Source: an uncultured Gammaproteobacteria bacterium
GTDB taxonomy: Bacteria; Patescibacteriota; Microgenomatia; CAYQLK01
NCBI GenBank assembly: GCA_964404855.1
Contig: CAYOLO010000001.1
Coordinates: 297,322-361,321, forward strand
Length of the DNA stretch: 64,000 bases
Direction of reading: 5' to 3'
The position numbers and the translations under genes were made by a program. This document shows, piece by piece, positions 1 to 64,000 of this stretch (the stretch's first letter is position 1; each line of letters starts with the position of its first letter). A model generated the notes under the pieces. It had not been told where the DNA came from. It saw nothing but the letters and a program-made list of their open reading frames with translations, and searched no databases.

Positions 1-348
1 ATTGTGTTTGATGATAAAGTCGTTGTTGGTAAGCTTGTTGAGTCTGGTATGGACATTGAAGAACAGAGCCTAAATATTTTTGAAAAAGAAATAAGTTTAG
101 CTAAAGAAATTGTCTGGAATGGCCCTATAGGTAATTTTGAGGATAAAAATTACTCTAATGGTACAAAGCGTTTAGTAGAAATGTTAATGAATTCTTCAGC
201 AAAAATAACACTCGGAGGTGGTGACACGATTAGTGCAATGAACCAGTTTGGGGATACAAAAAAAGTTTATTGGGTATGTCTTGGGGGTGGAGCAATGCTG
301 GATTATATTGCCGGAAAAGAAATGCCGGCAATTGAAGCTTTGAAGTAA
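1..348 (+). CDS. pgk: phosphoglycerate kinase, C-terminal part (5' end lies outside the window)
   Basis: Frame-1 translation shows the PGK C-terminal hallmarks: GGGDT...NGPIG...LGGGAMLDYIAGKEMPAIEAL. Stop TAA at 346-348. Confidence 0.85.
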   Translation: MVFDDKVVVGKLVESGMDIEEQSLNIFEKEISLAKEIVWNGPIGNFEDKNYSNGTKRLVEMLMNSSAKITLGGGDTISAMNQFGDTKKVYWVCLGGGAMLDYIAGKEMPAIEALK

Positions 349-472
349 GTGCTCGCTTCATATAGTGAAGCTACGCCTTCTCGATGAGTAAGTGCTCGCT
401 TCATATAGTGAAGCTACGCCTTCTCGATGAGTAAGTGCTCGCTTCATATAGTGAAGCTACGCCTTCTTTTTT
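345..472 (+). repeat. 43-bp direct tandem repeat x3 (gtaagtgctcgcttcatatagtgaagctacgccttctcgatga). Each unit has a gcttca/tgaagc hairpin, and the last unit ends in a T-run, giving an intrinsic-terminator shape
   Basis: Copies at 345-387 and 388-430, plus a third at 431-~472 that diverges to ccttcttttttaaa. Copy 1 overlaps the pgk stop codon. Confidence 0.85.
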
Positions 473-696
473 AAATTCATAATTTATTTATAGGTTTAAG
501 GTTGAATTCAAAAAATAGTTAGTTTTTTGGTACGATTAGTATGTAGTTAGATATAAGTGTAGCTTTATAAGAGAATAGGCTAAAAATAAGTGCTCGCACA
601 AATTCACTAAATTTATGCTTCCAGCAAAATTTAGTTTCAGTTTGCGCTATGCTTTCTTTTTTTAGCTTTTTCGTATTAAGCTCAAAAGCTAAAAAA

Positions 697-1722
697 ATGG
701 TAAAAGTAGCAATTAATGGATTCGGAAGAATAGGAAGAAGTGCTTTTAAGGTTGCCTTGACGCACCATAAAGACAAAGTCGAAATAGTAGCAATTAATGA
801 CTTAGCTGACACTAAGACTTTAGCTCATTTATTAAAATACGATAGTAATTACGGCCAGTTTTGGGGAGAAGTTGATTCTTCTGAGGATGCAATTTGGGTT
901 GATGGGCGCGAATTTAAGGTTTTTGCAAAAAAAGATCCAACAGAGCTTCCATGGAAAGACCTGGATGTTGATGTGGTAATTGAATCAACAGGGCTTTTTA
1001 CTTCGGAAGATAAAGCCAAAACTCATTTGACTGCAGGTGCAAAAAGAGTGGTAATTTCGGCTCCAGCTAAAGGTGGTAATGTTGGAACATATGTTTTGGG
1101 TGTAAACACTTACAAAGACGGTGAGGAGCTAGGTCAGAGCGGAATTATTAATAATGCTAGTTGTACTACAAACTGTATTTCACCTGTGGCGGCTGTAATG
1201 CATGCTAAATTTGGAGTAGCTAAGGCTTTGATGAGTACAATTCATGCTTATACTCAGGATCAGAGGTTGCAAGATTCGCCTCATGATGATTTAAGGAGAG
1301 CGAGAGCGGCACAATCTTCGATTATTCCAACCACGACTGGTGCGGCAATCGCTACGACAGAAGTAATTCCTGAGCTCAAAGGCTTGTTTGATGGAATTTC
1401 GTTTAGGGTGCCAATCTCAGTTGGATCTGTTTCAGACATAACTTTCGTACTCAAAACAAAAACTACCAAAGAAGAAGTTAACAAAGCTTTGTCTGAGGCT
1501 TCGAATAATCCGATTTATCAAGGTATAATAGCGGTGACTAATGAGCCTATTGTTTCAACGGATATTGTTGGCAGAACCGAATCCTCGATTGTTGATTTGG
1601 CACTTACTCAGGTGGTAGATGGGGATTTGGTCAAAGTTGTAGCGTGGTATGACAATGAGTGGGGATATAGTAATAGGTTGGTTGAGCAGGTTATTGCGGT
1701 TGGAGATCAAATTTCTGGTTAG
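697..1722 (+). CDS. gap: glyceraldehyde-3-phosphate dehydrogenase
   Basis: N-terminus MVKVAINGFGRIGR (NAD-binding) and catalytic SCTTNC motif. The ATG at 697 is in frame within track ORF 649..1722. Confidence 0.9.
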   Translation: MVKVAINGFGRIGRSAFKVALTHHKDKVEIVAINDLADTKTLAHLLKYDSNYGQFWGEVDSSEDAIWVDGREFKVFAKKDPTELPWKDLDVDVVIESTGLFTSEDKAKTHLTAGAKRVVISAPAKGGNVGTYVLGVNTYKDGEELGQSGIINNASCTTNCISPVAAVMHAKFGVAKALMSTIHAYTQDQRLQDSPHDDLRRARAAQSSIIPTTTGAAIATTEVIPELKGLFDGISFRVPISVGSVSDITFVLKTKTTKEEVNKALSEASNNPIYQGIIAVTNEPIVSTDIVGRTESSIVDLALTQVVDGDLVKVVAWYDNEWGYSNRLVEQVIAVGDQISG

Positions 1723-1900
1723 TATTTTTTTTATTCTAATTTTCGAGATTGTTTTTTTTGTGAAATATAAGCGTGTTGTGGTATATTGCCACTCTAAGTA
1801 TTGAGTTCTTTGCGTTATTTGATAATAGGGTAATTGAGCTCTTTATGAAGTTGTTTCTTTGCACTTGAAAAAAACGAGGAATCCATGGAGGATTGGGAGA

Positions 1901-2758
1901 GTGTTTAAGCTAGTTCTACCGGCCACGCTTGCAATTCTGGGCTTGTCTATGATTGTTTTGACTGTATCGGATGTCAGTCAGGCACAACAATCATATGTTC
2001 TGCGGGTACCAATGGTGGCCGCTGACTCTGCAAGTGGTGTTTCTTCGGGTACTCCGACAAACACTGCGACAATCACATCGACTTCAACACCAACAAAAAC
2101 AGTTGGTTCAGTGACATCTACGCCAACATTGTCTCCGACTGGCGTATCTAGTTCGGTAACACCGACGCGCACAAGTACTGCTACGCTAACTGGAACAGTG
2201 GTAAATTCAACTCCGACATCGACTACTGTCTCAACAGGCACACCGATTCCCACATCAACAAAGACAGTTGTACCGACGGCTACTTCAACGAGTACACCGA
2301 CGAAGACTGCTGTGCCGACGGCTACTTCAACGAGTACGCCGACGAAGACTGCTGTGCCGACGTCTACTCCAACGAGTACACCGACAACTAGTGGATGCAG
2401 TTTTGCTGCCTTGCCTGATGTGATGACTTATTTCGGTAGCGCGAATAGTTATCCTCGAATCGTTCAGATTGATTTTGCCAACTTCAATGCCGAAGTTGGT
2501 GAATCTCAGACAATCACTGTTAAGGTCTGGGGAAGTTCTCCGATAGAGTCAGTATCGGTAGTTCTTGGTACTGACCATGGGTTTTCTTCTCCAAAACCGC
2601 TGATAAGCGTTTCTCAGGCGCTGATTGATGGGGTGTACAAGGATCAATGGAGCATCAACTACAGTGTGGCTGATACCCACGATTGTGTGTACACTTTTCA
2701 ATTCACGGTTGTTCAGCTGGATGGAGGGACGATTTCTCCGACTTTGACAGTCCGTTAA
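1901..2758 (+). CDS. secreted Thr/Pro-rich repeat protein with a C-terminal globular domain
   Basis: GGAGG at 1887-1891 lies 9 nt before GTG 1901, giving a signal peptide (M)FKLVLPATLAILGLSMIVL. Repeats of TSTPTKTAVPTATS. The track ORF begins at TTG 1859. Confidence 0.6.
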   Translation: MFKLVLPATLAILGLSMIVLTVSDVSQAQQSYVLRVPMVAADSASGVSSGTPTNTATITSTSTPTKTVGSVTSTPTLSPTGVSSSVTPTRTSTATLTGTVVNSTPTSTTVSTGTPIPTSTKTVVPTATSTSTPTKTAVPTATSTSTPTKTAVPTSTPTSTPTTSGCSFAALPDVMTYFGSANSYPRIVQIDFANFNAEVGESQTITVKVWGSSPIESVSVVLGTDHGFSSPKPLISVSQALIDGVYKDQWSINYSVADTHDCVYTFQFTVVQLDGGTISPTLTVR

Positions 2759-2769
2759 TAAACCCCAGT

Positions 2770-2806
2770 AGCCCTTTCTCGGCTTTTGTTGAGAGAGGGC
2801 TTTTTC
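2770..2806 (+). terminator. rho-independent terminator
   Basis: Stem agccctttctc/gagagagggct with loop ggcttttgtt, followed by TTTTT. Confidence 0.6.
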
Positions 2807-2888
2807 TTGATTTAAAAAATTCTTTATATATAACCTATAATATGCTATAATAGCCTAGCACATTTAAGAAAAGTCGGAGGTGTAAGTC

Positions 2889-3362
2889 TTGACCCACTTT
2901 GGTGGCGGTTATGATCCTGATGATGATTCAGATATCATCGAGGGAGAGGCTCGCGAAGTTGACGCTGACCACGAGCCACGGAGGTTTTCGTGGAAGAAGC
3001 TTCTTCTTCTTGCCCTCGCGCTCGCGGGAGCAATCCTGCTTGTTTTCGCTGCTTTCAACTCGTGTGGTGGAGGAGATTCGCAGTCTCCCGGTGACACTGA
3101 CAGTCTAACAACTGTGGTGCCAACGGAGGTTGTGACGACTCCAGAACCAACTGCGAGTGTGACCGTTAGCACTCCGACAGCCACATCAACATCTGCGGTC
3201 ACGGTTCCGACTGCGACCGTGAGAGCTGATACTGGCGACCCACTTGGGTTGACCGACGGCTCTTCAGGATCAGGTGTGGTGATGTTTGTACTAGCTTTGC
3301 TAGTTGCGACATCGTGTGTGTGGATTTTCTTCAGGAAAACCGGCCCAGAGCGGCATAGGTAA
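2889..3362 (+). CDS. small membrane protein with an acidic N-terminus, a TM, NSCGGG, a Thr/Pro-rich segment, a TATVRADTGDP motif, then a C-terminal TM and basic tail
   Basis: GGAGG at 2876-2880 lies 8 nt before a TTG start at 2889. The C-terminus TATVRADTGDPLGL-hydrophobic-FRKTGPERHR has the shape of a tripartite sorting signal. Confidence 0.55.
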   Translation: MTHFGGGYDPDDDSDIIEGEAREVDADHEPRRFSWKKLLLLALALAGAILLVFAAFNSCGGGDSQSPGDTDSLTTVVPTEVVTTPEPTASVTVSTPTATSTSAVTVPTATVRADTGDPLGLTDGSSGSGVVMFVLALLVATSCVWIFFRKTGPERHR

Positions 3363-3396
3363 AACTAGAAGGAGAGACCATTTCGACCAGATAGTT

Positions 3397-3439
3397 AACC
3401 CACTCTTGCTATTAATACGCAGAGTGGGTTATTTTTTAT
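3397..3439 (+). terminator. rho-independent terminator
   Basis: Stem aacccactct/agagtgggtt with a 14-nt loop, followed by a T-run. Confidence 0.6.
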
Positions 3440-3475
3440 CCTCTAGTTGGATTATTTTATATTACAGGTTATGCC

Positions 3476-3504
3476 TTGACAAACTATAGGTTATATTATA
3501 TAAT
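3476..3504 (+). promoter_or_regulatory. consensus sigma70-type promoter TTGACA-17-TATAAT
   Basis: ttgaca at 3476-3481, a 17-nt spacer, tataat at 3499-3504. Confidence 0.6.
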
Positions 3505-3542
3505 GTCTTTACGATTTTGAAGCTAGATTGACACCTTAAGCG

Positions 3543-4328
3543 GTGTCGGTTGAGCCTCAAGAGCGTAAAAAGTTCTTTAAATCTGCTGCTTTTCTGGTTT
3601 TGTCTCTCGCCAAAGCACCATATGGAGGTGTTCCCCTGGTTAGTACGAGAATCATTAAGATGTCTCTGGCTCTGGTAAGCGTTGTGGCACTCGCCATGAT
3701 GCTAGGCTCGATTATGCTTGGTTCTACCACAAGTGGAGCTTATGCAGATCGCCCCGATCCGACGCCAATGGGAACGAATGTTCCCAACACTCCGACCGAA
3801 GTTCCGGAGCCCTGTAAGGGTACTCCGGTATCTGGATCGGCGTGTATAACGCTGACTCCGACGCCTACGGCCACCCCGACGAAGACGGCTACTCCAACGA
3901 GTACGCCAACCAAGACGGCTACGCCTACTGCAACGAGCACACCGAAGACGCCTACGGCCACCCCGACGAAGACGGCTACGCCAAAGACGCCAACGGCAAC
4001 ACCTACTGGTACGCCGACCAAGCCGACGAAGACACCTACGCCGACCAAGACGCCGAAAACTTCGACGCCAACGGCAACACCTACGACTGTTACGGCCACT
4101 CCAACTACGGTTGTTACGGTGACGGTGACTCCGACGCCAACCGCGACCTCGGTGATTTATATCCCCACGGCTACAGTTCGTGCGGATACGGGTGATCCGA
4201 TGTTACTGGTTGGAAGCCCGACATCGGGTGGTGGTCCAGTGGGTTGGATGATGATTACTGGTGCCGTTCTGGCGCTGGTGGCAATCATCGGATTCCTCGC
4301 AATGAGGGTACGCAATCGAGAGATTTAG
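3543..4328 (+). CDS. secreted Thr/Pro-rich protein ending in TATVRADTGDP plus a TM and basic tail
   Basis: The track ORF starts at GTG 3543. The more likely start is ATG 3660, which gives a canonical signal peptide MSLALVSVVALAMMLGSIMLGSTTSGAYA. TPTKTATPT repeats. The C-terminus IPTATVRADTGDPML-TM-RVRNREI is shared with the upstream gene. Confidence 0.6.
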   Translation: MSVEPQERKKFFKSAAFLVLSLAKAPYGGVPLVSTRIIKMSLALVSVVALAMMLGSIMLGSTTSGAYADRPDPTPMGTNVPNTPTEVPEPCKGTPVSGSACITLTPTPTATPTKTATPTSTPTKTATPTATSTPKTPTATPTKTATPKTPTATPTGTPTKPTKTPTPTKTPKTSTPTATPTTVTATPTTVVTVTVTPTPTATSVIYIPTATVRADTGDPMLLVGSPTSGGGPVGWMMITGAVLALVAIIGFLAMRVRNREI

Positions 4329-4353
4329 TTAGAAGCAGAAGCAGACGGTCCTC

Positions 4354-4401
4354 GTGGCCCCGGTTTTTCCTTTAATAAGGAAGACGGGGCCACTTTTTTT
4401 G
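4354..4401 (+). terminator. strong rho-independent terminator
   Basis: Stem gtggccccg/cggggccac, followed by TTTTTTT. Confidence 0.7.
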
Positions 4402-4523
4402 TTTTAAATTAGTCTTTATTGCAAATGTTTAATATTTTCTGCTAGAATCTAGCGGCTTTAACTCCGGTTGCGATATTTTGAAACCTGATTAGAGCAAATT
4501 TTAAAGAAAGAAGGAAATATAAA

Positions 4524-5654
4524 TTGGCAGAAAAAAAAGTTAAAAAAACAACAGAGAAAGTAGAGAAGGTTGTAAAAAAAGATTTTAAGACCATGGACGA
4601 GTTGGTAATGTCCTTGGGAGAAGAGGCGGTTTTTGGTTTTAAGCGCGGGCAACAAGTTGAAGGAACGATTATCTCAGCTACAAATAGAGAAGTTTTAATT
4701 GATATTGGCGGTAAGTCCGAAGGTATTTTGGCAGCCAAAGAACAGCTTAGTTCAAGAGATTTGATTGCTACTATGTCACCAGGCGATAAGATCGAAGCAA
4801 CGGTTTTGGTGCCAGAGAATGAGCAAGGACAGGTTGTTTTGTCACTACGAAAAATTGGTGGAGAGAAGCGTTGGGAAGAGTTGACAGCCAAAATCGGATC
4901 ATCTGAAGAGATTGATGCGATTGTGGTTGATTCTAATCGCGGTGGACTTATTTTGGACTTCTCTGGTTTAAGAGGATTTTTGCCAACCTCTCAAATGTCT
5001 AGCCAAGAGAGAAGGCCAGCAAAACTAATGAATAAATCACTAAAGGTTAAAGTTTTGGAAGCTGATAGGTCTTCAAATAGACTTATTTTTTCACAGAAGT
5101 CTGCAGGTATTAGCAGTGAAGATTTAGATAAAAAGAAAGAAGTACTGGCTAAAATTACCGTTGGTGACAAGTTCTCTGGAGAGATTACAGCAGTAATGCC
5201 TTTTGGTGTTTTTGTGAGAGTTGAACCTGTTGAGGGCGAGTCTATCGAAGGATTGGTACATATTTCAGAAATGAGTTGGGAAAAAGTTGAAGATCCTAAC
5301 AATGAACAAAAGGTTGGAAATAAAGTAGAGGTGGTAGCGACTGCGGTATTACCAGAGGAAGGCAAACTAACGCTATCTATTAAGAGACTTAAAGATAATC
5401 CTTGGGAAGAAGTAGCTAGTAGATATCCAAAGGATACCAAAGTGTCTGGAAAAGTAACAAGACTAACTGGTTTTGGAGCTTTTGTTCAAATCGATAAAGA
5501 TGTTGAGGGTTTGATGCATATTTCCAAAATTCCACCTGAGCTTAATGTCGAGGCTGGTCAAGAGATAGAATGCACAGTTGAATCTATTGATGTTGTGTCA
5601 CGAAGAATTTCTTTAGCGCCGATTTTGACTGAGAAGCCTTTGATGTATCGATAA
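4524..5654 (+). CDS. rpsA: 30S ribosomal protein S1 (short form, repeated S1 domains)
   Basis: Repeated S1 motifs: GQQVEGTII..., GDKFSGEITAVMPFGVFVRV..., GKVTRLTGFGAFVQI.... Confidence 0.8.
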   Translation: MAEKKVKKTTEKVEKVVKKDFKTMDELVMSLGEEAVFGFKRGQQVEGTIISATNREVLIDIGGKSEGILAAKEQLSSRDLIATMSPGDKIEATVLVPENEQGQVVLSLRKIGGEKRWEELTAKIGSSEEIDAIVVDSNRGGLILDFSGLRGFLPTSQMSSQERRPAKLMNKSLKVKVLEADRSSNRLIFSQKSAGISSEDLDKKKEVLAKITVGDKFSGEITAVMPFGVFVRVEPVEGESIEGLVHISEMSWEKVEDPNNEQKVGNKVEVVATAVLPEEGKLTLSIKRLKDNPWEEVASRYPKDTKVSGKVTRLTGFGAFVQIDKDVEGLMHISKIPPELNVEAGQEIECTVESIDVVSRRISLAPILTEKPLMYR

Positions 5655-5813
5655 ATTTCGAGACAAAACCTATGGTTTTTTCTCGACGAGTTTTTGGCAA
5701 AGCCAAATTTTACCTTCGTTAAAACCACTCTACTCTTTTTCCTTATTAGATCGTGTTTGTATTTTGATTCGGGATTACCTGATAGGGTATGATGTGGCTG
5801 GATTTTTAATCTA

Positions 5814-7124
5814 ATGAAAAAACAAACAAATTATATTTGCACTAACTGTGGTTACTATTCGCCAGTGATGATGGGTAAGTGTCCAGAGTGTGCGCAGTGG
5901 GGAACATTTGAGTTAAAGATTCAAGAGGAAATTTTAAATAAAGCTAGCGTTTCTGCTAATCCAATTAGCCTAACACAGGTAAAAGAAACAGATGTAAAGT
6001 TGCGACACCAGACGGGATTTGGAGAATTCGACAGGGTTTTGGGTGGAGGTTTGGTTGCCGGCTCGGTAGTACTGGTAGCAGGGGATCCTGGAATTGGAAA
6101 ATCAACTTTGCTTTTGGAATCTGCTGTAAATATTGCCAAGGACAACCCCAAAAAAGAAGTATTGTATGTATCTGGTGAAGAATCTGCGTATCAAATTAAG
6201 CTTAGAAGCACAAGAATTGCTAAGGATATTCCGGATAATTTAAAGGTTTTAGCTGAAACAGATGTCGAAATAATTGTTTCAACGATTGAAAAATATAAAT
6301 ACGAGTTAGTGATTGTAGATTCAATACAAACAATTCAAACTCCAAGTGTTAGCGGGTCTTGGGGAAGTTTGGTGCAGATTAGAGAATCGACATTGAGATT
6401 TGCTAAGGTCGCAAAATCACTGCATATTCCTATTATGATTGTGGGGCACGTTACAAAAGAAGGCGAAATTGCAGGACCAAAAATATTAGAACACCTAGTA
6501 GATGTGGTTTTGGTATTAGAAGGAGATCAGTTCGGAATATTCAGGATACTTAGAGCCTCAAAAAATCGATATGGCTCAACGTCAGAGGTTGGTATTTTTG
6601 AAATGAGAGATAAAGGATTAATAGAGGTTAAAAATCCTTCTGAGTTATTTTTGTCAGAATGGAAAGACAATTTGCCTGGGTCGGTAATATTTCCTTCTGT
6701 TCAAGGAGATCGTCCAATTTTGGTAGAAGTGCAGGCACTAGTCACACCAAGCTTGTTTGGTAATCCTAGAAGAGTAGCAACAGGAGTTGATTATTCGAGA
6801 CTACAAAACATAATTGCAGTTCTTACTAAGTTTGGCAAATTACCACTCGGTACTTGTGATGTGGTTGTGAATGTGGCTGGAGGAATGAATATTAAGGAAC
6901 CTGCGATGGACTTGGCGGTAGCTGTAGCGATTTATAGTGCAGTAAAAAACAAAGCATTAAAAGAAAATACGGTTGTGTTTGGTGAGCTTGGTTTGTTGGG
7001 GGAGGTAAGAAGAGTATCTTTTGATAAAAAGAGGATGGAAGAAGCTAAAAAATTAGGTTTTAATTCCATTATTCAGCCTGATGGATTAAAAAATATTATT
7101 GAAGCAATGAGATCTTTGCAATAA
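5814..7124 (+). CDS. radA: DNA repair protein RadA/Sms
   Basis: N-terminal C4 zinc finger CTNCGY..CPEC, Walker A GDPGIGKST, the KNRYG motif, and a Lon-like C-terminal domain. Confidence 0.9.
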   Translation: MKKQTNYICTNCGYYSPVMMGKCPECAQWGTFELKIQEEILNKASVSANPISLTQVKETDVKLRHQTGFGEFDRVLGGGLVAGSVVLVAGDPGIGKSTLLLESAVNIAKDNPKKEVLYVSGEESAYQIKLRSTRIAKDIPDNLKVLAETDVEIIVSTIEKYKYELVIVDSIQTIQTPSVSGSWGSLVQIRESTLRFAKVAKSLHIPIMIVGHVTKEGEIAGPKILEHLVDVVLVLEGDQFGIFRILRASKNRYGSTSEVGIFEMRDKGLIEVKNPSELFLSEWKDNLPGSVIFPSVQGDRPILVEVQALVTPSLFGNPRRVATGVDYSRLQNIIAVLTKFGKLPLGTCDVVVNVAGGMNIKEPAMDLAVAVAIYSAVKNKALKENTVVFGELGLLGEVRRVSFDKKRMEEAKKLGFNSIIQPDGLKNIIEAMRSLQ

Positions 7125-7128
7125 TTGA

Positions 7129-8040
7129 ATGCCAAAATTTTTGATTCCAAGAAATAAATTTTTATGGTTTTTGCTTACCCGTGTTTTGGGCATGGCTGTT
7201 TTGCTAAGTTTTGGTGGGTATTTGGCAAAACCTGGGGTGTGGCCAGATTTTCCGTTTGATCCGCCAGTATTTGCGGAAATTATTAGCGCATTTGTGTTTG
7301 GGGCAATTGGATTTTTCTTGCCGGATTTGATTGTAATAGGTACGAAATCTGGGTTTACGAGAATAATGGACATGATTGCAGTTAGAGTTTCAGCAAGCGT
7401 GGTTAAAAGTCTGCCAAAAAGAAGGGTCAGTAAAAAAAAGAAAGTTAAACATGAGTCGGATTGGGTTTTGGTCGATACATCAGCTTTGATGGATTCGAGG
7501 CTGGTTCGGGTTGTGGAGTCGGGATTTTTGAGAGGAACATTAGTTATTTCGAAGACAATTTTGACAGAACTTAGACACTTGGCGGACAGTAAGGAAAATT
7601 CGAAAAGAGAAAAAGGTCGCAGAGCTTTGTCAGATTTAGCAAAATTAAAAGATTATAAGAGTATAAAAGTCAAATTCATTGACGGTTTTATACAAAAAGA
7701 AGCTGACGGAGGGCTGATTGAGTTTGCCAGCATAAATAAACTTCCATTATTGACTGTAGACTTTAATTTGCTCAAAGAAGCTGAGGCTAGGGGGATTAGT
7801 GTAATGTCTTTTAATACTCTTTCGAACGCGATTAAAATAGACGCTTTGCCTGGAGACAATCTTAATATTAAGGTTACACAGGTCGGCTCGGTCAAGGGAC
7901 AAGGGGTGGGGTTCTTGTCTGATGGAACAATGGTTGTTATAGAAAATGGAGAAGATCTTATAGGAAAGACGGTCAAAATCGAAGTAAATAAAGCTATTCA
8001 GAAGGATACTGGGAGAATAATTTTTGGATCGGTTGCTTAA
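7129..8040 (+). CDS. membrane-anchored PIN + TRAM domain protein (YacL-like), downstream of radA as in Firmicutes
   Basis: N-terminal TM helices, a PIN-like core (VDTSAL...TLVISKTILTELRHL), and a C-terminal TRAM-like region (GKTVKIEVNKA...GRIIFG). Confidence 0.65.
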   Translation: MPKFLIPRNKFLWFLLTRVLGMAVLLSFGGYLAKPGVWPDFPFDPPVFAEIISAFVFGAIGFFLPDLIVIGTKSGFTRIMDMIAVRVSASVVKSLPKRRVSKKKKVKHESDWVLVDTSALMDSRLVRVVESGFLRGTLVISKTILTELRHLADSKENSKREKGRRALSDLAKLKDYKSIKVKFIDGFIQKEADGGLIEFASINKLPLLTVDFNLLKEAEARGISVMSFNTLSNAIKIDALPGDNLNIKVTQVGSVKGQGVGFLSDGTMVVIENGEDLIGKTVKIEVNKAIQKDTGRIIFGSVA

Positions 8041-8802
8041 TTGTCTTATTTTTTATTTGTAGTTACTCGTAATAAAGTTATCAAATAGTTATCCACAGAA
8101 ACTGATTTTGTTCTTAGAACAAGTTCATACACATATTTTGCCTATCCTAATAGGCTTATATTTTTGTTTGTTATAAATAAAATACTATCGGATATAGGTT
8201 TTTTATGGATAAATAGCTATAGGGCAGTAAATATGTTGACATAAAAATTATAACCGTGTAATATCAAATTACAGACTGAATGACTGTGTAATTTAAATCT
8301 CGTATAGCGTGAAAGAGTTGTTTGACAGTGAATTGTCACTGGCTTCACTCTTTGTCTTTTGGACTTGTTCCAGAAGGGAAGTTTTAGCTTAAAGCTTAGC
8401 AAGGCTTTTGTCCTAAAAAGAGCTTTGTTAGCTTTAAGCCAAGAGATAAGTAGCTCGCACTTTTTATTTTTAATCTTTAAGGCAAACTTTCTTGTTTATC
8501 TGATCTAAGGCAAATTGATTGGTAGGGAACGGAAAGGTTAAAGATTCGAACTAATTAGGTGTAGGGAAAAATAAGCATAAAAAAGAGCATTACTACCGCA
8601 GACTGAATGAACTCGTATAGCAATGCTCTGTGAGGTGTTTTAGGGAAGCGACTTAGGGCAGCTAAGTTGCTTTCCTTGTTTATTAATGTAAATCAGAGTT
8701 CGTATTACTGTCAAGGGGTAAAATAGGTAATTTTTACCTATTTTGAAGCTAAAATCCATTTTTTGAGTAAATATTGTATACATAATATATTGCCCTATAG
8801 TA

Positions 8803-8831
8803 TTGACATTATAACTAATCTTTAGTATAAT
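8803..8831 (+). promoter_or_regulatory. consensus sigma70-type promoter TTGACA-17-TATAAT in front of the sortase-fusion gene
   Basis: ttgaca at 8803-8808, a 17-nt spacer, tataat at 8826-8831. The ATG lies at 8850, so the leader is very short. Confidence 0.6.
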
Positions 8832-8849
8832 TTCGTCCAGTTAAATACT

Positions 8850-11558
8850 ATGGTTAGAGTAATAGATAGTGTAGTAAATGACGAGAACGAAATTGCCCAT
8901 TCGATTGAGGGTTCTGTTGCAAACCCATTTGAACAATTAACACAAGAGGAGCTAGATCTTATAGGCTTGTCAGAAATATACGACAATGCCAAATTAGAAA
9001 CTATCAAAGAAACTTATAATTCTAGATTTGCTAGATCAAGAAACATTTTCAGAACATCAAAATTAAGTAATTTTTCCGAGCGTACTAAAGCTAAAGGTAA
9101 GAAAATGGCTTTTAGATCTGGAACCGCTTTTGTACTAAATTATTCCGCAGATGCTTTAAGTATTGTTCCTGTCACAGTACCGGGCGCTATTGTTGCGTCA
9201 ACGGTTGCTGGTGCGTTGGGTACTGGTTATGACAGTTTTATTAATAAACAAACATTCCACAAACTTTTTGGATATTCACAAACACAAGAATTTTTGACCG
9301 CTAAGTCAACTTTAGAACCGGATGCCTTAAAAGGCAGAAAAAGAGAATACAGAGATTTAATCGAAAGATTAGATGATGCCGATTATGCTGGTCGAGCTGA
9401 TGTTGAAGCCGATTTGGCTGAGGTTAAAAAATTAATTCGAGCCGTTGAAGATGGAATGATTTATAACGCTAGATCCTCTGTAGAGGTGAAAGTGACATCT
9501 GATAAGACTGCAGCGAATAAAGGTTGGATTGAAGTTGATGGTCTTAATGATGGTTTGGTTTATTTATACGAACAAAAAAGAAAACTTACCGGTAAATTAG
9601 TTGAATTTGAAGACGATTTTGAAGCAAAAAGAGATATTTTGCTTGGACTAATGCCAAGTGATATTGCAAAACAAAAAGACAAAGTTATTGAAGATGTAGT
9701 CGCTGAAAGAATTCAAACTCTTAAATCTCGAATTAAATCTAGACAAAACCGTATGTGGGTTGGTGAAACTGTAGCTTCTACAGCTTTATCTGTTACAGGT
9801 GGTTTGATTGTAGGTAAGTGGGTAGAAAGAAGTTTGGGTTGGGGTGAGGAAATCGCAAAAGCGACAAAATCAAGCCTGAATCAATATTTTGAATATAACA
9901 AAGATTTATTTATTGAAAACCCTGTGGCTTTTAAAGGTACTTTGTTATCTGTGGCTGATACTCATATTGCTGATCAAATCGACAAAGTTTTATCTGAAGA
10001 ACTCGATAAGCTAACCAAGGAAGAATTAAGTTTAAAAGAATTTGCAGAATTTAAGGGAATTACTGATGGTAGCCAGTTTAGGCCAATTTATGAGTCAGAA
10101 TTTTTGAATAATGCTGATTCTAATCAAATTAAATCCCTAATAAATGCAGCTGGAGAAGCTGATTTGGATACAACAGAAGGTGCAATTGATTTTGTTACAG
10201 CATCAGGAATGGACAGGTTTGCGGTTGATGTGGAGGCTAATTTGCCGATATTAACTATTTTTGAAGAAAAAGAGATTGCTACAGGAGATGAAATGGTTTC
10301 TTTAATGAAAAGAAATCCTAGAGTTTTTGGTGATCTTGATCAGAGATATATTGGTGATGTTAAGTATTTTGATGCTATTTCAAGAATGCCAAAAGAAGAT
10401 TTGGATAAATATATCCAAAGTTTTGGTGATTTGGAGCAAGGCAATTACACTGCTGAGGCTGCTGTTAAAAAACTTGAGTTTTTGGCTTCACAAGCTGATG
10501 TTTCTTACGAAGAAAGATTAGTTAGAGTACCTATTGTAGAAAATTATCAAGTTGTTAGTGGTGATAGTGTTTATCAAATTCTTGAGAAAAATAATATTGC
10601 TCTTGATAGTCCCGAGTCAGTTAAATTTGTTTCTGACAACAGAGAATCATTACTGATTACTGCGTCGCAATTTGGTAATGAAGATGATCTTAATCAGATG
10701 TTAGCTAAGATTGATTCTGGTGAAATGGATTCGATTAGTGACGATTTAGCCTTGTCTGGTCGAGCTTTGCATTGGATTAATACTGGTGACCAGTTTTCAA
10801 TACAAACAGGGTTTGAGGAAAGAGTCGAAAGAGTAGCGATAGGAGAAAAGCCTGCGTGGCTTACACCTATTGAAGCTCCAAAAATAAGCGAAGTTCCAGT
10901 TAATGGTCCTGAAACAGAACACATTGTTACTGCTGAAAAGATTATTGACCTAAGAAATAGTCATATTCCAGAAAAATTAGAGATATCCAGTATTGGATTA
11001 TCTACTGACGTTAATGAGGTTGCTAGTTTGAGTAACGTTGATTACCCATACTTAAACAGAGATTTTGTTGGACATATGGCCGAAACAGGTGCCATGGGGT
11101 ATGACGATTGGCCAAACAAAAATATGATTATTGGAGGACACGTAAGTTACCAAGGTAATCCTGCTGTTTTTTATAATCTTCACAAAGTTCAAGGCGGGGA
11201 AGTAATCAAAATAACTGACGTATCCGGTCGTGAGACTTTATACAAAATCAGAAGCATGGAAATAGTTCACGAGTCAGAAATTGGTCAGAGAGTAGGGCTT
11301 GCTTCCAATGATGAAATCCTTACTTTAATTACATGTCAGTACAATCAAAACGAAAATAAGATAGTTGTGGTTGCAGACAAGTGGAATCCAACTGTCGCTA
11401 CGACTGATGAGGATAAATTAGCTCAAATTAGAAGCCAATTAGCTGCAGTTAAACAAGTTTTTGATTTTTCTGAAGCAACTCCAGAGGTAACAAAAACTAC
11501 AAGTAATATAGCTGATCTTAAAAAGTTTAGAGATCAAATTTTGAGTAAAGTAGCCTAA
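8850..11558 (+). CDS. 902-aa protein made of a large N-terminal domain of unknown function (two hydrophobic hairpins) fused to a C-terminal class-A-like sortase domain
   Basis: The C-terminal ~170 aa match SrtA: IIGGHV (His), GGEVIKITDVSGRETLYKI, and LTLITCQYNQNENK (TLxTC catalytic Cys). Upstream there are two hydrophobic segments (residues ~90-125 and ~300-325). Confidence 0.75.
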   Translation: MVRVIDSVVNDENEIAHSIEGSVANPFEQLTQEELDLIGLSEIYDNAKLETIKETYNSRFARSRNIFRTSKLSNFSERTKAKGKKMAFRSGTAFVLNYSADALSIVPVTVPGAIVASTVAGALGTGYDSFINKQTFHKLFGYSQTQEFLTAKSTLEPDALKGRKREYRDLIERLDDADYAGRADVEADLAEVKKLIRAVEDGMIYNARSSVEVKVTSDKTAANKGWIEVDGLNDGLVYLYEQKRKLTGKLVEFEDDFEAKRDILLGLMPSDIAKQKDKVIEDVVAERIQTLKSRIKSRQNRMWVGETVASTALSVTGGLIVGKWVERSLGWGEEIAKATKSSLNQYFEYNKDLFIENPVAFKGTLLSVADTHIADQIDKVLSEELDKLTKEELSLKEFAEFKGITDGSQFRPIYESEFLNNADSNQIKSLINAAGEADLDTTEGAIDFVTASGMDRFAVDVEANLPILTIFEEKEIATGDEMVSLMKRNPRVFGDLDQRYIGDVKYFDAISRMPKEDLDKYIQSFGDLEQGNYTAEAAVKKLEFLASQADVSYEERLVRVPIVENYQVVSGDSVYQILEKNNIALDSPESVKFVSDNRESLLITASQFGNEDDLNQMLAKIDSGEMDSISDDLALSGRALHWINTGDQFSIQTGFEERVERVAIGEKPAWLTPIEAPKISEVPVNGPETEHIVTAEKIIDLRNSHIPEKLEISSIGLSTDVNEVASLSNVDYPYLNRDFVGHMAETGAMGYDDWPNKNMIIGGHVSYQGNPAVFYNLHKVQGGEVIKITDVSGRETLYKIRSMEIVHESEIGQRVGLASNDEILTLITCQYNQNENKIVVVADKWNPTVATTDEDKLAQIRSQLAAVKQVFDFSEATPEVTKTTSNIADLKKFRDQILSKVA

Positions 11559-11588
11559 CTATTATCTATTGTAAATAACCTATAGTAC

Positions 11589-11617
11589 TTGACAAAAGGT
11601 TATTATTAATATATAAT
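11589..11617 (+). promoter_or_regulatory. consensus promoter TTGACA-17-TATAAT
   Basis: ttgaca at 11589-11594, tataat at 11612-11617. Confidence 0.55.
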
Positions 11618-11674
11618 TGTTAGGCAATAATATATGCCAGTTTGTAATACAAAGTTTTACTCTGATATATATTG

Positions 11675-11703
11675 TTGACAAAATAAAAACAGGTGTTTAT
11701 TAT
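11675..11703 (+). promoter_or_regulatory. second tandem promoter TTGACA-17-TATTAT
   Basis: ttgaca at 11675-11680, tattat at 11698-11703. Confidence 0.45.
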
Positions 11704-11730
11704 CCTGTAGTTACTAGTTATAAAACATAA

Positions 11731-13068
11731 ATGAAACTAAACAAAAAGGCGACATTTTTAACTTTAACCGGACTAGTTGTAATGTCTGGAATTTTCCCTA
11801 TGATTGGCGGCTTTGCTGCTGGTAACCCTAATTTGACTCTTGAACAAAGAGTTAAGAACTATGGCAATGGGCACGAGTCTTTAAACGAAAGCCCGTTTAG
11901 CTTTACACAAGCTGGAGCGGTTCCTAATGATTTCATGCAATATATAGTCACACTTGAAAATTCAGGTGATGACGCTAATAACGTTAAAGTAAAGGTTAAC
12001 TTGCCTGACGAAACAGTCGTGGGTAAGAAAGCTGCAGTTTACGTGGTTGGTTCAGCTGGGTTTGATATTGGTCCGGCTGTAGTTGGTGCAACTTCAATCA
12101 AATATTTTGACGATAACTCTGAAATAACTCCTGCTGGAAGCGATTCAGACGGACGAGATGAAAGAGTAGATTCTATTGAGTTTGCATTAGAAAAAGTTCC
12201 TTCTGGAACTGTTGGATCAACTGATCGTGAAATTAAGATTCAATACTCAGTTAGAATGGCTAAAGATATTGGTGAGTCAGTCGTTAACGACGCTAATGCA
12301 TCTGTTAGCTTGACCTCAACTGAAGTATCAAATGTATCTGGTAACGAAGTTCACACAAAATTATCAGGCAAACCTGAGTTTAAGACCGCTTCTGATACCT
12401 TTAAGGTTCAGGCTGGTCCAAGCGAAGAGTCTGATGATTGGAAAAATGATTCAGTCGAAATTGATCCTGAGTCTGACGCATTCTTAGGTGTTTGGGTAAA
12501 GAACTTATTCCACAACACGACTGCTAATAACCCAGTAATTGAGGTTACTTGGCCACAAGAATACAAGAACGAACACACATTGACAGCTACAATTAGCGGT
12601 TCTAATGTGTCGAGTGTCAGTGATACAGTTAAAGTTAAGATCAAGAACGGTCAAGTTAATAAGCTTGAAGTGATTGATGGTAGCTTGATGTATCAGAACT
12701 ACAATAGCCAATCAATTGGCGCAACTATTACTAAGACTGCTAATGGTTTTAGAGTGGCTGCTAATGACTCAATTGTTGGAGGTAATGCAAATGTAACCTT
12801 AGTTAATGCTCACTTAAGAGCAGTTAAACAAGGTACTACCACGACTACAACTAAAGAAAAAGTAGTTGAGAAAGAGTTTATTACTGAAAAAGTAGAAAAG
12901 AGAGTTGTTATTACTGAACTTCCTAAGACCGGTCCTGAAATATTTGGTCTGATTGGTGCTATGGGAGCAATCCCAGGCGGACTATTCTTAAGAAAGTTTA
13001 AGAGTAAAAAGAACGACTTTATCTCTTTTGGTCACGAAGTAGTAAAGAGAAACAACAAAAGAAAATAA
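11731..13068 (+). CDS. LPXTG (LPKTG) cell-wall-anchored surface protein with a DUF11/CARDB-like repeat domain
   Basis: Signal peptide MKLNKKATFLTLTGLVVMSG. The C-terminus is LPKTG, then a hydrophobic stretch PEIFGLIGAMGAIPGGLFL, then RKFKSKK. An internal YIVTLENSGDDANNVKVKVNLPDE motif resembles DUF11. Confidence 0.8.
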   Translation: MKLNKKATFLTLTGLVVMSGIFPMIGGFAAGNPNLTLEQRVKNYGNGHESLNESPFSFTQAGAVPNDFMQYIVTLENSGDDANNVKVKVNLPDETVVGKKAAVYVVGSAGFDIGPAVVGATSIKYFDDNSEITPAGSDSDGRDERVDSIEFALEKVPSGTVGSTDREIKIQYSVRMAKDIGESVVNDANASVSLTSTEVSNVSGNEVHTKLSGKPEFKTASDTFKVQAGPSEESDDWKNDSVEIDPESDAFLGVWVKNLFHNTTANNPVIEVTWPQEYKNEHTLTATISGSNVSSVSDTVKVKIKNGQVNKLEVIDGSLMYQNYNSQSIGATITKTANGFRVAANDSIVGGNANVTLVNAHLRAVKQGTTTTTTKEKVVEKEFITEKVEKRVVITELPKTGPEIFGLIGAMGAIPGGLFLRKFKSKKNDFISFGHEVVKRNNKRK

Positions 13069-13077
13069 ATTATAAAC

Positions 13078-13166
13078 TTCTAGGGTTTCACCCCTAGAAG
13101 CTGGGTGCTTCAAGTTGGGCAGGCTTGAGCATCCAGTTTGTAGGGGTGAAATAAAAAGGATTTTTA
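13078..13166 (+). terminator. structured 3' region (nested hairpins) after the LPXTG gene; a probable terminator or a small structured RNA
   Basis: cttctaggg(tttcac)ccctagaag hairpin. The distal taggggtgaaa is complementary to tttcaccccta, and an A/T tract follows. Confidence 0.35.
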
Positions 13167-13282
13167 GAATAACTATTGACAGATAGTGTACGAAATGTTT
13201 ACGATGTGGGCAGTTCCCCTTTGGAAATAGATTCATAAAAGTCATTTTTGGTTTCAAAAAATACCTTTTCCTAAATAAATAA

Positions 13283-14593
13283 ATGAACGAAACAAATAAT
13301 AAGTCAGGTGATGAGCCTGTGAAATCAGTAAATACGCCTGTAGTTAGGTCTGTGCAAACTATGCCTCAAGCTAGAAGGGTTGTACAGCCAATGGTAAGGC
13401 GTGTGGTAAATGGTGCGCCACAGCAAGCTCCTCACATGGGTCAACCTGTCATGCGTCCAATGTCTGGACTTAATCCTGCAGAAGAAATCAAAGGTTACCT
13501 TGATGTTAGTTATAACGGAGATGGGCATGGTTTTATTAGGCCAAAATTTAGACCATCTGATAAAGATGTTTATATTGCCCCGTCTCAAATAAGACGATTA
13601 GGTCTTAGACCTGGAGATTTTGTTGAAGGACAGGGTAGATCACCAAAAGAAAACGAAAGATATTATAGTTTGATATCAATAGATACAGTTAATGGTAACA
13701 AGTCTGAGCCTGTGAAAAAAAGGAGAAAGTTTGCAGATTTGACTGCATTGTATCCAGATAAACAACTTGTACTCGAAACAGGTAAATCCCCACTATCTAC
13801 CAGAGTTATCGATTTAGTCGCGCCAATTGGCAGAGGACAAAGAGGAATGATAGTATCGCCTCCAAAAGCTGGAAAGACCACGATTTTGAAAGAAATTGCT
13901 CACGGAATTACCCAAAATTATAAAGATATTCATTTAATGGCAGTATTAATTGGTGAAAGACCAGAAGAAGTAACTGATATAACGAGATCTGTAAAAGGGG
14001 AAGTTGTATCGAGTAACTTTGATGAGCCGGCCGAAGACCAGTGTAGGGTCGCAGAAATTGCCTTAGAACGCGCCAAGAGATTGGTTGAAGAAGGTAGAGA
14101 TGTAGTTATACTTCTCGACTCAATTACTCGTCTTGCAAGGGCTTACAATCTGTCAGTTCCACCATCAGGTAGAACACTATCCGGTGGATTTGATCCAGCA
14201 GCATTGTATCCACCAAAAAGGTTTTTTGGTGCAGCTAGAAATTGTGAAGAAGGTGGAAGTTTGACTGTAATAGCTACGGCATTAGTTGATACTGGCTCAA
14301 GAATGGATGATTTGATTTTTGAAGAGTTCAAAGGTACGGGTAATATGGAACTTTCGCTTGATCGTAGAATTGCAGAAAGAAGAGTGTTTCCAGCTATTGA
14401 TGTGGAGAAATCAGGCACAAGACAAGAACATTTGCTCTTTGATGAGTCGATGTATAAGCAGATAATTACTCTCAGAAGAATGCTATCTGTACTTAATGAT
14501 GAAGAGAGAACTTCGGTTTTGGTCGAAAGACTAGCAAAAACGAATGACAACAAAGAATTTTTGAATGGATTACCAAATTCTGAGGGGAAATAA
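13283..14593 (+). CDS. rho: transcription termination factor Rho
   Basis: CSD-like RNA-binding region GYLDVSYNGDGHGFIRP, Walker A GQRGMIVSPPKAGKTT, and the Rho C-terminal ATPase region. Confidence 0.9.
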   Translation: MNETNNKSGDEPVKSVNTPVVRSVQTMPQARRVVQPMVRRVVNGAPQQAPHMGQPVMRPMSGLNPAEEIKGYLDVSYNGDGHGFIRPKFRPSDKDVYIAPSQIRRLGLRPGDFVEGQGRSPKENERYYSLISIDTVNGNKSEPVKKRRKFADLTALYPDKQLVLETGKSPLSTRVIDLVAPIGRGQRGMIVSPPKAGKTTILKEIAHGITQNYKDIHLMAVLIGERPEEVTDITRSVKGEVVSSNFDEPAEDQCRVAEIALERAKRLVEEGRDVVILLDSITRLARAYNLSVPPSGRTLSGGFDPAALYPPKRFFGAARNCEEGGSLTVIATALVDTGSRMDDLIFEEFKGTGNMELSLDRRIAERRVFPAIDVEKSGTRQEHLLFDESMYKQIITLRRMLSVLNDEERTSVLVERLAKTNDNKEFLNGLPNSEGK

Positions 14594-14756
14594 TTTTTCT
14601 TAAATTCTAATTTTTCTAAATATTAAATAAATTGACTTTAGCCTATTAGATTAGGTTTTTTTCATGAAATTATGTGTTAGCAGAGCGGGGTGCAAAATTG
14701 ACAATATGCTCTATTTTTGTTAAAAGTGTGCAGGAATTTTTTTTTACTTAAAACAC

Positions 14757-15872
14757 ATGCATAAAAGAGAATTATCGAATTGGGACTTACTCATTCTTTA
14801 TTTTAACAGCCTTAAAAGGTGGTTTTTTACGCGTACTCACACATCGGGAATGTTGTTTGAAAACAGAAAATCGTCAGTAATTGGCCTGCTTTTGTGGAAG
14901 AGGGGTAAATACGGCAGATATGCTGTGCATCTTGGGGTGTTTATGCTTATTTTAATCAGTATTGTGTCTAGTGGAATTGTCGGTAATGCGCAGATTGTGT
15001 CGGGATCCTATCCTGGTATTCCTGTAAATCCTTTGGTTTCAGCCGCTTCACAAGACGAGGTTGAGGTTCAAGCTGTGGCTGAACAGCTTAATCCGGTTAC
15101 AATTATTTCAGAAAAACCAAGAGATAAAGTAATTGAACACGAAGTGTTGTCTGGAGAAACATTAAGTAAAATTGCTGAGAAGTATGGTGTCTCGGTCGAA
15201 ACGATTAAGTGGGAGAATAATATTCTAAGTGATTCTGCTTTAAAAACAGGAACAAAGGTAAGAATTCTTCCTGTTTCTGGTATTGCGCACAAGATTAAAG
15301 AGGGTGACACAATTTATTCAGTCGCAAAAAAGTATAAGGCTGAAGCTCAGGCTGTTTTGGACTTTCCATTCAATAACATTGGTGACAATTTAGCTCTTAG
15401 TATTGGAGACACATTGATTGTTCCTGATGGAACACCTGTTGAGGCGCCAAAATCTAGACCAACACAGTATTTGGCCAGCAAAGACGCAAATCTTCCACCA
15501 ATTACTGGTGGAGGGCAATTCGCTATGCCGACTACGGGTGGATTTTCTCAATACTATTCTTGGTATCACCCAGGTATAGATATAGCTAACCGAGCTTCAC
15601 CTCAGGTTCAGGCTTCTGATGGAGGAAAAGTTATTGTTGCTGGTTTTGTTGACAGTTCAGGATATGGAAATAGAGTCATAATCGATCACGGAAATGGCTA
15701 CCAAACCTTGTACGCACATTTGTCTGCTAATTATGTAGCCGTTGGGCAGAATGTGGCTAAGGGGCAGGTTATTGGCCAAATGGGTTCGACCGGTCGTTCC
15801 ACAGGTACACATCTTCATTTTGAAATTAGAAATAATGGTAGACAGCTAAATCCGCTGTCGTTTGTTAAATAA
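14757..15872 (+). CDS. LysM x2 + M23 family peptidoglycan endopeptidase
   Basis: Two LysM repeats (HEVLSGETLSKIAEKYGV and IKEGDTIYSVAKKYK) and C-terminal M23 motifs HPGIDIA...HLHFEI. The true start may be an internal Met (MLFENRK, ~14850) that gives an N-terminal TM. Confidence 0.8.
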   Translation: MHKRELSNWDLLILYFNSLKRWFFTRTHTSGMLFENRKSSVIGLLLWKRGKYGRYAVHLGVFMLILISIVSSGIVGNAQIVSGSYPGIPVNPLVSAASQDEVEVQAVAEQLNPVTIISEKPRDKVIEHEVLSGETLSKIAEKYGVSVETIKWENNILSDSALKTGTKVRILPVSGIAHKIKEGDTIYSVAKKYKAEAQAVLDFPFNNIGDNLALSIGDTLIVPDGTPVEAPKSRPTQYLASKDANLPPITGGGQFAMPTTGGFSQYYSWYHPGIDIANRASPQVQASDGGKVIVAGFVDSSGYGNRVIIDHGNGYQTLYAHLSANYVAVGQNVAKGQVIGQMGSTGRSTGTHLHFEIRNNGRQLNPLSFVK

Positions 15873-15894
15873 AAATTTTAGATTGGAGAAATAG

Positions 15895-16872
<978 letters not shown>

Positions 16873-16956
16873 GAATTAAATTCCTAATTGGTTTTGATGG
16901 TAGAGAAGTAGTGAGGTAATTTTGTAAAATTGCCGTTTGCTATGTGTTATTTATTC

Positions 16957-17029
16957 GGGCCCATAGCTCAGTTGGTAGAGCGCTCCCATGGCATGGGAGA
17001 GGTCAGGAGTTCGAGTCTCCTTGGGTCCA
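16957..17029 (+). tRNA. tRNA-Ala (anticodon GGC)
   Basis: Cloverleaf read by hand: acceptor gggccca/tgggtcc with the G3:U70 Ala identity pair, anticodon loop atGGCat, T-arm aggag-ttcgagt-ctcct. No encoded CCA. Confidence 0.8.
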
Positions 17030-17091
17030 CTTGTGTATTTGAGCTAGGTTTTGGATTAACTTACTTCTTGTTAACTATTTATATTGACGAC

Positions 17092-20000
17092 CTAGTTGAG
17101 GCTAAGCTCTTGGTTGATGATTAGATAGCTGACGGTCAGGTCTACTGTTTGAACTTGGGCAAGTTTAACCCTAAACCCTATACCAGCTAGTTTTTCTGTG
17201 ACGCTAACGGCAACTGGTAGATCTCCTTCGACTGTGAGCAGAATGATTGAGTTCTCGGTCACAGCAGTTGTTTCGACGTCAAATAGGTCGTATCCACTGG
17301 TTAAGAGTGTGTTGCCGGCGATGCGGTTGAGCGGATTTTCCTCGTCACCTTTAACTGTAATAGTACTGACTGTGAGGTCTTTAGTTTCGAGCTTGGCTAT
17401 TTTGACCAAACCTTCGGTGTCAATTACAAGTGATCCTCTGAGTAGGTCAAGTCCGCCAGAAGTTGGTAAGTTTTGTAGGTATAGAGTGCCTGATAGCACA
17501 TTTAATTGGCTGCCGAGACCGTCTGCGGTGGTATCGAGGGTAAATATTCCGTCCTGACTTAAACTTCCAGCAATATTAGTGTTACTTAGTGAGACTGAAT
17601 TGAGGAATTCAACTTCGTCTTTGAAAGTTGCTTGTTGTTCGACTGTTAGATTAATAACTGTTAAATCTTGAGGTTCTTGGTTTTCAAGCTCAGCTGATTG
17701 ACTAGATTCTGGTTGCGCACTTTCTGAGGCGCCAAGTACGGCAGACGAAGAGGCGATAGCGTCGGTAATCATCTTATCTATTTCTTCCCTAGTAATCGGA
17801 CCTTGGGCTTCTACTTGTTGGTTATTAGGAGTAACTTCGGAGTTTTCTTCACCATCGATACTGCCGTTGATGCCAATTAGAAGTTTGAGATTTTCTTCAG
17901 ATAATGTTGTTTGTCCAATGGTTATGGAATCATTAGCAACGATGTTCGTAGCTTCAATAATATCTTGGATTTGAGTTATTTCTGAGAGTATTTCTTCTTC
18001 AGTGAATTCTGTTTCTTCGCTTGTGGAATAGTTTGGAGCTTCCCCTGGGACAAATCCTCGTCCGTCTTGTTTGTTGGCAACATTGCCCCATTTTTCGTGA
18101 TCAAAACGAGGCGCGGTAAGACGATATGAGATTTCACAGTTACAGTTGCCGAAGATAGTTAAACGATTATTGGCTGGATCTCTTTCGTACCAGACTTTGG
18201 CGCGGCTGTCGTTAGCACTAAGAAGTACGACTAAGTCCTTCATATTTTGCCCAAAATCGGTGATTCGGTAGAAAAGCCCTAGGTCGCTTGAAGTTTCAAG
18301 TTCTGGGAAGTTGATTTGATATGAGAAGTTGCCAGTTGAACCCTCTGGGCGAGTAAGATTGGCAACGCCAGTTGTTTCTTCTTTTTGACCAGTCATAGAA
18401 GCTACATAAGTAGCGTATTTGGTACCATCGATGAAATATGGCGGGTCGATTGTTCCAAAGTCAACTTTAAGAGTTCCGTCGCCAAAGTTGATTTCTCCGT
18501 TGGTTGGGTCGTTACTCTGGATTACTGATCCATTGGTAAGGGTAATTGTTGAGGCAACCGGTGACGATTCCAATACAAAATGACTGTCTTCAGTCGCGCT
18601 GTTATTATTGCGACCTCCGAGATAGGAAGCTGATGTGTCTCTGACCCATCCCCATGCAGAGCTTGTGGTGGTGGTACAACTAGCACCAACACCATCGTTT
18701 TGACCTGCAACTTGAAGGACATATTTGGAGCCTGCTTGGACTAAGACTGGGGTCGTTAAGACAAATCTGGCCCAAGTAACCGCGCTACCGATATTTAATG
18801 TTTGGTAAGGTCCAGCGAGTAGTGTTCCAGCGCCATCTGAACCGTTTTCGTCATATATACAAACTGAAGCTTCCTCGGTTGCGCCCGCCATACTTATTTT
18901 GGCTTGGACGGTAGATAGATAAATATCAGCGGCTGGAGTGAAGGATTGGGTTTTTACAGCTGTAGCTGAGTTAACTGTGGTTGAGTTGCTAAAGAATCCA
19001 TGGTTGGTGTTTTTTGAGGCCTCCATAGTGAATAGGTAATCAGTCGAGGCGCTGGCTTCTGAGCGACCGCCTGAGTAAATATCAGAAGCAGAAACCGCCC
19101 ATTGCCAAGCTGATGAGGTAGTGGTGGTACATCCTGCGCCGACACCTGTGTTTTGTAGGGCAATTTGAAGAACGTATTTATTATTTCCAAGTAGCGGTAC
19201 GGCTGTGTTAAATGAGAATCTAACATGGCTTATTGTTGATGAAATATTGAGTGTTTGATTAGACATGGCAATTAGTGTGCCTGGGGCATCAGAGTTGTTG
19301 TCATAAATACAAGCAACAGCTTCTTCTGTACCGTTAGTTGATAAAATTTTTGCAACCACAGCAGTAACAGACATTGGGGTGTCTGGGGTGAATGATTGAT
19401 ATTTGGCTGTAGTGTCACTAGTACCGCTGGTGGCAGAGTTGATGATTGCGACACCAGTACCAGAGATGTCTGCGTAAATAGCACCTGTTGCAGAGAATAT
19501 TTCGCCACCGTCTGAGTTGGCGGTATCAAGAATTCTAAGAAGGTTGTTTGTTCCGTCGCGGAAGTTGAATATGCCGTTGTTAGCAACATCAATATTAAGA
19601 GTAGAAGCAGTTGTTGTGATGTCTCCACCGTTAACTGCCACATCGCTAGCGGTTGTAATCAGACCAGCTGTAGAAATACTCCAGTTATCGTCCGTAATTG
19701 AAAGGTTGGTGGTGCTGGCTGAACCTATTGTAATTGTGTTAGCAACTGCGCCGGTTCCAATTTGCACAGTTTTGGCGTTTGTGGCGCCAGTGGCAATTTG
19801 CACTGTTGTTGCTCCAGTGCCAGAGCCAATCGCTACGGTGTTTGTACCACTAGATTGGCCTAAAGTTAATAATCCGGTTTGGGCTGTACCTCCAAAGGTC
19901 ATAGTGCCAGTTGTGGTGCTAGCGCCAACTGTATATGTGGTTCCTGCAACACCATCTAAAGTAAAGTTACCACTACCTGCTCTGAGGTTAAGTGCGTTAG

Positions 20001-22512
20001 CTCCAGATGTATTACCAATTGTGATTGTACCTGTGTAGGAGCTAGTTCCAAGGTTAATCGCGGTTGATCCTGATGTGTTAATGTCAAAAGTGCCGGTGGA
20101 GGTAACACCAGTAGCTCCAGTAATTGCACCAGCGCCTGTAATGTCAAGGGAAGCTGTGTTGAGGAAGTTTGATACAGTTCCTGATATTTCGATAGCGTCT
20201 GTTAGGGTGCCCGAGGTATTGGTAATCATGAGCGCGTTGCTTAAGTTGCTTGAAGCAGCATTGTTTTCAATAAAAATTCCGTTCGTAACAGTTTCTGGAG
20301 TTTTAAGGTTCTCTACCTTGAATAAGGTATCAAAAGCACCAGTGGTAGCTGTGTCGGCTTGGGTTATAAGCATTCCATTAAGTGTGCCAGTTGCGCCTGT
20401 TCCGCTTGGCGTAAGGGTATATGTGTAGCCCGTAGTTGTGGCATCTGTTGTTGGTGTAAAGTTTTGAGCCCAAGTGTAAGTTGCTTGGTTTAGGATAAGG
20501 TTGGCATCGAGATCAAGGGTGTCAGCAAAATCTACAAAGTCAAGAGAGTTGGACGAAGAAGTGGAGTTACAGTTGCCATAGGTTGGTTGGTTACCTGTGC
20601 CGTTGCTTTTAAGACAATCTCCAGATGTGGCGCTTGGGTTGACCTGGTTAAGTACACCACCAGAGGCAATAGTGATAACTGAGCCAACAGTGCTAAGCGA
20701 GGAGAAAGTAATTGTGCCAGAGGAGCTAAGTCCTGTGAATGTAGCTACGCCTGGACCTGTTACACTCCAGTTAGCATCAGAGATAGCAATGTTAGCACTG
20801 CCATTGCCAATGGTGGCTGTGCCTGAATATGAGCTTGTACCAATGTTGATAGCAGTTGAGCCTGATGTGTTGATGTCAAAAGTACCAGTGGAGGTAACAC
20901 CAGTAGCTCCAGTAATTGCACCAGCGCCTGTAATGTCAAGGGAAGCTGTGTTGAGGAAGTTTGATACAGTTCCTGATATTTCGATAGCGTCTGTTAGAGT
21001 TCCAGCTGTGTTGGTAATGTTAATACCATTACTGAGCGTACCTGAGGCTGCATTGTTTTCGATATAAAGCCCGTTTGTGGTTGTTTCTGGAGTTTTAAGG
21101 TTTTCAAGTTTTAGTAGAGAGTCAAAAACGCCTGTATTAGCATTGTCGGATTGAGATATCACAAAACCTTGAAGTGTGCCCGAAGAACCTGTACCTGTTG
21201 GATTGAGTGTGAGCGAGGCTGCGTTTATGGTTGCATCAGAAGTAGGAGTATTAGTGATTTGAATATTGGATCCTTCACCGTTGGTCACGATTAAGTCACC
21301 TGTGCCGTTCGGCGCAAGTGTTAGCGAACCATTGCTGTTAGTGCCAATTGTGGCTGCGCCGCTGAAAATTAGGTTGCCCGAAGAATCTAGAACAGGAACT
21401 TGATTAATATCTGGTGTTTGTGAAGGGAAATAACCAGCTAGAGCGTCGGCGTTAAGTGCATAAGCACTAGAAACTATTCTTTGCCTTGGGGTCATTTCTG
21501 AATCGGCACCGACAGTGACTCCTAGATACAAAGTAGCATTCTCACTAAATAGAGTGCTAGGAATTGTTGTATCTGCAGCACCTGTGTCTCCAAGTAGGAC
21601 TGAAAAAATACCATTCGAGTCTGGTGTAATATTCCAAGTTTTTGATGTCCATTGAGCACTCCCACCTGATGACACAGTGTAGATTTTGAACACAAAGTCG
21701 GTAGCAGAAGTTATTGGAGAACCTGAAGCGTTAGTAATTCGACCTTGGAAAGAAAGAATTCTTGGAGGAGCAACAGCGGCAAGAACTTGACCTTCAAGTG
21801 GGGATGGTTGTGGCGTTTCAAGACTGATTTGGGTTCGGTTGGGGGTAAGCATGAATGTTGATCCAGAGATAACTAGCGCCATTGTGGCGAGCCCAAGGAA
21901 TATTTTTTGTGAGAAGTGTAATTTGGATTTTTTGGTTAGGGTTTTTTGTGGTAAGCCGAGGAGATCTGTTAGTGGCTTGTAAGAAAAACCCCATTTTTTA
22001 AGTTTTTCAAGCTCTTGAGAGAGAGCAAGAAGGCTGATTGCAGCTCCGACAGTCTGCGTTTCGGAGCTGCTGACAGCTTGATTTGCATTGTTTGCCTCAA
22101 TGCTGGCTGTGTTTGTAACTATCTGCTCTGTGGAGTGGTTTGTCAGGTGTGAAAACCCGTTTGCCTCAAACCATTTTGAGAGAGATTTTAGAAATTTGAT
22201 TTGTCGAGAAAGTGTGGATTTAGCAAACTTGTTCTGAACATCCTTGTGGTAGAGCTCGATTGTTTCAATATCGAGTTTGGGATAGTTGGTTCGATTTTGT
22301 TTAATCGACCAAATGACGAATTTCTTTAAATCGGAGCGGTAATTACTATAAGTTGATTTGGATGTTGACGAGAGGGCGAGTGTTTCGAAGTAACCTTTGG
22401 AAGCGTTGAGTATACCAAGAGCAAACTCTTTTTTGGAGTTTTGGACAGGTTTATTTATAGTGCTGGCAGGTATCTTAAGGCCTGAGGCAAACAGGACTTT
22501 TTTCATTGTCAA
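17092..22512 (-). CDS. giant (1806 aa) type-II membrane-anchored surface protein with an N-terminal cytoplasmic integrase-SAM-like domain, one TM, and a huge Thr/Ser/Gly-rich beta-rich ectodomain with internal tandem-duplicated modules
   Basis: N-terminus KSTYSNYRSDLKKFVIWS...IELYH...FAKSTLSRQIKFLKSLSKWF matches the phage-integrase N-terminal SAM-like pattern. TM IFLGLATMALVISGSTFML. Two ~230-aa near-identical modules and two ~150-aa QSFTP...CTTTTSSAW(Q/G)W domains. Confidence 0.75.
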   Translation of the reverse strand: MTMKKVLFASGLKIPASTINKPVQNSKKEFALGILNASKGYFETLALSSTSKSTYSNYRSDLKKFVIWSIKQNRTNYPKLDIETIELYHKDVQNKFAKSTLSRQIKFLKSLSKWFEANGFSHLTNHSTEQIVTNTASIEANNANQAVSSSETQTVGAAISLLALSQELEKLKKWGFSYKPLTDLLGLPQKTLTKKSKLHFSQKIFLGLATMALVISGSTFMLTPNRTQISLETPQPSPLEGQVLAAVAPPRILSFQGRITNASGSPITSATDFVFKIYTVSSGGSAQWTSKTWNITPDSNGIFSVLLGDTGAADTTIPSTLFSENATLYLGVTVGADSEMTPRQRIVSSAYALNADALAGYFPSQTPDINQVPVLDSSGNLIFSGAATIGTNSNGSLTLAPNGTGDLIVTNGEGSNIQITNTPTSDATINAASLTLNPTGTGSSGTLQGFVISQSDNANTGVFDSLLKLENLKTPETTTNGLYIENNAASGTLSNGINITNTAGTLTDAIEISGTVSNFLNTASLDITGAGAITGATGVTSTGTFDINTSGSTAINIGTSSYSGTATIGNGSANIAISDANWSVTGPGVATFTGLSSSGTITFSSLSTVGSVITIASGGVLNQVNPSATSGDCLKSNGTGNQPTYGNCNSTSSSNSLDFVDFADTLDLDANLILNQATYTWAQNFTPTTDATTTGYTYTLTPSGTGATGTLNGMLITQADTATTGAFDTLFKVENLKTPETVTNGIFIENNAASSNLSNALMITNTSGTLTDAIEISGTVSNFLNTASLDITGAGAITGATGVTSTGTFDINTSGSTAINLGTSSYTGTITIGNTSGANALNLRAGSGNFTLDGVAGTTYTVGASTTTGTMTFGGTAQTGLLTLGQSSGTNTVAIGSGTGATTVQIATGATNAKTVQIGTGAVANTITIGSASTTNLSITDDNWSISTAGLITTASDVAVNGGDITTTASTLNIDVANNGIFNFRDGTNNLLRILDTANSDGGEIFSATGAIYADISGTGVAIINSATSGTSDTTAKYQSFTPDTPMSVTAVVAKILSTNGTEEAVACIYDNNSDAPGTLIAMSNQTLNISSTISHVRFSFNTAVPLLGNNKYVLQIALQNTGVGAGCTTTTSSAWQWAVSASDIYSGGRSEASASTDYLFTMEASKNTNHGFFSNSTTVNSATAVKTQSFTPAADIYLSTVQAKISMAGATEEASVCIYDENGSDGAGTLLAGPYQTLNIGSAVTWARFVLTTPVLVQAGSKYVLQVAGQNDGVGASCTTTTSSAWGWVRDTSASYLGGRNNNSATEDSHFVLESSPVASTITLTNGSVIQSNDPTNGEINFGDGTLKVDFGTIDPPYFIDGTKYATYVASMTGQKEETTGVANLTRPEGSTGNFSYQINFPELETSSDLGLFYRITDFGQNMKDLVVLLSANDSRAKVWYERDPANNRLTIFGNCNCEISYRLTAPRFDHEKWGNVANKQDGRGFVPGEAPNYSTSEETEFTEEEILSEITQIQDIIEATNIVANDSITIGQTTLSEENLKLLIGINGSIDGEENSEVTPNNQQVEAQGPITREEIDKMITDAIASSSAVLGASESAQPESSQSAELENQEPQDLTVINLTVEQQATFKDEVEFLNSVSLSNTNIAGSLSQDGIFTLDTTADGLGSQLNVLSGTLYLQNLPTSGGLDLLRGSLVIDTEGLVKIAKLETKDLTVSTITVKGDEENPLNRIAGNTLLTSGYDLFDVETTAVTENSIILLTVEGDLPVAVSVTEKLAGIGFRVKLAQVQTVDLTVSYLIINQELSLN
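19700..21280 (-). repeat. tandem duplication of a ~790-bp coding module inside the giant gene (identical core 20078-20215 = 20870-21007)
   Basis: The antisense track ORFs 20075.. and 20597.. share the identical 45-aa stretch LMSKVPVEVTPVAPVIAPAPVMSREAVLRKFDTVPDISIASVRVP at a 792-bp offset. Confidence 0.6.
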
Positions 22513-22897
22513 TTGATTTTGAAGCTAGTTATAACTCTAAAAGGCAAATTTTAGATACGTTTTATAACTGTCTATAACTCCAGTTTATGAGGCTAAAATG
22601 AAACTTGCAACAGGCAGTTTTAAATTAATTTTAAATGGATAAATTTTGTCTACGAATTGATTATTTTTTTTAAAAAACTATCGGTTATTTTTAAAACTTG
22701 ATCTGTGAATCAAAAATTTAGAGTGTTGTAGTAATAAGTCCAAATTAGATCTTGGCAAAACTAGGTAGGGCGGTAAGTTTGCAGTAGAAATTTAGATGTA
22801 AAAAATTTGTATATTATAGTCTCTTTAAATTGTTTTTGATTCTTAAAAATATCTGTTTGATATATTTAGTATTAGTTTTTGAAAAAATGAAATGAAT

Positions 22898-23428
22898 TTA
22901 ATCCTTATTCTTGAACGCTTTGAATTTGGTAATACCAAGATAGATTACTGTTAATGAAAGAATGCCGATAATTATTCCAGCTAAGAAGTGATTATTTTGA
23001 ATCGCGAATAATAATTTTAGTGGGGCGTTAAGAATAGTGGTTGGAGATTCTGGATTAAGTAATCGATAAAGAGCGATTTGTTGTTTTTCTAATTCGTCTA
23101 TTTTGTCAATTATTTCATCTTTTTCGGGAGGGGTTAGTGGTTTGCCTTTAGTAGGAGTAGGTATAGCAGTTGGAGTCGGTGTAGGGGTGCTGGTGGGTCC
23201 AGGAGTAGGTGTAGATGTTGGTCCTGGGGTTGGTGTTGAAGTGGTGCCTGGAACTGGTGTAGGGGTTGGTGTCGGTGTCGGTGTTGGGGTTGCTGTTGGA
23301 CAAATATTTACACAAGCTGTGGTGTTGACGTCTTCAGCGCGAACTTCTGTTTGAATAATAAACAGTAGTACTAGTGATAGTAGTGGAATGGTTAGTTTGG
23401 GCAGCATTTGGGCAATATTATACTGCAT
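22898..23428 (-). CDS. small secreted Thr/Pro-rich protein with a C-terminal TM anchor
   Basis: Signal peptide, CVNIC, TPTPTPTPTP linker, coiled DEIIDKIDELEKQQ, and a C-terminal TM + KFKAFKNKD. Confidence 0.5.
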   Translation of the reverse strand: MQYNIAQMLPKLTIPLLSLVLLFIIQTEVRAEDVNTTACVNICPTATPTPTPTPTPTPVPGTTSTPTPGPTSTPTPGPTSTPTPTPTAIPTPTKGKPLTPPEKDEIIDKIDELEKQQIALYRLLNPESPTTILNAPLKLLFAIQNNHFLAGIIIGILSLTVIYLGITKFKAFKNKD

Positions 23429-23467
23429 AGATTTTGACCATATTTAACCAAAATAAATGTTGTAAGG

Positions 23468-23500
23468 TCAAAAAAAAACACTCCCCGAGTGCAGGAGTGC
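23468..23500 (-). terminator. rho-independent terminator for the minus-strand gene 23597..24652
   Basis: Read on the minus strand: cactcc(tgcactcgg)ggagtg followed by T9. Confidence 0.65.
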
Positions 23501-23508
23501 TTTAAGAT

Positions 23509-23546
23509 GAACCGAACCGAACCGAACCGAACCGAACCGAACCGAG
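23509..23546. repeat. (GAACC)7 pentanucleotide microsatellite
   Basis: gaaccgaaccgaaccgaaccgaaccgaaccgaacc, lying between the stop of gene 23597..24652 and its terminator. Confidence 0.9.
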
Positions 23547-23596
23547 CTAAAAATATTGAACAAGTTGCAAGTGCGAGGCAGTAGATATTTAAGATG

Positions 23597-24652
23597 TTAC
23601 TTCTTCTTTTGAATCTCTGCAATAATCTTGCGGCGGTATGCTCTCAGTGCGAGAACTATCAGCATAACGACTACCGCGATTGCAAGTCCAGCGACGGATA
23701 GAGCCTTCCAAGGGATTACCCAGAACGAAGTGCTTGAGCTTACAATGTCATTTTTGAGTCCGTAGCTAGCAATAACTTCTACGGTGTATTTTCCGAAACC
23801 AAATTCTGGATTGAATTTGCCAACGAAACTTCTGACTGCTCCTGGAAGAACCGAAAGGGCAGAGTTGTTAAATGATTCTCTAGAAACTTCGTTGCCGAAC
23901 ATGTTACGGACTATAATGTCTCCAGCAGGGGTAAGATGGACAGAACCTGAGTTTTCAAGTCTGGCTTCGATACTTACTGGTCCAGATTCGTACATAGACT
24001 TGTCTGTTTTGATGCTTGAGATAGAGAGAGCCTCTTCAACATCTCCAGAAACTCTAACTAAAACGACTGGTCCGGTTCTGGTAATAACTTTCGAACCAGT
24101 TCCAGCTGCTTTTTCAGGAGGAGTGGTGGTTATAAAAACAGCGCCAAAATGTCCGCCTGGTTCAGCGTCTTTTGGAACAGCGATTGAGAAACTAAAAGCT
24201 TCAGAAGATTTTGGATCAATGGTAACTTGAGTTTTTGAAGCTCTGATCCAACTAGCTAATGCGTATTGATTATTAAGTGGTGATTCAGAAAATACAGCAT
24301 CACCGTTTTCGTTAATTGTTTCAATATCAGCGAGAGTTACGTAGTATGTAAGCGGGTCGTCTGATTTGTTGTCGATAACAACTTGGTGAGAACTGGTTTG
24401 ACCAGGGTCTAGGTTGAGATCAAACTTGATTGGCGAGAATGTGATGTTGGTTTCAGCAACCTGCTGTTGAGCGGCTTGAGGTTGTGCTGAAGGAGTTGAT
24501 GCACTTGGTACTCCAATTGGTGTTAATGAATTATTTTCGGATTTGAGTGGTTGAGAAGAAGGGTTGGTTTGAGCTAGTACTGGTGAGGTAGCAAGCGAAA
24601 CTATAAAAGCGGACGAAGCCAATGTAATGGCTAGTTTTTTGGGCAGATTCAT
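23597..24652 (-). CDS. cell-surface protein: signal peptide, Q/P-rich linker, beta-rich domain, C-terminal TM anchor + basic tail (CscA/DUF916-like architecture, tentative)
   Basis: MNLPKKLAITLASSAFIVSLATSPVLA signal. C-terminus SVAGLAIAVVVMLIVLALRAYRRK. Confidence 0.6.
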   Translation of the reverse strand: MNLPKKLAITLASSAFIVSLATSPVLAQTNPSSQPLKSENNSLTPIGVPSASTPSAQPQAAQQQVAETNITFSPIKFDLNLDPGQTSSHQVVIDNKSDDPLTYYVTLADIETINENGDAVFSESPLNNQYALASWIRASKTQVTIDPKSSEAFSFSIAVPKDAEPGGHFGAVFITTTPPEKAAGTGSKVITRTGPVVLVRVSGDVEEALSISSIKTDKSMYESGPVSIEARLENSGSVHLTPAGDIIVRNMFGNEVSRESFNNSALSVLPGAVRSFVGKFNPEFGFGKYTVEVIASYGLKNDIVSSSTSFWVIPWKALSVAGLAIAVVVMLIVLALRAYRRKIIAEIQKKK

Positions 24653-24688
24653 ATTTGTTTTTTTAATTATATATATAAAAATTACAAA

Positions 24689-25744
24689 TTAAAAGATACC
24701 ATAACTAGTATAAGTTAGGGTATTCGTATAGGTACCGGCAGGTTGTGTACCAGTGATTTCTAGCGAGTAGCCAATATCTGCAGTTCCACCAGCTCCTGTG
24801 CCGTTTACAGGTCCACCAGCGTCAAATATTTTGTAAGAAGTTGTACCAGTGAATCCTCCAAATATTGTTCCAGTTGTGTCAAAAGCAGAACCTGATACCA
24901 CATCGGTAGAGGTAAAGCCAAAATGACCCCCTGAAGTTGGTGTGGACCAAGTTGTTTCTGAGTTAAGAGCAGGCGGGGTACCATCATCGAATGAGTTAAT
25001 AGTGTCAGCAGTACCGTTAGTTAGGTTAGCTGACTGTCTAACTGAAGTATTGTGACCGTTAGATGCGTTAGTAGAGACCGTTAGTGTGTGGCAGTGGGTG
25101 TATTGAGTAGCAGTTGATAATGCAACTCCGTTATTGAAGTTAATTGAAGAGGCAGTAGTCCCACTTGATTCACAAGTGTCTCCACCGGAACCAACTGTGC
25201 CAGAGCTTTTGGCGGCTATTGTGAAGTCGTATGTTGCGTTGATTGTGGCGGTAACAGTAACTTGATCTTCTGTTAAGACATCAACGGCAACATTGGAAGA
25301 ATCTTCGTAAGTTCCATCGTTGTTGGCGTCTGTTTCGACTGTGATTACATAAGTAGCAGCCGAAGGGTTAGTGCTAGCTGGAACAACAAAGGTAACAGTA
25401 TCACCGGCATCACAGCTTGAAACAGAGGTGATTGTGCTAGCAAAAGGGCTAGCGCCATTGAATATACCAGCAGTTCCTGCACAAGACCCGTTACCGGTGA
25501 ATGTTGGAGTTAGTGAACCAAACGAAAAGTCGGCAGTAGTTAGTCTGACTCTAGAGGTTGAGCCGAGAGTAGAAGCTAGAGTAAAGGTAAAAGTATGAGT
25601 TGAAGATACGCCAGTTTTAAGCCTGGACATATTGTCAGAAACATCGACTAGTGCGGCAGCTCTGGCAGTCTTGGGCGGGACAAGTGTAAGTAGAATGCTA
25701 ACTATTGGCAGAATAGCAAGAAGTGATAGCTTAGAAATTTTCAT
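24689..25744 (-). CDS. secreted beta-rich surface protein, paralogue 1 of 3 (C-terminal ...GTYTNTLTYTSYGIF)
   Basis: Signal peptide with ARAAA cleavage. Ser/Thr/Gly-rich. Shares a C-terminal domain with the next two genes and with the C-terminus of the 2556-aa protein. Confidence 0.7.
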   Translation of the reverse strand: MKISKLSLLAILPIVSILLTLVPPKTARAAALVDVSDNMSRLKTGVSSTHTFTFTLASTLGSTSRVRLTTADFSFGSLTPTFTGNGSCAGTAGIFNGASPFASTITSVSSCDAGDTVTFVVPASTNPSAATYVITVETDANNDGTYEDSSNVAVDVLTEDQVTVTATINATYDFTIAAKSSGTVGSGGDTCESSGTTASSINFNNGVALSTATQYTHCHTLTVSTNASNGHNTSVRQSANLTNGTADTINSFDDGTPPALNSETTWSTPTSGGHFGFTSTDVVSGSAFDTTGTIFGGFTGTTSYKIFDAGGPVNGTGAGGTADIGYSLEITGTQPAGTYTNTLTYTSYGIF

Positions 25745-25747
25745 GGT

Positions 25748-26809
25748 CTAAAAAATACCGTAGCTAGTGTAGGTGAGAGTGTTGGTGTAAGTACCAGGCT
25801 CCTGTGTACCAAGGATTTCTAGAGAGTAACCGACATTACTAGCAAAGGCGCTAACAGCAGCTGATTCGTCCTGAATCTTGTAGGCAGTGGTACCAGTGAA
25901 CCCGGCAAAGCTTGTGCCGACGGATGAGAAAGATGACCCACCCCAAGTATCACTGGAAGCAAAGCCGAAATGACCTGGTGAGGTAGGTGTTGACCAAGTT
26001 GTTTCTGAGCCAACTGAAGGTGGTGTACCATCATCAAACGAGTTGATAGTGTCTGAGGTACCGTTGGTTAGGTTAGCAGATTGGGCAACAAAGCTTCTAA
26101 AACCAGCAGTAGCGTTAGTGGAGACTGTTAAAGTATGACAGTGAGTGTATTGGGTTGAAGTCGAAAGATTAACACCGTTGTTGAAGTTAATTGAAGAAGC
26201 AGTCGTTCCACTCGATTCGCAAGTGTCACCACCAGAACCAACAGTACCAGATGTTTTGGCAGTAACAGCAAAGTCAAAAGTAGCACCAATTGAAGCTGAA
26301 ACAGTAACTTGATCCTCAGTTAAGATGTCAACGGCAACATTAGACGAGTCTCCGTCTGTGTAGGTGCCGTCGTTGTTAGGGTCAGTTTCAATAACGAATA
26401 CATAAGTAGCAGCTGCAGGGTTGGAAATAGCTGATGTTGTAAGCGTGACCACATCACCTGAACCACAACCAGAAACAGAAGTAAGGTTGGTAACATTTGA
26501 TGACCAAGCGCCGGTTGTAGCTGAACAGCCACCTGTAGCAGAGAAACCTGGGGTACCGGTGTAGGAGAAGCTTGCTTGGGTGATTCTTATTTTAGATGAG
26601 CTACCAAGAGTAGTGGATAAAGTGAATGTCCAAGTGTGGGTGGCAGAAACACCAGTTTTTTGACGGGAAAGGGCATTGCTAACACTCGTAAGTGAGGCTG
26701 CGGCTGTTTGTTTGGGGGTAAGCGTAATTAAAGTGGTCGAAAGAACAACTGCAATAAGGCAGAGTACCGATAGTTTTTTAACGGTTTTGGTTGTTTGGCG
26801 CAGTCGCAT
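25748..26809 (-). CDS. secreted beta-rich surface protein, paralogue 2 of 3
   Basis: Signal peptide. The C-terminal ~198 aa are identical to paralogue 3. Confidence 0.7.
   Translation of the reverse strand: MRLRQTTKTVKKLSVLCLIAVVLSTTLITLTPKQTAAASLTSVSNALSRQKTGVSATHTWTFTLSTTLGSSSKIRITQASFSYTGTPGFSATGGCSATTGAWSSNVTNLTSVSGCGSGDVVTLTTSAISNPAAATYVFVIETDPNNDGTYTDGDSSNVAVDILTEDQVTVSASIGATFDFAVTAKTSGTVGSGGDTCESSGTTASSINFNNGVNLSTSTQYTHCHTLTVSTNATAGFRSFVAQSANLTNGTSDTINSFDDGTPPSVGSETTWSTPTSPGHFGFASSDTWGGSSFSSVGTSFAGFTGTTAYKIQDESAAVSAFASNVGYSLEILGTQEPGTYTNTLTYTSYGIF
25770..26346. repeat. ~580-bp perfect direct repeat, copy A (3' half of paralogue 2)
   Basis: Identical embedded track ORFs 25819..26037 and 26973..27191, and identical flanking sequence. 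The offset is 1154 bp. Confidence 0.8.
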
Positions 26810-26901
26810 TCTTAATATAAAAAGATGTTATCCCAATGATTACAATTAGCTACTGGTTTGTCAATAACTGGAATTGGTTAATTTAACTTAACAATAAAAC
26901 T

Positions 26902-27981
26902 CTAAAAAATTCCGTAACTGGTGTAGGTAAGAGTGTTGGTGTAAGTACCAGGCTCCTGTGTACCAAGGATTTCTAGAGAGTAACCGACATTACTAGCAAA
27001 GGCGCTAACAGCAGCTGATTCGTCCTGAATCTTGTAGGCAGTGGTACCAGTGAACCCGGCAAAGCTTGTGCCGACGGATGAGAAAGATGACCCACCCCAA
27101 GTATCACTGGAAGCAAAGCCGAAATGACCTGGTGAGGTAGGTGTTGACCAAGTTGTTTCTGAGCCAACTGAAGGTGGTGTACCATCATCAAACGAGTTGA
27201 TAGTGTCTGAGGTACCGTTGGTTAGGTTAGCAGATTGGGCAACAAAGCTTCTAAAACCAGCAGTAGCGTTAGTGGAGACTGTTAAAGTATGACAGTGAGT
27301 GTATTGGGTTGAAGTCGAAAGATTAACACCGTTGTTGAAGTTAATTGAAGAAGCAGTCGTTCCACTCGATTCGCAAGTGTCACCACCAGAACCAACAGTA
27401 CCAGATGTTTTGGCAGTAACAGCAAAGTCAAAAGTAGCACCAATTGAAGCTGAAACAGTAACTTGATCTTCAGTTAAGATGTCAACGGCAACATTAGACG
27501 AGTCTTCGTATGTTCCATCGTTGTTAGCGTCGGTTTCTACAACAATGACATATGTGTTTGCGGCAGGATTTGTGCTAGCTGGAACAGTAAAAGTAACGGT
27601 GTCACCAGAATCACAGCTTGTAACAGAGGTTATGGAGCTAACAAAAGGGCTAGAACCGTTAAAGACACCAGCTGTTCCAGCACAAGAGTTGTTACCAGTA
27701 AATGTTGGAGTTAGTGAACCAAACGAAAAGCTAGAGGTGGTTAGTTTGACTCTAGAAGTGCCACCTAGAGTAGAGGCTAAAGTAAAAGTAAAAGTGTGAG
27801 TAGATGAAATACCAGTTTTTTGTCTGGACATTGCGTCAGTTACATTGACAAGGGAAGCAGCATTTACGGTTTTGCCACCGAACATGACGAAGTTAGGAAG
27901 ACCTATTAAAAGGGCAAGTACGAAAAGGAGCAGTTTTTTGAACTTATTCGTGTGAACTGACATTATTGTTATTATCATCAC
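26902..27981 (-). CDS. secreted beta-rich surface protein, paralogue 3 of 3 (mosaic: N-terminus like paralogue 1, C-terminus identical to paralogue 2)
   Basis: N-terminal half LVNVTDAMSRQKTGISSTHTFTFTLASTLGGTSRVKLTT... is ~85% identical to paralogue 1. The C-terminal half is 100% identical to paralogue 2. Confidence 0.7.
   Translation of the reverse strand: MMIITIMSVHTNKFKKLLLFVLALLIGLPNFVMFGGKTVNAASLVNVTDAMSRQKTGISSTHTFTFTLASTLGGTSRVKLTTSSFSFGSLTPTFTGNNSCAGTAGVFNGSSPFVSSITSVTSCDSGDTVTFTVPASTNPAANTYVIVVETDANNDGTYEDSSNVAVDILTEDQVTVSASIGATFDFAVTAKTSGTVGSGGDTCESSGTTASSINFNNGVNLSTSTQYTHCHTLTVSTNATAGFRSFVAQSANLTNGTSDTINSFDDGTPPSVGSETTWSTPTSPGHFGFASSDTWGGSSFSSVGTSFAGFTGTTAYKIQDESAAVSAFASNVGYSLEILGTQEPGTYTNTLTYTSYGIF
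26924..27500. repeat. ~580-bp perfect direct repeat, copy B (3' half of paralogue 3)
   Basis: See copy A. Confidence 0.8.
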
Positions 27982-27992
27982 AAAAAATATCT

Positions 27993-28925
27993 CTAGTTGT
28001 CAATTGGCTTTTTGGACTTTTTGAAGACTTTGATGCTAAGAATAATTGCAGTTAGTAAAAGTACTATTGTAATTAGTGGATAAGCGATATATCCAAGTGA
28101 GGGAATAATATAAATTGTGAATTCTTGAGATGTGTACTTAACACCATTGTCCCCAGTGACGGTGGAGCTTACCTTGTAGATGCCTGGAGTGGTGTCGGTT
28201 ATGTAGATTGCTGGTGGAATATTTTTTTCGAGAGTTGTTGTCATTTGTCTGACAGCTCCCGCTAAGATGTTTTGGGGAATAATCGGGATTATTTTTTGGC
28301 TTTTGCTATCAATTATCGAAGTCAAAACTATGGAACCTTCGATAGTTTGAAATTTATTTAGATTGTTTTGAACAGTGAGAGAAAGAGTAGATTTACCGAT
28401 TTGCTGAATTTTTTCTCCCGTTAAGGATATTTTGATATCACCTTCGATTTTTTTCTTGTCAAAAAGTGAAAGGATGATGTTTGAAGCTACAGACGGTTGG
28501 ATAGTAGCGGAGCTTTTTTTGGAATCAGGTTCAGGTGAAATTGGAGAGGCTAAAATTGCAAAATAAAAATCTTGTTCTTCAATTGTTTCAGGAACATTGA
28601 TGCGAAACCCGATTGTTTGATCTTCAGCACTGGTTGCTTTGGTAATTGGCGGGAAAAACTGCACCCATTTTGTAACAGGGTAGTTGGGGTTATCGGGTAA
28701 GAGTTTGATAAGGCCTTGAGTGCCATCGGCTTCAAATTGGCGAATGCTGAATTGATAAGTACTACCGGTATCGGCGGAAAACTTAAAAGTGCCATTAATG
28801 CCATTACCTGGTTTGCCTTTTATTTCGAAATGAGAGGGTTCAATCGCGACGGTCGAAGCATTAACTACATTATATATGGAGAAAAAAATTATTAAGCTAA
28901 AAAGCGGGGCAAGGACTTTTTTCAT
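27993..28925 (-). CDS. cell-surface protein: signal peptide, two beta-rich domains, C-terminal TM anchor + KKSKK tail (CscA/DUF916-DUF3324-like architecture, tentative)
   Basis: MKKVLAPLFSLIIFFSIYNVVNA signal. C-terminus YPLITIVLLLTAIILSIKVFKKSKK. Confidence 0.6.
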   Translation of the reverse strand: MKKVLAPLFSLIIFFSIYNVVNASTVAIEPSHFEIKGKPGNGINGTFKFSADTGSTYQFSIRQFEADGTQGLIKLLPDNPNYPVTKWVQFFPPITKATSAEDQTIGFRINVPETIEEQDFYFAILASPISPEPDSKKSSATIQPSVASNIILSLFDKKKIEGDIKISLTGEKIQQIGKSTLSLTVQNNLNKFQTIEGSIVLTSIIDSKSQKIIPIIPQNILAGAVRQMTTTLEKNIPPAIYITDTTPGIYKVSSTVTGDNGVKYTSQEFTIYIIPSLGYIAYPLITIVLLLTAIILSIKVFKKSKKPIDN

Positions 28926-28940
28926 TGGTTGTATTTTAGC

Positions 28941-31900
28941 TTAGTAGGTTCCGGTTAGGATATAGGTGACTTTTGTTTCATAATTACCAGCTTCTTGAGC
29001 AGAACTCACATTGACTTTGTAGGTAACAGTTATTTCACTGTCATTAGTTGTGCCGACATTGGACATAACGGCGACTGGGCTTTCTGCAAAAGCTAAGTCT
29101 GCAAAATGGCGGTAGTTACTGGTAAAGGCTGCATCAGTGCCAGTGACATTGGCTAAAGTGTAACCGAAACCATAAGTGGTGCTTGATGACCAAGCGCCAG
29201 CTGAGGTATGAGTAATATTGCTTGCGTCGCCAAGAACATCAGGGATATAGAATCCGGCGTAGTTAATATTGGCAAGCCTTGTTACTTCTTGAGCGGTTAC
29301 TTGATAGCCGCCTGGGGCATCAGAGACGACTTGTAGATTGTGATTGTTGGTAGCTGGAGTACCTGGAGTAAGAGTACCAAAGGCGATTGTGGTTGAAGAA
29401 ATTGTTAGCTCGAGTCGATTGGAGCCAATATTCCAGTATTGAAAACCAGAACCAAGGTCGTAGTTGGTTGATTCTCCTGGTCCAGCTGCTAGTACGCCAC
29501 CTGTATCTGTAAGTGTGTAATTAGTGGACGATTTTCTGTCGCCGAAACTACCAAATGCTCCATCCATTTCGAAGTTGGTTGAGACTAGTTTGCCTGAACC
29601 AGCAGGTGGTGGGTCAGCGGTGGTGTTGGCAGTGTCACTTCCTGTATCAGTACCATCGTTGGCATCTGTGTAGCTGAGGGTAATAACATCATCTAGGACC
29701 ATTTCGATGTTATTGTTCGAGGTTGTGTATGTTCCCCACGCTGAAGTAATACTGCCTCGGAAAATAGCTGTGGAGTTGCCGGTTTCGGTTAAAGTTTTGG
29801 TTTCGGAATCGCCAGTGGTAGTGGTAATGCTTACAGATAGTGTTTCGGCGCTGCCGCCGTTAAGGTTAACGGAAACATCAGTAACAGTCATATAAATAGT
29901 GTCGCCTTGAGTGAAGTTGTTGTCCTCGGAATATCCGCTGTCTGTTAATAGAATGGTATTTGAGTCGTAGTTGAAGTCGCCAGCGTTGGTCATAAGTCCG
30001 CCGTTATTACATACAGTGCCGGTGACATCAAGAGAGAAGCTGTCTAGATCGTAAGTACCGGTTATGATACAGAAATTTTCGTTGACTGTGGTGTTAACTT
30101 GTTGAGTGAAAGTATCAGTGTTGCCATCGTCAGAGTCGATTGTGAGGTTGCGCCATGTGTAGTTTGGAATATTGTAGACATCAGCAACTGTGTCGTTATC
30201 GCCAACAAAAATTACATAAGATCCGACCGAAAGAGTAGGTGTGGTTGGCAGTTCGTTACCTTCCATTTGTAGTGTATCGGCTACAGTAAATGTTGAACCA
30301 CAGTTGAAGTCAAAGGAGTTGAGGAAGAATGTACCGTCGGTGATTGTACAGGTTGAGCCAGTAGTGAAGTCTGTTGCCATTTGAGCAGTACCTGAGGATT
30401 TGTTGACGGTAAATACGCCTGACATTGTTCCGGCGTTTTGAGTGATGTTTTGGGTTGTGGCTGTACCACCCATGGTAAGTGTAAGATTGGCACCACCAAA
30501 GGTGTCGGTCGTACTCATTGAGAAATCACCTTGGACGGTCATGGTGTAGGCAGATCCTGGGTTTGAAAAAGCTCCGTCTGTGCGCGTGAAGTCATCGGTA
30601 ATTGTACAGGTGCTGGCGAGTGTTAGTGTGGAGCCTGCGTGGGTCATATTTTGTTCAACTGCACCCGTAATTGTGCCGCCTTCACAGTCAAGCGTGGAAT
30701 CAGTGTCTACGCCACCGTCTTCAAAAACCAATGTATTGCCTGCAACAACCAGAGTGCCACCAGAATCTTTAAGCACACTACCTCGAGTCGTAATTGTGGT
30801 TCCAGTCATTGAACCATTAACCGTAATTGAGCCGTATGTCGTGACACTGGCAACCATTGTAATTACACAACTTGCACTTAAGGTAAAGTCAGCTCCTTGA
30901 ATGGTTTTGGCAATATTGTGGGTACCAGCAAGGGTAGTAGAACAAGTAAGAGTAGAATCGTCGGTAGTGTCGGCGCCATCAAAAGTTAAGGTTTTGCCAC
31001 TAAGGTTGAATGTTGTTCCAGATGTATGGGTATAGTCTTTTTCAAGGGTAATTATTGTTCCAGAGTAGGTCATCGTAGCGGAGGCTCCATTGGTAAGACT
31101 ACCTCCATTGCCAGAAGTGGAATCCAGATTAAAAGTACTTCCAGAAATATTAGTTGTACCATTGTTGACATAGTTACCTGTCATTGAGATTGTTGTTACA
31201 GCAACAATACAACTGGTGTTAATTGTGACGGTTGCTCCGCCAGTTTTGTTAAAAGCTAAAGTTCCACCTAGGGTTCCACAGATAACTGTACTGTTGTCAG
31301 AACTACTTGACCCGTCGAGGGTAACAGTAATGCCTGTAAGGTTAAAAGTTCCGCTTTGGGTAAAATCACCCTCAATTGTCATGGCAGTTCCAGAGTAGGT
31401 AATTGTTGCACCACCATTATTGGTTAAATCTCCTTCGCCGCCAGTAAGATTATCGAGATTAAAAGTTGTACCACCATTATTAATCGTGCCGTTATTGATA
31501 ATATTTCCTGTCATCGAGATACCTGAACCTGGGGAGGCAACGGTACATCCGCTACCAATGGTGATGTCACCGTCACCGGTTTTGTTAAAACCAATACTGC
31601 CGCCAATTGTGCCTGAACAGGTGACAGTTGAGTCGTCGGAGGTTGTACTGCCGTCTAATGAAATTGTTCCGCCGTTATGAGTGTATGTGCCGTCATTAGT
31701 GAAGTTTTTGGCTACAGTCATTGCGACAGTTGCAGAATTTTGATAAGTCGCACTGGTGTTAATCAAAAAGTTTCCGTTTACATCGACTGTTGGATCGTTG
31801 GTGTCGGCGTTGACGGTTACTGAGTTAGTGTCATCGCCAATGGTTAAGTTGTTAGCTATGGTTATTGTTTGTGACGCTCCTGAGCCAAGAGTGTATGTGG

Positions 31901-34900
31901 CACTAGCTGCACTTGGTTCGAATGAGAGATTATATAGACTAATTGTGCCTGAACCACCGAAGGTTGGGGTGGCGCTGGCAGCTGTTTTGGCACTAAAGGT
32001 ACCACTAGCGCTTTGGGTAATGGAACCGCTAATTGAGACATCGCCCGAGCCTGCAGTGGTGGAGCCGACGGTGATATTGTTGGTACCAAGAGCAAATGTT
32101 CCAGTTGTGACAGTTAAATCGCCATTGGCTGTAATTGTACCCCCAGCGTTGAATGTTTCAGAAGCGTTAAGGGTTAGATTAGTAAATGTTAGAGTTGGAA
32201 TTGTGGTGTCTCCGGAACCGTTGTTGCCGGTAAATGCAAAGGTCGAAGTGCTACCAGTTAGGGTGGAGGAGGCGTTGACGGCTGTTGGAGTGCCGTCAGT
32301 GCCAGAAAGTGTCCAAGTACGGTTGCCGGCATCAAGAACTGTTGGGGCAGAGTCGCCGCCTTCGCCAAGTGTTAAGTCACCAGTAACATTAATTGCGCCA
32401 GTACCGCCTGTTTGGGTGGTAATTGTTCTTGAGGAGCCTGAGGAATTGGAAAATGTAAGGTTGACGAAATTCCAAGCAGTGGCACCCGAGGTAGCGCCAA
32501 AGTTTTGGGCTGCGGCCACTCTTTGTTTGAATGTACTTGTGCCTGTGTAGTTAATCGTACCGCCACCGGAAATTGCACCATTTACTGTAGTAGTTACCGA
32601 GGTTGAACTGCCAATTGTTCCTGTAACTACAAGCGAATTAGTAACAGTCATTGAAGAAGTTACTGTAGTAGTGAAGGTATTACTGATTGTTAGATTATAA
32701 ATTGCGATTGCACCAGAACCACCGCCAATATTGCCCGTACCGTTCATTGTGACGGTTGGTGTGCCAGCAGTGTTGGCGACTGCGCCAGTTGAAGTAGTTG
32801 TAATGTCACCACCAGCTATTGTCGTGTCGGCGTTAATATTAAGGGTGGCGCCAGCATCTACGAGAATGTCTCTCGACATAGCGTTGGTGGCGCTGCCGAG
32901 CGTGGCTGTAGCGCTGTCGTCGACATGAAAGTCAGCTGTTCCATTAGTCGTAACTGTTCCGTTTGGGGTGTAGGTTTTGCCGGTAAAAACTAATAGCTCT
33001 ATACCACTAGTAACGCTAAGGTTGTTACTCGATACAGTATATGGGATATCGCCATCATTACCGCTATCGTAGGTGTCCATATCGGTATTATCAACAGCTG
33101 TGGCGTCGTCAGATGTTACCGTCACAGTATTGGTATAGACAATATTACCTGTTGAGTTGCCAGAGCCATCAAATCTGATTACTGTTGCTCCGTCTGTGGC
33201 GTCATTATCAATCCAAACGACGATGCCTTCGCCGGCTGCTGGAGCAGAAATGGTCGCGTCAGAAAAAGCACCAGTTGAGTCATTACAGAAGGTTGTGGTG
33301 GTGACGCCGTTGCTGCGGATTGCTACATTGTAAGTTGGAGTGGTGTGATCACAGAGAGCTGGTGCCGAAGAAGTGCCCGCAGTATAGACATTACCTGACA
33401 CAGTGATTGGGTCGGCAGGGATAGACACGCTTGGGTAGGTGCAAGCTGACGAAAGACAGTCCGTAACTCCAGAAGGATTGTAAGTAAATACAGGCGTTAA
33501 TTGGTCGTTATCGTAAGCGCGGAAATAGTAGGTGGTAGCGGCGGCAACATCTTCGGCTTTTAGGGGATAGTCTACTTCCAGTATTGCCGAGGCAGAGTGG
33601 TCCATGTTGGCTCCAGCTGCAGCGTCTTTGTCAGATGTATAAGTGCCGTTTTGGGTTGTACCTGTTAGTGCGCTAGAGCCTACTGCGGTGTTGTCTGAAC
33701 AAGAACCACAGGTTTCTCCGCTAGTAGCGTAGCGCCAGACTGCAGATGTTTCTCCCGTGTCGCCAACATCAGTCCAAGTGCAAGTATCAGGGACGGTTGA
33801 TGGGGTACATCCGGAGGTGTATTGGAGTTTTTTTCTGGCGTCAGTTTGAGCTACGGCACCTCTTTCGTAATATTGCATTCTAAGGCGAATAAATTCTTCT
33901 TTGGCGACACTGCCTGTAGTGTTTTCTGCGGCCACTCCAGAAGATGGCGTGTTATTTGTTTCATCGTTATAGAATCGCCAATTGCGCTGCCAAGGTGTAT
34001 AGATTTTCCAAGTAAACTCATAGCTAAATGCCGAACCTTCGCCTCCGGTAGTACCGTCTGGAGCGGATGCGTTAGGGCAGGCAAGACCGTACATTGAGCC
34101 GTTGACTTCGACATCAGCTTGGGCAGTGCCACCAAAGCTTGAGCCGGTCCAAAGCTGGGCATACATGTCACAGTCAACATCGACAGTAAGCATCATGATG
34201 TCATCGGTATTTTCGTTCGGATAGAGTCTTATCCCTAATGAGTCATCTGATGTGGTAACGCCTGTTCTGGTCTTAGTGCCGTAACTAGAGGTTGGAGTGT
34301 AGGTCATAAAGTTACCGTCAGTTGTGGTACCTCCGTCGTTATAAACGACCAAACCAAGCCCTGATGTGCCACCAGCCTGTTGGCGCTGAAATACCGACGA
34401 AGATTGTTTGGCGTTTAATGTTTCTGTTCCTGTATCTGGACAGTTGGTAGTGTTGACACCGCCACTACACTCTGTCCAGCCGTTTGTGGAGTTGTCTGCC
34501 CGCCAGACGGCATGACTATAGTCGTCACCTGAGGTTCCAGTAGAGACCATAATCCTACTACTAGTCGGGTCGCCGTTTGTTTCTATCCAGAATCCAGCAC
34601 TCGCGTCAGTAAAGGCGTTATTCTCTCCACCCCAGCCTGAGCCAACGGTATAGACTTGATAGTTAACGTTGCTGTTTGTTGTGTGGAGATAGTTGACAAT
34701 GAATGTGTTGCTACTGCCACCACCTTGCCAAGCACCGTCAAAACATTGAGCAACAGTACATCCGGTTAGTCCTGCATCCAGTGCGGCAGAGAGACAGCTG
34801 AATGAACTGCCGTCCCAATAGCAAGCGAAAAGGTCGGAGTTAGTATCGGCAATTAGTACCATAATTCGATTAGATCTTTTGTCAGCGAGACGGCTACCAT

Positions 34901-36611
34901 CACTGATTACGCGAATCCATTGAGGTGTGCCGCCCGTACCTCCTGTGTGGAAGTCGACTTCGTTAGTAGCAGATGGTGATCCTGGAGAGGAGTCTGGTGA
35001 CCAAGCTGAACCATCCCAGAGTGCGTAGTAGAATTTGTCAGTAACACTATCTCCGTAGACAACCATTGCTCGACCGGAGAGTGATTCGTAGGCTATATCA
35101 AAAGCTCTTTCACAAGTGCTGGCGGTTTGAGCAGTATCACAGTCTTGGGTTGGTGTTGTGCCTGGATTGTTCCATTGAGCGGTAAAGTCTCCGTTGGCGT
35201 CACATCCTGTCGTACATGTTTCGACATATAAATCCCCGTTGACTTTGAGAGTGCCGATTATTTCTTCTTCTCTGGTTGGGGAAGTTTCAGCTACAGTCCA
35301 AAGTATAAAGCTAGTACTATTGGCGGCACCGTTAAATTCCGACCCAAAAGTTGAAGTTGAGGTAAAGGTTTTTCCTCTTAGGACGCCGTTAGTAGCTGAG
35401 GTATCGCCGTAAAATAAGTTACCGTTGGCTGTAACAGCGTCAGAGGCGATTTGCCACTCTCTGATTTCGCCAAAATCACCAATGATTAAAGGACCAAGGA
35501 GAAAAAACTCTGGACTGATATCTGGAGCGTCGAAGATATAACTAAGATTAAGTGTTTGCCCAGCAACAAGACTTGCTTGCCAAGTGAGTTTTTTGTCGTC
35601 ACCTTCGGTTGATTCAGTAAATACACCTTGTGATTTAGTGATAATAAAATTACTTGGAACTGTTTCAATAATTGTGCCTGTGTAGTTAGTATTGGCGGTA
35701 ATTTGCAGACTGACTTTGTAGTTAGCAGGAGGATAGATACGAGATGGGCCGGAACGTTTAATGATAAATGGATTATTTCCATTTACTTCGAAGAAGTCAT
35801 TAATTGTTCTGGTACCGTTTTTTGTTTCTGCCGAGTATTTGATGGTGTATGTGCCTATTTCGTCGCCGATTTGATATTCAGAAGAGTAGTCTGGGATATC
35901 AGTGATGTTATCAAGTCCACATTCACCGCTGGGGTTAATTTGACCATCTTTGGACGAGAGAATGCTGGTGTTTTTGGAAGGAGTAGTTATTTCGACAGTT
36001 AATTTGGCATCACAAATCGTGTGTCCTAAGTCGTCGACAGTTCCAAAGGATAGTTTGGCTAAATCATTAGGAGAGTAAATAGTTTGGTCGAAGTTAATTG
36101 CTAATACTCCCCATGTGAAATCTTGTTTAATATTTTTGATTTGCCCGTTTTTTTCTATTTCAACATCAAGTGTATATTTTCCTGGAGTAAATGAGCTTGC
36201 AGTGATTGTGTTGGTGTGAATATTGAATTCATTGGAGTTTTGTTTGATTGAAGTACCAATATTCTTAGCAATATTTCCATCAGGTTTTAAAATTTGAGCC
36301 TTAATATTATTGGAGGATAGAATTTGGGTCTCGTTGAGTTTGAGTTTGAATGTAGGGGACTCATCGACTCTAAAAGAGTTTTTTGGAAGTTCGACTACTG
36401 CTTTTGGATAAATTTCTGATTTGGGTAATGATTTAAAAACTAGAACAGTGCTTGCAATGATAATTAAGACAAAAATAAAAGCAAAAACAGTTTTAGAGTG
36501 GTCGGTTATTTTTTTGACCCTGCTAGTGGTGGAAAGTATTAGGTGGGCTTGAGGCTGAAGGGTAAAATTTTTTCTACGAAAAGGGTAGAAGTTTGGCAGG
36601 ATAGTTTTCAC
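28941..36611 (-). CDS. giant (2556 aa) N-terminally anchored surface protein: beta-helix/adhesin-like Thr/Gly/Ser/Asn-rich repeats, and a C-terminal domain homologous to the three small paralogues
   Basis: N-terminal signal-anchor FAFIFVLIIIASTVLVF. Long G/T/S/N-rich repeats. The C-terminus ...AGAWSSSTTYGFGYT...AQEAGNYETKVTYILTGTY resembles the paralogues' ...TTWSTPTSGGHFGFTST...TQPAGTYTNTLTYTSYGIF. Confidence 0.75.
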   Translation of the reverse strand: MKTILPNFYPFRRKNFTLQPQAHLILSTTSRVKKITDHSKTVFAFIFVLIIIASTVLVFKSLPKSEIYPKAVVELPKNSFRVDESPTFKLKLNETQILSSNNIKAQILKPDGNIAKNIGTSIKQNSNEFNIHTNTITASSFTPGKYTLDVEIEKNGQIKNIKQDFTWGVLAINFDQTIYSPNDLAKLSFGTVDDLGHTICDAKLTVEITTPSKNTSILSSKDGQINPSGECGLDNITDIPDYSSEYQIGDEIGTYTIKYSAETKNGTRTINDFFEVNGNNPFIIKRSGPSRIYPPANYKVSLQITANTNYTGTIIETVPSNFIITKSQGVFTESTEGDDKKLTWQASLVAGQTLNLSYIFDAPDISPEFFLLGPLIIGDFGEIREWQIASDAVTANGNLFYGDTSATNGVLRGKTFTSTSTFGSEFNGAANSTSFILWTVAETSPTREEEIIGTLKVNGDLYVETCTTGCDANGDFTAQWNNPGTTPTQDCDTAQTASTCERAFDIAYESLSGRAMVVYGDSVTDKFYYALWDGSAWSPDSSPGSPSATNEVDFHTGGTGGTPQWIRVISDGSRLADKRSNRIMVLIADTNSDLFACYWDGSSFSCLSAALDAGLTGCTVAQCFDGAWQGGGSSNTFIVNYLHTTNSNVNYQVYTVGSGWGGENNAFTDASAGFWIETNGDPTSSRIMVSTGTSGDDYSHAVWRADNSTNGWTECSGGVNTTNCPDTGTETLNAKQSSSVFQRQQAGGTSGLGLVVYNDGGTTTDGNFMTYTPTSSYGTKTRTGVTTSDDSLGIRLYPNENTDDIMMLTVDVDCDMYAQLWTGSSFGGTAQADVEVNGSMYGLACPNASAPDGTTGGEGSAFSYEFTWKIYTPWQRNWRFYNDETNNTPSSGVAAENTTGSVAKEEFIRLRMQYYERGAVAQTDARKKLQYTSGCTPSTVPDTCTWTDVGDTGETSAVWRYATSGETCGSCSDNTAVGSSALTGTTQNGTYTSDKDAAAGANMDHSASAILEVDYPLKAEDVAAATTYYFRAYDNDQLTPVFTYNPSGVTDCLSSACTYPSVSIPADPITVSGNVYTAGTSSAPALCDHTTPTYNVAIRSNGVTTTTFCNDSTGAFSDATISAPAAGEGIVVWIDNDATDGATVIRFDGSGNSTGNIVYTNTVTVTSDDATAVDNTDMDTYDSGNDGDIPYTVSSNNLSVTSGIELLVFTGKTYTPNGTVTTNGTADFHVDDSATATLGSATNAMSRDILVDAGATLNINADTTIAGGDITTTSTGAVANTAGTPTVTMNGTGNIGGGSGAIAIYNLTISNTFTTTVTSSMTVTNSLVVTGTIGSSTSVTTTVNGAISGGGTINYTGTSTFKQRVAAAQNFGATSGATAWNFVNLTFSNSSGSSRTITTQTGGTGAINVTGDLTLGEGGDSAPTVLDAGNRTWTLSGTDGTPTAVNASSTLTGSTSTFAFTGNNGSGDTTIPTLTFTNLTLNASETFNAGGTITANGDLTVTTGTFALGTNNITVGSTTAGSGDVSISGSITQSASGTFSAKTAASATPTFGGSGTISLYNLSFEPSAASATYTLGSGASQTITIANNLTIGDDTNSVTVNADTNDPTVDVNGNFLINTSATYQNSATVAMTVAKNFTNDGTYTHNGGTISLDGSTTSDDSTVTCSGTIGGSIGFNKTGDGDITIGSGCTVASPGSGISMTGNIINNGTINNGGTTFNLDNLTGGEGDLTNNGGATITYSGTAMTIEGDFTQSGTFNLTGITVTLDGSSSSDNSTVICGTLGGTLAFNKTGGATVTINTSCIVAVTTISMTGNYVNNGTTNISGSTFNLDSTSGNGGSLTNGASATMTYSGTIITLEKDYTHTSGTTFNLSGKTLTFDGADTTDDSTLTCSTTLAGTHNIAKTIQGADFTLSASCVITMVASVTTYGSITVNGSMTGTTITTRGSVLKDSGGTLVVAGNTLVFEDGGVDTDSTLDCEGGTITGAVEQNMTHAGSTLTLASTCTITDDFTRTDGAFSNPGSAYTMTVQGDFSMSTTDTFGGANLTLTMGGTATTQNITQNAGTMSGVFTVNKSSGTAQMATDFTTGSTCTITDGTFFLNSFDFNCGSTFTVADTLQMEGNELPTTPTLSVGSYVIFVGDNDTVADVYNIPNYTWRNLTIDSDDGNTDTFTQQVNTTVNENFCIITGTYDLDSFSLDVTGTVCNNGGLMTNAGDFNYDSNTILLTDSGYSEDNNFTQGDTIYMTVTDVSVNLNGGSAETLSVSITTTTGDSETKTLTETGNSTAIFRGSITSAWGTYTTSNNNIEMVLDDVITLSYTDANDGTDTGSDTANTTADPPPAGSGKLVSTNFEMDGAFGSFGDRKSSTNYTLTDTGGVLAAGPGESTNYDLGSGFQYWNIGSNRLELTISSTTIAFGTLTPGTPATNNHNLQVVSDAPGGYQVTAQEVTRLANINYAGFYIPDVLGDASNITHTSAGAWSSSTTYGFGYTLANVTGTDAAFTSNYRHFADLAFAESPVAVMSNVGTTNDSEITVTYKVNVSSAQEAGNYETKVTYILTGTY

Positions 36612-36699
36612 TATTTAATTGTATAGAAAGTTGAGCACAAATTGAACAGCTAAAGTAAGACGCTATTATATATGGTTATCTACGTGATGATATTTGAGC

Positions 36700-38988
36700 C
36701 TAATTGGTTGGTTCGGCGGAGTTGGTTGCGGTTGGAGGAGTTGGGGATGGGTTTAGAATAACTGGAGTTTGTTCTGATTTTTCTTGTTGAGATTGACTCT
36801 CTGCTAATGCTTTTTCCCATTCTTTTGTTAAATCTGCTCTACTCGGATTGTCGGTTGGGAGAAGATTGAGGGCTGTTTCGAGTGCCGTGGCTCTTTTGGT
36901 GGCGGAATCAGGTCTGTTTTTGAGCGCTTCAGCCAGGGCAATATATCCGACAGGGTAGTCGGGTTTTTTCTGAATTGCGACTTCAAAATTAGTTATGGCT
37001 GAGTCTGTAACACCAAGTGTTAAAAACGTTCTGCCTAGGTTGATGTAGAGAAGTGGGTTCTGAGGGTCAAGGGCGAGGGCTTGTTGTTGAGCTTTGAGAG
37101 CGTGTTGTTCAGCGTCTTTGCCTATACCGATTAGTGAACGGTAGACTTGTGAAAGCGTTTCCCAATTACCAACATTAAGATTGGATGTGCCTGATTGAAT
37201 ATTGGTTTGATAGCCTGTGATTATTTTGCCTTGCTCGATAGCCTGACTAATTAGCGAAGTAATGTCTTTTTCTTCTTGTTCGGTTAGAGGCGATTCGGTG
37301 CTATTAGGATCGGCGTTAGCTTGTGCATTTTGGAGAATTGATCTGGCTAGAGCCATATAAGTAACGATAAGTTGTTTGCGATAGACACTTTCTGCGCCAT
37401 TTTCTTTGATGGCGGCAATTTGTTCATTAAGAGCTTCGACTCCATCACTTTTTGAGGTTGCCAGTGCGCTTTTTTGGAAATGGGTTTCAGCTTGGAACGA
37501 GTCTCTGTAGAAGAAAAATAGAAAGATTGAGCCAACCAGTGTAGGGATTAGTAACAAAATTGGAATTACCATTGATAGCTCTTCTTTGACACGCTGGGAT
37601 TGCTTTTTGGATTTTTTGAGACTTAGTTCAGATTTAGTGGAACTTGAGTTGTTGATGGCACCTAGTAATCCAAAGAAAATTAGCAAAACGCTTGCGGTAT
37701 AAATATTAGCAAGGCTTGTAATTATTAGAATAAGGACAGTTAGGGTGATGTATTTGTAAATAAGTTTGTCTTCGGAATTATTTTTCAGGATTTTTATTGT
37801 TTTGGTAAGAATAATTAAAACAATTAGGATAAAGGAAGCTATGCCGAGTATGCCGGTACCAGCAAGAATCATAAGCACTTCTGAGTTGGGTTGATCGAAA
37901 CGAAGATTCCAGAACTGAGTTAGGTTAATTGATTGGGGTTTTAGCTGAGTATAAGCATAAGCAAAGGTGCCTTGTCCTGAGCCGATTAGGGCTCGGTTTT
38001 GGTTACGGATAACACCGACGCTGACAGAATAGCTTTCGGCTTGGGGCAGTGTAACTTCCTTGGGGAATTCGACATTTGAATTGGTTTGTTTGTCAGAAGT
38101 TTTAATTAGCTTGCCGTAAGTTGAAGTGTTGAGGTTAGGAATGTAGGCAAATATTGTCAAAAACAGCCAAACGAGTGCTACAAGTGCTAGTATTAGTGAT
38201 TTTTTGACTGCTAATTCTTTACGACTGGTGAGGGCTAGTAAGGCAAAAATTACAATCAGACTTATCCATCCACTAAGGGAGTTGATTAACGAGAAACACC
38301 ACAAAATTGGTAATAGTGAGATTGGAAAAACGAACGATAGGAATGATTTGCTGGGTGAATATTTTTTGATTGATAGGTAGATACCTAGAGGAACCGATAA
38401 AGTAAGGATTACTCCCAGATTATTAATGCTTGTTGCAGGCGTCCATGATCTAATTTGGCTAAAACTCATTGGCAGAAATAATCCAAAATAGTTCATTAGT
38501 CCAATTATGGAGAGTAAGACTGAAGAGAGGTAAATTGACAAAACTGTGAATTTTGTACTTCTTTTGGTTAAGTTATTGGCCGCAACAAAATAAATAACAA
38601 TGACAGCGAGTATAAAAATTAGTGAATGGTTAAATCTTGGATACCATCCAGCGATTGAAACATAGCGATCAACAGAGAACGATGCGGCCAAAATATTAGT
38701 AAACGCGAAGATAATAACTGCAATATCAACAATTGATGTTCTTATTTTGAATTTTCCTAGAAGAGCTGATTTGGTAAACCAAAGTATTAACAGAACGGCG
38801 GCGGACAATGAGGTGAGTAAGACTTTGTTAAATTCGTAATACTCACTGGTGAGGGGAATAAAGAAAAGCGGTACTAGGCCAAATAAAATATTCAGCCAAA
38901 TAATTATTGTTTTGCCAATGAAATTTGCTAGGTCGTTTCTCATGAATTTCGTTATGGCAAATGTAAAGCTTATGGTAGTGCTTGTCAA
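36700..38988 (-). CDS. polytopic membrane protein (>=10 TM) with C-terminal TPR repeats, possibly an O-antigen-ligase/Wzy-like envelope glycosylation or polymerase protein
   Basis: Many hydrophobic helices in the first 480 aa. TPR-like repeats are present (AIQKKPDYPVGYIALAEALKN, LDPQNPLLYINLGRTF). The functional family is inferred only. Confidence 0.5.
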   Translation of the reverse strand: MTSTTISFTFAITKFMRNDLANFIGKTIIIWLNILFGLVPLFFIPLTSEYYEFNKVLLTSLSAAVLLILWFTKSALLGKFKIRTSIVDIAVIIFAFTNILAASFSVDRYVSIAGWYPRFNHSLIFILAVIVIYFVAANNLTKRSTKFTVLSIYLSSVLLSIIGLMNYFGLFLPMSFSQIRSWTPATSINNLGVILTLSVPLGIYLSIKKYSPSKSFLSFVFPISLLPILWCFSLINSLSGWISLIVIFALLALTSRKELAVKKSLILALVALVWLFLTIFAYIPNLNTSTYGKLIKTSDKQTNSNVEFPKEVTLPQAESYSVSVGVIRNQNRALIGSGQGTFAYAYTQLKPQSINLTQFWNLRFDQPNSEVLMILAGTGILGIASFILIVLIILTKTIKILKNNSEDKLIYKYITLTVLILIITSLANIYTASVLLIFFGLLGAINNSSSTKSELSLKKSKKQSQRVKEELSMVIPILLLIPTLVGSIFLFFFYRDSFQAETHFQKSALATSKSDGVEALNEQIAAIKENGAESVYRKQLIVTYMALARSILQNAQANADPNSTESPLTEQEEKDITSLISQAIEQGKIITGYQTNIQSGTSNLNVGNWETLSQVYRSLIGIGKDAEQHALKAQQQALALDPQNPLLYINLGRTFLTLGVTDSAITNFEVAIQKKPDYPVGYIALAEALKNRPDSATKRATALETALNLLPTDNPSRADLTKEWEKALAESQSQQEKSEQTPVILNPSPTPPTATNSAEPTN

Positions 38989-39719
38989 GCAAAAATAGAT
39001 TCGGTTTTTTGTGAAAAGAACATTATTAATATAGTTTCACGAACCATGGAGTGTAAGGTGTGTGTAAAGTTGGTGGTGATATTTATTGTTAGAAGTCAAC
39101 TATCCAAAATTAATAGTTGTTTAATCATTATTTTGATTATTAAAATTACATGAATTAAAAGTTATATATGATGGGTTTAGGCTGTTGGAATAGGGTGAAT
39201 CATTTAGCTAATATTTTTATCACTAATTAAAAAAGACTGCTAATGGCTGATTTGCGGTAGGATCAAAAATATTACCTTTAGGCTTTTCACTGCGTGATTA
39301 AGATTAAATTTTTAATTTCTTTAGGGTATTAGTAGGGAAATTAATTAATTTTTTCAAACTTATAATTAATATTTTAGTTAAATTTTCTAATGCTTAATTA
39401 TCAATTAAATAGAGTAACTGATATCAAGGCTAATTTTGAAAAGATTAAAATTAGTAATTATTATTCAATTTTTATATTTTATTTAAAAAATCAATGTTTG
39501 AGTAAAAAATTTATACAGATTTTAAAGCTATTTAACGATTTGTTAAAGAATTAACAAAAAAATAATATTTAATAATTGTTACTTTTATATTTAGTTATTT
39601 TATTATAAATATTAGTCAAATATTGATCGTATCTTAATTGTATATTATCAAACTTATAGTACGAATACATGTAATTTATTGTTTGGGGTAGATATGTTAG
39701 AATTTCGGAAATATTTTTT

Positions 39720-42092
39720 ATGATTTTGTCTAAATCAGATATTAAAAAAATTAATGAATTTTGGGAAAAGGAAAATGTTTATTTTTCTGATGTAAATTCT
39801 GATAAAAAAAAGTTTTATATGTTGGATATGTTTCCTTATCCATCAGGTGATGGTTTACATGTAGGGCATGTTAAGGGTTATGTTGGTACTGATATTTATT
39901 CCCGCTATATGAGGATGAGAGGTTATGAAGTTTTACATCCAATGGGTTGGGATGCTTTTGGTTTACCGGCAGAAAATTATGCAATCAAAACTGGAATTAA
40001 TCCAAAAATCACAACTAAAGAAAACATCAAAAATTTTAAAGAGCAATTCAATCTGATTGGCCAATCATTTGACTGGTCTAAAGAAATCAATACAACTGAT
40101 CCAAAATACTACCACTGGACCCAGTGGATATTTTTACAACTATATAAGAGGGGGTTGGCGTATGAAGATTTAACAGAAATTAATTGGTGTCCAAAAGATA
40201 AGACCGGACTAGCTAATGAGGAAGTAGTGAATGGTAAATGTGATAGATGTGGTGAAGAGGTTGAAAAAAGGGAATTAAAACAGTGGATTCTTAAAATTAC
40301 AGAATATGCGGACAAACTTCTTACTGATTTGGATCTATTAGATTGGCCGGAATCCATAAAAACCATGCAGAAGAATTGGATCGGCAGAAGTGATGGGTTT
40401 GAAATACTGTTTGATATATTAAATACCAATAACAGTATAAAAGTATATACTACACGACTTGACACTATATTTGGGGTAAAAGCAATTGTAATTGCTCCTG
40501 ATCATGAGTTTTCACGCAATATTATCAGTGAAAATAAGGATTTGGATGTCATTAAAGATATCAAAAGACTTCAGTCGCAAAAAAATGATTTCAAAGCTGA
40601 AAAAGAAGGAGTTTTCACTAACTATTATTGTGAAAACATAGTAAATAAGGAGAAAATACCAGTTTTTGTTTCAAACTATGTTGTATCAGGTTATGGAACA
40701 GGCGCCGTTATGGTGGTACCAGCACATGACGAAAGAGATTTCGAATTTGCTAAAAAAATTAACTTAGAAATAACTAGAGTTATTGATGGAATTGGTGAGT
40801 TGCCATATGTCGATTACGGAACATTAATTAATTCGGGAAAATACACAAATCAGCAGTCTAAAGAGGCGATTGAAAGTATTTTTAATGATTACAAAGATAC
40901 TAATAGAATAACCAAAAAGGTTAATTACAAACTAAGAGATTGGATCTTTTCTCGCCAAAGATATTGGGGTGAGCCAATTCCTTTGGTACACTGCGAAAAA
41001 TGTGGTGTTGTGCCTATTGATGAAGATCAGTTGCCTCTACTTTTACCCGAAACTGATGATTTTTTGCCGACTGATAATGGTAAGTCGCCACTATCTAAGT
41101 TGACAGACTGGAAAAAAACCACTTGTCCAAAATGTGGAGGCGAAGCAGAGCGAGAAACACACACAATGCCACAATGGGCGGGCTCATGTTGGTACTACCT
41201 TAGATATTTAAATCCTGACTATGATAAAGGTCCCTTTGAAAAAACTGTGGCAGATAAGTGGTTGCCGGTAGATTTTTATGTTGGTGGTGCTGAACATGCG
41301 GTTTTACACCTACTGTATGCAAGGTTTTGGCACAAATTTATGTATGACCTTGGGTTATTGTCAACCAAGGAGCCGTTTTTGAAACTCAGAAATGTGGGTA
41401 TGGTTCTGGGTCCTGATGGATTAAAGATGAGTAAATCTAAAGGCAATGTGGTCAACCCCAATGAATACGTTGAAGCTTATGGACCAGATACTGTTCGAGT
41501 ATATGAAATGTTTATGGGGCCGTTTGAAAGTGTCGGAATCTGGAATCCAGAGAGCGTTGAAGGTGTTAATCGGTTTATTAAGAAAGTAAAAAAGTTTTTT
41601 GATAGTGTGATTTGGGAGTCGGAGACTGACAATGAAACATTATCGAGGCTGGCTATTTTAACGGGTGTTGTTGAGCGAGGTATTGAAACAATGAGCTTTA
41701 ACACTGTTGTATCGGCTTATATGGAGTTTTTTAATTACCTATCAGATGGCAATGTAAGACTGACAAAAGATGATGGTGAAAGTTTGGTTAAGATTTTAAG
41801 CCCGTATATGCCATTTTTGTCAGAGAAAATTTGGCTTGAGCTTGGAAATAAAATATCTGTTCATAAGGCTACTTGGCCGATTTTTGATGAAGAATTAAAG
41901 AAAATGAGAGTTTTGGAAATCCCTGTGCAGGTTAATGGTAAGAGAAGGTTTGCAATTCAGGCTGAATCTGGGGCTGATCAAAAAACTATCGAAGGTTTAG
42001 TTAAAAAGACAGAGGAATATAAAAGATACCAACTTGATGGTGCGACAAAGGTGATTTTTGTATTAGACAAAATTATTAACTATATCGTATAG
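39720..42092 (+). CDS. leuS: leucyl-tRNA synthetase
   Basis: The HIGH-class motif appears as HVGHVKGY. The KMSKS motif appears as LKMSKSKGN. Zn-finger CDRCGEEV. Confidence 0.9.
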   Translation: MILSKSDIKKINEFWEKENVYFSDVNSDKKKFYMLDMFPYPSGDGLHVGHVKGYVGTDIYSRYMRMRGYEVLHPMGWDAFGLPAENYAIKTGINPKITTKENIKNFKEQFNLIGQSFDWSKEINTTDPKYYHWTQWIFLQLYKRGLAYEDLTEINWCPKDKTGLANEEVVNGKCDRCGEEVEKRELKQWILKITEYADKLLTDLDLLDWPESIKTMQKNWIGRSDGFEILFDILNTNNSIKVYTTRLDTIFGVKAIVIAPDHEFSRNIISENKDLDVIKDIKRLQSQKNDFKAEKEGVFTNYYCENIVNKEKIPVFVSNYVVSGYGTGAVMVVPAHDERDFEFAKKINLEITRVIDGIGELPYVDYGTLINSGKYTNQQSKEAIESIFNDYKDTNRITKKVNYKLRDWIFSRQRYWGEPIPLVHCEKCGVVPIDEDQLPLLLPETDDFLPTDNGKSPLSKLTDWKKTTCPKCGGEAERETHTMPQWAGSCWYYLRYLNPDYDKGPFEKTVADKWLPVDFYVGGAEHAVLHLLYARFWHKFMYDLGLLSTKEPFLKLRNVGMVLGPDGLKMSKSKGNVVNPNEYVEAYGPDTVRVYEMFMGPFESVGIWNPESVEGVNRFIKKVKKFFDSVIWESETDNETLSRLAILTGVVERGIETMSFNTVVSAYMEFFNYLSDGNVRLTKDDGESLVKILSPYMPFLSEKIWLELGNKISVHKATWPIFDEELKKMRVLEIPVQVNGKRRFAIQAESGADQKTIEGLVKKTEEYKRYQLDGATKVIFVLDKIINYIV

Positions 42093-42114
42093 GTAGCTTA
42101 AGTTTAGTAAAAAA

Positions 42115-42537
42115 GTGGATAGAGACAATTTGTGGTTAAAAACTAGGTTGGAGCATTTGTGGGCAAGATATTTTCCCGATTTGGAAAAATCAAATACTGT
42201 CATGGTTACATTCGGTAGATACGCTAAGTTTCGTTTTGCCTCAATTAAATATCAGCAAAAGTCTATTTTTGTTAAAGGGGTAACCGTGATTACGGTTAGT
42301 TCGATGTTTAAGAGCAAGGAGGTGCCGGAGGAAGTAGTGCTTTATTCGCTGGCTCACGAACTTGCACATTACGCGCACGGTTTCTCATCATCTAAGAGCA
42401 AAAAACATAGACATCCCCATAAGGGTGGGGTGGTTGACAGAGAGATTGAGTCTCGCGGTTTGGGTATTTTGGTTAAATCTTATAAAGATTGGCTTAAAGA
42501 ATATAGACAAATGATTCGAGAAGGTCGGGAAGTCTAA
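42115..42537 (+). CDS. small HExxH metal-dependent hydrolase-like protein (DUF45/YgjP-like, tentative)
   Basis: LYSLAHELAHYAH motif. Confidence 0.4.
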   Translation: MDRDNLWLKTRLEHLWARYFPDLEKSNTVMVTFGRYAKFRFASIKYQQKSIFVKGVTVITVSSMFKSKEVPEEVVLYSLAHELAHYAHGFSSSKSKKHRHPHKGGVVDREIESRGLGILVKSYKDWLKEYRQMIREGREV

Positions 42538-42632
42538 GTTGAAGTAAGAGTTTGATTTTTGAGGCTAACTGGATTAGTCTAGCCTTTGAATAAACAAGTG
42601 TAAGCATAAAATCTGCCTGTAAAAGTAAAAAT

Positions 42633-43820
42633 ATGGGCAAATTTTGGCTTGTGATATTGATTTTGTTACTGATGGCAATGTTTAGGTCAACAGTTTTGGT
42701 TGAACAAAAGTATAGGCACAGTGATTTGGTTATCGATGAGGAGTTGAGAGTAAATAATTACCCAGAATTTTCAAAAAATGTTCAATATTTTGATACTGAC
42801 TATGGAAGGTTGGTAACCGACAGATGGCCAAAGTATGAAAAGGGTGAGATTTTGTTGGTAAAAGGAGACTATTTGGCGGAAAAAGAGGCGATTTGGTTTC
42901 CTGAGGTTAGTTCTAGAGGTAAACCTACAGGAATACAGGGACTATTAAACTCAATAAGAAGTGGTATTTCACATAAAATCAATCATTATTTTGACCATCA
43001 ATCATCGGAATTAATATTGGGAATGCTTATTGGTCAGAATGATTTGACGCCTGATTTATCAGAACAACTTAAGCGTTCAGGTGTTATTCATGTTGTGGTT
43101 GTTTCTGGGCAGAATTTGACAATGATTTTTGCTTTCCTTGCGCTTTGGGGTAGATACACTAGGAGGAAAGTTTTTTTAATAATTTCAATAACCATATTAA
43201 GTGTATATGTGTTTTTGGTAGGAATGGATCCACCTGTGGTTAGAGCATATTTAATGATCTTGGTTGTTGTTTTGGCGGAATTATTAGGTAGAAAATATTC
43301 AAGTGTTCAGGCTTTGGTTCTGACTGCTGGAGTGATGGTGGCGTACAACCCTTTGTATATCGGGGAGGTGTCGTTCAGGTTATCTTTTTTGGCTTCGCTT
43401 GGGGTATTAATAGGAATAAAAGTAACTAGCTTGCTAAATACGGGCCAAAAAGGCTTTTTAAAGTATTTGGTGGAGGTGTATATCACAAGTTTTTTTGCGT
43501 GGCTTATGACTGCGCCAGTGATAATTATAAGCTTTGGATCATTGAGCGTAGTTGCGCCAATAGTAAACTTAGCTGTGTTGTGGTTAGTTCCAATAATTAT
43601 GGTTGGTGGAACAATATTTGTGTTAGTGCCTGATTTTTTTAGCAGTTTTTTCAGTTATTTTTTGCAGATTCTGGTAAATGGTTTTTTGGTTGTAGTAGCT
43701 TGGTTTGCAAAAATTGATATAGATATTTATGAAGCTAACAGTAGTATAAGTTTATATATTGTTATTTTTAGTTATATTTTGATACTCACTTTAATTAAAT
43801 TGTTTTTAAAAATTAAATGA
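42633..43820 (+). CDS. comEC: ComEC/Rec2 competence membrane channel domain protein
   Basis: Competence-domain motif SGVIHVVVVSGQNL and multiple TM helices. Confidence 0.7.
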   Translation: MGKFWLVILILLLMAMFRSTVLVEQKYRHSDLVIDEELRVNNYPEFSKNVQYFDTDYGRLVTDRWPKYEKGEILLVKGDYLAEKEAIWFPEVSSRGKPTGIQGLLNSIRSGISHKINHYFDHQSSELILGMLIGQNDLTPDLSEQLKRSGVIHVVVVSGQNLTMIFAFLALWGRYTRRKVFLIISITILSVYVFLVGMDPPVVRAYLMILVVVLAELLGRKYSSVQALVLTAGVMVAYNPLYIGEVSFRLSFLASLGVLIGIKVTSLLNTGQKGFLKYLVEVYITSFFAWLMTAPVIIISFGSLSVVAPIVNLAVLWLVPIIMVGGTIFVLVPDFFSSFFSYFLQILVNGFLVVVAWFAKIDIDIYEANSSISLYIVIFSYILILTLIKLFLKIK

Positions 43821-44641
43821 AAAATAAGATTTTAGCTTTGATATTCGTAATAGTTAGTGTTTTTGTGATTTTTGTAGGTCAAAAAAGTAATGATTATTTA
43901 CAATTAAATATTTGTGATGTGGGACAGGGTGATGGTGCAGTTATTAAGTCTGTTGGGGGTAGGCTGATAGTAATTGATGGCGGTCCTGATAGAAAAATAC
44001 TCGATTGTGTTGAAGAATTAAGTGTATTCAAAGCTAAAACGATTGATTATATGATCCTTACACATCCACATAAAGACCATGTAGCAGGTCTTGTTGAGCT
44101 TCTGGAAAGATATGATGTGGGTCTAGTTATCATGGCGTATGAAAAGAGCTACGAGAACGATGAATATAATGTTTTTAAGAAAAAACTAGAGGATATAAGT
44201 GTTAATTGGGTTATGTCAGGAGATAGGTATGAGATAGAAGATGGTTTGAGGCTAGAATTCGTTTGGCCTGTATATGGATATAGCGCAAAAAATGTGAATG
44301 ATGAATCTCTGGTTACGAGGATTGTATACAAGGATAGTTGTTTTTTGCTAACTGGGGATGCGGGGTCAGATTTTGAGAAATATTATGCAGAGAATTTTTT
44401 AGATTGTGATGGATTGAAAGTAGGGCATCATGGGAGTAAGTTTGCGACTTCGAAATATTTTTTGGAAGTTGTAAGACCAAGGATTGCAGTTATTTCTTCT
44501 GGCGTTAATACATATGGTCATCCTAGTAGGGAAGTATTGAGCAGGCTTAGTGAGAGCGGAGCTAAGATATTTAGGACCGATGAGGGTACAGTAAAAATTG
44601 TCTCAAGCGGTTTGGGATGGTATATTGCAGACACAAAATAA
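43817..44641 (+). CDS. metallo-beta-lactamase fold protein (ComEC C-terminal domain encoded separately)
   Basis: ILTHPHKDHVAGL (HxHxDH) motif. The 4-bp overlap with the upstream comEC gene suggests translational coupling. Confidence 0.7.
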   Translation: MKNKILALIFVIVSVFVIFVGQKSNDYLQLNICDVGQGDGAVIKSVGGRLIVIDGGPDRKILDCVEELSVFKAKTIDYMILTHPHKDHVAGLVELLERYDVGLVIMAYEKSYENDEYNVFKKKLEDISVNWVMSGDRYEIEDGLRLEFVWPVYGYSAKNVNDESLVTRIVYKDSCFLLTGDAGSDFEKYYAENFLDCDGLKVGHHGSKFATSKYFLEVVRPRIAVISSGVNTYGHPSREVLSRLSESGAKIFRTDEGTVKIVSSGLGWYIADTK

Positions 44642-44647
44642 CTATAA

Positions 44648-46231
44648 ATGATTAAAGATAGAATTTTAGAAGAATTTGTAAGAGTCTTAGCTAAACATGG
44701 TCTGCCTAATGAGAATATTGAGATTATTTCAACAAATATAAAAGGCAGGGGTCATTTTAGTACCAATTACGCTCTAATAAATGGTTTTAGTGAAGAGAGT
44801 AAAAAGCTTCTGGAAGAGAAGGTTGTTGTGGAATTAAATAGTGAATCAGGAAAAACTGAAAATCCCTTTTTTGAAAAAGTTGAATATATTAAGCCTGGAT
44901 TTGTGAATTTTACGATGGGTATTGTTCCTCTAACACAAGAGTTTGCAGTTATTCAGAAGGAAAAATCAGACTACGGGAAAGTTGATATTGGCGGCGGGAA
45001 AAATGCGGTAATTGAGATTGTTTCCGCTAATCCTACGGGTCCAATACATTTAGGTAACGCTCGTGGTGGTCCAATTGGAGATGTGATTGCCAGTTTGTTT
45101 GACTACTACGGATACAAAGTGACTCGGGAGTTTTATCTTAATAATGTAGGTGGTCAGGTAAAAAAGTTTAAAGACTCAATAAAGGCGATTTATGCTGGTA
45201 CTGGTGAGGGTGAGTATAGTGGGGAATTTTATGAGACTTTAGCAAAAACAGTATCTGGAGACAGTGAAAAAGCATTCGAGGATGTGATCGTATCAATAAA
45301 AAATGATTTGGCTGAACTTGGGGTTGTTTATGATAATTGGGTAACTGAATCGTCGGTAAAGGAAGGAAAAACCCAAACAATTATTACTTATTTGAAGGAT
45401 AAGGGATTAACCAAGGAGAAGGATGGTGCGTTGTGGTTTGCTCCCAGTGATGAGTTTTTGGAAGATAGAGAATGTGTACTGATTAAAAGCGATGGGAGTA
45501 ATACTCCGACATATTTTGCAAATGATATTGCATATCATAAAGATAAGTACGAGCGTGGTTACGAAAATATAGTAAATATTTGGGGAGCTAATCATCATGG
45601 TCACGTGCCAAGAATTAAGGCTGCTGTTAAGGCTCTTGGATTTGATGAATCTAAGCTGGAAGTCGTTTTGTACCAGTGGGTTTCTTTGATTGAAAACGGG
45701 AAGAAAAAATCGATGTCGAAGCGTAAGGGGGATTTTGTTACTCTTCGTGAAGTATTGGATGCGGTTGGAAAAGATGCGATTAGGTTTGCTTTTTTAAGTA
45801 GAGACTACAACACACCAATCGATATTGATTTGGACATATTGGTAAAAAAAGATAAAGAAAACCCCTTGTATTACATACAGTATGTAGCCGCGAGGGTAAA
45901 TAGTATTTTGGCAAAAGATAAGGAAAAGGTGGCTAATTCAGAAGTTTCTGATTTGAAGCTAGAGAAGGAAATGGACTTGATGCTTAAAACTTTGGAATAT
46001 CCAGATGTAGTCAGGACGGCCTTTGAGGAGCGAAAGGTTCACAAGATTGCCTTTTATTTGTATGATTTGGCTGCGATTTTTCATAAATATTATGAAGAAA
46101 CACCGATACTGAAAGACGATGGTGTGGGTATTGGGACAATTAACGCGAGAATTGAGTTAATCAAAGGGGTAAAGCAGATTGTCACAAATGGCTTAATGAT
46201 CTTGGGAATTAATGTTCCCGAGAAGATGTAA
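44648..46231 (+). CDS. argS: arginyl-tRNA synthetase
   Basis: SANPTGPIHLGNARGG (HIGH-like), the KMSKS-like SMSKRKG, and the ArgS anticodon-binding C-terminus. Confidence 0.9.
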   Translation: MIKDRILEEFVRVLAKHGLPNENIEIISTNIKGRGHFSTNYALINGFSEESKKLLEEKVVVELNSESGKTENPFFEKVEYIKPGFVNFTMGIVPLTQEFAVIQKEKSDYGKVDIGGGKNAVIEIVSANPTGPIHLGNARGGPIGDVIASLFDYYGYKVTREFYLNNVGGQVKKFKDSIKAIYAGTGEGEYSGEFYETLAKTVSGDSEKAFEDVIVSIKNDLAELGVVYDNWVTESSVKEGKTQTIITYLKDKGLTKEKDGALWFAPSDEFLEDRECVLIKSDGSNTPTYFANDIAYHKDKYERGYENIVNIWGANHHGHVPRIKAAVKALGFDESKLEVVLYQWVSLIENGKKKSMSKRKGDFVTLREVLDAVGKDAIRFAFLSRDYNTPIDIDLDILVKKDKENPLYYIQYVAARVNSILAKDKEKVANSEVSDLKLEKEMDLMLKTLEYPDVVRTAFEERKVHKIAFYLYDLAAIFHKYYEETPILKDDGVGIGTINARIELIKGVKQIVTNGLMILGINVPEKM

Positions 46232-46250
46232 TTATCAAAATATTTTAAAT

Positions 46251-47063
46251 ATGAAAAAACTATTATTGATAATTATTTTGATTGGACTGACAGTTTGGTC
46301 GATTAGATCTTTTGGGGATGGTGGGGATAGTTCAAAGGTCGAGGGTGAGAGGACGGGTCGGGTTATATATAGCTTTGGATTAGTGAGCGATTCACACTTA
46401 AATAATGATGGACTTGCAAAAGCAATGGAGTTAGCAAAAATTGCCAAAGTAAATAGAGTTTTTGGACTTGGTGATTGGACTGAATATGGGGAAATAGAAA
46501 AATTATCTTTAACAAAAAACATATTTGAGCAAAGCGGGCTGTCTTATGAAGTTTTGCCTGGAGATCATGATTTGGCAAATTCTCGTGATTTGGGGTTATT
46601 AGCTAGAAGTAATTTTGATGCGGTTTTTGGTTTGGAAAATAAATCAATCGTGGAATCAAATATTCAGTTTGTTTTGGTTGATAATTCTGATATCTATTTG
46701 GGAGTTAATGATGAGAATTGGTTTGAAATAAAAAATATATTACTTGCTAGTCCACCCAAGCTGAGATTTGTTTTGGCACACAAGACTCCTTTTAATCCAG
46801 ACACCCAACATATTATGGGAGATGGTAGTGAAGAGGTAACATTTCAGGCAAAGCAGTTCCTGTATTTGTTGGAAACTTCTAAAGTAAATGAGTTATTTAC
46901 TGGCGATTTGCATCATTTTGCCCGCTACTCAAGCCCAAATGATGGTGTTAAAATCACTTCCATTGGCGCACTTAGTACAGAGAAGAACTTTCAAGGGCCG
47001 AATTTTGTAATTGTAAAAGTATTTGAAAACTATTCATATGAAGTCGAAAACATCCAAATCTAA
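46251..47063 (+). CDS. membrane-anchored calcineurin-like metallophosphoesterase
   Basis: N-terminal TM, then GLVSDSHLNNDG, GDWTEYG, PGDHDL and GDLHHF motifs. Confidence 0.6.
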   Translation: MKKLLLIIILIGLTVWSIRSFGDGGDSSKVEGERTGRVIYSFGLVSDSHLNNDGLAKAMELAKIAKVNRVFGLGDWTEYGEIEKLSLTKNIFEQSGLSYEVLPGDHDLANSRDLGLLARSNFDAVFGLENKSIVESNIQFVLVDNSDIYLGVNDENWFEIKNILLASPPKLRFVLAHKTPFNPDTQHIMGDGSEEVTFQAKQFLYLLETSKVNELFTGDLHHFARYSSPNDGVKITSIGALSTEKNFQGPNFVIVKVFENYSYEVENIQI

Positions 47064-48375
47064 AAAAACTACTAAAACCGTAGATTATTCGCTGGACACA
47101 TTGGATAACGGTATTAGGGTTTTGACGGTTGAAGATAAAAGTATCGAATCTGTTTTTGTTGAATTACTTTTTGGGGCAGGTTCTAGGTATGAGACTAAGG
47201 AAATAAATGGTATTTCACATTTTCTGGAACATATGTTTTTTAAGGGAACAAGGAAAAGACCAACTGCGAGAGAAATATCATCGATTCTGGATGGTATCGG
47301 GGCTGATTTTAATGCGTACACAGGTAAGGATCATACAGGTTATTACATTAGAAGTTCGGCCAAACATTTGGAGCTAAATGTTGAACTGTTGTCCGATATG
47401 TTGCTTCATAGCAAGTTGGATAAGGAAGAAATTGAGCGCGAAAAGGGTGTAATTGTTGAAGAGATGAGGATGTACCGAGATGATCCATCTAGGCAAGTTT
47501 ATGATGTGTATGAAGAGCTATTGTATGGAGACAGGCCATTGGGTTGGAGTATTGGTGGACCTGAAAAGACTATTAATTCCCTAACTCGAAATAAATTTTT
47601 GGAGTACCTCGAAAGTTTGTATAAACCAAACAATATGATTTTTGTTGTCGCAGGAAATGTAACGCCAATTATGGCAAAAAAATTGGCGCAAAAATATTTC
47701 GGTAAGATGAAAAAAGGAGATTTTGGTTTACCTGAGGTTTTTATTGATGATCAGCTTGTGCCAAGACTTTCTTTACAATATAAAAAAACTGATCAGGCAC
47801 ATATTATTTTAGGGTTTAAGTCTTTTGGAGCCAAAGATCCTGATGTTTTGGCAGCTTTGGTATTGTCGAGAATTTTGGGTGGTGGAATGAGTAGTCGACT
47901 ATTTGAAGAGGTACGAGAAAGAAGAGGCCTAGCTTATCGAGTTAACGCGAATCATTACGAGTATGTAGATACAGGATCTTTTGTGGTTAAACTGGGGTCA
48001 AAAGTTGAAAAAGTCGAAGAAGCAATTAAGGTAATTTTGAGTGAAATATCGAGAATGAAAACAGAGCCTGTTTCACATGCTGAGTTGCAAAGAGCGCTCG
48101 ATTCTATCGATGGTCATACTGCACTTGAAATGGAATCAAAAAAGAGTATTGCTTCGGGCTATGGCACTCAATTACTTTTGGAAAATAAGATTGATACCGT
48201 AAAAGACGAATTGAAAAAAATCAGTAAAGTAACGAATGCAGATATTTTGAGAGTCGCAAATCGAATATTTAATGATGAAAAGATGAATTTGGCGATAATT
48301 GGTCCATATAAAGAAAAATCTAGGTTTGAAAAATTATTAAAGATTAAGAGGTATACAAAAAGTCTGGGTTCTTAG
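47038..48375 (+). CDS. M16 family zinc peptidase (insulinase-like)
   Basis: HFLEHMFFKGT (HxxEH) zinc-binding motif. The start is ambiguous (TTG 47023 or ATG 47038). Confidence 0.8.
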   Translation: MKSKTSKSKKTTKTVDYSLDTLDNGIRVLTVEDKSIESVFVELLFGAGSRYETKEINGISHFLEHMFFKGTRKRPTAREISSILDGIGADFNAYTGKDHTGYYIRSSAKHLELNVELLSDMLLHSKLDKEEIEREKGVIVEEMRMYRDDPSRQVYDVYEELLYGDRPLGWSIGGPEKTINSLTRNKFLEYLESLYKPNNMIFVVAGNVTPIMAKKLAQKYFGKMKKGDFGLPEVFIDDQLVPRLSLQYKKTDQAHIILGFKSFGAKDPDVLAALVLSRILGGGMSSRLFEEVRERRGLAYRVNANHYEYVDTGSFVVKLGSKVEKVEEAIKVILSEISRMKTEPVSHAELQRALDSIDGHTALEMESKKSIASGYGTQLLLENKIDTVKDELKKISKVTNADILRVANRIFNDEKMNLAIIGPYKEKSRFEKLLKIKRYTKSLGS

Positions 48376-48387
48376 GTTTAGTAAAAT

Positions 48388-48702
48388 ATGACCTTCAAGG
48401 AAAAAGTAATTAAATCCATTCTATCTGTTCCGGAAGGGAAAGTTACCACATACGGAACTATTGCTTTAATGGCTGGGCTATCGAGAGGGGGAAGATTGGT
48501 GGGGGGAATTTTGCATCATCAGACTGAAAAATATAATTTGCCTTGGCAAAGGGTGATAAATAGAGAAGGATTTATTTCTACAAGCTGCTCAGAGCACCAA
48601 AAAAGTTTGCAAAAAGCCTTGCTGGAATCAGAAGGGGTAGAAGTAAGTGATGATTTTGTGGTAGATTTGCAGAAATTCGGATGGTGGGGTCCGGAGAACT
48701 AG
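48388..48702 (+). CDS. alkyltransferase-like (Atl/YbaZ) protein: MGMT DNA-binding domain with Trp in place of the catalytic Cys
   Basis: PWQRVIN where Ogt/Ada has PCHRV. Helix-turn-helix TYGTIALMAG. Confidence 0.6.
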   Translation: MTFKEKVIKSILSVPEGKVTTYGTIALMAGLSRGGRLVGGILHHQTEKYNLPWQRVINREGFISTSCSEHQKSLQKALLESEGVEVSDDFVVDLQKFGWWGPEN

Positions 48703-48743
48703 AAAATTTTTATTAGTAAACAAATATAAGGAGAAAATAAAAA

Positions 48744-49238
48744 ATGGAAAGAACATTAGTACTACTTAAGCCTGACGCAGTTGATCGTGGTTTGGTTGGT
48801 GAGATTTTACAAAGATTTGAAAAAGTCGGACTAAAAATCGCTGGAATGAAACTAATTTGGCCAAAAGAAGATGTGGCAAAAAAACACTACACAGAAGATT
48901 TGGCGGCTAGGCGTGGCGAAAATATTAGGAACATGATGATTGAAATGCTTGTGTCTGGACCAGTGGTAGCCGTTTGTTTGGAAGGTATTGAGGCCGTTGA
49001 ACAGGTTAGGAAAATGGTAGGCTCGACTGAGCCTAAATCCGCCCTGCCTGGCACGATTCGTGGTGATTATGCACATGTTTCTTATAAACATGCGGACGAG
49101 AAAGGTATTGGAATCTTTAACTTAATACATGCTTCAAGCAGTGTTGAAGAAGGGATTACTGAGACTGAGGTGTGGTTTAGTGAAGACGAACTTTGTGACC
49201 ACGAAGCAAGTTATACAAAGCACACAATTAAGTATTAA
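48744..49238 (+). CDS. ndk: nucleoside diphosphate kinase
   Basis: ERTLVLLKPDAV...GLKIAGMK and the NLIHAS active-site region. C-terminal extension. Confidence 0.85.
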   Translation: MERTLVLLKPDAVDRGLVGEILQRFEKVGLKIAGMKLIWPKEDVAKKHYTEDLAARRGENIRNMMIEMLVSGPVVAVCLEGIEAVEQVRKMVGSTEPKSALPGTIRGDYAHVSYKHADEKGIGIFNLIHASSSVEEGITETEVWFSEDELCDHEASYTKHTIKY

Positions 49239-49469
49239 AAATTGAGGCTAAAAATCTATTGACCTGTTAATGTTTAAGTGTTAGAATCGCGTACAGCAAA
49301 ATTAAAGATTAAAGCTTATTTAAACGGGACAGACTAATTTTCGGGGGAAATCCCGTTTTTAGTTGGTTTCCCAATATACTTATTAGCTTAATATTTAGCT
49401 GACTCACAAGATTGCAGGTTGTGTGGGTTGAGACTGAAGGACTATCGCTTGTTAGTTGCGATGATTTTT

Positions 49470-49542
49470 GGGCCGGTAGCTCAGTTGGTAGAGCATCGCA
49501 TTTGCAATGCGAGGGTCAGGAGTTCGAGTCTCCTTCGGTCCA
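49470..49542 (+). tRNA. tRNA-Ala (anticodon UGC), leader of the rRNA unit
   Basis: gggccgg...anticodon loop ttTGCaa...T-arm aggag-ttcgagt-ctcct. G3:U70 pair. Confidence 0.8.
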
Positions 49543-49726
49543 CTGTTTAGACTTTTGAACGGGTATTTTAAAATTAAAATTCCCGTATTTGGGTCTAACC
49601 AAAACAAAAAATTAGGCTTGAACTTTAAAAACTGAATAGAAAATATTTGTCCAAAAATATTTTTGACGAGAAAAACTTTTACAGAAAAGAGAAAAAATTA
49701 GTTCTTTATCTGCGAACAAAAAAGAT

Positions 49727-52622
<2,896 letters not shown>

Positions 52623-52836
52623 GAGTTTTCTTGTTTTTTAAAACAAGATATTTCCAGTCTTTTTTATTCGCAAAAAGAATTTTTCGTTCTTAAGTGTTTA
52701 AAAGGCAAATTAAGTTTTGTGATAAATTTCTTATCTTTAACAATTTATTGTTAAAGGCAGAAATGATTTGCGAAGCAAACATTTCTATTCAGTTTTTAGG
52801 TGTTCAAGCTTTTTTTGTGCTTGAAAGATTACTATT

Positions 52837-53217
52837 ATGGCAAAACCAGAGAGTAAAATATTCGATTTTGATTTAGGTGGTTATTTTGATTTTGGTGCGC
52901 CTGAAATTAAGGGAGAGTTTTCTGAAGATGAGGTTGATTTTTTAGGTGCAGTCTTAAGAGATAGAGTAATGGTTAGAATGCTTGCGAAAAGGGGAATTAA
53001 TGTCCGAGCTGTTTTGAGATACATGCTAAGTGAAGAAGAAATCGTTGGGTTTCTGGAGTCATCTGTGTCAGAAGATGTTATGGCTGAAGTGGCAAAACAT
53101 CTTGATTTTAGAGTGAATACAGCACTTTTGAATGAAAAAATTGAACCTGAGAGTGCAGAAAGGATATTAGCTTTTCGAAATAGCCGACTGCCAGCGTTTA
53201 CTTTGGACCAGTCTTGA
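52837..53217 (+). CDS. hypothetical small acidic protein encoded in the 23S-5S spacer
   Basis: A 126-aa ORF with protein-like composition (MAKPESKIFDFDLGG...). No recognisable family. It lies entirely between the rRNA genes. Confidence 0.35.
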   Translation: MAKPESKIFDFDLGGYFDFGAPEIKGEFSEDEVDFLGAVLRDRVMVRMLAKRGINVRAVLRYMLSEEEIVGFLESSVSEDVMAEVAKHLDFRVNTALLNEKIEPESAERILAFRNSRLPAFTLDQS

Positions 53218-53243
53218 CATTAAGAGTAAATGAAGCTAAAATT

Positions 53244-53360
53244 CTCGAACGGTTGTTGAAGCGGTTTGGTCCCACCTGATCCCATCCCGAACTCAGAAGT
53301 GAAACGAGCCAGCGGTGACAATAGTTATTGCGAAAGCGATTATGAAGATAGCTCGCAGCC
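53244..53360 (+). rRNA. rrf: 5S ribosomal RNA
   Basis: Conserved core ggtcccacctgatcccatcccgaactcagaagtgaaacg. The ends are approximate. Confidence 0.6.
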
Positions 53361-54015
53361 GTATTAAGATTTAGCCATCCCTAAAGGATGGCTATTTTTT
53401 TGTTTGCCCTCTAAAGTGCGTATTCAAATGCTTAGAATTACGCCTTGCGCCTTGAGAACACTCAAGGCTAAAAGGAGGGCTTTTTGTTTTTTGTAGCTGC
53501 GTTTTTGCTCAAAAGATAGTTACTCGCTAGAACTCGTCAAAATTCTGGTTCCACCAAATTTTTCCTTGTTCAAGCTACGTCCTGCGAATCAGGATACCTG
53601 ATTCTAATGCTCGCAGCCGTATTAAAATTTGACCATCCCTAAAGGATGGTCATTTTTTTTGTTATATTTTGCCCTCTAAAGTGCGTATTCAAGTGCTTTG
53701 AATTACGCCTTGCGCCTTGAGAACACTCAAGGCTAAAAGGAGAGCTTTTTCTTTATGTACACCATCTAAAATGCTCGCTCAATCGAGCTTGAGCTACGCT
53801 TTGCGCTTCAAGATTAAAAAATATTTTAATCCTCTCGTTGAGAAGGAAACCTAAAGCTAAAAAGATGGTCATTTTTTTGGTTGTTTTCTGATTAAGGATA
53901 GTTACTCGCCAAAATTCCTCCAAAAACTGTCTCCGTCATTTTTGTCATCAGTTTTGGCTACGTCCTGCGTTTTGGGAAACCCAAAACTTAAAAGGAGGGC
54001 TTTTTGTTTGTTTGC
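53336..54015 (+). repeat. degenerate tandem array of ~150-bp modules, each carrying intrinsic-terminator-like hairpins
   Basis: Two near-identical modules at 53336-53490 and 53607-53760 (gctcgcagccgtattaa..ccatccctaaaggatgg+T-run..gccttgagaacactcaaggc..aaaaggagggcttttt), plus two or more partial copies (53795-53880, 53960-54015). The first module includes the 5S 3' end. Confidence 0.75.
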
Positions 54016-54214
54016 GACCTTCGATGAGGTTTTTTTTTATTGTGTGTCGAGTTACTAAGACGAATCTTGAACACTTTATACCACTTCGCGAGTCAATCGA
54101 CAAATACTGGGATAGAAGTAAGTTCAATTACGCCGTTTTTAGCCAGGCAATCCTAGAAACTAACAACCAATTTCAGTATAATGGAATGTACCGATACTAA
54201 GGGAAATATCGAAA

Positions 54215-54469
54215 GTGCGCCACCTGGCGCAAAATAATAAAGATACTATGAACGCAACAAACGACACGCAAAAACCTACACCTGAAAGCACGAACCCTAT
54301 TAAGCAGGTTGTTGATGTGATGAAAAAGGTCGATACCTCTAGCCCAGAGGCAAAGCAGAACGAAGTAAGCATTACCGACAAAAACGGCAAGCGTATAAAA
54401 CTAGACGACGAAGAAGTGAGATTTAATTATTTTAAGGGAACTTTTGAACGAAAAAGCGGCAAAAAATAG
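54215..54469 (+). CDS. hypothetical small protein (element-borne)
   Basis: 84-aa ORF. No recognisable domain. Confidence 0.35.
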   Translation: MRHLAQNNKDTMNATNDTQKPTPESTNPIKQVVDVMKKVDTSSPEAKQNEVSITDKNGKRIKLDDEEVRFNYFKGTFERKSGKK

Positions 54470-54503
54470 TCTATCTTATTAAGCAAGTCCATGTTGAACA
54501 TAT

Positions 54504-55118
54504 ATGTATGCTATTAACGATAACGAATTTATCGAAAAACACGTAACCGATGCACTCTACAAAAAGATAATCGGTGAACTTCGCACGAATCTCGACGGTA
54601 CAAAGAAAAAAGATAAGGGCAGGAAACGAGAACTAACCCGCGAAATACTACGCCAATATCTTTTTAACCTGTCTCTGACTGGCGAGTACGAATTCTCGGC
54701 TGAATCCGCAGGTTTGCCAGAAAAAAGAAGGCAAAAATACATGACTGAATCAGAGTCATTTCGTGGGGTATCTAGCCTGGCGAAGAATAATGTGTCGCTA
54801 CGGTCAAGAATAGCGGTTGCCCAGGCCATAATGGGACGTAGGCCGAGCTACTATAAACTTACTCACCCAATTACGAACCAGCCTACCTACATAGAGTTAA
54901 AAGAAACTCTGCCGAACGTTAATGCGGCTATGTGGTGGCTGGAAAAAGTAGATAAAATTGGCGCAGTGAAAGAAGACGACGACCCATACAAAAATCCCAA
55001 ACTGGGCGCACCACGAAACGAGCATGAAGCTGAATTGTTAGAAGGACTTTTGAAGAGTCACACGGATTACGAGATAGAAAAGTGGCAAAAAGCGCGACAG
55101 GCGCAACAACAAAAATAA
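54504..55118 (+). CDS. hypothetical protein (element-borne)
   Basis: 204-aa ORF of charged composition. No recognisable motif. Confidence 0.45.
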   Translation: MYAINDNEFIEKHVTDALYKKIIGELRTNLDGTKKKDKGRKRELTREILRQYLFNLSLTGEYEFSAESAGLPEKRRQKYMTESESFRGVSSLAKNNVSLRSRIAVAQAIMGRRPSYYKLTHPITNQPTYIELKETLPNVNAAMWWLEKVDKIGAVKEDDDPYKNPKLGAPRNEHEAELLEGLLKSHTDYEIEKWQKARQAQQQK

Positions 55119-55196
55119 AGCAACAATTGGGCCATAGGTCTTGATAATCTTAGATGGGTTTGGTATATTGATTTTGTTAACTCTAGTTAACTTAAT

Positions 55197-56321
55197 ATGA
55201 CCGACAAAGCCACTTTCAATAAAAACATCTACAAAACTACAGGCGACTTGTTAAGTGTAAAAGAAGCCGCTGATTTACTTGGTACTCACCCGAATACAAT
55301 TCGTAGATGGGCAAAGGATGGGAAAATTAAGTCCACCCGTGTGGGTGCGAGAAAAGACAGGAAATTTAATAAAGATGAACTTCTTAAAGAAGCGTTGAAT
55401 GTCAAAGTCGTGGATGGTAAGCAGGAAGCCTACGAAAAATACTACGATTATCTGAAATCTTTATTCAAAAGAACGATTGAAAAGAACCCCGTAGAGTCCT
55501 TGTATAACACCCTTCAAGTTTCTGGTATGCACTATGGACACTGGGACCCGACTTACGAAATTTACGACTTTTTCGATGACTTTAATAAATTACTCGCCGA
55601 GGAAAGCAAAAAAGACCCATCTTCGAAACGTGTCTACCGCATTGGCCTTTTGATGTATGGCCATGCAATAGAGATGGCTCTACCGTGGAACTTACTTGCC
55701 AACGCTCTGAATATATTGAATGGTCGCCCATATAACGTTAGTCCATTCTTAGACCTTATGAGAAGAAAAAAGGGCTCGTTGTACTCGATACCACCATCCA
55801 CAAAACAAAAGATGGTTAGGGTCAAAGAACTCGCTAGAGAAGCTAAAGAAGAAAAGCTAGTAGAGATTATCGACGAATTTTTCAGTGACGCCGTTCGAAA
55901 TAGTTTTTACCATTCCGACTACTGCCTGACCGATACAGAGTTTCGCTTTTCCGATGGCGGAATCGCTTCTTCAAAGCATTTAGAGGAAATTGACCATCTA
56001 ATAAGTCGCTGTTTTGCTTTTTACGAGGCTTTGCTTAACGCTCATTCGTGGACAAGGGCATTTTATAAAGCCGTAAAGCCCTACCACAAATGGCCAAACT
56101 ACGAGGTATTCGAAATACTAAAGAACGATAAAGAAGTTTATGGCTTCAAGGTTCACTTTTCTAATGGCCAGGTAGCAAAGTTCACGCGCGAACCTGAAAA
56201 GGTAGAGGCCATAAATCTACACTTTGACCATGATGGCAGTATCAACTTTTTTGCGGGCAACCTGGACAAACTAACTAAACAGTGGCTTTTAGACGGCAAG
56301 CCGTTTACAGAGAAACAATAA
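55197..56321 (+). CDS. excisionase/MerR-type HTH DNA-binding protein with a large C-terminal domain of unknown function
   Basis: N-terminal LSVKEAADLLGTHPNTIRRWAKDGKIKSTRVG (HTH_17-like). Confidence 0.55.
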   Translation: MTDKATFNKNIYKTTGDLLSVKEAADLLGTHPNTIRRWAKDGKIKSTRVGARKDRKFNKDELLKEALNVKVVDGKQEAYEKYYDYLKSLFKRTIEKNPVESLYNTLQVSGMHYGHWDPTYEIYDFFDDFNKLLAEESKKDPSSKRVYRIGLLMYGHAIEMALPWNLLANALNILNGRPYNVSPFLDLMRRKKGSLYSIPPSTKQKMVRVKELAREAKEEKLVEIIDEFFSDAVRNSFYHSDYCLTDTEFRFSDGGIASSKHLEEIDHLISRCFAFYEALLNAHSWTRAFYKAVKPYHKWPNYEVFEILKNDKEVYGFKVHFSNGQVAKFTREPEKVEAINLHFDHDGSINFFAGNLDKLTKQWLLDGKPFTEKQ

Positions 56322-56326
56322 CATCT

Positions 56327-57214
56327 ATGAGAAACAGAATTAAGTATTCCCAAAATTTCCTTAAAAGCAGTGATTTAATCGAAAGCCTTTTAGAAAAATC
56401 TTCTATTAGCGCGGACGACGTAGTCATAGAAATAGGTGCAGGTGAAGGCATTATTACCCAAGAACTCGCAAAAAAAGCTAAAAAGGTTATCGCTTTTGAA
56501 ATAGATAATAACTTATCCCAAAAACTTAAAGCCAGGTTCCTAGATAAAGGCCTCGTAGAAATTATTAGTCAAGATTTTCTTCAATTTGAACTACCCAAAA
56601 ATGATTACAAAGTGTTTTCAAACATCCCCTTTAATCTTACGGCCAATATAATCAAGAAGCTCGCCTATGCAAACATTCCACCCATAGATAGCTATTTAAT
56701 TATTCAAAAAGAAGCCGCCCAAAAGTTTGCAGGAAAGCCACTTTCGGCCAACAATAGCCTTGTTTCAGTTTTAATTCAGAGTCATTTTGAAGTTTCCATC
56801 TTCCACCAATTTAGAAAAGATGACTTCTTCCCCAGACCAATGGTGGATACTGTAATGATTAGGTTTCAAAAACTGGATGTAGCGAAAATAAAAGCTAATG
56901 AAAAAGATTTATTTTATGACTTTGTTACATTTGGCTTTAACCAGTTCGAGCCAAACATATTTAAGGGCTTATCTAAGGTTATGAACACCAACGCCATAAA
57001 TGAAGTTGCTAACACCAATCGTTTTTCCGTCACAGTTAAACCAAGTCAACTTAATACAAGCGATTGGGTAGCTTTATTTGAAAAGTTCAACTTAGTAGGC
57101 AACAAATCTAAAGTCTTGGGAAATTACAAACGGTTGTTAGGGCAACAAAGTACGTTAGAAAAAGTAAACCGAACCAGGCTAGATAAAAACTGGAAAAATA
57201 GTGCTTCTAACTAG
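56327..57214 (+). CDS. Erm-family 23S rRNA (adenine-N6)-methyltransferase-like protein (KsgA/Erm fold)
   Basis: KYSQNFL, VIEIGAGEGIIT (SAM-binding), FSNIPFNLTANIIKKL, and FFPRPMVDTVMIRF match ErmB/ErmC block for block. The ATG at 56327 sits 5 nt after the upstream stop. Confidence 0.6.
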   Translation: MRNRIKYSQNFLKSSDLIESLLEKSSISADDVVIEIGAGEGIITQELAKKAKKVIAFEIDNNLSQKLKARFLDKGLVEIISQDFLQFELPKNDYKVFSNIPFNLTANIIKKLAYANIPPIDSYLIIQKEAAQKFAGKPLSANNSLVSVLIQSHFEVSIFHQFRKDDFFPRPMVDTVMIRFQKLDVAKIKANEKDLFYDFVTFGFNQFEPNIFKGLSKVMNTNAINEVANTNRFSVTVKPSQLNTSDWVALFEKFNLVGNKSKVLGNYKRLLGQQSTLEKVNRTRLDKNWKNSASN

Positions 57215-57223
57215 AGTAAAACT

Positions 57224-58834
57224 ATGTATGACGAAGAAAACCAAGTCGATATTAAATCGCTAAAATATGTTCTATACGCTCGTAAATCAACCGACGACCC
57301 ACAAAGGCAGTTGCGTTCAATCCCTGACCAAATAGACGAATGTAAAAAGCTAGCCGAACGACTTGAACTAAACGTAGTCGAAGTTTTAGAAGAAAAGAAA
57401 TCAGCAAAAATACCCAGACGAAGACCAGTCTTTGATTCGATGATGGAAGCAATCGGCAAGGGTCAATACGACGCGATACTGGCCTGGCATCCCGACAGAT
57501 TAGCTCGTAACGCCCTTGAAGCTGGCGTCCTAATCGAAATGGTGGACGAAGGAATAATTCAGGACTTAAAATTCGTTACCCACCACTTTAGCCCAGACGC
57601 TAATGGCAAAATGCTTCTGGGAATGGCCTTTGTACTGTCTAAGCAATACAGCGATAAACTTTCCCAGGATGTTACCAGGGGCGTTAGAAGACGCCATAGA
57701 GAAGGTATAACACCTGCCTTTAAGCATGGTTACCTTCGAGACGAAAATGGTATCTATAGACCCGATGGTGAAAAGTTCGACTTAATAAAACAAGGCTGGA
57801 TTATGCGCGCCGATGGAGAATCCTTAGAGGACATCGCGAAATATCTTAATGATAATAATTACTTCCGACTTATTATCGGTGAGAAAAGTAAAAACTATCT
57901 GGGGAAGCAGTACATGACTACCCAGAAGTTAAGTAACATATTCAAAGACCCTTTTTACTTTGGTTTGTTGGTGCAAGTAAAGCAAGAAGTAGATTTATGC
58001 GAAATGCACGAGGATTTCGTGGCAATGGTAAGCCGAGATTTATACGATAAGGTACAAGCGTTGACATTAAATCGGCCAAATCCCTATAAAACCAAGCACC
58101 CAAACTTTTATCCCTTAAAACAAATGATTGATTGCGCCTATTGCGGGGGCAACATGGTCGTAGGCCCGTCTAGTGGTCGTAAAGAAAACTATTTGTATTA
58201 CCGATGCGATACCGCTTCTTGCGCTAGAAATACGCTTGAAAACAAATCTAAACGCCCAAGCGACCCTACAAAAATTAAGGTGTCAATTCGAGCAAAGATA
58301 ATCTTTGACTTTATTTACGACTTCTTGAAGGACGGCCTCGGTTTAACAGAAAAGGAATACAAAGAATACTATCAAGGACTTAAAGCCCTGGGTGATAACG
58401 AGCTTCAAAAGATACGAGCGCAGATAGCAAGCTATCAAGGACAGCGACGCCATTTACAGTCCGAGGTTAGAAGAATTGCCCTTAGCTTGCCAAGAATCAG
58501 AGATGACGAGACGGTTTACCAAATCAATAAAGAAGAACTTGAAAAGGATAAACGCGACCTTAGCCAAGTGGAGACTAATATCGAAAAGTTAAAGGCGAAA
58601 CTTGTTGATAAAGACGATGACGAACTGTCCCTAGAAGAATTCTTGAACATATCAAAAAATGCAGGTAAGAAGGTCAAAGCTGGCGATGCAATCGTAAAAG
58701 ATACAATTTGCCGAATAATCTTCTTGAACATAGCCGTCGACAACGAAAAAGTGACGTCGTATCGGCTAAAAGAACCCTTCGCTACCCTGCTAAAAAGCAG
58801 GTCTTCCCAAAATGGTCGGGGTGGTCGGATTTGA
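57224..58834 (+). CDS. large serine recombinase (resolvase-type catalytic domain + recombinase/zinc-ribbon/coiled-coil C-terminus)
   Basis: YARKSTDDPQRQ...SIPDQ catalytic Ser region, DRLARN, C-terminal CxxC...C cluster (CAYCGG...CDTASC) and coiled-coil. The last 22 nt are tRNA-Pro sequence. Confidence 0.8.
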   Translation: MYDEENQVDIKSLKYVLYARKSTDDPQRQLRSIPDQIDECKKLAERLELNVVEVLEEKKSAKIPRRRPVFDSMMEAIGKGQYDAILAWHPDRLARNALEAGVLIEMVDEGIIQDLKFVTHHFSPDANGKMLLGMAFVLSKQYSDKLSQDVTRGVRRRHREGITPAFKHGYLRDENGIYRPDGEKFDLIKQGWIMRADGESLEDIAKYLNDNNYFRLIIGEKSKNYLGKQYMTTQKLSNIFKDPFYFGLLVQVKQEVDLCEMHEDFVAMVSRDLYDKVQALTLNRPNPYKTKHPNFYPLKQMIDCAYCGGNMVVGPSSGRKENYLYYRCDTASCARNTLENKSKRPSDPTKIKVSIRAKIIFDFIYDFLKDGLGLTEKEYKEYYQGLKALGDNELQKIRAQIASYQGQRRHLQSEVRRIALSLPRIRDDETVYQINKEELEKDKRDLSQVETNIEKLKAKLVDKDDDELSLEEFLNISKNAGKKVKAGDAIVKDTICRIIFLNIAVDNEKVTSYRLKEPFATLLKSRSSQNGRGGRI

Positions 58835-58888
58835 ACCGACGGCCTCGCCGTCCCGAACGACGCGCTCTACCAGCTGAGCTACACCCCG
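58813..58888 (-). tRNA. tRNA-Pro (anticodon CGG), CCA encoded
   Basis: Minus-strand cloverleaf: cggggtg-ta-gctc-agctggta-gagc-g-cgtcg-ttCGGga-cggcg-aggcc-gtcgg-ttcaaat-ccgac-caccccg-a-cca. Confidence 0.8.
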
Positions 58889-59013
58889 TCGTCGAAATGA
58901 GCTACATCGTTGCGAATTGAGACGACATTCAATTATATGTCTCAATTCTTACATTTTTCGCTATTTCTCCTCTCCCCATTTTGTAAACAAAACGGGGGCC
59001 CCGTTTTTTAAGG

Positions 59014-59105
59014 AGACACCAAGGTTTCCCTTCAAAAAACTCTGGGCATAGCCCAGTTTTGTAAACAAAAACGTTTTCTCTTCCTTTCCTGTAAAACAAA
59101 AGCCA
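59014..59105 (+). repeat. ~90-bp repeat element, copy 1 (gacaccaaggtttcccttca...gttttgtaaacaaaaacgttttctcttcctttcct)
   Basis: ~80% identical to copy 2. It begins with the imperfect inverted repeat aaggaga/tcccttc and contains the ctgggcatagcccag hairpin plus a T-run. Confidence 0.7.
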
Positions 59106-59348
59106 AAAGAATAAGAGAGCTTGACCATAATTTTGTTTGAAACAGGAAACAGGGGGTATTGTGACCATTTTGAGGCTAAAAATCAACCGTTTTTATACAC
59201 ATGGCCTGTAATAATTGTGGATTAATCGTATTTTACTATCCCATAGTAAGTTGTTATCGATATAAAGTAAAATTTAAGGTAAAATATTGAGGCTGAAACG
59301 GCATATTTAATCGAAAATCGGCTGTTTGTGATTTTGAGTGGTAGCTTT

Positions 59349-59367
59349 GCCCTTGTAGCTCAGTGGA
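59349..59367 (+). pseudogene. truncated duplicate of the tRNA-Arg 5' end (19 nt: gcccttgtagctcagtgga)
   Basis: Identical to the first 19 nt of the intact tRNA-Arg 83 bp downstream. Confidence 0.6.
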
Positions 59368-59431
59368 GAAGCTTTTAGGAATCTTTTCCACTTCGTACAA
59401 TTTCTTGATTTATTGAGAAATTTTAAATCAA

Positions 59432-59504
59432 GCCCTTGTAGCTCAGTGGATAGAGCGCGCCCGTCCTAAGGGTGGTGTCGGGAGTTCGATTCTCTCCAAG
59501 GGCA
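59432..59504 (+). tRNA. tRNA-Arg (anticodon CCU)
   Basis: gcccttg-ta-gctc-agtggata-gagc-g-cgccc-gtCCTaa-gggtg-gtgtc-gggag-ttcgatt-ctctc-caagggc-a. Confidence 0.75.
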
Positions 59505-59518
59505 CACATAATTATGTG

Positions 59519-59610
59519 AAGGGACACCAAGGTTTCCCTTCAGAAAGCTCTGAACTTTGCTTCGGTTTTGTAAGAAACAAAAACGCTTTCTCTTCCTTTC
59601 CTATTAGAAG
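59519..59610 (+). repeat. ~90-bp repeat element, copy 2
   Basis: gaaggga(caccaaggtt)tcccttc hairpin ...gttttgtaagaaacaaaaacgctttctcttcctttcct. Confidence 0.7.
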
Positions 59611-59629
59611 GGATAGATAATGTATTTAT

Positions 59630-60391
59630 ATGACAGGGAAAACTAAGAGAAGAAAAGATTATTTTGTGACTGTATGGGTGAGAACTTTGGGCAATTTTTT
59701 GATTTTGGGATCGGTTATTACGCTTGCCATTACATTTTGGCCAATATTATCAGCCGAGGTTAAGTACCGATTTGATGACGTTTTAGGAGTAAGGTTCGGG
59801 GTTAGTGATAATAGTACTGTCGAGGTTGAGGTTCAGAATGAAGATGAGATAAATCCAACGTCCGAGGTGGGCTTTGGTGATTTGATTGATGATGAGTCTG
59901 GTACGACATTTTCTGCAATTGTGCCTAAATCGACAAAGTTTGGAGTTGTGGTTGAAAAAATTGGTGCCAATTCAACGATTATTCCTAATATTGACCCCTC
60001 TAGTAGAACAGAGTACGAAAAAGCACTTAAGCAAGGTATAGCTCACGCAAAGGGTAGCGTATATCCTGGTCAAAAAGGTGTTTCTTTTCTTTTCTCCCAC
60101 TCGACTCAGAATGTCTGGGATGTGCCTAGATATAATGCTGTTTTTTATTTATTACGAGAGTTGGAGGTTGGTGACAGGATAATTACTTATTTTAATGATG
60201 TCAGGTACGATTATATAGTTGACGACAAGGTGGTAGTTGATGCTAACGACACTAGTTACTACAACCTTGATACTCAAGAGCCGTTACTTATTATGCAAAC
60301 CTGTGATCCGCCAGGTACGACCTGGAAAAGGCTTTTGGTTATTGCAAAGCTTGCTAATCCTGACGGAGCAAGGGTGCCTGAGAGGCTGTAA
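59630..60391 (+). CDS. second sortase-family transpeptidase (N-terminal TM; divergent TLxTC as LLIMQTCDP)
   Basis: FSHSTQN (His), GDRIITYFNDVRYDYIV, LLIMQTCDPPGTTWKRLLVIA. Confidence 0.6.
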   Translation: MTGKTKRRKDYFVTVWVRTLGNFLILGSVITLAITFWPILSAEVKYRFDDVLGVRFGVSDNSTVEVEVQNEDEINPTSEVGFGDLIDDESGTTFSAIVPKSTKFGVVVEKIGANSTIIPNIDPSSRTEYEKALKQGIAHAKGSVYPGQKGVSFLFSHSTQNVWDVPRYNAVFYLLRELEVGDRIITYFNDVRYDYIVDDKVVVDANDTSYYNLDTQEPLLIMQTCDPPGTTWKRLLVIAKLANPDGARVPERL

Positions 60392-60463
60392 GCTATAAGA
60401 AGTTGTGTTTGATGATATAATTTGGTCGTATAAAAGCATTGTAGCTGCCCAGAAAGAGGCAAA

Positions 60464-61141
60464 ATGTCGGAAAAATTAAGTTGTTCGCCACAAGTTTTAT
60501 CAGAAAAAAATATAAATAGAGTTCCGTGGAGGGTGCGTGCGTTTGCTGCGACCAGCTTGGTATTTGCCGGAGGTGCAGCGGTGAATTGCGGGGGCGGAGA
60601 GGGAGATAAGGAAGCGGTACTTGGTGCCGAGGTTACGGAAGTGCCATCACTAACTGCAACCGTTGAGATAACAAAATCTCCAACACAAAAAATTGAGGCG
60701 AGTCCCACCACGGTTCCTACAAAGGAGGCGGTTGATCCGATTACAGAGTCTTCTGCGATAAAAGCAGGTTTGGCGGAAGTTTATCAAGGGAAGATTGTGC
60801 CCCAGGGTTCCTGCTCGGTCGAAACAATAAACACTTTTATAGACCAGATGTTTGAGATTTATCAGAAAAATCCGAATAAATTTACTTTGACTGGGCAGAT
60901 TGCTACGGTTTATGCAGAACTAATCGTTATTGCAGACCATGGTAATGCTGCGGCCGGCGATTTGGCAAAAAGTTTACGGGCAGGTGTAGAAGTGTTGATT
61001 GAACAGCACCTGAAGGAACGGAACTTACCGGCATCGAATAAGGCTGAGGGTTTGGCTGCGTGGGAGCAGAATGTGGCTCGCAAGGTCGATGCTATCAAAG
61101 ACGGATCGGGTTGCGACATCGTTATTGAGAAAGCAAAGTAA
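60464..61141 (+). CDS. hypothetical membrane/lipoprotein-like protein (TM then NCGGG)
   Basis: SLVFAGGAAVNCGGGEG. The region has noticeably higher GC than the backbone. Confidence 0.45.
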   Translation: MSEKLSCSPQVLSEKNINRVPWRVRAFAATSLVFAGGAAVNCGGGEGDKEAVLGAEVTEVPSLTATVEITKSPTQKIEASPTTVPTKEAVDPITESSAIKAGLAEVYQGKIVPQGSCSVETINTFIDQMFEIYQKNPNKFTLTGQIATVYAELIVIADHGNAAAGDLAKSLRAGVEVLIEQHLKERNLPASNKAEGLAAWEQNVARKVDAIKDGSGCDIVIEKAK

Positions 61142-61186
61142 AAATCCATTGACTTGGGGGCCTTACTCGCAATAATATATTAGTAT

Positions 61187-61927
61187 ATGCGCATACTGCC
61201 CGGTTATGAGTTAAGAGGGGTGAGTGGTGCTTTGAGGTCCGAGTCCGGATCGGCAAAGCTGTACCTATTTGTCTCGGTGTTACTAGCTACTGTTTTGGTT
61301 GCGGTCGTTGCCGGACTTTGGCTGCGAGGAGGTTTCGGTCAGTCTGCGGGCACAACAGGAGTTGACGGACGGGATAATTTTGGTAGAACAGCAAATTTTC
61401 AGAAAAAAGAATTGGAGAGACAGAAAACATACTCTGGGTATGTGGCTTTATTCGAGCAATTACTGTCTGATTACAAAGTATCTCCGTCGGATAAGGCAAA
61501 AACTTTTTTGGAAGAGATAGCCGGCAGTGCTAAAAAGGATTTCCCTGGCGAATACAAAAAATCTGATTTTATAGTTCCTTGTCTGAGTGAAGGATGTATC
61601 AGTGGTGCGGAAGATGAAAAAGTTCTGGAATTGATTGCCGCTATTAAAACAAGCTCAGCTGATGAGAGACTTAAGGAACTAGTCGTAAGTGATTTAATCG
61701 GTTTGGGAAGTTATGAGTTTGTCGAGGAGGCAAAAGCTATTGGTTATTACAATCAGGCATTCGTAGCGGCGGTTTCGGTTTTGGATATGGATAAGTCAAA
61801 TAGTCGGTTGGCCGAGTCGATCGTTGATTTTGAGGAGCTGATAGCTCAAAAGTTTCCCACAAAGTACAAATATTATAAAAATTTAGAAGTTTACAGGTTG
61901 ACCAATGAAAATGCGCAGTCTCAATAG
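61187..61927 (+). CDS. hypothetical single-TM protein
   Basis: LYLFVSVLLATVLVAVVAGLWL TM. No recognisable domain. Confidence 0.45.
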   Translation: MRILPGYELRGVSGALRSESGSAKLYLFVSVLLATVLVAVVAGLWLRGGFGQSAGTTGVDGRDNFGRTANFQKKELERQKTYSGYVALFEQLLSDYKVSPSDKAKTFLEEIAGSAKKDFPGEYKKSDFIVPCLSEGCISGAEDEKVLELIAAIKTSSADERLKELVVSDLIGLGSYEFVEEAKAIGYYNQAFVAAVSVLDMDKSNSRLAESIVDFEELIAQKFPTKYKYYKNLEVYRLTNENAQSQ

Positions 61928-64000
61928 ACTTCTACTAAATGTCGTCCTTGGCGGATTTGTTTTACTTGCGGCAATTGCCATTAAGGGAGCGGTAAGTGAT
62001 GAGGTGTACGCGGTTGATAAATACGTCAGTGCGTATTTTTCTAACACTGAAAATGTTCCACTGAATGTTTATTTTGTATATCTGTACGGAAATTGTCCAA
62101 ACGTTCAGTACGACCCCAGTACGATTCCGGGGTGTTACAGAATTACCGATCCGGGCGGAATGAATTATGGATTTTTGCCGGCAGCAAACGGTTCAAGTTA
62201 CAATTGGAGGTCGGCCTATCCCGTTTTGGCGTTGGGGGAAAATCCGCCTTATTATGTGTGGTGGTATGCCACGTATCAAAGCGGAGTGCAGTGCGTTGAT
62301 CCGACTGACGGGATTCCGGCGACCGAAAACCCGCTTTTTTATCGTGTGACTATAAGTGTTAGTTGTGATTTCCCTGATTATGTTCCTCCAACAAATACAC
62401 CAACTCCAACACCACCTCTAGTTGTTTCTAGTGCAAGCGCTAATCCATATTGTTATGAGAATGATTCTAAAGTTGATTTTTCGTGGGGGCGAGTACAGTC
62501 TGGGTGGAATTATGAAGTAACATGGACAGTTATTTCTACAGGTCAAGTGTTTACACAAACTGTTGGAGACATAAGTACATTAACGGCAAATGGTTTTACT
62601 CCAGGTGTTGGCATTTCATGGTCAGTTAGACCCTATTTAGGGAGTAATATTGGACCGTCAAGATCGGGAAATAATTTTACGACTGCGACGAATGTTTGCG
62701 GCGGTGGAACACCAACAAATACACCAACTCCAACTCCATCTTCTGGTAGTTGGTCAATTACAACAAGTGAGGTTTGTTCAGCTGGGAGGGTTAATGTCAC
62801 AGTTAATTATTCAATACCATCAGGGAATCAGGGGTATTTGCAGTCGATTCAGTTTGGTTGGAGTCAATCGACATTTGGTGCACTGTCGGGAAGCGGATCG
62901 AGGGTTTATACGGGTTTGAATCAAGGGACATATTATTATGTAGCGCTAAGAAATTATTCAAGCTTGGCTATTATGGCTAATAATGGAGGAGCAACTTCAA
63001 GATCTGATTGTGGCGGGGGCACGCCGACTCCGACACCGACAACAACACCACCAAGCCCAACACCAACACTACCACCTCCTCCACCAAGTTTTAATGTAAG
63101 TTCAGATTGTGGATTTGGTGCTGCACGAATAAGAATGAGTTCTTATTCTTCAGGCTTTGTGGTTGTGTATAAAGTAATTGATACAACAACGGGTAATATG
63201 GTCGGATATTATGAGGCGGTTGGTCTTGATTATGATAACTTCACAGGACTTGCCAGTAATCGTAGATATCGTGCGGAATTTAGGAATGGGGGATCAACCG
63301 CGCCGGCAAATGCAAATGGACCAATTATTTATCAAGCTGATGTTATAACTGGAAATTGTGCTCCTCCGCCGACCGCTACTCCGACTCCTACACCTCCACC
63401 TGTGTCTTGGGATGTTAATGGGGCGGGTGAATGTTACAACTCCTCGGGTGGGGTGGTGAGGTTTAATGTTTCTGCTCCGGCTGTGTGGTATGTTGTTGAT
63501 ACTGCTTCAGGTTCAAATCCGACTTACTCTGGAAACGCTGGAACCTTTACTAATCTACTTGGTGGAGTATATCCATTTGGAGTGTCGGGAACGATTAGTT
63601 TGTATAGCGGAAGTTACAATTCTGGAGTATTGAGGGATAGTTTTTCTTACACAATACCAACTGCTGTGGCTTGTGGTGTGGCACCAACCGCTACGCCAAC
63701 ACCTACACCGGTTCCACAATCTTGGAGTATGACTGGGGCGTCTGAGTGTTGGCCTCAAACACCGCCAAGTACAGGGGGGGTTATTAGGTTTAATGTAAAT
63801 TCTACATCTAGTTGGTACATAATGAACTCTTTTTCTCCAGCCAGTTTACCTTATACCTCTGGTAGTTCTGGGAGTTATGTAAATCTTTTGGCAGGAGTGT
63901 ATTCTTTTGATGCGTCGGGAACTTTGAGTTTGTATTCTGGAACATATCCAACTGGTGTTTTGAGAGCTAGCCAAGTTTTTACTATTCCAAGCTCGACCGA
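61905..64000 (+). CDS. large secreted modular surface protein, 3' end outside the window (at least 698 aa; not in the ORF track because no stop is reached)
   Basis: Frame 3 stays open from ATG 61905 to the window end. Signal/TM RLLLNVVLGGFVLLAAIAI. Repeated ~90-aa SW...C domains separated by CGGGTPT(N)TPTPTP-type Thr/Pro linkers. Confidence 0.7.
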   Translation, partial: MKMRSLNRLLLNVVLGGFVLLAAIAIKGAVSDEVYAVDKYVSAYFSNTENVPLNVYFVYLYGNCPNVQYDPSTIPGCYRITDPGGMNYGFLPAANGSSYNWRSAYPVLALGENPPYYVWWYATYQSGVQCVDPTDGIPATENPLFYRVTISVSCDFPDYVPPTNTPTPTPPLVVSSASANPYCYENDSKVDFSWGRVQSGWNYEVTWTVISTGQVFTQTVGDISTLTANGFTPGVGISWSVRPYLGSNIGPSRSGNNFTTATNVCGGGTPTNTPTPTPSSGSWSITTSEVCSAGRVNVTVNYSIPSGNQGYLQSIQFGWSQSTFGALSGSGSRVYTGLNQGTYYYVALRNYSSLAIMANNGGATSRSDCGGGTPTPTPTTTPPSPTPTLPPPPPSFNVSSDCGFGAARIRMSSYSSGFVVVYKVIDTTTGNMVGYYEAVGLDYDNFTGLASNRRYRAEFRNGGSTAPANANGPIIYQADVITGNCAPPPTATPTPTPPPVSWDVNGAGECYNSSGGVVRFNVSAPAVWYVVDTASGSNPTYSGNAGTFTNLLGGVYPFGVSGTISLYSGSYNSGVLRDSFSYTIPTAVACGVAPTATPTPTPVPQSWSMTGASECWPQTPPSTGGVIRFNVNSTSSWYIMNSFSPASLPYTSGSSGSYVNLLAGVYSFDASGTLSLYSGTYPTGVLRASQVFTIPSST

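Follow-up and report, generated by a model that had tools for sequence, protein, structure and literature searches.

The tandemly arranged paralogous genes P3 and P2 of an uncultured, ultra-small bacterium of the Patescibacteria/CPR group share a nearly identical segment of 576 bp that, with high probability, arose through a recent gene conversion of a recurrent kind within the chromosome, affecting a shared module with a putative docking role. The phenomenon as such is known and represents textbook concerted evolution of a shared module. Both genes belong to an array of three paralogs (P1 to P3) in the window, that is, the entire 64-kb stretch of DNA that was analyzed. The array and its neighboring genes (22898..36611) are all encoded on the minus strand (Table 1). 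The true start of P3 is likely the ATG codon at position 27963, which yields a protein of 353 aa, a length also found in the related locus L001.

Table 1. Features of the P1-P3 gene array and its surroundings, with positions in the window
Feature	Position	Strand	Description
P3	26902..27981	-	ORF of 359 aa from GTG; signal peptide, type-A N-domain, type-X C-domain
P2	25748..26809	-	353 aa; type-B N-domain (59% nucleotide identity to P3), type-X C-domain
P1	24689..25744	-	351 aa; type-A N-domain, 78% identical to that of P3; type-Y C-domain, 68% identical to type X
Conversion tract, P2 copy	25776..26351	-	576 bp, 1 mismatch to the P3 copy; exact core 25776-26314
Conversion tract, P3 copy	26930..27505	-	Exact core 26930-27468
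P3-P2 spacer	26810..26901	-	Unique sequence of 92 nt outside the repeat
Giant protein	28941..36611	-	2556 aa; a family C-domain copy forms the final ~160 aa (about 28944-29420)
310-aa protein	27993..28925	-	Signal peptide and C-terminal TM helix; syntenic in L001 and L003
351-aa DUF916/WxLIP-like protein (PGBD domain)	23597..24652	-	C-terminal TM helix; Pfam PF06030
Pro/Thr-rich protein	22898..23428	-	176 aa, TM helix; conserved last gene of the cluster

The two tract copies form a direct repeat with an offset of 1154 nt, in which an exact run of 539 bp is followed by a single mismatch at position 26315 and then by 36 identical bases up to position 26351. The preliminary description had reported a perfect repeat of approximately 580 bp (25770-26346 and 26924-27500) that included the 3' flank. 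The repeat is real, but the identity over these positions amounts to 575 of 577 nucleotides (99.65%), with mismatches at 25775 and 26315, and since the identity ends 27 nt before the stop codons, the 3' flank lies outside the repeat. The last 27 nt of the P2 and P3 coding regions contain four mismatches (25757, 25763, 25766 and 25775); the five differences located from 25757 to 26315 are all synonymous, and the C-terminal 199 amino acids of the deduced proteins are identical. Past the stop codons the two copies have no related sequence: the P1 start lies 3 nt behind P2, and the spacer comes after P3. The 5' edge of the tract, viewed in gene orientation on the P3 copy, falls within the conserved SSNVAVDILTEDQVTV segment, immediately past an indel of two codons, and the tract extends from the final N-domain strand through the linker and the C-terminal domain. 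Chance does not explain the repeat: at 84.8% identity, the value for the L003 copies that escaped conversion, an exact run of 539 bp has a probability of about 1e-39. No second repeat of such quality was detected in the window. As the center of a 576-bp repeat is unphasable in a short-read assembly, the apparent complete identity may hide a few differences.

The C-terminal halves of P3 and P2 are 99.8% identical to each other, compared with 83-86% identity to their orthologs in L003 and L001 and with 59% between the two N-domains. Likewise, the dS value of the C-domain is 0.034 between P3 and P2 and 0.75-1.25 between orthologs. Since synonymous sites are unconstrained, selection cannot account for the P3/P2 identity, and a fresh duplication carrying its flanks is excluded by the position of the tract inside the genes and by the unrelated sequences on either side. 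A mismatch map and an alignment showed that the tract ends fall in homologous sequence, that the flanks are unduplicated and that both copies were kept. Moreover, identity matrices revealed a grouping conflict between the segments, with N-domains grouping by paralog and C-domains by genome. These data support the earlier proposal of recent recombination among the tandem paralogs and specify it as non-reciprocal, that is, as gene conversion. The N-terminal half of P3, previously described as about 85% identical to P1, is 77.7% identical across the N-domain, with values of 66-89% for segments of 60 nt. The underlying event was probably a non-reciprocal homologous recombination, presumably of the RecA type, between the adjacent genes P3 and P2, in which the last N-domain strand, the linker and the whole C-terminal domain of one copy were overwritten by those of the other. 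The tract is bounded by homology, with its 5' edge placed after the 2-codon indel, where the N-domain types drop to about 60% identity, and its 3' edge at the end of the ORF.

Comparison with related loci revealed that gene conversion in this array is not a one-off event but recurs in sister lineages, and it therefore amounts to concerted evolution. The L003 locus is syntenic with the window, with approximately 81% identity over 21 kb, and contains the same P3-P2-P1 array without the long repeat, its P3 and P2 C-halves being just 84.8% identical. As this locus offers no repeat that could confuse an assembler, the three-gene architecture is ancestral and real. L001 carries its own exact P3/P2 tract of 570 bp (3969-4538), which ends at the stop codon. 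The 5' edge of this tract lies 35 nt apart from that of the window and its sequence is 16.5% different, indicating an independent event. Since L001 and L002 belong to one assembly (MAG), such a tract of identity was seen in just two assemblies, those of the window and L001. Additional tracts involve P1, namely a P3/P1 tract in L003, which includes an exact run of 107 bp and is 93-98% identical across alignment columns 180-360 (N-domain), and a P2/P1 tract in L001, which is 93-98% identical across columns 420-545 (linker). The distances between C-halves are star-like, as the X-type sequences of the window and L001 and the P3 and P2 sequences of L003 are mutually 82-86% identical. Diagnostic sites, divided 32 to 38, were uninformative about the direction of conversion and fit a star phylogeny; in combination with the star-like distances, they indicate that the copies were identical when the window and L003 lineages split. 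After this state of identity in the ancestor common to the window and L003, the P3 and P2 C-halves were re-homogenized later, independently, in the lineages of the window and of L001. This constellation represents a natural experiment with one unconverted lineage and two lineages independently converted at nearly the same domain boundary, which shows that the tracts are confined by a homology cliff at the domain junction.

Concerted evolution by RecA-dependent gene conversion is well established for tufA/tufB in Salmonella, for rRNA operons and for the opa genes of Neisseria. The array resembles these textbook cases in that the tract is located inside a gene, synonymous sites are homogenized, paralogs group by genome, the boundaries coincide with a drop in homology and the process recurs in sister lineages. 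It differs in that one module, consisting of linker and C-domain, is homogenized while the N-domains stay at 59% identity, and in that the sister lineage represented by L003 has escaped homogenization since the split.

The preliminary description had regarded the exchange as a mechanism typical of antigenic or adhesive variation. According to this explanation, which we consider improbable, the paralogs serve as shuffled cassettes that vary an antigen or adhesin, as in the cassette-based systems of Neisseria (pilE/pilS) and Borrelia (vlsE) and the repeats of Mycoplasma and Treponema. Such systems share with the array the non-reciprocal recombination among linked paralogous sequences of surface proteins, and the bacterium is of the episymbiont type, with products that are presumably exposed at the cell surface; the earlier view that the genes encode secreted proteins of a surface type was supported, the protein context pointing to a modular protein with a shared C-domain. 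Moreover, the combinations of N- and C-domain types differ between lineages, since P1 has the make-up A+Y in the window and L003 but B+Y in L001, L004 and L014, and the P1 N-domains of L012 and L015 are 95-98% identical to that of the window P3. However, dN/dS values between orthologs range from 0.01 to 0.12 in both domains, and from 0.01 to 0.08 where the N-domain type is kept, which reveals strong purifying selection and no sign of antigenic variation; hypervariability or raised dN/dS of the exchanged region was absent between orthologs. Neither silent nor partial donor cassettes were found, as each of the three paralogs is an intact, full-length ORF that encodes a signal peptide and retains its synteny, and neither an invertase or recombinase gene nor another sequence dedicated to recombination was noted in the cluster itself. 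In contrast to diversifying cassette systems, conversion in the window homogenizes the copies and removes variation. The designation of P3 as the mosaic gene was arbitrary, because the domain composition of P3 (A+X) and of P2 (B+X) is constant across all related loci; the odd gene of the window in comparison with L001, L004 and L014 is P1.

Gene conversion between P3 and P2 also has to be weighed against an assembly artefact, in which mis-resolution of the repeat or co-assembly of strains would have generated the identical tract or even the entire P2 unit, with the real copies being diverged or only one copy being present. Assemblers are indeed disturbed by the repeat, as six contigs (L004 to L008 and L016) end at or within it, P3 is fused straight to P1 in L012 and L013 is a P3::P1 chimera, and an exact-sequence look-up revealed no record of the P3 protein elsewhere. 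The assembly hazard pointed out in the preliminary description is thus genuine. This origin of the near-identity in the window is nevertheless distinctly improbable, since all three genes also occur in L003, where the long repeat is missing, L001, an independent assembly of a different lineage, has this topology as well and a tract of its own, and the window copies retain copy-specific SNPs at both tract edges; in addition, the tandem arrangement would be the sole path through the two N-domains, the spacer of 92 nt and the junction with P1. Short-read metagenome assemblies of this lineage break at the locus or drop one or two genes unnoticed, so that MAG copy numbers and chimeric 'genes' found there are untrustworthy without long reads. 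A recent segmental duplication or unequal crossing-over that made P3 as a new chimeric gene would be favored by tandem direct repeats, and L012 and L013 resemble the reciprocal deletion products, but it is extremely improbable, because the identity reaches neither flank and P3 is old, with orthologs of the same A+X make-up and flanks in L001, L003 and L012 at dS values of 0.8-1.5.

The P1-P3 proteins belong to a family of secreted proteins of about 350 aa with two beta-sandwich domains. No fewer than 464 clusters at the 50% identity level make up this family. When P1-P3 and 84 family members were scanned with Pfam and NCBIfam, nothing exceeded any family cut-off. An AF2 model of P3 based on an alignment of 84 sequences reached a pLDDT of 89 and consists of a signal helix (15-32), an N-terminal beta-sandwich (45-169) and the C-domain (184-357); an alignment of 11 sequences gave an unusable model with a pLDDT of 43. 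A profile search against all PDB sequences revealed nothing at E <= 10, and Foldseek returned only generic tandem-Ig adhesin matches from the PDB with TM values of about 0.2. The similarity to protomers of donor-strand-exchange fibers, such as the TLP-1b pond fibril (PDB 9IKK, PMC11494351) and Gram-positive pilins, is at the fold level only, and the family showed no sequence match to a PDB chain and no LPXTG motif. The C-domain profile matched not only P1-P3 but also the C-terminus of the 2556-aa protein (67.8 bits, E 1.2e-22), a match that the default HMMER filters miss and that was found with hmmsearch --max, and the L001 ortholog of the giant protein also matched. This C-domain copy makes the 2556-aa protein the 'large' counterpart of the small proteins P1-P3.

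The P1-P3 array lies between two DUF916/WxLIP-like membrane proteins, with the 2556-aa protein adjacent. The 351-aa protein matched PF06030 with 44.5 bits in a Pfam scan (cut-off 27.3) and annotated DUF916 proteins in tblastn searches, and its homolog adjoins distant family members in L009 (E 2e-41); a DUF3324/HBD domain was not detected in it. The 310-aa protein is weakly similar to the WxLIP-like protein (E 6e-4). WxL clusters of Firmicutes combine small and large WxL proteins with a DUF916-DUF3324 WxLIP (PMC9772566, PMC10599100) and have been defined by the presence of at least one WxLIP and at least two WxL proteins within four genes (PMC10599100). By analogy, a single C-terminal domain, albeit a different one, is common to the small secreted proteins and the very large protein in the window, the adjacent proteins are of the DUF916 (PGBD) type and end in a TM helix, all proteins carry signal peptides and several small paralogs occur in tandem. 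There is also a resemblance in the last strand to a WxL protein of Paenibacillus (AGTYKSVFTYTATS versus PGTYTNTLTYTSYG). Homology to the WxL family itself was not detected, as hhalign against 19 Paenibacillus WxL proteins aligned 14 columns of this last strand only (probability 7.9%), the Pfam WxL domain (PF13731) had no match among the 84 family members and Trp-x-Leu motifs are absent from the P1-P3 sequences. Further differences are the extra N-terminal Ig-like domain of the small proteins and the host, which is a Patescibacterium and not a Firmicute.

By gene-neighborhood analogy, the shared C-domain is a putative docking module by which the small and giant proteins would attach to the two DUF916/WxLIP-like membrane-anchored proteins, and the distinct N-domains would form outward-facing heads. 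A more tentative, rather doubtful interpretation regards the array as part of an unrecognized surface-display system of Patescibacteria, analogous or very remotely homologous to WxL clusters. In such a system, gene conversion might keep the docking module uniform, while N-terminal heads of types A and B are exchanged between positions on X and Y, and the heads could provide alternative host-binding surfaces for an episymbiont. The cell-surface biology and host attachment of CPR bacteria are poorly understood, and the data draw attention to a fairly large, unannotated family of secreted proteins linked to DUF916/WxLIP proteins in these organisms.

The MAG containing L003 is labeled 'Gammaproteobacteria', an assignment that was rejected, as the nearest named relatives of its LeuRS belong to Ca. 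Paceibacterota, Pacebacteria and Komeilibacteria (51-53% identity). A scan for promoters and terminators in the window returned motifs without enrichment over shuffled sequences. Among them are a promoter-like sequence, TTGACA-N17-AATCAT, at positions 26864-26836 in the P3-P2 spacer, which is a consensus match only, and a terminator-like hairpin at positions 23503-23475, 3' of the Pro/Thr-rich 176-aa gene.

A base-by-base comparison of the neighbouring paralogous surface-protein genes P3, P2 and P1 revealed a direct repeat in P2 and P3 with an offset of 1154 nt. The repeat includes an exact run of 539 bp (25776-26314 = 26930-27468) that is followed by a single mismatch at 26315 and 36 matching bases up to 26351, and that is bounded on the opposite side by mismatches at 25775, 25766, 25763 and 25757. 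The preliminary description had reported 100% identity of 25770-26346 with 26924-27500; near-identity was recovered in this interval (575 of 577 positions), but not the claimed perfection. All P2/P3 differences at the repeat are synonymous, and the final 199 residues of both proteins are identical. The 3' flank, formerly counted as part of the repeat, has to be left out, since the identity fades within the final 27 nt of both ORFs and does not continue past the stop codons, with P1 starting 3 nt after P2 and a unique 92-nt spacer coming after P3. Likewise, the N-domain of P3 is 77.7% identical to that of P1, rather than about 85%, and 59% identical to that of P2. Apart from these small errors the initial observation was essentially correct, and no second repeat of comparable quality is present anywhere in the window. 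P3 is annotated from a GTG at 27981, which probably lies too far upstream, as an ATG at 27963 yields 353 aa, as in the related locus L001. As consensus matches only, TTGACA-N18-GATGAT was noted ahead of P3 (27963-28003) and TTGACA-N17-AATCAT ahead of P2 (26836-26864).

Coordinates of the paralogous genes and of further features in the window and in related loci
Feature	Position	Strand	Remark
P3	26902-27981	minus	tandem paralogue, first in transcription order
P2	25748-26809	minus	tandem paralogue, second in transcription order
P1	24689-25744	minus	tandem paralogue, third in transcription order
Giant 2556-aa protein	28941-36611	minus	last ~160 aa (~28944-29420) are a copy of the P1-P3 C-domain
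Regions holding the P1 stretch similar to window P3 (about 27560-27740)	L012 5834-6436; L015 93-1151
Excisionase-domain protein	55197-56321		in possible integrated element
Large serine recombinase	57224-58834		in possible integrated element; 3' end overlaps tRNA-Pro
tRNA-Pro	58813-58888		overlapped by serine recombinase 3' end

The window was compared with related loci from metagenomes or MAGs by means of per-window identity profiles and identity matrices. The MAG contig L003 displays ~81% identity to the window across 21 kb with full synteny, the genes for the giant protein, a 310-aa protein, P3, P2, P1, a WxLIP-like protein, a 176-aa and a 1808-aa protein following in the same order. The C-halves of its P3 and P2 are only 84.8% identical, so assembly of L003 could not be misled by a long repeat, and all three genes of the array are nevertheless there. 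Since the same array also occurs in L001 and its MAG copy L002 (77-78% identity to the window), it appears to be ancestral and not a product of assembly.

The identity of P2 and P3 is best explained by non-reciprocal homologous recombination between adjacent paralogues, repeated over evolutionary time. The recombination proposed initially is borne out by a P3/P2 dS of 0.034 in the C-domain versus 1.74 in the N-domain, by a grouping conflict, in which N-domains group by paralogue and C-domains by genome, and by a separate tract in L001. This tract is exact over 570 bp (3969-4538), ends precisely at the stop codon and starts 35 nt from the start of the window tract, while its sequence is 16.5% different; it represents an independent event. 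The chance of a 539-bp exact run at 15% background divergence is ~1e-39. A fresh duplication was rejected as the source of the identity, given that P3 has old orthologues and that the two copies have different flanks. Protein-level selection fails as an explanation because orthologues approach saturation at their synonymous sites.

The C-halves form a star pattern, the window copy (P3 = P2), the L003 P3 and P2 copies and the L001 copy (P3 = P2) being mutually 82-86% identical, and at sites differing between the two L003 copies the window sides with one versus the other in a ratio of 32:38. It follows that the P3 and P2 C-halves were still identical to each other at the split of the window and L003 lineages and have since diverged freely in L003, where their dS of 0.80 falls in the orthologue range of 0.75-0.81. 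The conversion of P3 and P2 is recurrent and confined to the linker and the C-domain; either copy could be the donor. Moreover, P3 and P1 of L003 match exactly over 107 bp and are 93-98% identical at N-domain alignment columns 180-360, and P2 and P1 of L001 show 93-98% identity at alignment columns 420-545.

The anticipated assembly hazard is real. The MEGAHIT and Logan contigs L004-L008 start 32-198 nt upstream of P1, within the end of P2, L016 stops 127 nt inside the tract, L015 begins 92 nt ahead of the P2 stop, and Logan unitigs begin almost exactly one k-mer ahead of the end of the shared tract. Short reads cannot phase the centre of the window tract, and 100% identity is an upper bound. 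In L012 (4754-6436) a P3-type gene directly adjoins P1 and one 1154-bp unit is absent, and L013 (1890-2981) contains a lone P3::P1 chimera followed by a WxLIP-like gene; these shortened arrays are either true unequal-crossover deletions or assembler short-cuts.

The 5' edge of the tract is located in a conserved SSNVAVDILTEDQVTV segment, directly after a 2-codon indel, upstream of which the N-domain types would be too diverged (~60%) to sustain a heteroduplex. The C-domain may serve as a common docking or anchoring module, with the N-domains as distinct functional heads. X-type C-domains (P3, P2) would remain substrates of RecA-type recombination because they are at least 85% alike, and would be homogenised periodically, with the Y-type domain of P1 (68% to X) and the A and B types of N-domain presumably mostly past the recombination threshold. 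Speculatively, the X and Y types might match two WxLIP-like partners of 310 aa and 351 aa.

The suggested role in antigenic variation was not sustained, since orthologue dN/dS values are low, the genes are complete and syntenic, silent cassettes are lacking among the P1-P3 copies, and the conversion event removes variation. The dN/dS values of 0.01-0.12 in both domains (0.01-0.08 for pairs with a conserved N-domain type) indicate purifying selection on both; all copies are full-length with signal peptides and conserved synteny. P1 is of type A+Y in the window and L003 and of type B+Y in L001, L004 and L014, and the P1 N-domain of L012 and L015 is 95-98% identical to window P3 across ~180 nt, the loci overall being only 86-89% identical. 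These differing combinations and this match show that modules are occasionally exchanged, though on an evolutionary timescale. The match itself hints at P3/P1 exchange or inter-lineage recombination.

A word-index search yielded nine relatives of the protein family, and an exhaustive profile search (E <= 1e-3) 464 cluster representatives, mostly of 330-400 aa. No Pfam family scored above cut-off in the 84 members scanned, and the family has no PDB sequence match. The 351-aa gene downstream of P1 encodes a protein with WxLIP_PGBD (DUF916) above the Pfam cut-off and a C-terminal TM helix, matching proteins annotated as DUF916 in Actinomycetota and Bacillota; the 310-aa protein, whose gene precedes P3 on the upstream side, shares this layout and is weakly similar to it. 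The small proteins and the giant protein share, by sequence comparison, the C-domain, detected in the latter with 67.8 bits with HMMER filters off (--max) and missed under default filters. Linkage of the array to WxLIP-like proteins is likewise conserved. The locus L009 (1471-7501) contains two tandem members only ~30% identical to P1-P3, a WxLIP-like homologue (E 2e-41 versus that of the window), a giant protein (>4000 aa) and a member of 575 aa; its paralogues share no conversion tract. The layout parallels Firmicute WxL clusters (PMC9772566, PMC10599100) in combining small and large proteins sharing a C-terminal domain with DUF916-type membrane proteins, but the window family is devoid of a Pfam WxL match and of Trp-x-Leu motifs, and with hhalign the match to 19 Paenibacillus WxL proteins was restricted to the last strand (14 columns, probability 7.9%). 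By analogy, the locus may work like a WxL cluster, but it is not assigned to that family. Conversion of this sort is well known; what lends the case moderate interest is the comparison across loci and an unannotated CPR family linked to WxLIP proteins.

The window originates from a Patescibacteria/CPR bacterium. The nearest named LeuRS relatives belong to Ca. Paceibacterota, Pacebacteria and Komeilibacteria (51-53% identity), and a small clade of metagenomic LeuRS sequences is 71-95% identical. The window is chromosomal (GAPDH, RadA, LeuRS, ArgRS, 23S-5S operon; ~40% GC). The label 'Gammaproteobacteria' of the L003 MAG looks like a mislabel. The tRNA-Ala, 23S and 5S genes (49470-53364) have no 16S rRNA gene beside them; such an unlinked rRNA operon fits a CPR/Patescibacteria genome. 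Shortly after the 5S rRNA gene (53248-53364), an 87-nt direct repeat (53403-53489 versus 53668-53754, 95% identical) ends with a hairpin-like GC-rich segment and a T run. A 902-aa protein (8850-11558) carries a C-terminal class F-like sortase domain that scores below the cut-offs of the families; P1-P3 showed no LPXTG motif. The 1806-aa ORF (17092-22512) and its L003 orthologue contain an internal 300-nt repeat (20011-20310 versus 20803-21102 in the window, 84% identical). Finally, a possible integrated element extends over 55197-59577, and tRNA-Arg is flanked by a 66-nt imperfect repeat (59004-59069, 59512-59577).

What the first reader, a model, noticed from the sequence alone, without database searches (positions are those of the whole stretch)
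52837..53217. Protein-coding ORF inside the 23S-5S rRNA spacer
A 126-aa ORF with good protein-like, acidic composition (MAKPESKIFDFDLGGYFDFGAPEIKGEFSEDEVDFLGAVLRDRV...) lies between the 3' end of the 23S (~52622) and the 5S (~53244). It would be co-transcribed with the rRNA. Coding genes within rRNA operon spacers are rare and are often intron or homing-endonuclease remnants, or selfish or toxin-like elements. This one matches no family I recognise.
Basis: partly seen in the sequence, partly recalled or inferred. Interest (0 to 1): 0.5.

Follow-up and report, generated by a model that had tools for sequence, protein, structure and literature searches.

The report
Conserved orphan gene inside 23S–5S spacer

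Summary
The 23S ends at 52624, a 126-codon ORF occupies 52837-53217, and the 5S starts at 53248.

**It is a genuine protein gene.**
- All 17 distinct 23S-5S spacers from 52 public loci keep it open (120-126 aa); the other frames carry 7-22 stops.
- dN/dS is 0.11-0.30 with dS up to about 2, and there are no frameshifts.
- Relatives only 43% identical occupy the same slot and have strong Shine-Dalgarno sites.

**New context.**
- The 212-nt 23S-to-ORF spacer is the 3' strand of an 84-bp leader-trailer stem enclosing the 23S. The stem ends 13 nt before the ATG.
- The ORF has no recognisable promoter or preceding terminator, so co-transcription with the 23S is inferred.
- The 5S has its own conserved TTGACA-17-TAAAAT promoter, whose -35 contains the ORF stop codon.

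**The protein** is acidic and all-helical, with an invariant N-terminal FDFxLGGYxDF peptide and an arginine-rich helix pair. It evolves 4-10 times faster than its neighbours. A pre-rRNA or ribosome-linked role is a guess.

Moderately interesting: a new variant of spacer-encoded genes already noted in CPR bacteria.

The parts
49259..49287 (+). Operon promoter, TTGACC-17-TAGAAT with TG extension, upstream of tRNA-Ala and the 23S
   Evidence: Scan (10 of 12). The hexamers are invariant and the spacer between them varies in four lineages. It is one of 5 TTGAC-N18-TAnAAT sites in the window against 0.35 expected.
49470..49543 (+). tRNA-Ala(UGC), first gene of the transcription unit
   Evidence: ARAGORN and Rfam.
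49600..49727 (+). 5' strand of the long-range leader-trailer stem that encloses the 23S
   Evidence: Cofold gives 84 intermolecular pairs. Interaction ddG is -43.7 kcal/mol against -13.5 +/- 3.8 for shuffles. This stretch is invariant in the five leader types of the main clade and slightly different in L048.
49729..52624 (+). 23S rRNA, uninterrupted
   Evidence: Rfam RF02541, 2467 bits, model 1-2925.
52629..52648 (+). Local hairpin just 3' of the 23S
   Evidence: Cofold. It is kept, with a longer stem of different sequence, in L014 and L048. One compensatory pair was counted (helix 9).
52656..52710 (+). Proximal 3' strand of the 23S stem, pairing with 49645-49727
   Evidence: helices 5, 6, 8. 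Conserved even in L014, which lacks the middle insert.
52714..52776 (+). Variable insert of local hairpins inside the trailer
   Evidence: It is duplicated (+52 nt) in the L013/L019 type and absent in L014. Five pairs show compensatory changes (helix 12).
52782..52823 (+). Distal 3' strand of the 23S stem, pairing with 49600-49642. It ends 13 nt before the ATG.
   Evidence: helices 3, 4. Invariant in all lineages including L014 and L048.
52837..53217 (+). Protein-coding gene: 126 aa, orphan family, stop codon TGA at 53215-53217
53214..53242 (+). Internal sigma-70-type promoter for the 5S, TTGACA-17-TAAAAT. The ORF stop codon lies inside the -35 hexamer.
   Evidence: 11 of 12 match. The hexamers are invariant and the 17-nt spacer varies across three clades. 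In L014 and L048 the element lies in non-coding DNA. Pattern enrichment is 5 observed against 0.35 expected.
53248..53364 (+). 5S rRNA. It starts 6 nt after the -10 hexamer.
   Evidence: Rfam RF00001, 69.2 bits.
53372..53394 (+). Intrinsic terminator hairpin plus T-run, closing the unit
   Evidence: Conserved with compensatory changes in relatives.

Best explanation
The ORF is a genuine, vertically inherited gene for a small cytoplasmic protein that has become part of the tRNA-Ala-23S transcription unit of a small-genome, CPR-like bacterium (probably Saccharibacteria). That taxon is inferred, not verified.

Proposed mechanism:
1. Transcription starts at the operon promoter (49259-49287) and runs through tRNA-Ala and the 23S.
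2. It continues, with no terminator, into the ORF and on to the terminator behind the 5S.
3. In the precursor, about 128 nt of leader pair with the 23S trailer in an 84-bp interrupted stem. This is the usual substrate type for RNase III release of pre-23S, and its base lies 13 nt upstream of the ORF start codon.
4. The ORF message is therefore either the precursor itself or the 3' fragment left after the 23S is cut out.
5. Synthesis of the protein is consequently tied to rRNA transcription.
6. The 5S downstream has its own promoter, so its supply does not depend on this read-through.

The protein has a disordered acidic/aromatic N-terminal peptide (FDFxLGGYxDF, invariant) and a helical core with an invariant arginine-rich helix pair (R43, R52, R57, R61, Y62). 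I take it to be a binding or adaptor protein acting on pre-rRNA, the ribosome or the transcription machinery.

Shown: coding status, fixed position, the stem, the 5S promoter signature, and the absence of known relatives. Inferred: co-transcription, translation from the precursor or excised trailer, and the functional class.
For: Coding status:
- The frame is open in 17 of 17 distinct spacers from 52 loci, and the other frames are full of stops.
- dN/dS is 0.11-0.21 within the main clade at dS 0.13-1.5, and 0.28-0.30 to the distant clades.
- There are no indels within the main clade.
- GC3 is 0.26, within the genome range of 0.23-0.36.
- Distant homologues P0017 and P0018 (43% identity) occupy the same slot, with AAGGAG and GGGAGG 5-6 nt before the ATG.

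Sharp contrast in constraint (window against L001): 23S 99.8%, trailer 97.2%, ORF 77.2% and 5S 99.1% identity.

Stem:
- 84 intermolecular pairs.
- ddG is about 8 sd beyond shuffles.
- The same architecture is predicted independently in L001, L019 and L048.
- 95% of cells pair, against 39-56% when the partners are slid.
- The trailer segments kept in L014 are exactly the paired ones.

Transcription:
- No promoter-like or terminator-like site on the + strand lies between 52625 and 52836.
- The 5S promoter is conserved as hexamers with a variable 17-nt spacer.
- The promoter pattern is enriched and always correctly placed in this genome.

Protein: AF2 gives pLDDT 72 overall and 80-91 in the core. 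It predicts six helices and a disordered N-terminus.
Against: - There are no expression data of any kind: no RNA-seq, TSS map, Ribo-seq or proteomics.
- Excised rRNA spacers are normally degraded fast. The stem base, 13 nt from the ATG, could hinder 30S loading.
- The window clade has no Shine-Dalgarno sequence, although only about 5 of 35 genes in the window have one.
- Support for the long-range stem is thermodynamic and by conservation. Only one compensatory pair was seen, because the leader is almost invariant.
- An atypical promoter inside the trailer cannot be excluded by a consensus scan.
- The protein evolves 4-10 times faster in dN than ndk, the MGMT-like gene and sortase. That is unusual for a core ribosome-biogenesis factor.
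Confidence: 0.6

Rival explanations
1. The ORF is an ordinary independent gene that merely lies between two separately transcribed RNA genes. The 23S transcript ends or is processed in the trailer, and the ORF is driven by a non-consensus promoter of its own, just as the 5S is.
For: The 5S clearly has its own promoter, so the '23S-5S operon' is already partly dissolved. CPR genomes often have unlinked rRNA genes with intervening genes (PMC8172020). The consensus scan only detects sigma-70-like sites.
Against: No promoter-like site of at least 9 of 12 lies on the + strand in 52625-52836, and there is no terminator-like hairpin with a T-run after the 23S. Nearly every trailer base conserved across clades is accounted for by pairing with the 23S leader. 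The 13-23 nt between the stem and the ATG differ between clades.
Confidence: 0.2
2. The ORF is a remnant or cargo of a selfish element that lodged in the rRNA operon: a homing endonuclease, intron ORF, toxin, or phage-derived gene.
For: Protein genes found in CPR rRNA spacers are often homing endonucleases (PMC8172020). The protein evolves fast. An integrative element sits just downstream of the 5S in this window.
Against: - There is no endonuclease, toxin or defence-family signal.
- The predicted fold is all-helical, with none of the beta strands of a LAGLIDADG core.
- The 23S is uninterrupted.
- The gene is present and intact in every locus of three subclades and under purifying selection.
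- There are no relatives in IMG/VR, phage or plasmid collections.
- There is no partner gene beside it.
- The downstream element is absent from relatives that still have the ORF.
Confidence: 0.05
3. The ORF is not translated. The region is a structured non-coding part of the pre-rRNA, and the open frame is accidental, like the spurious ORFs called inside the 23S.
For: Gene callers do emit false ORFs inside rRNA in these same contigs (window 51232-51591 and 51796-52233). The flanking spacer is indeed structured RNA.
Against: Nucleotide identity collapses to 73-77% exactly over the ORF, while the flanks stay at 90-99%. Substitutions concentrate at third positions, 33/26/76. dN/dS is far below 1 with saturated dS. 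The frame and length are kept at 43% amino-acid identity, and Shine-Dalgarno sites are present in the distant clades.
Confidence: 0.02

Closest known systems
Protein-coding genes in the rRNA spacers of CPR/Patescibacteria genomes (Lui et al. 2021, PMC8172020, section 9)
   Same: A protein gene lies on the same strand between the 23S and 5S of a small-genome, CPR-like bacterium whose 16S is unlinked.
   Different: That paper reports that the spacer genes are often homing endonucleases and gives no analysis of conservation. Here the gene is not an endonuclease and belongs to an orphan family. It is fixed in a whole clade under purifying selection. It also has a defined position relative to the 23S processing stem and an internal 5S promoter.
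Homing-endonuclease ORFs of rRNA introns and spacers (LAGLIDADG, GIY-YIG, HNH)
   Same: A protein ORF physically embedded in an rRNA locus.
   Different: There is no motif or HMM match, no intron, and an all-alpha predicted fold. The distribution is not sporadic, there is no decay, and there are no copies elsewhere.
23S rRNA intervening-sequence protein (S23p, Pfam PF05635), encoded in 23S IVS elements of Leptospira, Coxiella and others (my own knowledge)
RNase III processing stems flanking bacterial 23S rRNA (for example Iost et al. 2019, PMC6582327, for the unlinked 23S-5S unit of Helicobacter pylori; abstract seen)
   Same: Leader and trailer sequences flanking the 23S are complementary and conserved.
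   Different: The stem is unusually long: 84 bp over about 128 and 168 nt, with a variable hairpin insert. Its base abuts a protein start codon. Cleavage was not tested.
ORFs reported inside rRNA sequences: the E. coli 23S pentapeptide mini-gene and mitochondrial humanin / MOTS-c (my own knowledge)
   Same: A coding potential associated with an rRNA transcript.
   Different: Those are very short ORFs within the mature rRNA sequence. This is a 126-codon gene in a spacer, with clear protein-level selection.

Membership tests
Bona fide protein-coding gene | Reading frame and length conserved in relatives | tested here: met
   17 of 17 distinct spacers from 52 loci have an open frame of 120-126 aa. 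The other frames carry 7-22 stops.
Bona fide protein-coding gene | Purifying selection at the protein level (dN/dS well below 1, third-position bias) | tested here: met
   dN/dS is 0.11-0.30 and dS reaches about 2. Variable sites by codon position are 33/26/76.
Bona fide protein-coding gene | Translation initiation signals | tested here: inconclusive
   Strong SD sites (AAGGAG, GGGAGG) are present in the distant clades. The window clade has none, but only about 5 of 35 window genes have one.
Bona fide protein-coding gene | Direct evidence of translation (peptides, ribosome footprints) | not testable with these tools
   No expression data are available.
Homing endonuclease / intron ORF | LAGLIDADG, GIY-YIG, HNH or His-Cys box domain | tested here: not met
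   Pfam at E up to 10 on 10 members gives none. The predicted fold is all-alpha.
Homing endonuclease / intron ORF | Located in an intron or intein that interrupts the host gene | tested here: not met
   The 23S matches the Rfam model 1-2925 without interruption. The ORF is in the spacer.
Homing endonuclease / intron ORF | Sporadic, mobile distribution | tested here: not met
   It is present in every locus of the clade at one site. It is absent from viral, phage and plasmid collections.
23S rRNA intervening-sequence protein (PF05635) | Match to the family profile | tested here: not met
   Not listed at E up to 10.
23S rRNA intervening-sequence protein (PF05635) | Four-helix-bundle fold | tested here: inconclusive
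T4 RegB endoribonuclease (PF10715) | Match to the family profile above the curated cut-off | tested here: not met
   The best score is 15 bits against a cut-off of 27 (E 0.025), in two members only. hhalign of the family alignment against T4 RegB gives a probability of 0.3%.
23S processing stem (RNase III substrate type) | Extended complementarity between the 5' leader and 3' trailer of the 23S | tested here: met
   There are 84 intermolecular pairs. ddG is -43.7 against -13.5 +/- 3.8 for shuffles. The architecture is reproduced in 3 other sequence types.
23S processing stem (RNase III substrate type) | Covariation supporting the pairs | tested here: inconclusive
   Most long-range pairs never vary, and only one is compensatory. 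95% of cells pair, against 39-56% when slid.
23S processing stem (RNase III substrate type) | Cleavage by RNase III | not testable with these tools
   This needs cleavage mapping. No RNase III gene was looked for outside the window.
Sigma-70-type promoter (for the 5S) | -35 and -10 hexamers at 17-nt spacing, placed correctly before the transcript | tested here: met
   TTGACA-17-TAAAAT ends 6 nt before the 5S.
Sigma-70-type promoter (for the 5S) | Hexamers conserved while the spacer varies | tested here: met
   The operon promoter shows the same footprint. The pattern occurs 5 times against 0.35 expected, always upstream of genes.
Sigma-70-type promoter (for the 5S) | Mapped transcription start | not testable with these tools
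   This needs dRNA-seq or primer extension.
Helix-turn-helix nucleic-acid-binding proteins | Profile or fold match to an HTH family | tested here: inconclusive

The most novel reading that the evidence does not exclude
The gene encodes a lineage-specific ribosome- or pre-rRNA-associated protein, either an extra ribosomal or assembly factor or a regulator of rRNA processing or transcription. Its mRNA is the 23S trailer itself, liberated when the giant leader-trailer stem is cleaved. Protein dose would then be hard-wired to rRNA synthesis. That would be a bacterial case of an mRNA produced as a by-product of rRNA maturation.
Probability: 0.2. Interest if true: 0.75.

Novelty: new variant of a known kind. 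Interest (0 to 1): 0.5.

Why it matters
Protein genes in rRNA spacers are usually dismissed as homing endonucleases or mis-calls. This one is a clean counter-example. It is an orphan protein kept by selection at one precise place in the pre-rRNA, directly behind the 23S processing stem, in a clade of reduced-genome, probably episymbiotic bacteria.

If it is translated from the precursor or the excised trailer, it gives a simple way to couple a protein's dose to rRNA output. It would also be a candidate for a lineage-specific ribosome-biogenesis or ribosome-associated factor, in organisms known for pared-down ribosomes.

The locus also shows a self-contained 5S gene (promoter, RNA, terminator) inside what looks like a 23S-5S operon. 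That matters for how 'linked' rRNA genes are scored in genome surveys. In practice, the sharp contrast between ORF and flank constraints is a useful template for telling real spacer genes from spurious ORFs.

Tried and rejected
1. **Family and fold assignment.** None of these gave a significant match:
   - Pfam, NCBIfam, PHROGs and PADLOC.
   - PDB sequence search, by profile and by single sequence.
   - Foldseek against the PDB and BFVD.
   - The afdb50 library was unavailable.
2. **RegB endoribonuclease lead.** It rested on PF10715 at E 0.025 and phrog_1323 at E 0.063. It was rejected by hhalign against T4 RegB, with a probability of 0.3%.
3. **Local similarity to M. tuberculosis adenylate kinase** (E 0.06-0.12). 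I judged this to be chance.
4. **Wider relatives.** An exhaustive HMM search of 1.84 billion representatives gave only two clusters. The profile word-index search added only P0018.
5. **Mobile origin.** There were no hits in IMG/VR, INPHARED phages or PLSDB plasmids.
6. **A relative lacking the ORF.**
   - The genome scan found one locus, which has the ORF.
   - The metagenome scan with a trailer motif found one locus, also with the ORF.
   - The ndk-anchored outgroup locus L064 has no rRNA genes downstream.
   - So the ancestral state is unknown.
7. **Organism identity.** The NCBI record for the 660,813-bp contig could not be retrieved. CPR affinity rests on gene content and on named NDK relatives.
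8. **Known RNA families in the spacer.** None.
9. **Paralogue in the window.** None.
10. **Literature.** Searches for the peptide motifs gave nothing. Searches for spacer-encoded proteins gave only the general CPR observation.

Full report
**1. The observation**

Rfam finds an uninterrupted bacterial 23S at 49729-52624 and a 5S at 53248-53364. A tRNA-Ala(UGC) lies at 49470-49543. The product is acidic: pI 4.7, 24 D/E against 16 K/R. So the coordinates and description are right. There is no 16S anywhere in the 64-kb window. An ndk gene lies just upstream of the tRNA-Ala, so the 16S is unlinked.

**2. Is it a gene?**

- A search of 5.8 billion proteins found full-length relatives at 94, 79 and 72% identity.
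- An exhaustive HMM search of 1.84 billion cluster representatives found only one further cluster (P0017, 120 aa).
- A profile search added P0018 (121 aa). Both are 43% identical to the window protein.
- Every encoding contig that could be examined has the ORF between a 23S 3' end and a 5S.
- Across 52 loci there are 17 distinct 23S-5S spacers. All keep the frame open (120-126 aa), while the other two frames carry 7-22 stops.
- In the main clade, variable sites by codon position are 33/26/76.
- Nei-Gojobori dN/dS is 0.11-0.21 within the main clade at dS 0.13-1.5. It is 0.28-0.30 to the distant clades.
- The main clade has no indels in the coding part.
- The two distant clades have canonical Shine-Dalgarno sequences, AAGGAG and GGGAGG, 5-6 nt before the ATG.
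- The window clade has none, but only about 5 of 35 genes in the window do.
- GC3 is 0.26, inside the range of the window's genes (0.23-0.36).

The non-coding or chance-ORF reading is excluded. This differs from the spurious ORFs that gene callers emit inside the 23S of the same contigs.

**3. Constraint profile across the locus**

Identity of the window against two relatives:

| Segment | vs L001 | vs L003 |
|---|---|---|
| 23S | 99.8% | 99.2% |
| 23S-to-ORF trailer | 97.2% | 95.3% |
| ORF | 77.2% | 73.5% |
| ORF-to-5S gap | 93% | 90% |
| 5S | 99.1% | 98.3% |

Constraint therefore switches from RNA-level to protein-level exactly at the ATG, and back at the stop codon.

**4. What the upstream spacer is**

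- Co-folding the 23S leader (49544-49728) with the trailer (52625-52860) gives 84 intermolecular base pairs. They join leader 49600-49727 to trailer 52656-52710 and 52782-52823.
- The interaction energy is -43.7 kcal/mol, against -13.5 +/- 3.8 for dinucleotide shuffles of the trailer.
- Independent folds of the L001, L019 and L048 sequence types give the same architecture, with 82 and 75 intermolecular pairs in L001 and L019.
- On an alignment of five leader+trailer types, 95% of cells pair, against 39-56% when partners are slid by 1-3 columns.
- The long-range helices are almost invariant, with only one compensatory pair. Their support is therefore energetic and by conservation pattern rather than by covariation.
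- The middle of the trailer (52714-52776) forms local hairpins. They are duplicated (+52 nt) in the L013/L019 type and absent in L014, and show five compensatory pairs.
- The trailer blocks that survive in L014 are precisely the ones that pair with the leader.
- No Rfam family matches the spacer.

It covers only the 212 nt before the ORF. It is the 3' strand of a very long 23S processing stem, whose base ends 13 nt before the start codon.

**5. Transcription signals**

- A consensus scan finds the operon promoter at 49259-49287 (TTGACC-17-TAGAAT, TG-extended).
- A second and better one lies at 53214-53242 (TTGACA-17-TAAAAT). It ends 6 nt before the first base of the 5S.
- There is also a terminator at 53372-53394.
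- No promoter-like or terminator-like site lies on the + strand between the 23S and the ORF.
- In the alignment of six lineages, the -35 and -10 hexamers before the 5S are invariant while the 17-nt spacer between them diverges.
- In L014 and L048 the element lies in non-coding DNA 30-60 nt past the (shorter) ORF. Its conservation is therefore not a by-product of coding.
- The operon promoter shows the same footprint.
- The pattern TTGAC-N18-TAnAAT occurs five times in the window, against 0.35 expected. Each occurrence is on the + strand just upstream of a + strand gene or RNA.

I conclude that the 5S is a self-contained unit of promoter, RNA and terminator. In the window clade the ORF has extended by about 8 codons, so that its TGA stop lies inside the -35 hexamer. 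The ORF has no detectable promoter of its own, so the economical reading is read-through from the 23S. This is an inference.

**6. The protein**

- AlphaFold2 with 10 sequences gives pLDDT 72 overall and 80-91 for the core. Residues 1-25 are disordered and six helices span 30-117.
- Invariant positions cluster in two places:
  - the disordered N-terminus (F9 D10 F11 L13 G14 G15 Y16 D18 F19);
  - a basic helix-turn-helix-like pair (D42 R43 ... R52 G53 ... R57 A58 L60 R61 Y62).
- Nothing significant is found by Pfam, NCBIfam, PHROGs, PADLOC or PDB sequence search.
- A weak RegB lead was tested and rejected.
- There are no relatives in IMG/VR, phage or plasmid collections, and no paralogue in the window.
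- The protein evolves fast. It is 43% identical where ndk is 92% and sortase is 82-83%. Its dN is 4-10 times that of its neighbours, whose dN/dS is 0.01-0.05.

**7. Interpretation**

The best-supported model is a vertically inherited orphan gene that rides on the tRNA-Ala-23S transcription unit. It would be translated either from the precursor or from the 3' fragment released when the leader-trailer stem is cut, so its output is tied to rRNA transcription.

The conserved acidic/aromatic peptide plus the arginine-rich helices suggest a binding or adaptor protein. The position suggests pre-rRNA, ribosome or RNAP as its partner. This last step is a guess, at about 0.2-0.3.

Rivals:
- An independent gene with an unrecognised promoter (0.2).
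- Selfish-element cargo or remnant (0.05).
- Non-coding (0.02).

**8. Comparison with the known**

Lui et al. 2021 (PMC8172020, section 9) already noted that circularised CPR genomes frequently have unlinked rRNA genes. They also noted that protein genes, often homing endonucleases, can sit between the 16S and 23S or the 23S and 5S. The present case fits that general kind but is a different variant:
- it is not an endonuclease;
- it is fixed and selected in a clade;
- it belongs to no family;
- it has a defined relation to the processing stem and to an internal 5S promoter.

Membership in the homing-endonuclease, 23S-IVS-protein and RegB families was tested and not met.

The organism is CPR-like. 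The evidence is gene content (sortase, ComEC), a source contig of about 660 kb, 40.5% GC, the standard genetic code, and named NDK relatives from CPR at about 70-73% identity. Saccharibacteria is my inference and was not verified.

**9. Verdict**

The finding is of moderate interest (0.5). It is a clean, testable example of a selected protein gene embedded in an rRNA precursor. It brings two unexpected structural neighbours, a giant stem and a private 5S promoter, but no function yet.

Noticed in passing
window 53351-58888: Downstream of the 5S there are three tandem units of about 260 nt, starting at 53351, 53609 and about 53860. Each begins with a copy of the 5S 3' end plus its terminator hairpin. 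A roughly 5-kb block follows, abutting tRNA-Pro(-). It encodes an excisionase-like HTH protein (55197-56321), a methyltransferase-like protein (56282-57214) and a large serine recombinase (57224-58834). Relatives have only about 330-450 nt between the 5S and tRNA-Pro. This looks like an integrative element with scars of repeated integration.
   Followed up: partly
window 48744-49238 and 52837-53217, compared with L039 and L036: The locus is a mosaic. Window against L039 has zero synonymous differences in the ORF, but dS is 0.73 in the adjacent ndk. L036 carries a window-identical ndk with the other (124-aa) ORF type. The rRNA locus appears to recombine between lineages.
   Followed up: partly
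window 53214-53394: The 5S gene is a self-contained unit. A conserved TTGACA-17-TAAAAT promoter ends 6 nt before the 5S, and a terminator lies 8 nt after it. This is unusual for a bacterial '23S-5S operon'. The ORF stop codon sits inside the -35 hexamer.
   Followed up: yes
window 1-49728: There is no 16S rRNA gene in the window. ndk and an MGMT-like gene lie directly upstream of the operon promoter, so the 16S is unlinked from the 23S-5S.
   Followed up: partly
window 49342-49361: A conserved terminator-like hairpin (CGGGGGAAATCCCG plus a T-run) lies between the operon promoter and tRNA-Ala. It may be an attenuator or an antitermination target.
   Followed up: no
window 51232-51591 (+) and 51796-52233 (-); L001 2017-2376 and 2581-2997: ORFs of 119-145 aa inside the 23S are called as genes in public assemblies of these contigs. 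They are spurious rRNA-derived 'proteins'.
   Followed up: partly
L013 (CAYQLK010000015.1): The GTDB representative carrying the ORF is titled 'uncultured Gammaproteobacteria bacterium'. Its rRNA locus matches the CPR-like window lineage, so the label is probably wrong.
   Followed up: no
window, all long ORFs: Only about 5 of 35 long ORFs have a Shine-Dalgarno-like motif upstream, so this genome largely does without SD. The spacer ORF of the distant clades nevertheless has very strong SD sites.
   Followed up: partly
L013 / L019-type loci, trailer (for example L019 5737-6000): The hairpin module TTTCT..[stem-TT-stem]..GCAGAA of the 23S trailer is duplicated (+52 nt) in one sublineage and missing in L014. 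It is a small modular, indel-prone RNA element within the processing stem.
   Followed up: partly

Follow-up and report, generated by a model that had tools for sequence, protein, structure and literature searches.

Comparable systems

In Escherichia coli, the rRNA operon rrnB is followed by T1 and T2, two tandem Rho-independent terminators. The MIRU/VNTR of mycobacteria are direct tandem intergenic units of 46-100 bp that are oriented with the operon and overlap stop and start codons. BOX of Streptococcus pneumoniae, ERIC, Correia/NEMIS and RPE are modular intergenic repeats. The REP/BIME are imperfect palindromes of 20-40 nt with a conserved 5' tetranucleotide, often alternating, that are present in hundreds of copies and associated with a RAYT gene. 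The IS200/IS605-derived PATE carry subterminal hairpins that a Y1 TnpA recognises, have a cognate TnpA in the genome and insert on the 3' side of a fixed sequence of four or five nucleotides. In serine recombination, strands are exchanged within a 2-bp core and flanking sequence is not duplicated.

Compared with these systems, the spacer downstream of the 5S rRNA gene in the window (the whole 64-kb stretch of DNA analyzed here) behaves like an rRNA-operon terminator region overlaid with an interspersed repeat of the MIRU/BOX/REP kind. As in rRNA-operon terminators, a GC-rich hairpin with a T-run directly follows the 5S gene, a second terminator is present, and the stems are conserved through compensatory changes; unlike in those regions, there are two canonical terminators next to split and half sites, most of the 680 nt is a dispersed repeat, and the 5S gene apparently has its own promoter, with an ORF between it and the 23S gene. 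The likeness to MIRU lies in direct tandem intergenic units, here of about 40-95 nt, that end at stop and start regions and have a strain-variable content, so that the 5S array is a MIRU-like VNTR in the sense of tandem intergenic units varying between strains. There is, however, no sequence similarity to MIRU, and the covarying helices, the Patescibacteria-type host and the lack of a conserved ORF set the array apart. With BOX it shares conserved end boxes around a variable middle, a stable predicted structure and dispersed intergenic copies, whereas it differs from BOX/ERIC-type repeats in the non-complementary ends of the module, in sequence and in an apparently low density (two loci in 64 kb).

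As in REP and PATE, a hairpin comes after a conserved short motif (the minus strand of the module reads CGTAGC), the pairing is Watson-Crick only, and the copies are concentrated at the 3' ends of genes and in convergent intergenic regions. Assignment to the REP/BIME class was nevertheless rejected, given a unit of about 94 nt with two unlike helices, arranged head to tail and found at two loci in 64 kb; no copy was seen to have a RAYT or TnpA gene nearby. The MITE class was rejected as well, since the module lacks terminal inverted repeats and is not flanked by target-site duplications of a fixed length. The repetition of the 3' end of a stable RNA downstream in an integration hot spot is reminiscent of tRNA att duplications, but here the repeat encloses no element, and the resident element uses the CCA end of a tRNA-Pro gene and not the 5S gene.

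Genomic setting

The window is a part of a genome of about 0.66-0.7 Mb, and its GC skew is strongly positive except for a flat stretch at about 53000-59000. By NDK protein identity, the closest relatives in the collection are metagenome-assembled genomes, and relatives at 70-75% identity are labelled Saccharibacteria, Kerfeldbacteria or, inconsistently, uncultured Gammaproteobacteria (L018; handles of this type denote loci from other genomes and contigs). The coordinates of the features are given in Table 1. The 3' edge of the promoter-like site lies 6 nt before the 5' end of the 5S gene; a promoter there would start transcription at about this end, so the 5S gene appears to have a promoter of its own.

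Table 1. Features of the 5S-tRNA-Pro region and of the second module locus (R1, covariance model of the module; P1 and P2, helices of the module)
Feature	Coordinates	Strand	Evidence and remarks
Three perfect tandem 43-nt mini-modules	344-467	+	Tandem Repeats Finder: period 43, 2.9 copies, 100% match
Module copy (gamma interior), pgk-gap spacer	585-692	+	R1, 39 bits, E about 1e-7; fold
tRNA-Ala(TGC)	49470-49543		Rfam/ARAGORN
23S rRNA	49729-52624		Rfam/ARAGORN
ORF, 126 aa	52837-53217		Between 23S and 5S
Promoter-like site TTGACA-17-TAAAAT	53214-53242	+	11/12 consensus matches; predicted function
5S rRNA gene	53248-53364	+	Rfam RF00001, 69.2 bits
5S-tRNA-Pro spacer, 680 nt	53365-54044		Array reaches 54044
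T_A1, hairpin TAGCCATCC-CTAAA-GGATGGCTA + T7	53372-53401	+	dG -16.5 kcal/mol, z -5.3
T_B1, stem GCCCTCT (53406-53412)/GGAGGGC (53474-53480) + T5	53406-53486	+	dG -33 kcal/mol, z -4.8
Reduced module B1	53412-53471	+	R1, 23.9 bits, E 1e-5 (local search); short P1, no interior, P2 CCTTGAG-AACA-CTCAAGG
Full module C1 (beta interior)	53515-53607	+	R1, 94.1 bits; P1 GCTAGAAC/GTTCAAGC, P2 AATCAGG-ATA-CCTGATT
Second A+B unit	53609-53754	+	Copy of 5S 3' end (53609-53622), T_A2, T_B2 enclosing B2
T_A2, hairpin (53630-53652) + T8	53630-53660	+	dG -16.3 kcal/mol, z -5.3
Reduced module B2, no interior	About 53663-53736 (or from 53677)	+	R1, 27.3 bits
Reduced module X, no interior	53766-53860	+	R1, 24 bits; minimal P1 (GCTCAA/TTGAGC)
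Half terminator, 3' arm of A hairpin + T7 (AAAAGATGGTCATTTTTTT)	53860-53878	+	Repeat D3, 84% to 53641-53671
Full module C2 (alpha interior)	53897-53990	+	R1, 96.7 bits; P1 GCCAAAA/TTTTGGC, P2 TTTTGGG-AAA-CCCAAAA
Half terminator, 3' arm of B stem + T5 (AAAAGGAGGGCTTTTTG)	53990-54006	+	Repeat D1
Spacer tail: TTGCG, weak hairpin ACCT..AGGT, T9, ATTGTG	54012-54044	+	
Serine-recombinase integrative element, 4.8 kb, five genes	54045-58812	+	Outside the array
tRNA-Pro(CGG)	58813-58888	-	Convergent with 5S; CCA end is the element attachment site

Repeats of the array

A BLAST comparison aligns 53351-53489 with 53609-53754 (88% identity over 146 nt, E 1e-41) and 53512-53598 with 53894-53981 (70% identity, E 1e-8), and segment 53439-53492 is 76% identical to 53959-54012. 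The motif TACGYYYTGCG is found five times in the array against 0.07 occurrences expected in the whole window. The array repeats are thus far beyond chance. BLAST finds no copies of the array sequence elsewhere in the window, and Tandem Repeats Finder detects no regular tandem array in 52500-55000. An earlier reading of the sequence alone had described four or more modules of about 150 bp; the repeats are real, but they form a mosaic (A+B, C1, A+B, X with half of A, C2 with half of B, and a short tail) that has no regular period.

The spacer contains two units of about 140 nt that are 88% identical, two full and three reduced modules of about 94 nt, two strong intrinsic terminators, and split and half terminators. 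The 3'-terminal 14 nt of the 5S gene (GCTCGCAGCCGTAT, repeat D4) open both units, so that the first copy, as had been noticed, includes the 5S 3' end. From left to right, the 5S gene is followed by T_A1, by T_B1 enclosing B1, a degenerate box remnant, C1 and the second A+B unit, then by module X, the 3' half of the A hairpin with T7, C2, the 3' half of the B stem with T5 and, at the right end, TTGCG, a weak hairpin and T9, after which the element begins. The 5S 3' end (ATAGCTCGC) resembles the 5' box of the module (ATAGTTACTCGC), and the junction CTAA-T-GCTCGC at 53604-53614 (CTAA-T-GCTCGCAGCC, 53604-53618) mirrors the junction between tandem modules in L069, L074 and L075, CTAA-TG-TTACTCGC. 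Given this likeness, the copy of the 5S 3' end at 53609 can be read as the 5' box of a duplicated unit and would not be an att site. A small ORF after an AAGGAGG motif was considered and dropped, since by eye the peptides differ between the copies.

Terminators downstream of the 5S gene

The only canonical terminator is ccatccctaaaggatgg (CCATCC-CTAAA-GGATGG) with a T-run, and a GC-rich stem-loop directly preceding a T-run is found at 53372-53401 and 53630-53660. Two or three hairpins with T-runs had been attributed to every module. This holds for the two copies of ccatccctaaaggatgg but not for gccttgagaacactcaaggc, which is the P2 hairpin of the module and has no T-run, nor for aaaaggagggcttttt, which is the 3' arm and T-run of the T_B stem (GCCCTCT...GGAGGGC) and forms no hairpin by itself. 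Without a T-run, the P2 hairpins are not terminators.

The first hairpin lies 7 nt past the 5S end, a position that is kept in all strain types, and its stems vary in a compensatory manner (GCCATCC/GGATGGC, GCCCTCC/GGAGGGC, AGCTCTCC/GGAGAGCT). The window and L004 have GCCATCC-CTAAA-GGATGGC followed by T7, L001 and L006 have GCCCTCC-CTAAA-GGAGGGC followed by T5, and the hairpin of unit 2 in L006 is AGCTCTCC-CTAA-AGGAGAGCT. These hairpins can be assigned to one family (GCCNTCC-CTAAA-GGANGGC with a T-run) with a fixed position and compensatory stems. The long-range T_B1 stem encloses a reduced module with two inner hairpins and is predicted to fold into a three-way junction; in sister strains, an uninterrupted hairpin, GCCCTCCCTAAAGGAGGGC with T5, is found at the T_B1 position in unit 1, and across the strains the T_B hairpin is present with the reduced module in some and without it in others.

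Given that the 5S gene has a promoter-like site of its own, the T_A1 hairpin is likely to be the natural, working 5S terminator. The 53630-53652 copy is called on the minus strand as well, and each of the two is flanked by an A-rich and a T-rich run; T_A may be bidirectional. The suggestion of a multi-terminator insulator for the rRNA operon is borne out as far as the conserved, compensatory hairpin 7 nt past the 5S gene is concerned, but not by any significant enrichment of terminators: a generic terminator scan of 52500-54700 yields 4 sites against 2.0 +/- 1.3 expected. No promoter-like sites are detected inside the array on the plus strand, so that the distal modules would be little transcribed at this locus.

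A structured module of about 94 nucleotides

The module starts with a 5' box, (A)TAG-TTA/GTG-CTCGC, followed by an 8-bp helix P1 that closes a variable interior, the box (G/A)CTACGTCCTGCG (GCTACGTCCTGCG), the helix P2 (a 7-bp hairpin with an AAA or ATA loop), and (G/A)CTAA. The interior comes in four sequence types and usually consists of an A-run, a small hairpin with a TCC loop, and a T-run. Module X has a 34-nt insertion in P2 that forms two extra hairpins; its counterpart in L001 lacks the insertion (P2 is CTTTAGG-AAA-CCTAAAG), and a long-P2 form similar to module X is found at L069:1011-1138.

An almost gap-free alignment was constructed from 16 full copies (from the window, sister strains and five unrelated metagenome contigs), which span 91-95 nt, all but one of them 93-95 nt. 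Across these copies, P1 is paired in 86.7% and P2 in 95.5% of the cases, with 6 of the 8 and 6 of the 7 pairs, respectively, changed on both sides; the inner helix P3 is weak (63% paired). The covariation score is 0.382 compared with 0.165 +/- 0.019 for shuffled alignments, none of 500 of which reach 0.382, and with 0.06-0.18 for the slid-partner controls. Minimum free energy folds of single sequences give P1/P3 and P2, with z from -3.3 to -4.4. The pairs are almost purely Watson-Crick: G-T accounts for 3 of the 128 cells in P1 and for none of the 112 in P2, and A-C for 8 and 2, respectively. Because wobble pairs are nearly absent, helix formation would be possible on both strands and also in DNA, and the pairing does not assign the module to a strand.

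One reading frame is free of stops in 11 of the 16 copies. Given the stops in the other five and the compensatory, non-synonymous variation, the module is unlikely to be protein-coding. Inspection by eye reveals no convincing promoter inside the module. There are no terminal inverted repeats (the consensus 5' end and the reverse complement of the 3' end match at 3 of 20 positions), and the flanks of 21 copies contain no consistent direct repeat indicative of target-site duplication. The uniform architecture and the covariation suggest that the module has a function of its own.

Distribution of the module

A search of the window with model R1, part of the genome-wide search that had been proposed as a check, identifies five instances in the array and a further copy at 585-692, in the spacer between pgk and gap, so that the window contains two module loci. 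The pgk-gap copy ends with CTAAAAAAATG at the gap start codon. The same spacer holds the 43-nt mini-modules, each of which consists of GTGCTCGC, a hairpin TTCA..TGAA, and GCTACGCC; this small array opens at the pgk stop codon. In L082, the pgk-gap spacer has the same length, and no variation in copy number is seen at the 43-nt array.

Another copy, after an MGMT-like gene and upstream of ndk, is present in L004, L006, L014, L070 and L076; this site contains no copy in the window and in L016 and is rearranged in L015. Scanning metagenome contigs with a degenerate pattern gave 14 loci, 9 of them with true copies. Tandem head-to-tail arrays are found in L069 (about five copies in two arrays) and in L074 and L075 (two copies each), and L080 has three dispersed copies. 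Most copies share the orientation of the upstream gene, whose stop codon often overlaps or directly adjoins the 5' box (TAA of pgk, TAG of the MGMT-like gene), and at ndk and gap the CTAA with an A-run abuts the Shine-Dalgarno sequence or the start codon. Antisense orientation is seen for the L072 copy, relative to the FKBP and PHP genes on either side of it, and for array 2 of L069, relative to the neighbouring genes.

R1 has no match in the subset of L017-L052 that was searched, which represents more distant Patescibacteria. In Rfam 15, only the 5S model reaches its threshold, and the remaining hits at E up to 10 stay far below their gathering scores. The pattern scan of viral contigs gives 0 matches, a blastn search of plasmids and phages with the array no match, and a literature search nothing relevant. 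As far as these searches go, the module family is new to the libraries searched and narrow in distribution.

Sister strains and the serine-recombinase element

A search with a near-identical variant of the 126-aa ORF as the query identifies ten sister-strain loci. The comparison with related genomes that had been proposed as a check reveals differences in both copy number and content, with no single clean copy. The array is reproduced in independent assemblies (L001, L004-L013) and, given their agreement, the suspected assembly artefact can be dismissed. Four versions of the array are distinguished, those of the window, of L001, of the L004 type and of the L006 type. L006, L007 and L008 represent the empty site, in which the equivalent of 53870-54008 is followed two bases later by the tRNA-Pro gene (58813 onward); the L004 type has one A+B unit, then an orphan 234-aa gene on the minus strand, then tRNA-Pro. 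The 5S-tRNA-Pro spacer is accordingly known in three states: empty, with the orphan 234-aa gene, and with the serine-recombinase element. In contigs scanned via an ndk anchor, the ndk-tRNA-Ala-23S synteny is seen in the closest relatives only; these contigs end inside the 23S gene and yield no further 5S arrays.

Pfam and NCBIfam searches identify an HTH protein, an rRNA adenine methyltransferase and a large serine recombinase (57224-58834) encoded in the element. Copies in other genomes are 89-92% identical in nucleotide sequence and adjoin tRNA-Pro(GGG) in L062 and L063 and tRNA-Pro(TGG) in L064-L067, so that insertion is always at the CCA end of a tRNA-Pro gene (three different tRNA-Pro genes). 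Every copy begins at the left with TGTCGAGTT... (54045) and ends at the right with ...TCTTCCCAAAA (58812), which is followed by TGGTCGG, the complement of the tRNA 3' end, and the junctions fit a TG core corresponding to the CA of the tRNA CCA end. The left flanks of the other copies are unrelated to the one in the window and contain no array. The spacer tail, 54012-54044, is missing from the L006 empty site and from the other element copies; its similarity to the L006 junction (...T-run-CTTGT/TGGTCGG) points to this tail as the last host sequence before the element. Together, the empty-site strains and the array-free copies of the element indicate that the array predates the element and is unrelated to its recombination. 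On this evidence, the array is a host spacer and not a mobile-element scar, and a map with the attachment site at the tRNA-Pro CCA end replaces the scar reading.

Interpretation

The spacer probably combines 5S terminators with a lineage-specific, interspersed structured repeat that has been reshaped by local duplication and deletion. Under this explanation, the first terminator copy would end 5S transcription and shield the tRNA gene that faces it, and the modules of about 94 nt lie head to tail, some of them within a terminator hairpin or next to one. The array would have been remodelled by local duplication and deletion and by recombination at the shared boxes, presumably via slippage or unequal recombination, so that each strain type is different. 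At this locus, the distal modules would serve as little more than back-up hairpins.

Two alternative explanations concern the repeat component. The module could be a functional structured RNA with a cis-acting role at the ends of genes or between cistrons (stabilising 3' ends, for instance, or serving in processing or insulation), or else a small RNA gene; the array would then be a multi-copy RNA locus downstream of the 5S gene. The uniform length, the strong covariation of P1 and P2, the folds at z -3.3 to -4.4, the orientation with the upstream gene, the ends at stop and at Shine-Dalgarno or start regions, and the retention of the module in a genome of about 0.7 Mb all favour such a role. 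This reading is nonetheless rather unlikely. Helices with near-pure Watson-Crick pairing, in which A-C is at least as frequent as G-T, are atypical for RNA, the L072 copy and array 2 of L069 run antisense to their neighbours, the interiors are highly variable and the reduced copies lack P3; moreover, a strong terminator precedes all array modules in the window, and no plus-strand promoter-like site follows it inside the array. The antisense copies and the near-absence of wobble pairs favour an element that acts at the DNA level or is selfish. The same pairing fits DNA hairpins and is compatible with non-autonomous mobile DNA, a REP/PATE-like unit moved in trans or another single-strand-transposed unit that would insert by TAA/TAG-like sites and by its own CTAA end and so build tandem arrays. 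The 5' box contains TTAC, the target tetranucleotide of IS608; the site upstream of ndk is filled in L004, L006 and L014 and empty in the window and L016; the T_B hairpin has or lacks the reduced module depending on the strain; and the copies are dispersed over loci and genomes in both orientations relative to genes. However, the filled and empty ndk sites do not differ by a clean insertion, terminal inverted repeats (3/20) and a consistent target-site duplication are lacking, only two loci are present in 64 kb, and no transposase is seen adjoining any copy (in the window, by a screen that was not exhaustive), which makes mobility of this kind unlikely.

Two further explanations concern the origin of the 5S-end repeat, and both are very improbable. 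The sequence-only reading had also offered a footprint of repeated integration and excision; by this account, the repeats would be att-proximal sequence duplicated by the resident element, or by others before it that had the 5S 3' end as their target. The final 14 nt of the 5S gene do recur 258 nt downstream, and the spacer is a hot spot with three states. Yet the array abuts tRNA-Pro in the element-free strains L006-L008, no array accompanies the element where it adjoins tRNA-Pro(GGG) or tRNA-Pro(TGG), its junctions are consistent with a TG core at the CCA end, only terminators and a module lie between the two 5S-end copies, and the same module is found at recombinase-free loci (the pgk-gap spacer, upstream of ndk, other contigs). 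The presence of modules far from any 5S gene also speaks against decayed tandem 5S pseudogenes, for which the duplicated 5S 3' end and a weak likeness by eye between TGGTTCCACC and TGGTCCCACC could be cited: local alignment of the 5S body with pieces of the array is no better than with shuffled sequences, and the Rfam 5S model finds no second hit, even a partial one, at E up to 10.

A further proposal is tentative and would have to be called doubtful as it stands: the module could be a new structured element restricted to a clade of Patescibacteria, either an RNA acting in cis to mark or insulate the ends of genes, for which the 5S 3' end would be a natural 5' box, or DNA mobilised as a single strand under the guidance of its hairpins, without terminal inverted repeats or target-site duplication; the 5S array would be its largest cluster. 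A strongly covarying repeat family is of interest in a genome of about 0.7 Mb, which leaves little room for junk, and if functional, as RNA or as mobile DNA, the module would join the small number of structured non-coding families that have been described in bacteria of the candidate phyla radiation. The variability of the array from strain to strain could serve as a typing marker. Such repeats break short-read assemblies, which helps explain the poor recovery of rRNA-proximal regions in genomes of this kind; in a GAPDH-anchored look-up with a longer ORF, most contigs break inside the 43-nt repeats.

Neighbourhood of the 5S rRNA gene

Judging from the comparison with sister strains, the entire 5S–tRNA-Pro–tRNA-Arg neighbourhood is a variable hot spot. 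In four sister strains (loci L004, L005, L009 and L010), an orphan gene, for which Pfam and NCBIfam gave no match, takes the place of the distal array in the 5S–tRNA-Pro spacer; downstream of tRNA-Arg, the same loci encode giant proteins (3266–3857 aa), some with SH3_3 domains, in the position that a sortase gene occupies in the window. In the window, the intact tRNA-Arg(CCT) gene is preceded, at a distance of about 85 nt, by a duplicated fragment of its 5' part; L004-type strains possess only one copy.

The integrative element carries two small ORFs together with genes for an excisionase-like HTH protein, an Erm-like rRNA methyltransferase and a large serine recombinase; the recombinase ORF ends inside tRNA-Pro. 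Across genomes, the element has inserted at tRNA-Pro genes of three different anticodons, always at the CCA end. The methyltransferase scores just below the cutoffs of both NF000499 (210.6 bits, cutoff 212) and the KsgA model (170.9, cutoff 171); it may represent a mobile gene of the macrolide-resistance type, here in a Patescibacteria lineage.

On the other side of the array, the 126-aa ORF has no match in Pfam or NCBIfam, and more than 15 independent assemblies carry an identical or near-identical version of its sequence. Given that the 5S gene has a promoter-like site of its own, it may be transcribed separately from 23S. The rRNA genes appear to be unlinked because, in the region 48744–49728, tRNA-Ala(TGC)-23S is directly preceded by ndk, and no 16S gene is present in the 64-kb window. 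The ndk–tRNA-Ala(TGC)–23S synteny is common only to the closest relatives (L014–L016).

Features of the window and of related loci (window positions unless a locus is named)
Feature	Position	Strand	Remarks
Tandem 43-nt mini-modules	344-467	+	three, perfect; pgk-gap spacer
Full module	585-692	+	same family as 5S-array modules; pgk-gap spacer
Degenerate module remnant	8058-8150	+	only 12.5 bits with R1, the covariance model of the module
Lone GTAGCTCGC box	8448-8460	+	near the remnant
126-aa ORF	52837-53217	+	between 23S and 5S genes
Promoter-like site of 5S gene	53214-53242		5S behind the 126-aa ORF
Integrative element, 4.8 kb	54045-58812	+	
tRNA-Arg(CCT) fragment	59334-59367	+	duplicate of 5' part; intact gene 59432-59505
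Orphan gene, 234 aa	L004:10716-11420	-	also in L005, L009, L010
Different direct repeat TTGACTTACRCGGAGYGAAGTCAAT	L080:2320-2409		two copies around a palindrome

Module copies outside the array

Short-read assemblies of related samples break precisely at the repeats of the pgk-gap spacer. In the degenerate remnant, the 5' box TAGTTACTCG is located after a gene end, and the remnant is followed by the terminator GCCTATCCTAATAGGC with a T-run. Upstream of ndk in a close relative (L015:3660–3842), the module is cut off behind GCTACA, and a second mini-module is flanked on both sides by duplicate copies of the Shine-Dalgarno and start region (AAATAATATAAGGAGAAACAAAAAAT); this arrangement suggests a slippage-type rearrangement. 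The TTGACTTACRCGGAGYGAAGTCAAT repeat follows immediately after the modules at the end of L080, a metagenome contig.

The frame that starts at the TAG of the module 5' box is stop-free in 11 of the 16 full copies aligned (alignment A3) and spans about 30 codons (LLAK...YVLR.RKP..); the tandem module junction CTAATGTTACTCGC yields an ATG in this frame.

Follow-up and report, generated by a model that had tools for sequence, protein, structure and literature searches.

Does the run of same-strand genes that ends inside a tRNA-Pro gene in this 64-kb stretch of DNA (hereafter the window) constitute a mobile element, and is its methyltransferase cargo related to the Erm resistance enzymes? The first-pass annotation had proposed both. 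Our best explanation is an element that is driven into tRNA-Pro genes by a large serine recombinase (LSR), whose LSR gene is itself split by integration, and which carries an Erm(42)-like methyltransferase along with a small-terminase-like protein; taken as a whole, we regard this account as probable.

Extent, ends and mobility of the element

The integrative element, whose nature as such is strongly supported, spans 4.77 kb (window 54046-58818) and resides in a tiny-genome bacterium of CPR/Patescibacteria type. An element at tRNA-Pro had previously been placed at 54010-58888; the association with the tRNA gene holds, whereas the left end lies not at 54010 but at a GTCG core on the plus strand (attL, 54046-54049). 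Specifically, in L003, L004 and L006, which carry the same element in different flanks, identity begins exactly at this core. The same tetranucleotide forms the plus-strand attR core (58815-58818), where it corresponds to discriminator A73, C74 and the first acceptor-stem pair of tRNA-Pro, and GTCG is present at both ends in the five loci having distinct ends. It is the sole sequence shared by the two junctions, which lack long direct repeats. The earlier suggestion to look for a core dinucleotide thus yields a 4-nt core, within which the crossover dinucleotide would be GT (54046-54047), as judged from the peak of dyad symmetry in attP. Once reconstructed, attP forms an imperfect inverted repeat about GT: 10-13 of 24 positions are symmetric at this centre in each of the six loci compared, whereas other centres give 2-10, mostly 3-8. 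The target, tRNA-Pro(CGG), is encoded on the minus strand at 58813-58888 (ARAGORN; Rfam, 64.4 bits), and reconstruction of attB shows that the tRNA is kept intact after integration, its encoded CCA end coming from the element. The element holds the five same-strand ORFs originally described (54215-54469, 54504-55118, 55197-56321, 56282/56327-57214 and 57224-58834), and the reported overlap between recombinase ORF and tRNA is exactly 22 nt, the ORF including its stop ending at 58834 and the tRNA starting at 58813.

Near-identical elements lie at tRNA-Pro genes for the CGG, GGG and UGG anticodons in unrelated flanks, and the element therefore moves. The methyltransferase-recombinase pair recurs in L002, L003, L005, L008 and L054, where the 3' end of the recombinase gene again runs into a minus-strand tRNA-Pro. 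An identical methyltransferase, P0009, occurs in three distinct chromosomal flanks (L003, L004 and L005) and at two tRNA-Pro isoacceptors. The window element adjoins tRNA-Pro(cgg) beside rRNA genes and the L008 element adjoins tRNA-Pro(tgg) between tRNA-Leu and tRNA-Gly, the LSRs of such near-identical elements being 96-98% identical, and those of the window and L008 98% identical at different tRNA-Pro genes. Relatives carrying the same genes without a tRNA boundary, which would have spoken against mobility, were sought and not encountered. Composition also sets the element apart from host genes: its GC3 is 0.42 versus 0.325 ± 0.047, its AT skew is 0.24 versus 0.03 ± 0.07, and it lacks the host strand GC skew. 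Recurrence at tRNA-Pro, varied flanks and isoacceptors, and unlike composition together bear out the mobile-element claim. The element belongs to a large family of 3.5-6.4 kb in CPR/Patescibacteria, inserted by an LSR at the very 3' terminus of tRNA-Pro genes.

The recombinase gene and its detached 3' end

In the integrated state the LSR comprises 536 residues (57224-58834, plus strand). Its assignment as an LSR with a YARKST catalytic region is confirmed by the presence of that motif and by Pfam matches to Resolvase (PF00239, 77 bits, residues 16-161), Recombinase and Zn_ribbon_recom (PF07508 and PF13408), together with a PHROG integrase match of 208 bits. Four conserved cysteines are invariant in A4, and the AF2 model of the homologue P0124 displays the canonical LSR domains and a coiled coil, with long helices at residues 371-454.

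Beyond the core, the LSR ORF continues over 58819-58834 (13 coding nucleotides and a TGA stop), which is antisense tRNA-Pro. A detached 3' end of 50 codons and a stop (RVTKTNLEHFIPLRESIDKYWDRSKFNYAVFSQAILETNNQFQYNGMYRY) is found at 54048-54200 (plus strand), at the other extremity of the element, and is in frame with the recombinase only when the attP junction of the circle is read through; joining 58818 to 54050 extends the LSR ORF in frame from 536 to 581 residues. The LSR gene crosses attP, so that integration swaps its C-terminus while all canonical domains are kept, and the 50-residue tail can be translated solely from the excised circle or a tandem array. The tail of the enzyme thus differs between the free and the integrated state of the element. 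This split is a new finding, missed in the first reading, and LSR-family elements with unrelated cargo (L119, L120, L007) have the same layout.

Homologous tails are contiguous with the recombinase in P0124, P0170, P0182, P0187 and P0228; among the 120 closest LSR homologues, 5 have a contiguous tail and about 115 stop just after conserved (S/G)R-G codons. The contigs inspected for two of the contiguous-tail LSRs (P0124 and P0170) are both tandem arrays rather than circles, and the attP junction patterns gave 0 matches, hence no excised circle, in JGI metagenome contigs and IMG/VR; both observations count against our explanation.

Does the tail matter? In an alternative reading the split is functionless: attP simply happens to fall close to the gene's 3' end, and the tail is dispensable. 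In line with this, the tail is located past all canonical LSR domains; in the AF2 model it follows the final elements of the zinc-ribbon domain and is low-confidence or disordered; moreover, a second methyltransferase-bearing LSR lineage, at tRNA-Asn, has no long tail. However, read in the frame that spans the junction, the tail shows strong purifying selection (dN/dS 0.03-0.20 for the 14 sequence pairs, of 15, with estimable dS), its length is fixed at 50 codons across the sub-lineage of the window element, and LSRs only about 50% identical retain a tail of 44-52 residues with the common motif LE..PL...I...W...Y.Y. A dispensable tail is thus possible, and we lean against it. Because the tail is modelled with pLDDT below 50, its role is a matter of pure inference. 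In the mechanism that we propose for a functional split, the circle would give rise to full-length LSR, which would catalyse attP x attB integration, and the tail-less LSR would be the sole form at hand for excision.

Excision may also involve a directionality factor acting with the tail-less LSR, either the excisionase-like HTH_17 protein or another small protein of the element. No gene for such a factor was recognisable in Pfam, NCBIfam or PHROG; factors of this kind share no universal signature, and the candidates are the HTH_17 protein and an 84-residue ORF. The former, of 374 residues (55197-56321, plus strand), has an N-terminal HTH_17/excisionase-family DNA-binding domain at residues 18-63 (Pfam HTH_17, 45 bits; TIGR01764 excise, 43 bits; PHROG excisionase families) and 300 C-terminal residues without an assigned domain; in relatives, a 60-residue HTH_17 gene takes its place. 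The latter (54215-54469, plus strand) is conserved at 60-98% identity in L001-L003, L008, L054 and L096 and matches nothing in Pfam, NCBIfam, PHROG or PADLOC. Upstream of it, within the tail-coding region, a consensus scan finds a promoter-like site (TAGAAA-17-TATAAT, 10/12, 54154-54182, plus strand) whose TATAAT is invariant among relatives, in a scan whose total number of sites does not exceed the shuffled expectation.

The methyltransferase cargo and the terminase-like protein

The gene preceding the LSR encodes a predicted Erm(42)-like rRNA adenine N6-methyltransferase of 295 residues (56327-57214, plus strand; HMMs, homology and tree). Its start is most likely ATG 56327 rather than GTG 56282, because the homologues are 295 residues long. 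All motif blocks on which the Erm proposal had been based (KYSQNFL, EIGAGEG, NIPFNLTANIIKK and FFPRPMVD) are found in the translation, which matches Pfam RrnaAD (PF00398) at 157 bits. Motif I EIGAGEG and motif IV NIPF are both present; NIPF is a variant also seen in Erm(42), yet KsgA shares such features and they do not discriminate.

The main competitor is a KsgA/RsmA-type 16S A1518/A1519 dimethyltransferase, a spare or only copy carried as housekeeping-type cargo. By HMM the protein is closer to Erm and nevertheless intermediate: the NCBIfam Erm equivalog NF000499 scores 210.9 bits, 1.1 under its cut-off of 212, and the ksgA model TIGR00755 scores 171.1 bits, marginally reaching its cut-off of 171 and exceeding the scores of Erm(42) (129) and ErmB (137), with E. 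coli RsmA at 299. The Erm-minus-ksgA gap is 40 bits, compared with +126 for true Erms and -163 for E. coli RsmA. A PDB search separates the two classes hardly at all (ErmC' 97 bits, B. subtilis KsgA 93 bits), and the 64-kb window contains no second RrnaAD gene. The intermediate HMM scores and near-equal PDB scores count against our explanation.

On the other side, the NCBIfam Erm model recognises every one of the 13 scanned family members (best E-value 1.1e-71), a CPR relative (L034) reaches 240.5 bits with NF000499, and P0051 is named Erm by NCBI. In a small neighbour-joining tree, whose KsgA references are two only (B. subtilis and E. coli, no CPR KsgA), the clade holding ErmB, ErmC, Erm(42) and the window protein excludes both KsgAs with 99% bootstrap support; the grouping with KsgA that the first-pass annotation had named as contrary evidence does not appear. 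Erm(42), the best plasmid-borne relative, matches over its full length (39% identity, 178 bits, residues 5-290), including a C-terminal extension of about 45 residues (SYKRMLEHESSLEKIHRNR vs NYKRLLGQQSTLEKVNRTR) that is absent from KsgA, and the NF000077 alignment is likewise full-length. Additionally, KsgA is near-universal, single-copy and stable in context, whereas this methyltransferase family is sparse and mobile, riding an element with varying flanks, and a family-specific pattern scan finds it in 87 of 185,579 species genomes. Taken together, the sequence evidence leans to Erm, and a KsgA-type enzyme appears quite unlikely.

We also considered whether the protein might instead methylate adenine N6 in DNA, as an orphan anti-restriction enzyme or as the modification partner of the HTH protein in a defence module, in the manner of Mad1/Mad2 of MADS. 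PADLOC weakly matches the catalytic domain to mad2 (E 1.7e-19, 68 bits) and the neighbouring HTH to mad1 (E 9.5e-7), other elements of the LSR family carry defence-type cargo (OLD/UvrD-like genes), and Mad2 is DNA-methylating (10.1101/2023.03.30.534895). However, the Erm(42) match is far stronger and covers both domains, the window protein lacks the N-terminal 270 residues of Mad2, and the HTH_17 match is generic. The mandatory MADS components mad6, mad7 and mad8 (10.1101/2023.03.30.534895) are missing, mad3-mad8 all being absent by PADLOC. This reading is highly improbable.

Returning to the Erm-like enzyme, it would most likely, from its sequence relationships, methylate N6 of A2058 in 23S rRNA. 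The host 23S has an A2058 equivalent, inside GACAAAAAGACCCC at 51809-51822, and its methylation would make the host ribosome resistant to macrolides, lincosamides and compounds of the streptogramin B group. The cargo is thus a probable macrolide-resistance ribosome methylase on a mobile element. Counting against this, a 2026 preprint reports that selected CPR methyltransferases, not necessarily of the window family, gave no macrolide resistance in E. coli (10.64898/2026.07.13.738296).

The remaining gene encodes a conserved 204-residue protein (54504-55118, plus strand), small-terminase-like by predicted fold, which might bind the element's DNA so that it can be packaged or transferred. This raises the question of whether the element is a PICI-type phage satellite, in which the LSR integrates, the terminase-like protein redirects helper-phage packaging to the 4.8-kb element and the methyltransferase is accessory. 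The 204-residue protein is the most conserved of the element and in fold comes closest to small terminases, the element also has an integrase and an excisionase-like HTH, and distant LSRs ending in tRNA genes occur within IMG/VR viral contigs. Against this, the fold similarity is weak and no PHROG matches the protein at sequence level; Pfam, NCBIfam and PHROG reveal no replication/primase gene, capsid-remodelling gene or helper-responsive repressor; the LSR-family members L119, L120 and L007 element B lack the 204-residue gene; and the viral contigs gave no close relative. A satellite is therefore rather doubtful, although it is compatible with our best explanation, from which its transfer route would differ.

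Comparison with known systems

Erm(42) is a 23S rRNA A2058 N6-monomethyltransferase of Pasteurellaceae ICEs and enterobacterial plasmids. The window protein differs from it in falling short of the 600-bit cut-off for the Erm(42) model, at 179 bits, and in its higher ksgA score (171 vs 129), and the nearest relatives of Erm(42) in this comparison are gut Clostridia proteins (47% identity), not the CPR family.

We compared the element with Tn4451/Tn4453 (TnpX), Tn5397 (TndX), SCCmec (CcrAB), streptococcal IMEs and the integrases of phages phiC31, Bxb1, A118 and SPbeta. Like LSR elements and phage serine integrases, it combines resolvase catalytic and recombinase domains with a zinc ribbon bearing an embedded coiled coil, and uses short att sites with a central non-palindromic dinucleotide; like LSR elements, it carries an accessory gene, here of resistance type. 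Unlike the known LSR systems, it targets the discriminator/CCA end of tRNA-Pro, a kind of target more usual for tyrosine integrases, its integrase ORF crosses attP such that integration swaps the C-terminus, it has no recognisable separate directionality factor, and its host belongs to the CPR. Circularisation of Tn4451 generates a tnpX promoter, whereas the circle of the window element restores a coding tail.

Compared with PICIs and SaPIs, it is likewise a small integrative element with an integrase, an excisionase-like HTH protein and a small-terminase-like protein, yet the terminase likeness is weak and at fold level only, other satellite hallmarks are absent, and described PICIs are much larger. 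The closest parallels to the split gene are the SSV1-type archaeal integrase, whose gene is partitioned by integration, and the integration-dependent immunity of mycobacteriophages, in which attP lies inside the repressor gene; as in the window element, the attachment site falls within coding sequence, and the free and integrated states encode different products. Those systems use tyrosine recombinases and the window element a serine recombinase. SSV1 integration leaves two non-functional integrase parts and the mycobacteriophages truncate the repressor rather than the integrase, whereas the window LSR loses a C-terminal extension only and keeps every canonical domain.

Gene content, ends and surroundings of the element

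The first-pass annotation had described five same-strand ORFs ending in a large serine recombinase, and ORF calls and domain searches bear this out. The five ORFs encode proteins of 84 aa (54215-54469), 204 aa (54504-55118) and 374 aa (55197-56321), a methyltransferase (56282/56327-57214; Pfam RrnaAD, 157 bits) and a recombinase of 536 aa (57224-58834), which carries the Pfam domains Resolvase, Recombinase and Zn_ribbon_recom and matches a PHROG integrase family with 208 bits. All 120 listed homologues of the methyltransferase (281-345 aa, mostly about 295 aa) align from residue 16, which places its true start at the ATG at 56327. The methyltransferase gene starts 5 nt past the upstream gene and the recombinase gene 9 nt past the methyltransferase gene, spacings from which the methyltransferase is probably co-transcribed with both neighbours; at the locus it has no leader or attenuator. 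The 374-aa protein, with an N-terminal excisionase-family HTH, is a candidate regulator or directionality factor. Across the sub-lineage to which the element of the window belongs, the backbone order is a tail (the detached 50-codon 3' end of the recombinase gene, 54048-54200), the 84-aa ORF, the 204-aa ORF, a variable HTH_17 gene, the methyltransferase and the recombinase. Sequence searches of Pfam, NCBIfam, PHROGs, PADLOC and the PDB returned no significant match for the 204-aa protein, the 84-aa protein or the tail. In the related locus L054, identity to the window is 89-91% for the recombinase and the 374-aa gene but only 77% for the intervening methyltransferase, a mosaic that suggests recombination between elements.

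ARAGORN and Rfam both place a minus-strand tRNA-Pro(cgg) at 58813-58888, and the recombinase ORF shares exactly 22 nt with the 3' end of this tRNA gene, as had been read from the sequence at first sight. The methyltransferase-recombinase pair recurs in many contigs, and in every contig that extends far enough the recombinase 3' end is overlapped by a minus-strand tRNA-Pro, whether of the ggg (loci L002 and L005), tgg (L003 and L008) or cgg (L054) isoacceptor. Identical copies of the methyltransferase P0009 have a different flank in each of L003, L004 and L005; in the alignment of these copies, identity begins at GTCGAGT on the left and ends inside TGGTCGGGG on the right. Among five loci with distinct ends, the sequence common to both junctions is GTCG only. 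In the window the GTCG cores lie at 54046-54049 and 58815-58818 and delimit an element of 4,769 bp, with relatives of 4.74-6.4 kb. The shared cores, the different flanks and the several tRNA-Pro isoacceptors together strongly support the proposed integrative element at tRNA-Pro. At the left boundary, no repeat of the tRNA-Pro 3' end of the kind left by tyrosine integrases was found, the junction repeat being 4 nt only.

The attP reconstructed as the junction of the excised circle is an imperfect inverted repeat with arms GTCTT...AAGAC. Its symmetry is maximal on GT, at 10-13 of 24 positions versus 2-10 (mostly 3-8) for other centres, so that the core dinucleotide that the first-pass annotation had proposed to look for is probably GT, within the shared core GTCG. 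A GT-centred dyad of this kind has the appearance of a serine-integrase site. The inferred crossover position maps to the discriminator A73/C74 of tRNA-Pro; the tRNA is kept whole, with its encoded CCA supplied by the element. The right half of attB, the empty target, consists of the acceptor and T arm of the tRNA, and its left half is unconserved. This one-sided conservation may account for tandem arrays, in which two different family elements occupy one tRNA-Pro (L007, 1-5114; L120, 7115-15178), by letting a second element insert into the attR, or right end, of the first. Specific and degenerate patterns of the attP junction gave 0 matches in JGI metagenome contigs and IMG/VR. Two predicted viral contigs from IMG/VR (L102 and L103) carry distant serine recombinases of about 30% identity that end in a minus-strand tRNA-Gly(gcc); a recombinase gene that extends into the 3' end of a tRNA is thus not peculiar to the tRNA-Pro recombinase family.

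Composition marks the element as foreign: its GC3 is 0.42 against 0.325 +/- 0.047 in 27 host genes, its AT skew is 0.24 against 0.03 +/- 0.07 in host genes, and it lacks the strong strand GC skew present in every host gene. The window as a whole has a strong one-sided strand GC skew and includes two very large minus-strand ORFs (28941-36611, 2,556 aa; 17092-22512, 1,806 aa). Upstream of the element lies a tRNA-Ala(tgc)-23S-5S unit (23S rRNA at 49729-52624, 5S rRNA at 53248-53364), with no 16S rRNA gene anywhere upstream of it in the window (1-49728), so that the rRNA genes appear unlinked. The unusually long 623-bp 23S-5S spacer contains a 126-aa ORF (52837-53217) with no match in Pfam, NCBIfam or PHROG. 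The 5S rRNA is followed immediately by a tandem array of a unit of about 260 bp, present in about 2.5 copies (53351-54012). Each copy contains 14 nt from the 3' end of the 5S gene and terminator-like hairpins (53372-53394, 53630-53652), and the array stops about 35 bp short of the left junction. On the other side, 19 nt from the 5' end of tRNA-Arg(cct) (59432-59505) recur as a copy 83 bp upstream of the gene itself (59349-59372), and repeats of about 90 bp (59004-59090 and 59512-59602) flank both tRNA-Pro and tRNA-Arg; this copy and these repeats may be scars of other integration events.

Identity and spread of the Erm-like methyltransferase

The methyltransferase had been taken at first sight for an Erm 23S rRNA methyltransferase. 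Specifically, it scores 210.9 bits on the NCBIfam Erm model NF000499 (cut-off 212) and 171.1 bits on the ksgA model TIGR00755 (cut-off 171), as compared with 255 and 129 bits for Erm(42), 263 and 137 bits for ErmB, and 136 and 299 bits for E. coli RsmA. The likeness to Erm thus holds as a leaning, in a protein that by its scores is intermediate and falls below the Erm cut-off. On the Erm(42) model it reaches 178.8 bits with the whole model covered, and its best match among 72,556 plasmids is erm(42), at 38.9% identity over 97% of the protein. The BLASTP alignment with Erm(42) (178 bits) includes a C-terminal extension that these two proteins have and that ordinary Erms and KsgA lack. In a neighbour-joining tree the family joins Erm(42) first and ErmB and ErmC next, and the two KsgA references included, those of B. 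subtilis and E. coli, lie outside with 99% bootstrap support. PDB sequence matches do not discriminate (ErmC', 97 bits, versus B. subtilis KsgA, 93 bits). The A2058 equivalent is present in the host 23S rRNA, inside GACAAAAAGACCCC (51809-51822). Compared with the E. coli sequence GACGGAAAGACCCC, this host segment has A at the equivalents of G2056 and G2057, adjoining A2058 of the macrolide site. In the sequence covered, the 64-kb window and the related loci compared with it, no second RrnaAD gene that could be a housekeeping ksgA was found. A DNA N6-methyltransferase would also fit a match of 68 bits to Mad2, an enzyme of this type from the MADS defence system, but this match is weaker than the evidence for Erm, and we regard a DNA methylase as improbable. 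Taken together, these comparisons make an Erm the probable assignment.

A near-invariant methyltransferase found in many gut and rumen Clostridia genomes (L062-L091, from gut Clostridia MAGs, and L013) is nearer to Erm(42) than any CPR protein is, with 47% identity, a joint grouping supported by 100% bootstrap and 267 bits on the Erm(42) model; it may point towards the source of erm(42). The CPR family was rejected as the origin of Erm(42), which is closer to the gut Clostridia proteins (47% versus 39% identity).

A scan of 185,579 species genomes, many of whose record titles are clearly unreliable, returned 87 relatives of the methyltransferase, about 35 of them on Patescibacteria-type contigs and many in gut Clostridia. 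At CPR loci, all close relatives (at least 73% identity) are followed by the tRNA-Pro recombinase. At four further loci (L025, 9001-11427; L027; L028; L030), a methyltransferase of 48-50% identity lies directly upstream of a serine recombinase of another, distant lineage (491-526 aa). This lineage has no long detached tail, and at three of these loci its gene terminates in tRNA-Asn(gtt). At six more CPR loci the methyltransferase lies no more than a few kb from a serine recombinase, and others, including a complete 615-kb chromosome (L034), have none in its flanks. Conversely, recombinase-family members in L119, L120 and element B of L007 are without the methyltransferase, and the element of the homologue P0164 carries OLD/UvrD-type genes. 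Elements without it and its varied partners indicate that the methyltransferase is recurrent cargo, not the core function of the element. OLD-family nuclease and UvrD-helicase cargo, resembling Gabija-type defence, occurs in some recombinase-family elements (the P0164 locus; L001, 7909-9165).

Published surveys report thousands of 'erm' matches in CPR genomes (PMC8651080; 10.64898/2026.07.13.738296). The 2021 paper nowhere uses the word 'mobile' (PMC8651080), and the preprint makes no mention of KsgA, recombinases or mobile elements; the candidates that it tested in E. coli gave no macrolide-resistance phenotype (10.64898/2026.07.13.738296). The loci compared here show an Erm(42)-like gene carried by small serine-recombinase elements, whose recombinases belong to two lineages or more and whose sites are tRNA-Pro and tRNA-Asn. 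Such elements are a concrete route for spreading a putative ribosome-protection gene among ultra-small bacteria, and there is a hint that macrolide-type compounds matter in CPR niches.

A recombinase gene divided by integration

The right junction of the element lies inside the recombinase ORF. When 58818 is joined to 54050, as in the circle, the frame is preserved and the protein lengthens from 536 to 581 aa, with the 50 codons of the tail (54048-54200) in frame across the junction. In six of six elements compared, the segment has 50 codons and the same stop, and its dN/dS is 0.03-0.20 in 14 of the 15 pairwise comparisons among them with estimable dS. The window tail has homologues at the C-terminus of five recombinases that carry it contiguously (P0124, P0170, P0182, P0187 and P0228), and with these it shares the motif LE..PL...I...W...Y.Y. 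About 115 of the best 120 homologues (46-98% identity) end a few residues past conserved (S/G)R-G codons, some of them instead running on through the antisense tRNA, e.g. GDRTRTCGLTLPKRAL. The same layout of left-end tail segment, truncated recombinase and right-end tRNA-Pro recurs with unrelated cargo in L119 (3.55 kb) and L120. Length and selection, homology, truncation point and recurrence together show that the segment is genuinely coding. With more than 100 homologues showing it, the split architecture is, judged from these sequences, widespread. Recombinase-cluster members 572 aa long were considered as circular forms and rejected, since they read through into a tRNA without an in-frame stop.

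No in-frame start is conserved in the tail and its upstream flank varies between copies, so that the integrated element offers no means of translating it. Both contiguous-tail contigs inspected (P0124 and P0170) are in tandem arrays, where the first recombinase takes the left-end tail of the next element. In an AF2 model of P0124, which has catalytic, recombinase and zinc-ribbon/coiled-coil domains, the tail starts past the last zinc-ribbon elements, with pLDDT <50 and five sequences covering it. By its position in the model, the integrated-state protein retains all canonical domains and loses the extension only.

The gene architecture gives two recombinase isoforms, set by integration state, and suggests a testable mechanism that depends on this state. 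By elimination, the full-length recombinase would be the integrating enzyme, and the tail-less recombinase the sole form available for excision. A doubtful further step is that the tail is a built-in directionality switch, in which the full-length enzyme, made from the circle only, integrates and integration, by removing the tail, leaves an excision-competent or differently regulated enzyme. If so, an element of 3.5-5 kb would set direction without a conventional directionality factor, a new mode of serine-integrase regulation in hundreds of tRNA-Pro-targeting CPR elements; any effect of the tail on activity or direction would be a new regulatory principle for these enzymes. Serine integrases are widely used in genome engineering, and the tRNA-Pro recombinase family is a source of compact, naturally occurring integrases whose target, the tRNA-Pro 3' end, is defined and conserved. 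For annotation, caution is needed with the integrases of 510-550 aa that gene callers give, whose final residues are antisense tRNA.

What distinguishes this minimal serine-recombinase element is that it resides in a CPR host, targets the 3' end of tRNA-Pro and has a recombinase gene from which integration detaches the conserved C-terminal tail. A literature search, with incomplete coverage of subscription journals, found no published description of a serine integrase gene spanning attP. The nearest analogies are the SSV1-type partition of the integrase gene and the integration-dependent immunity of mycobacteriophages, both of which rely on tyrosine recombinases, whereas the enzyme of the element is a serine recombinase.
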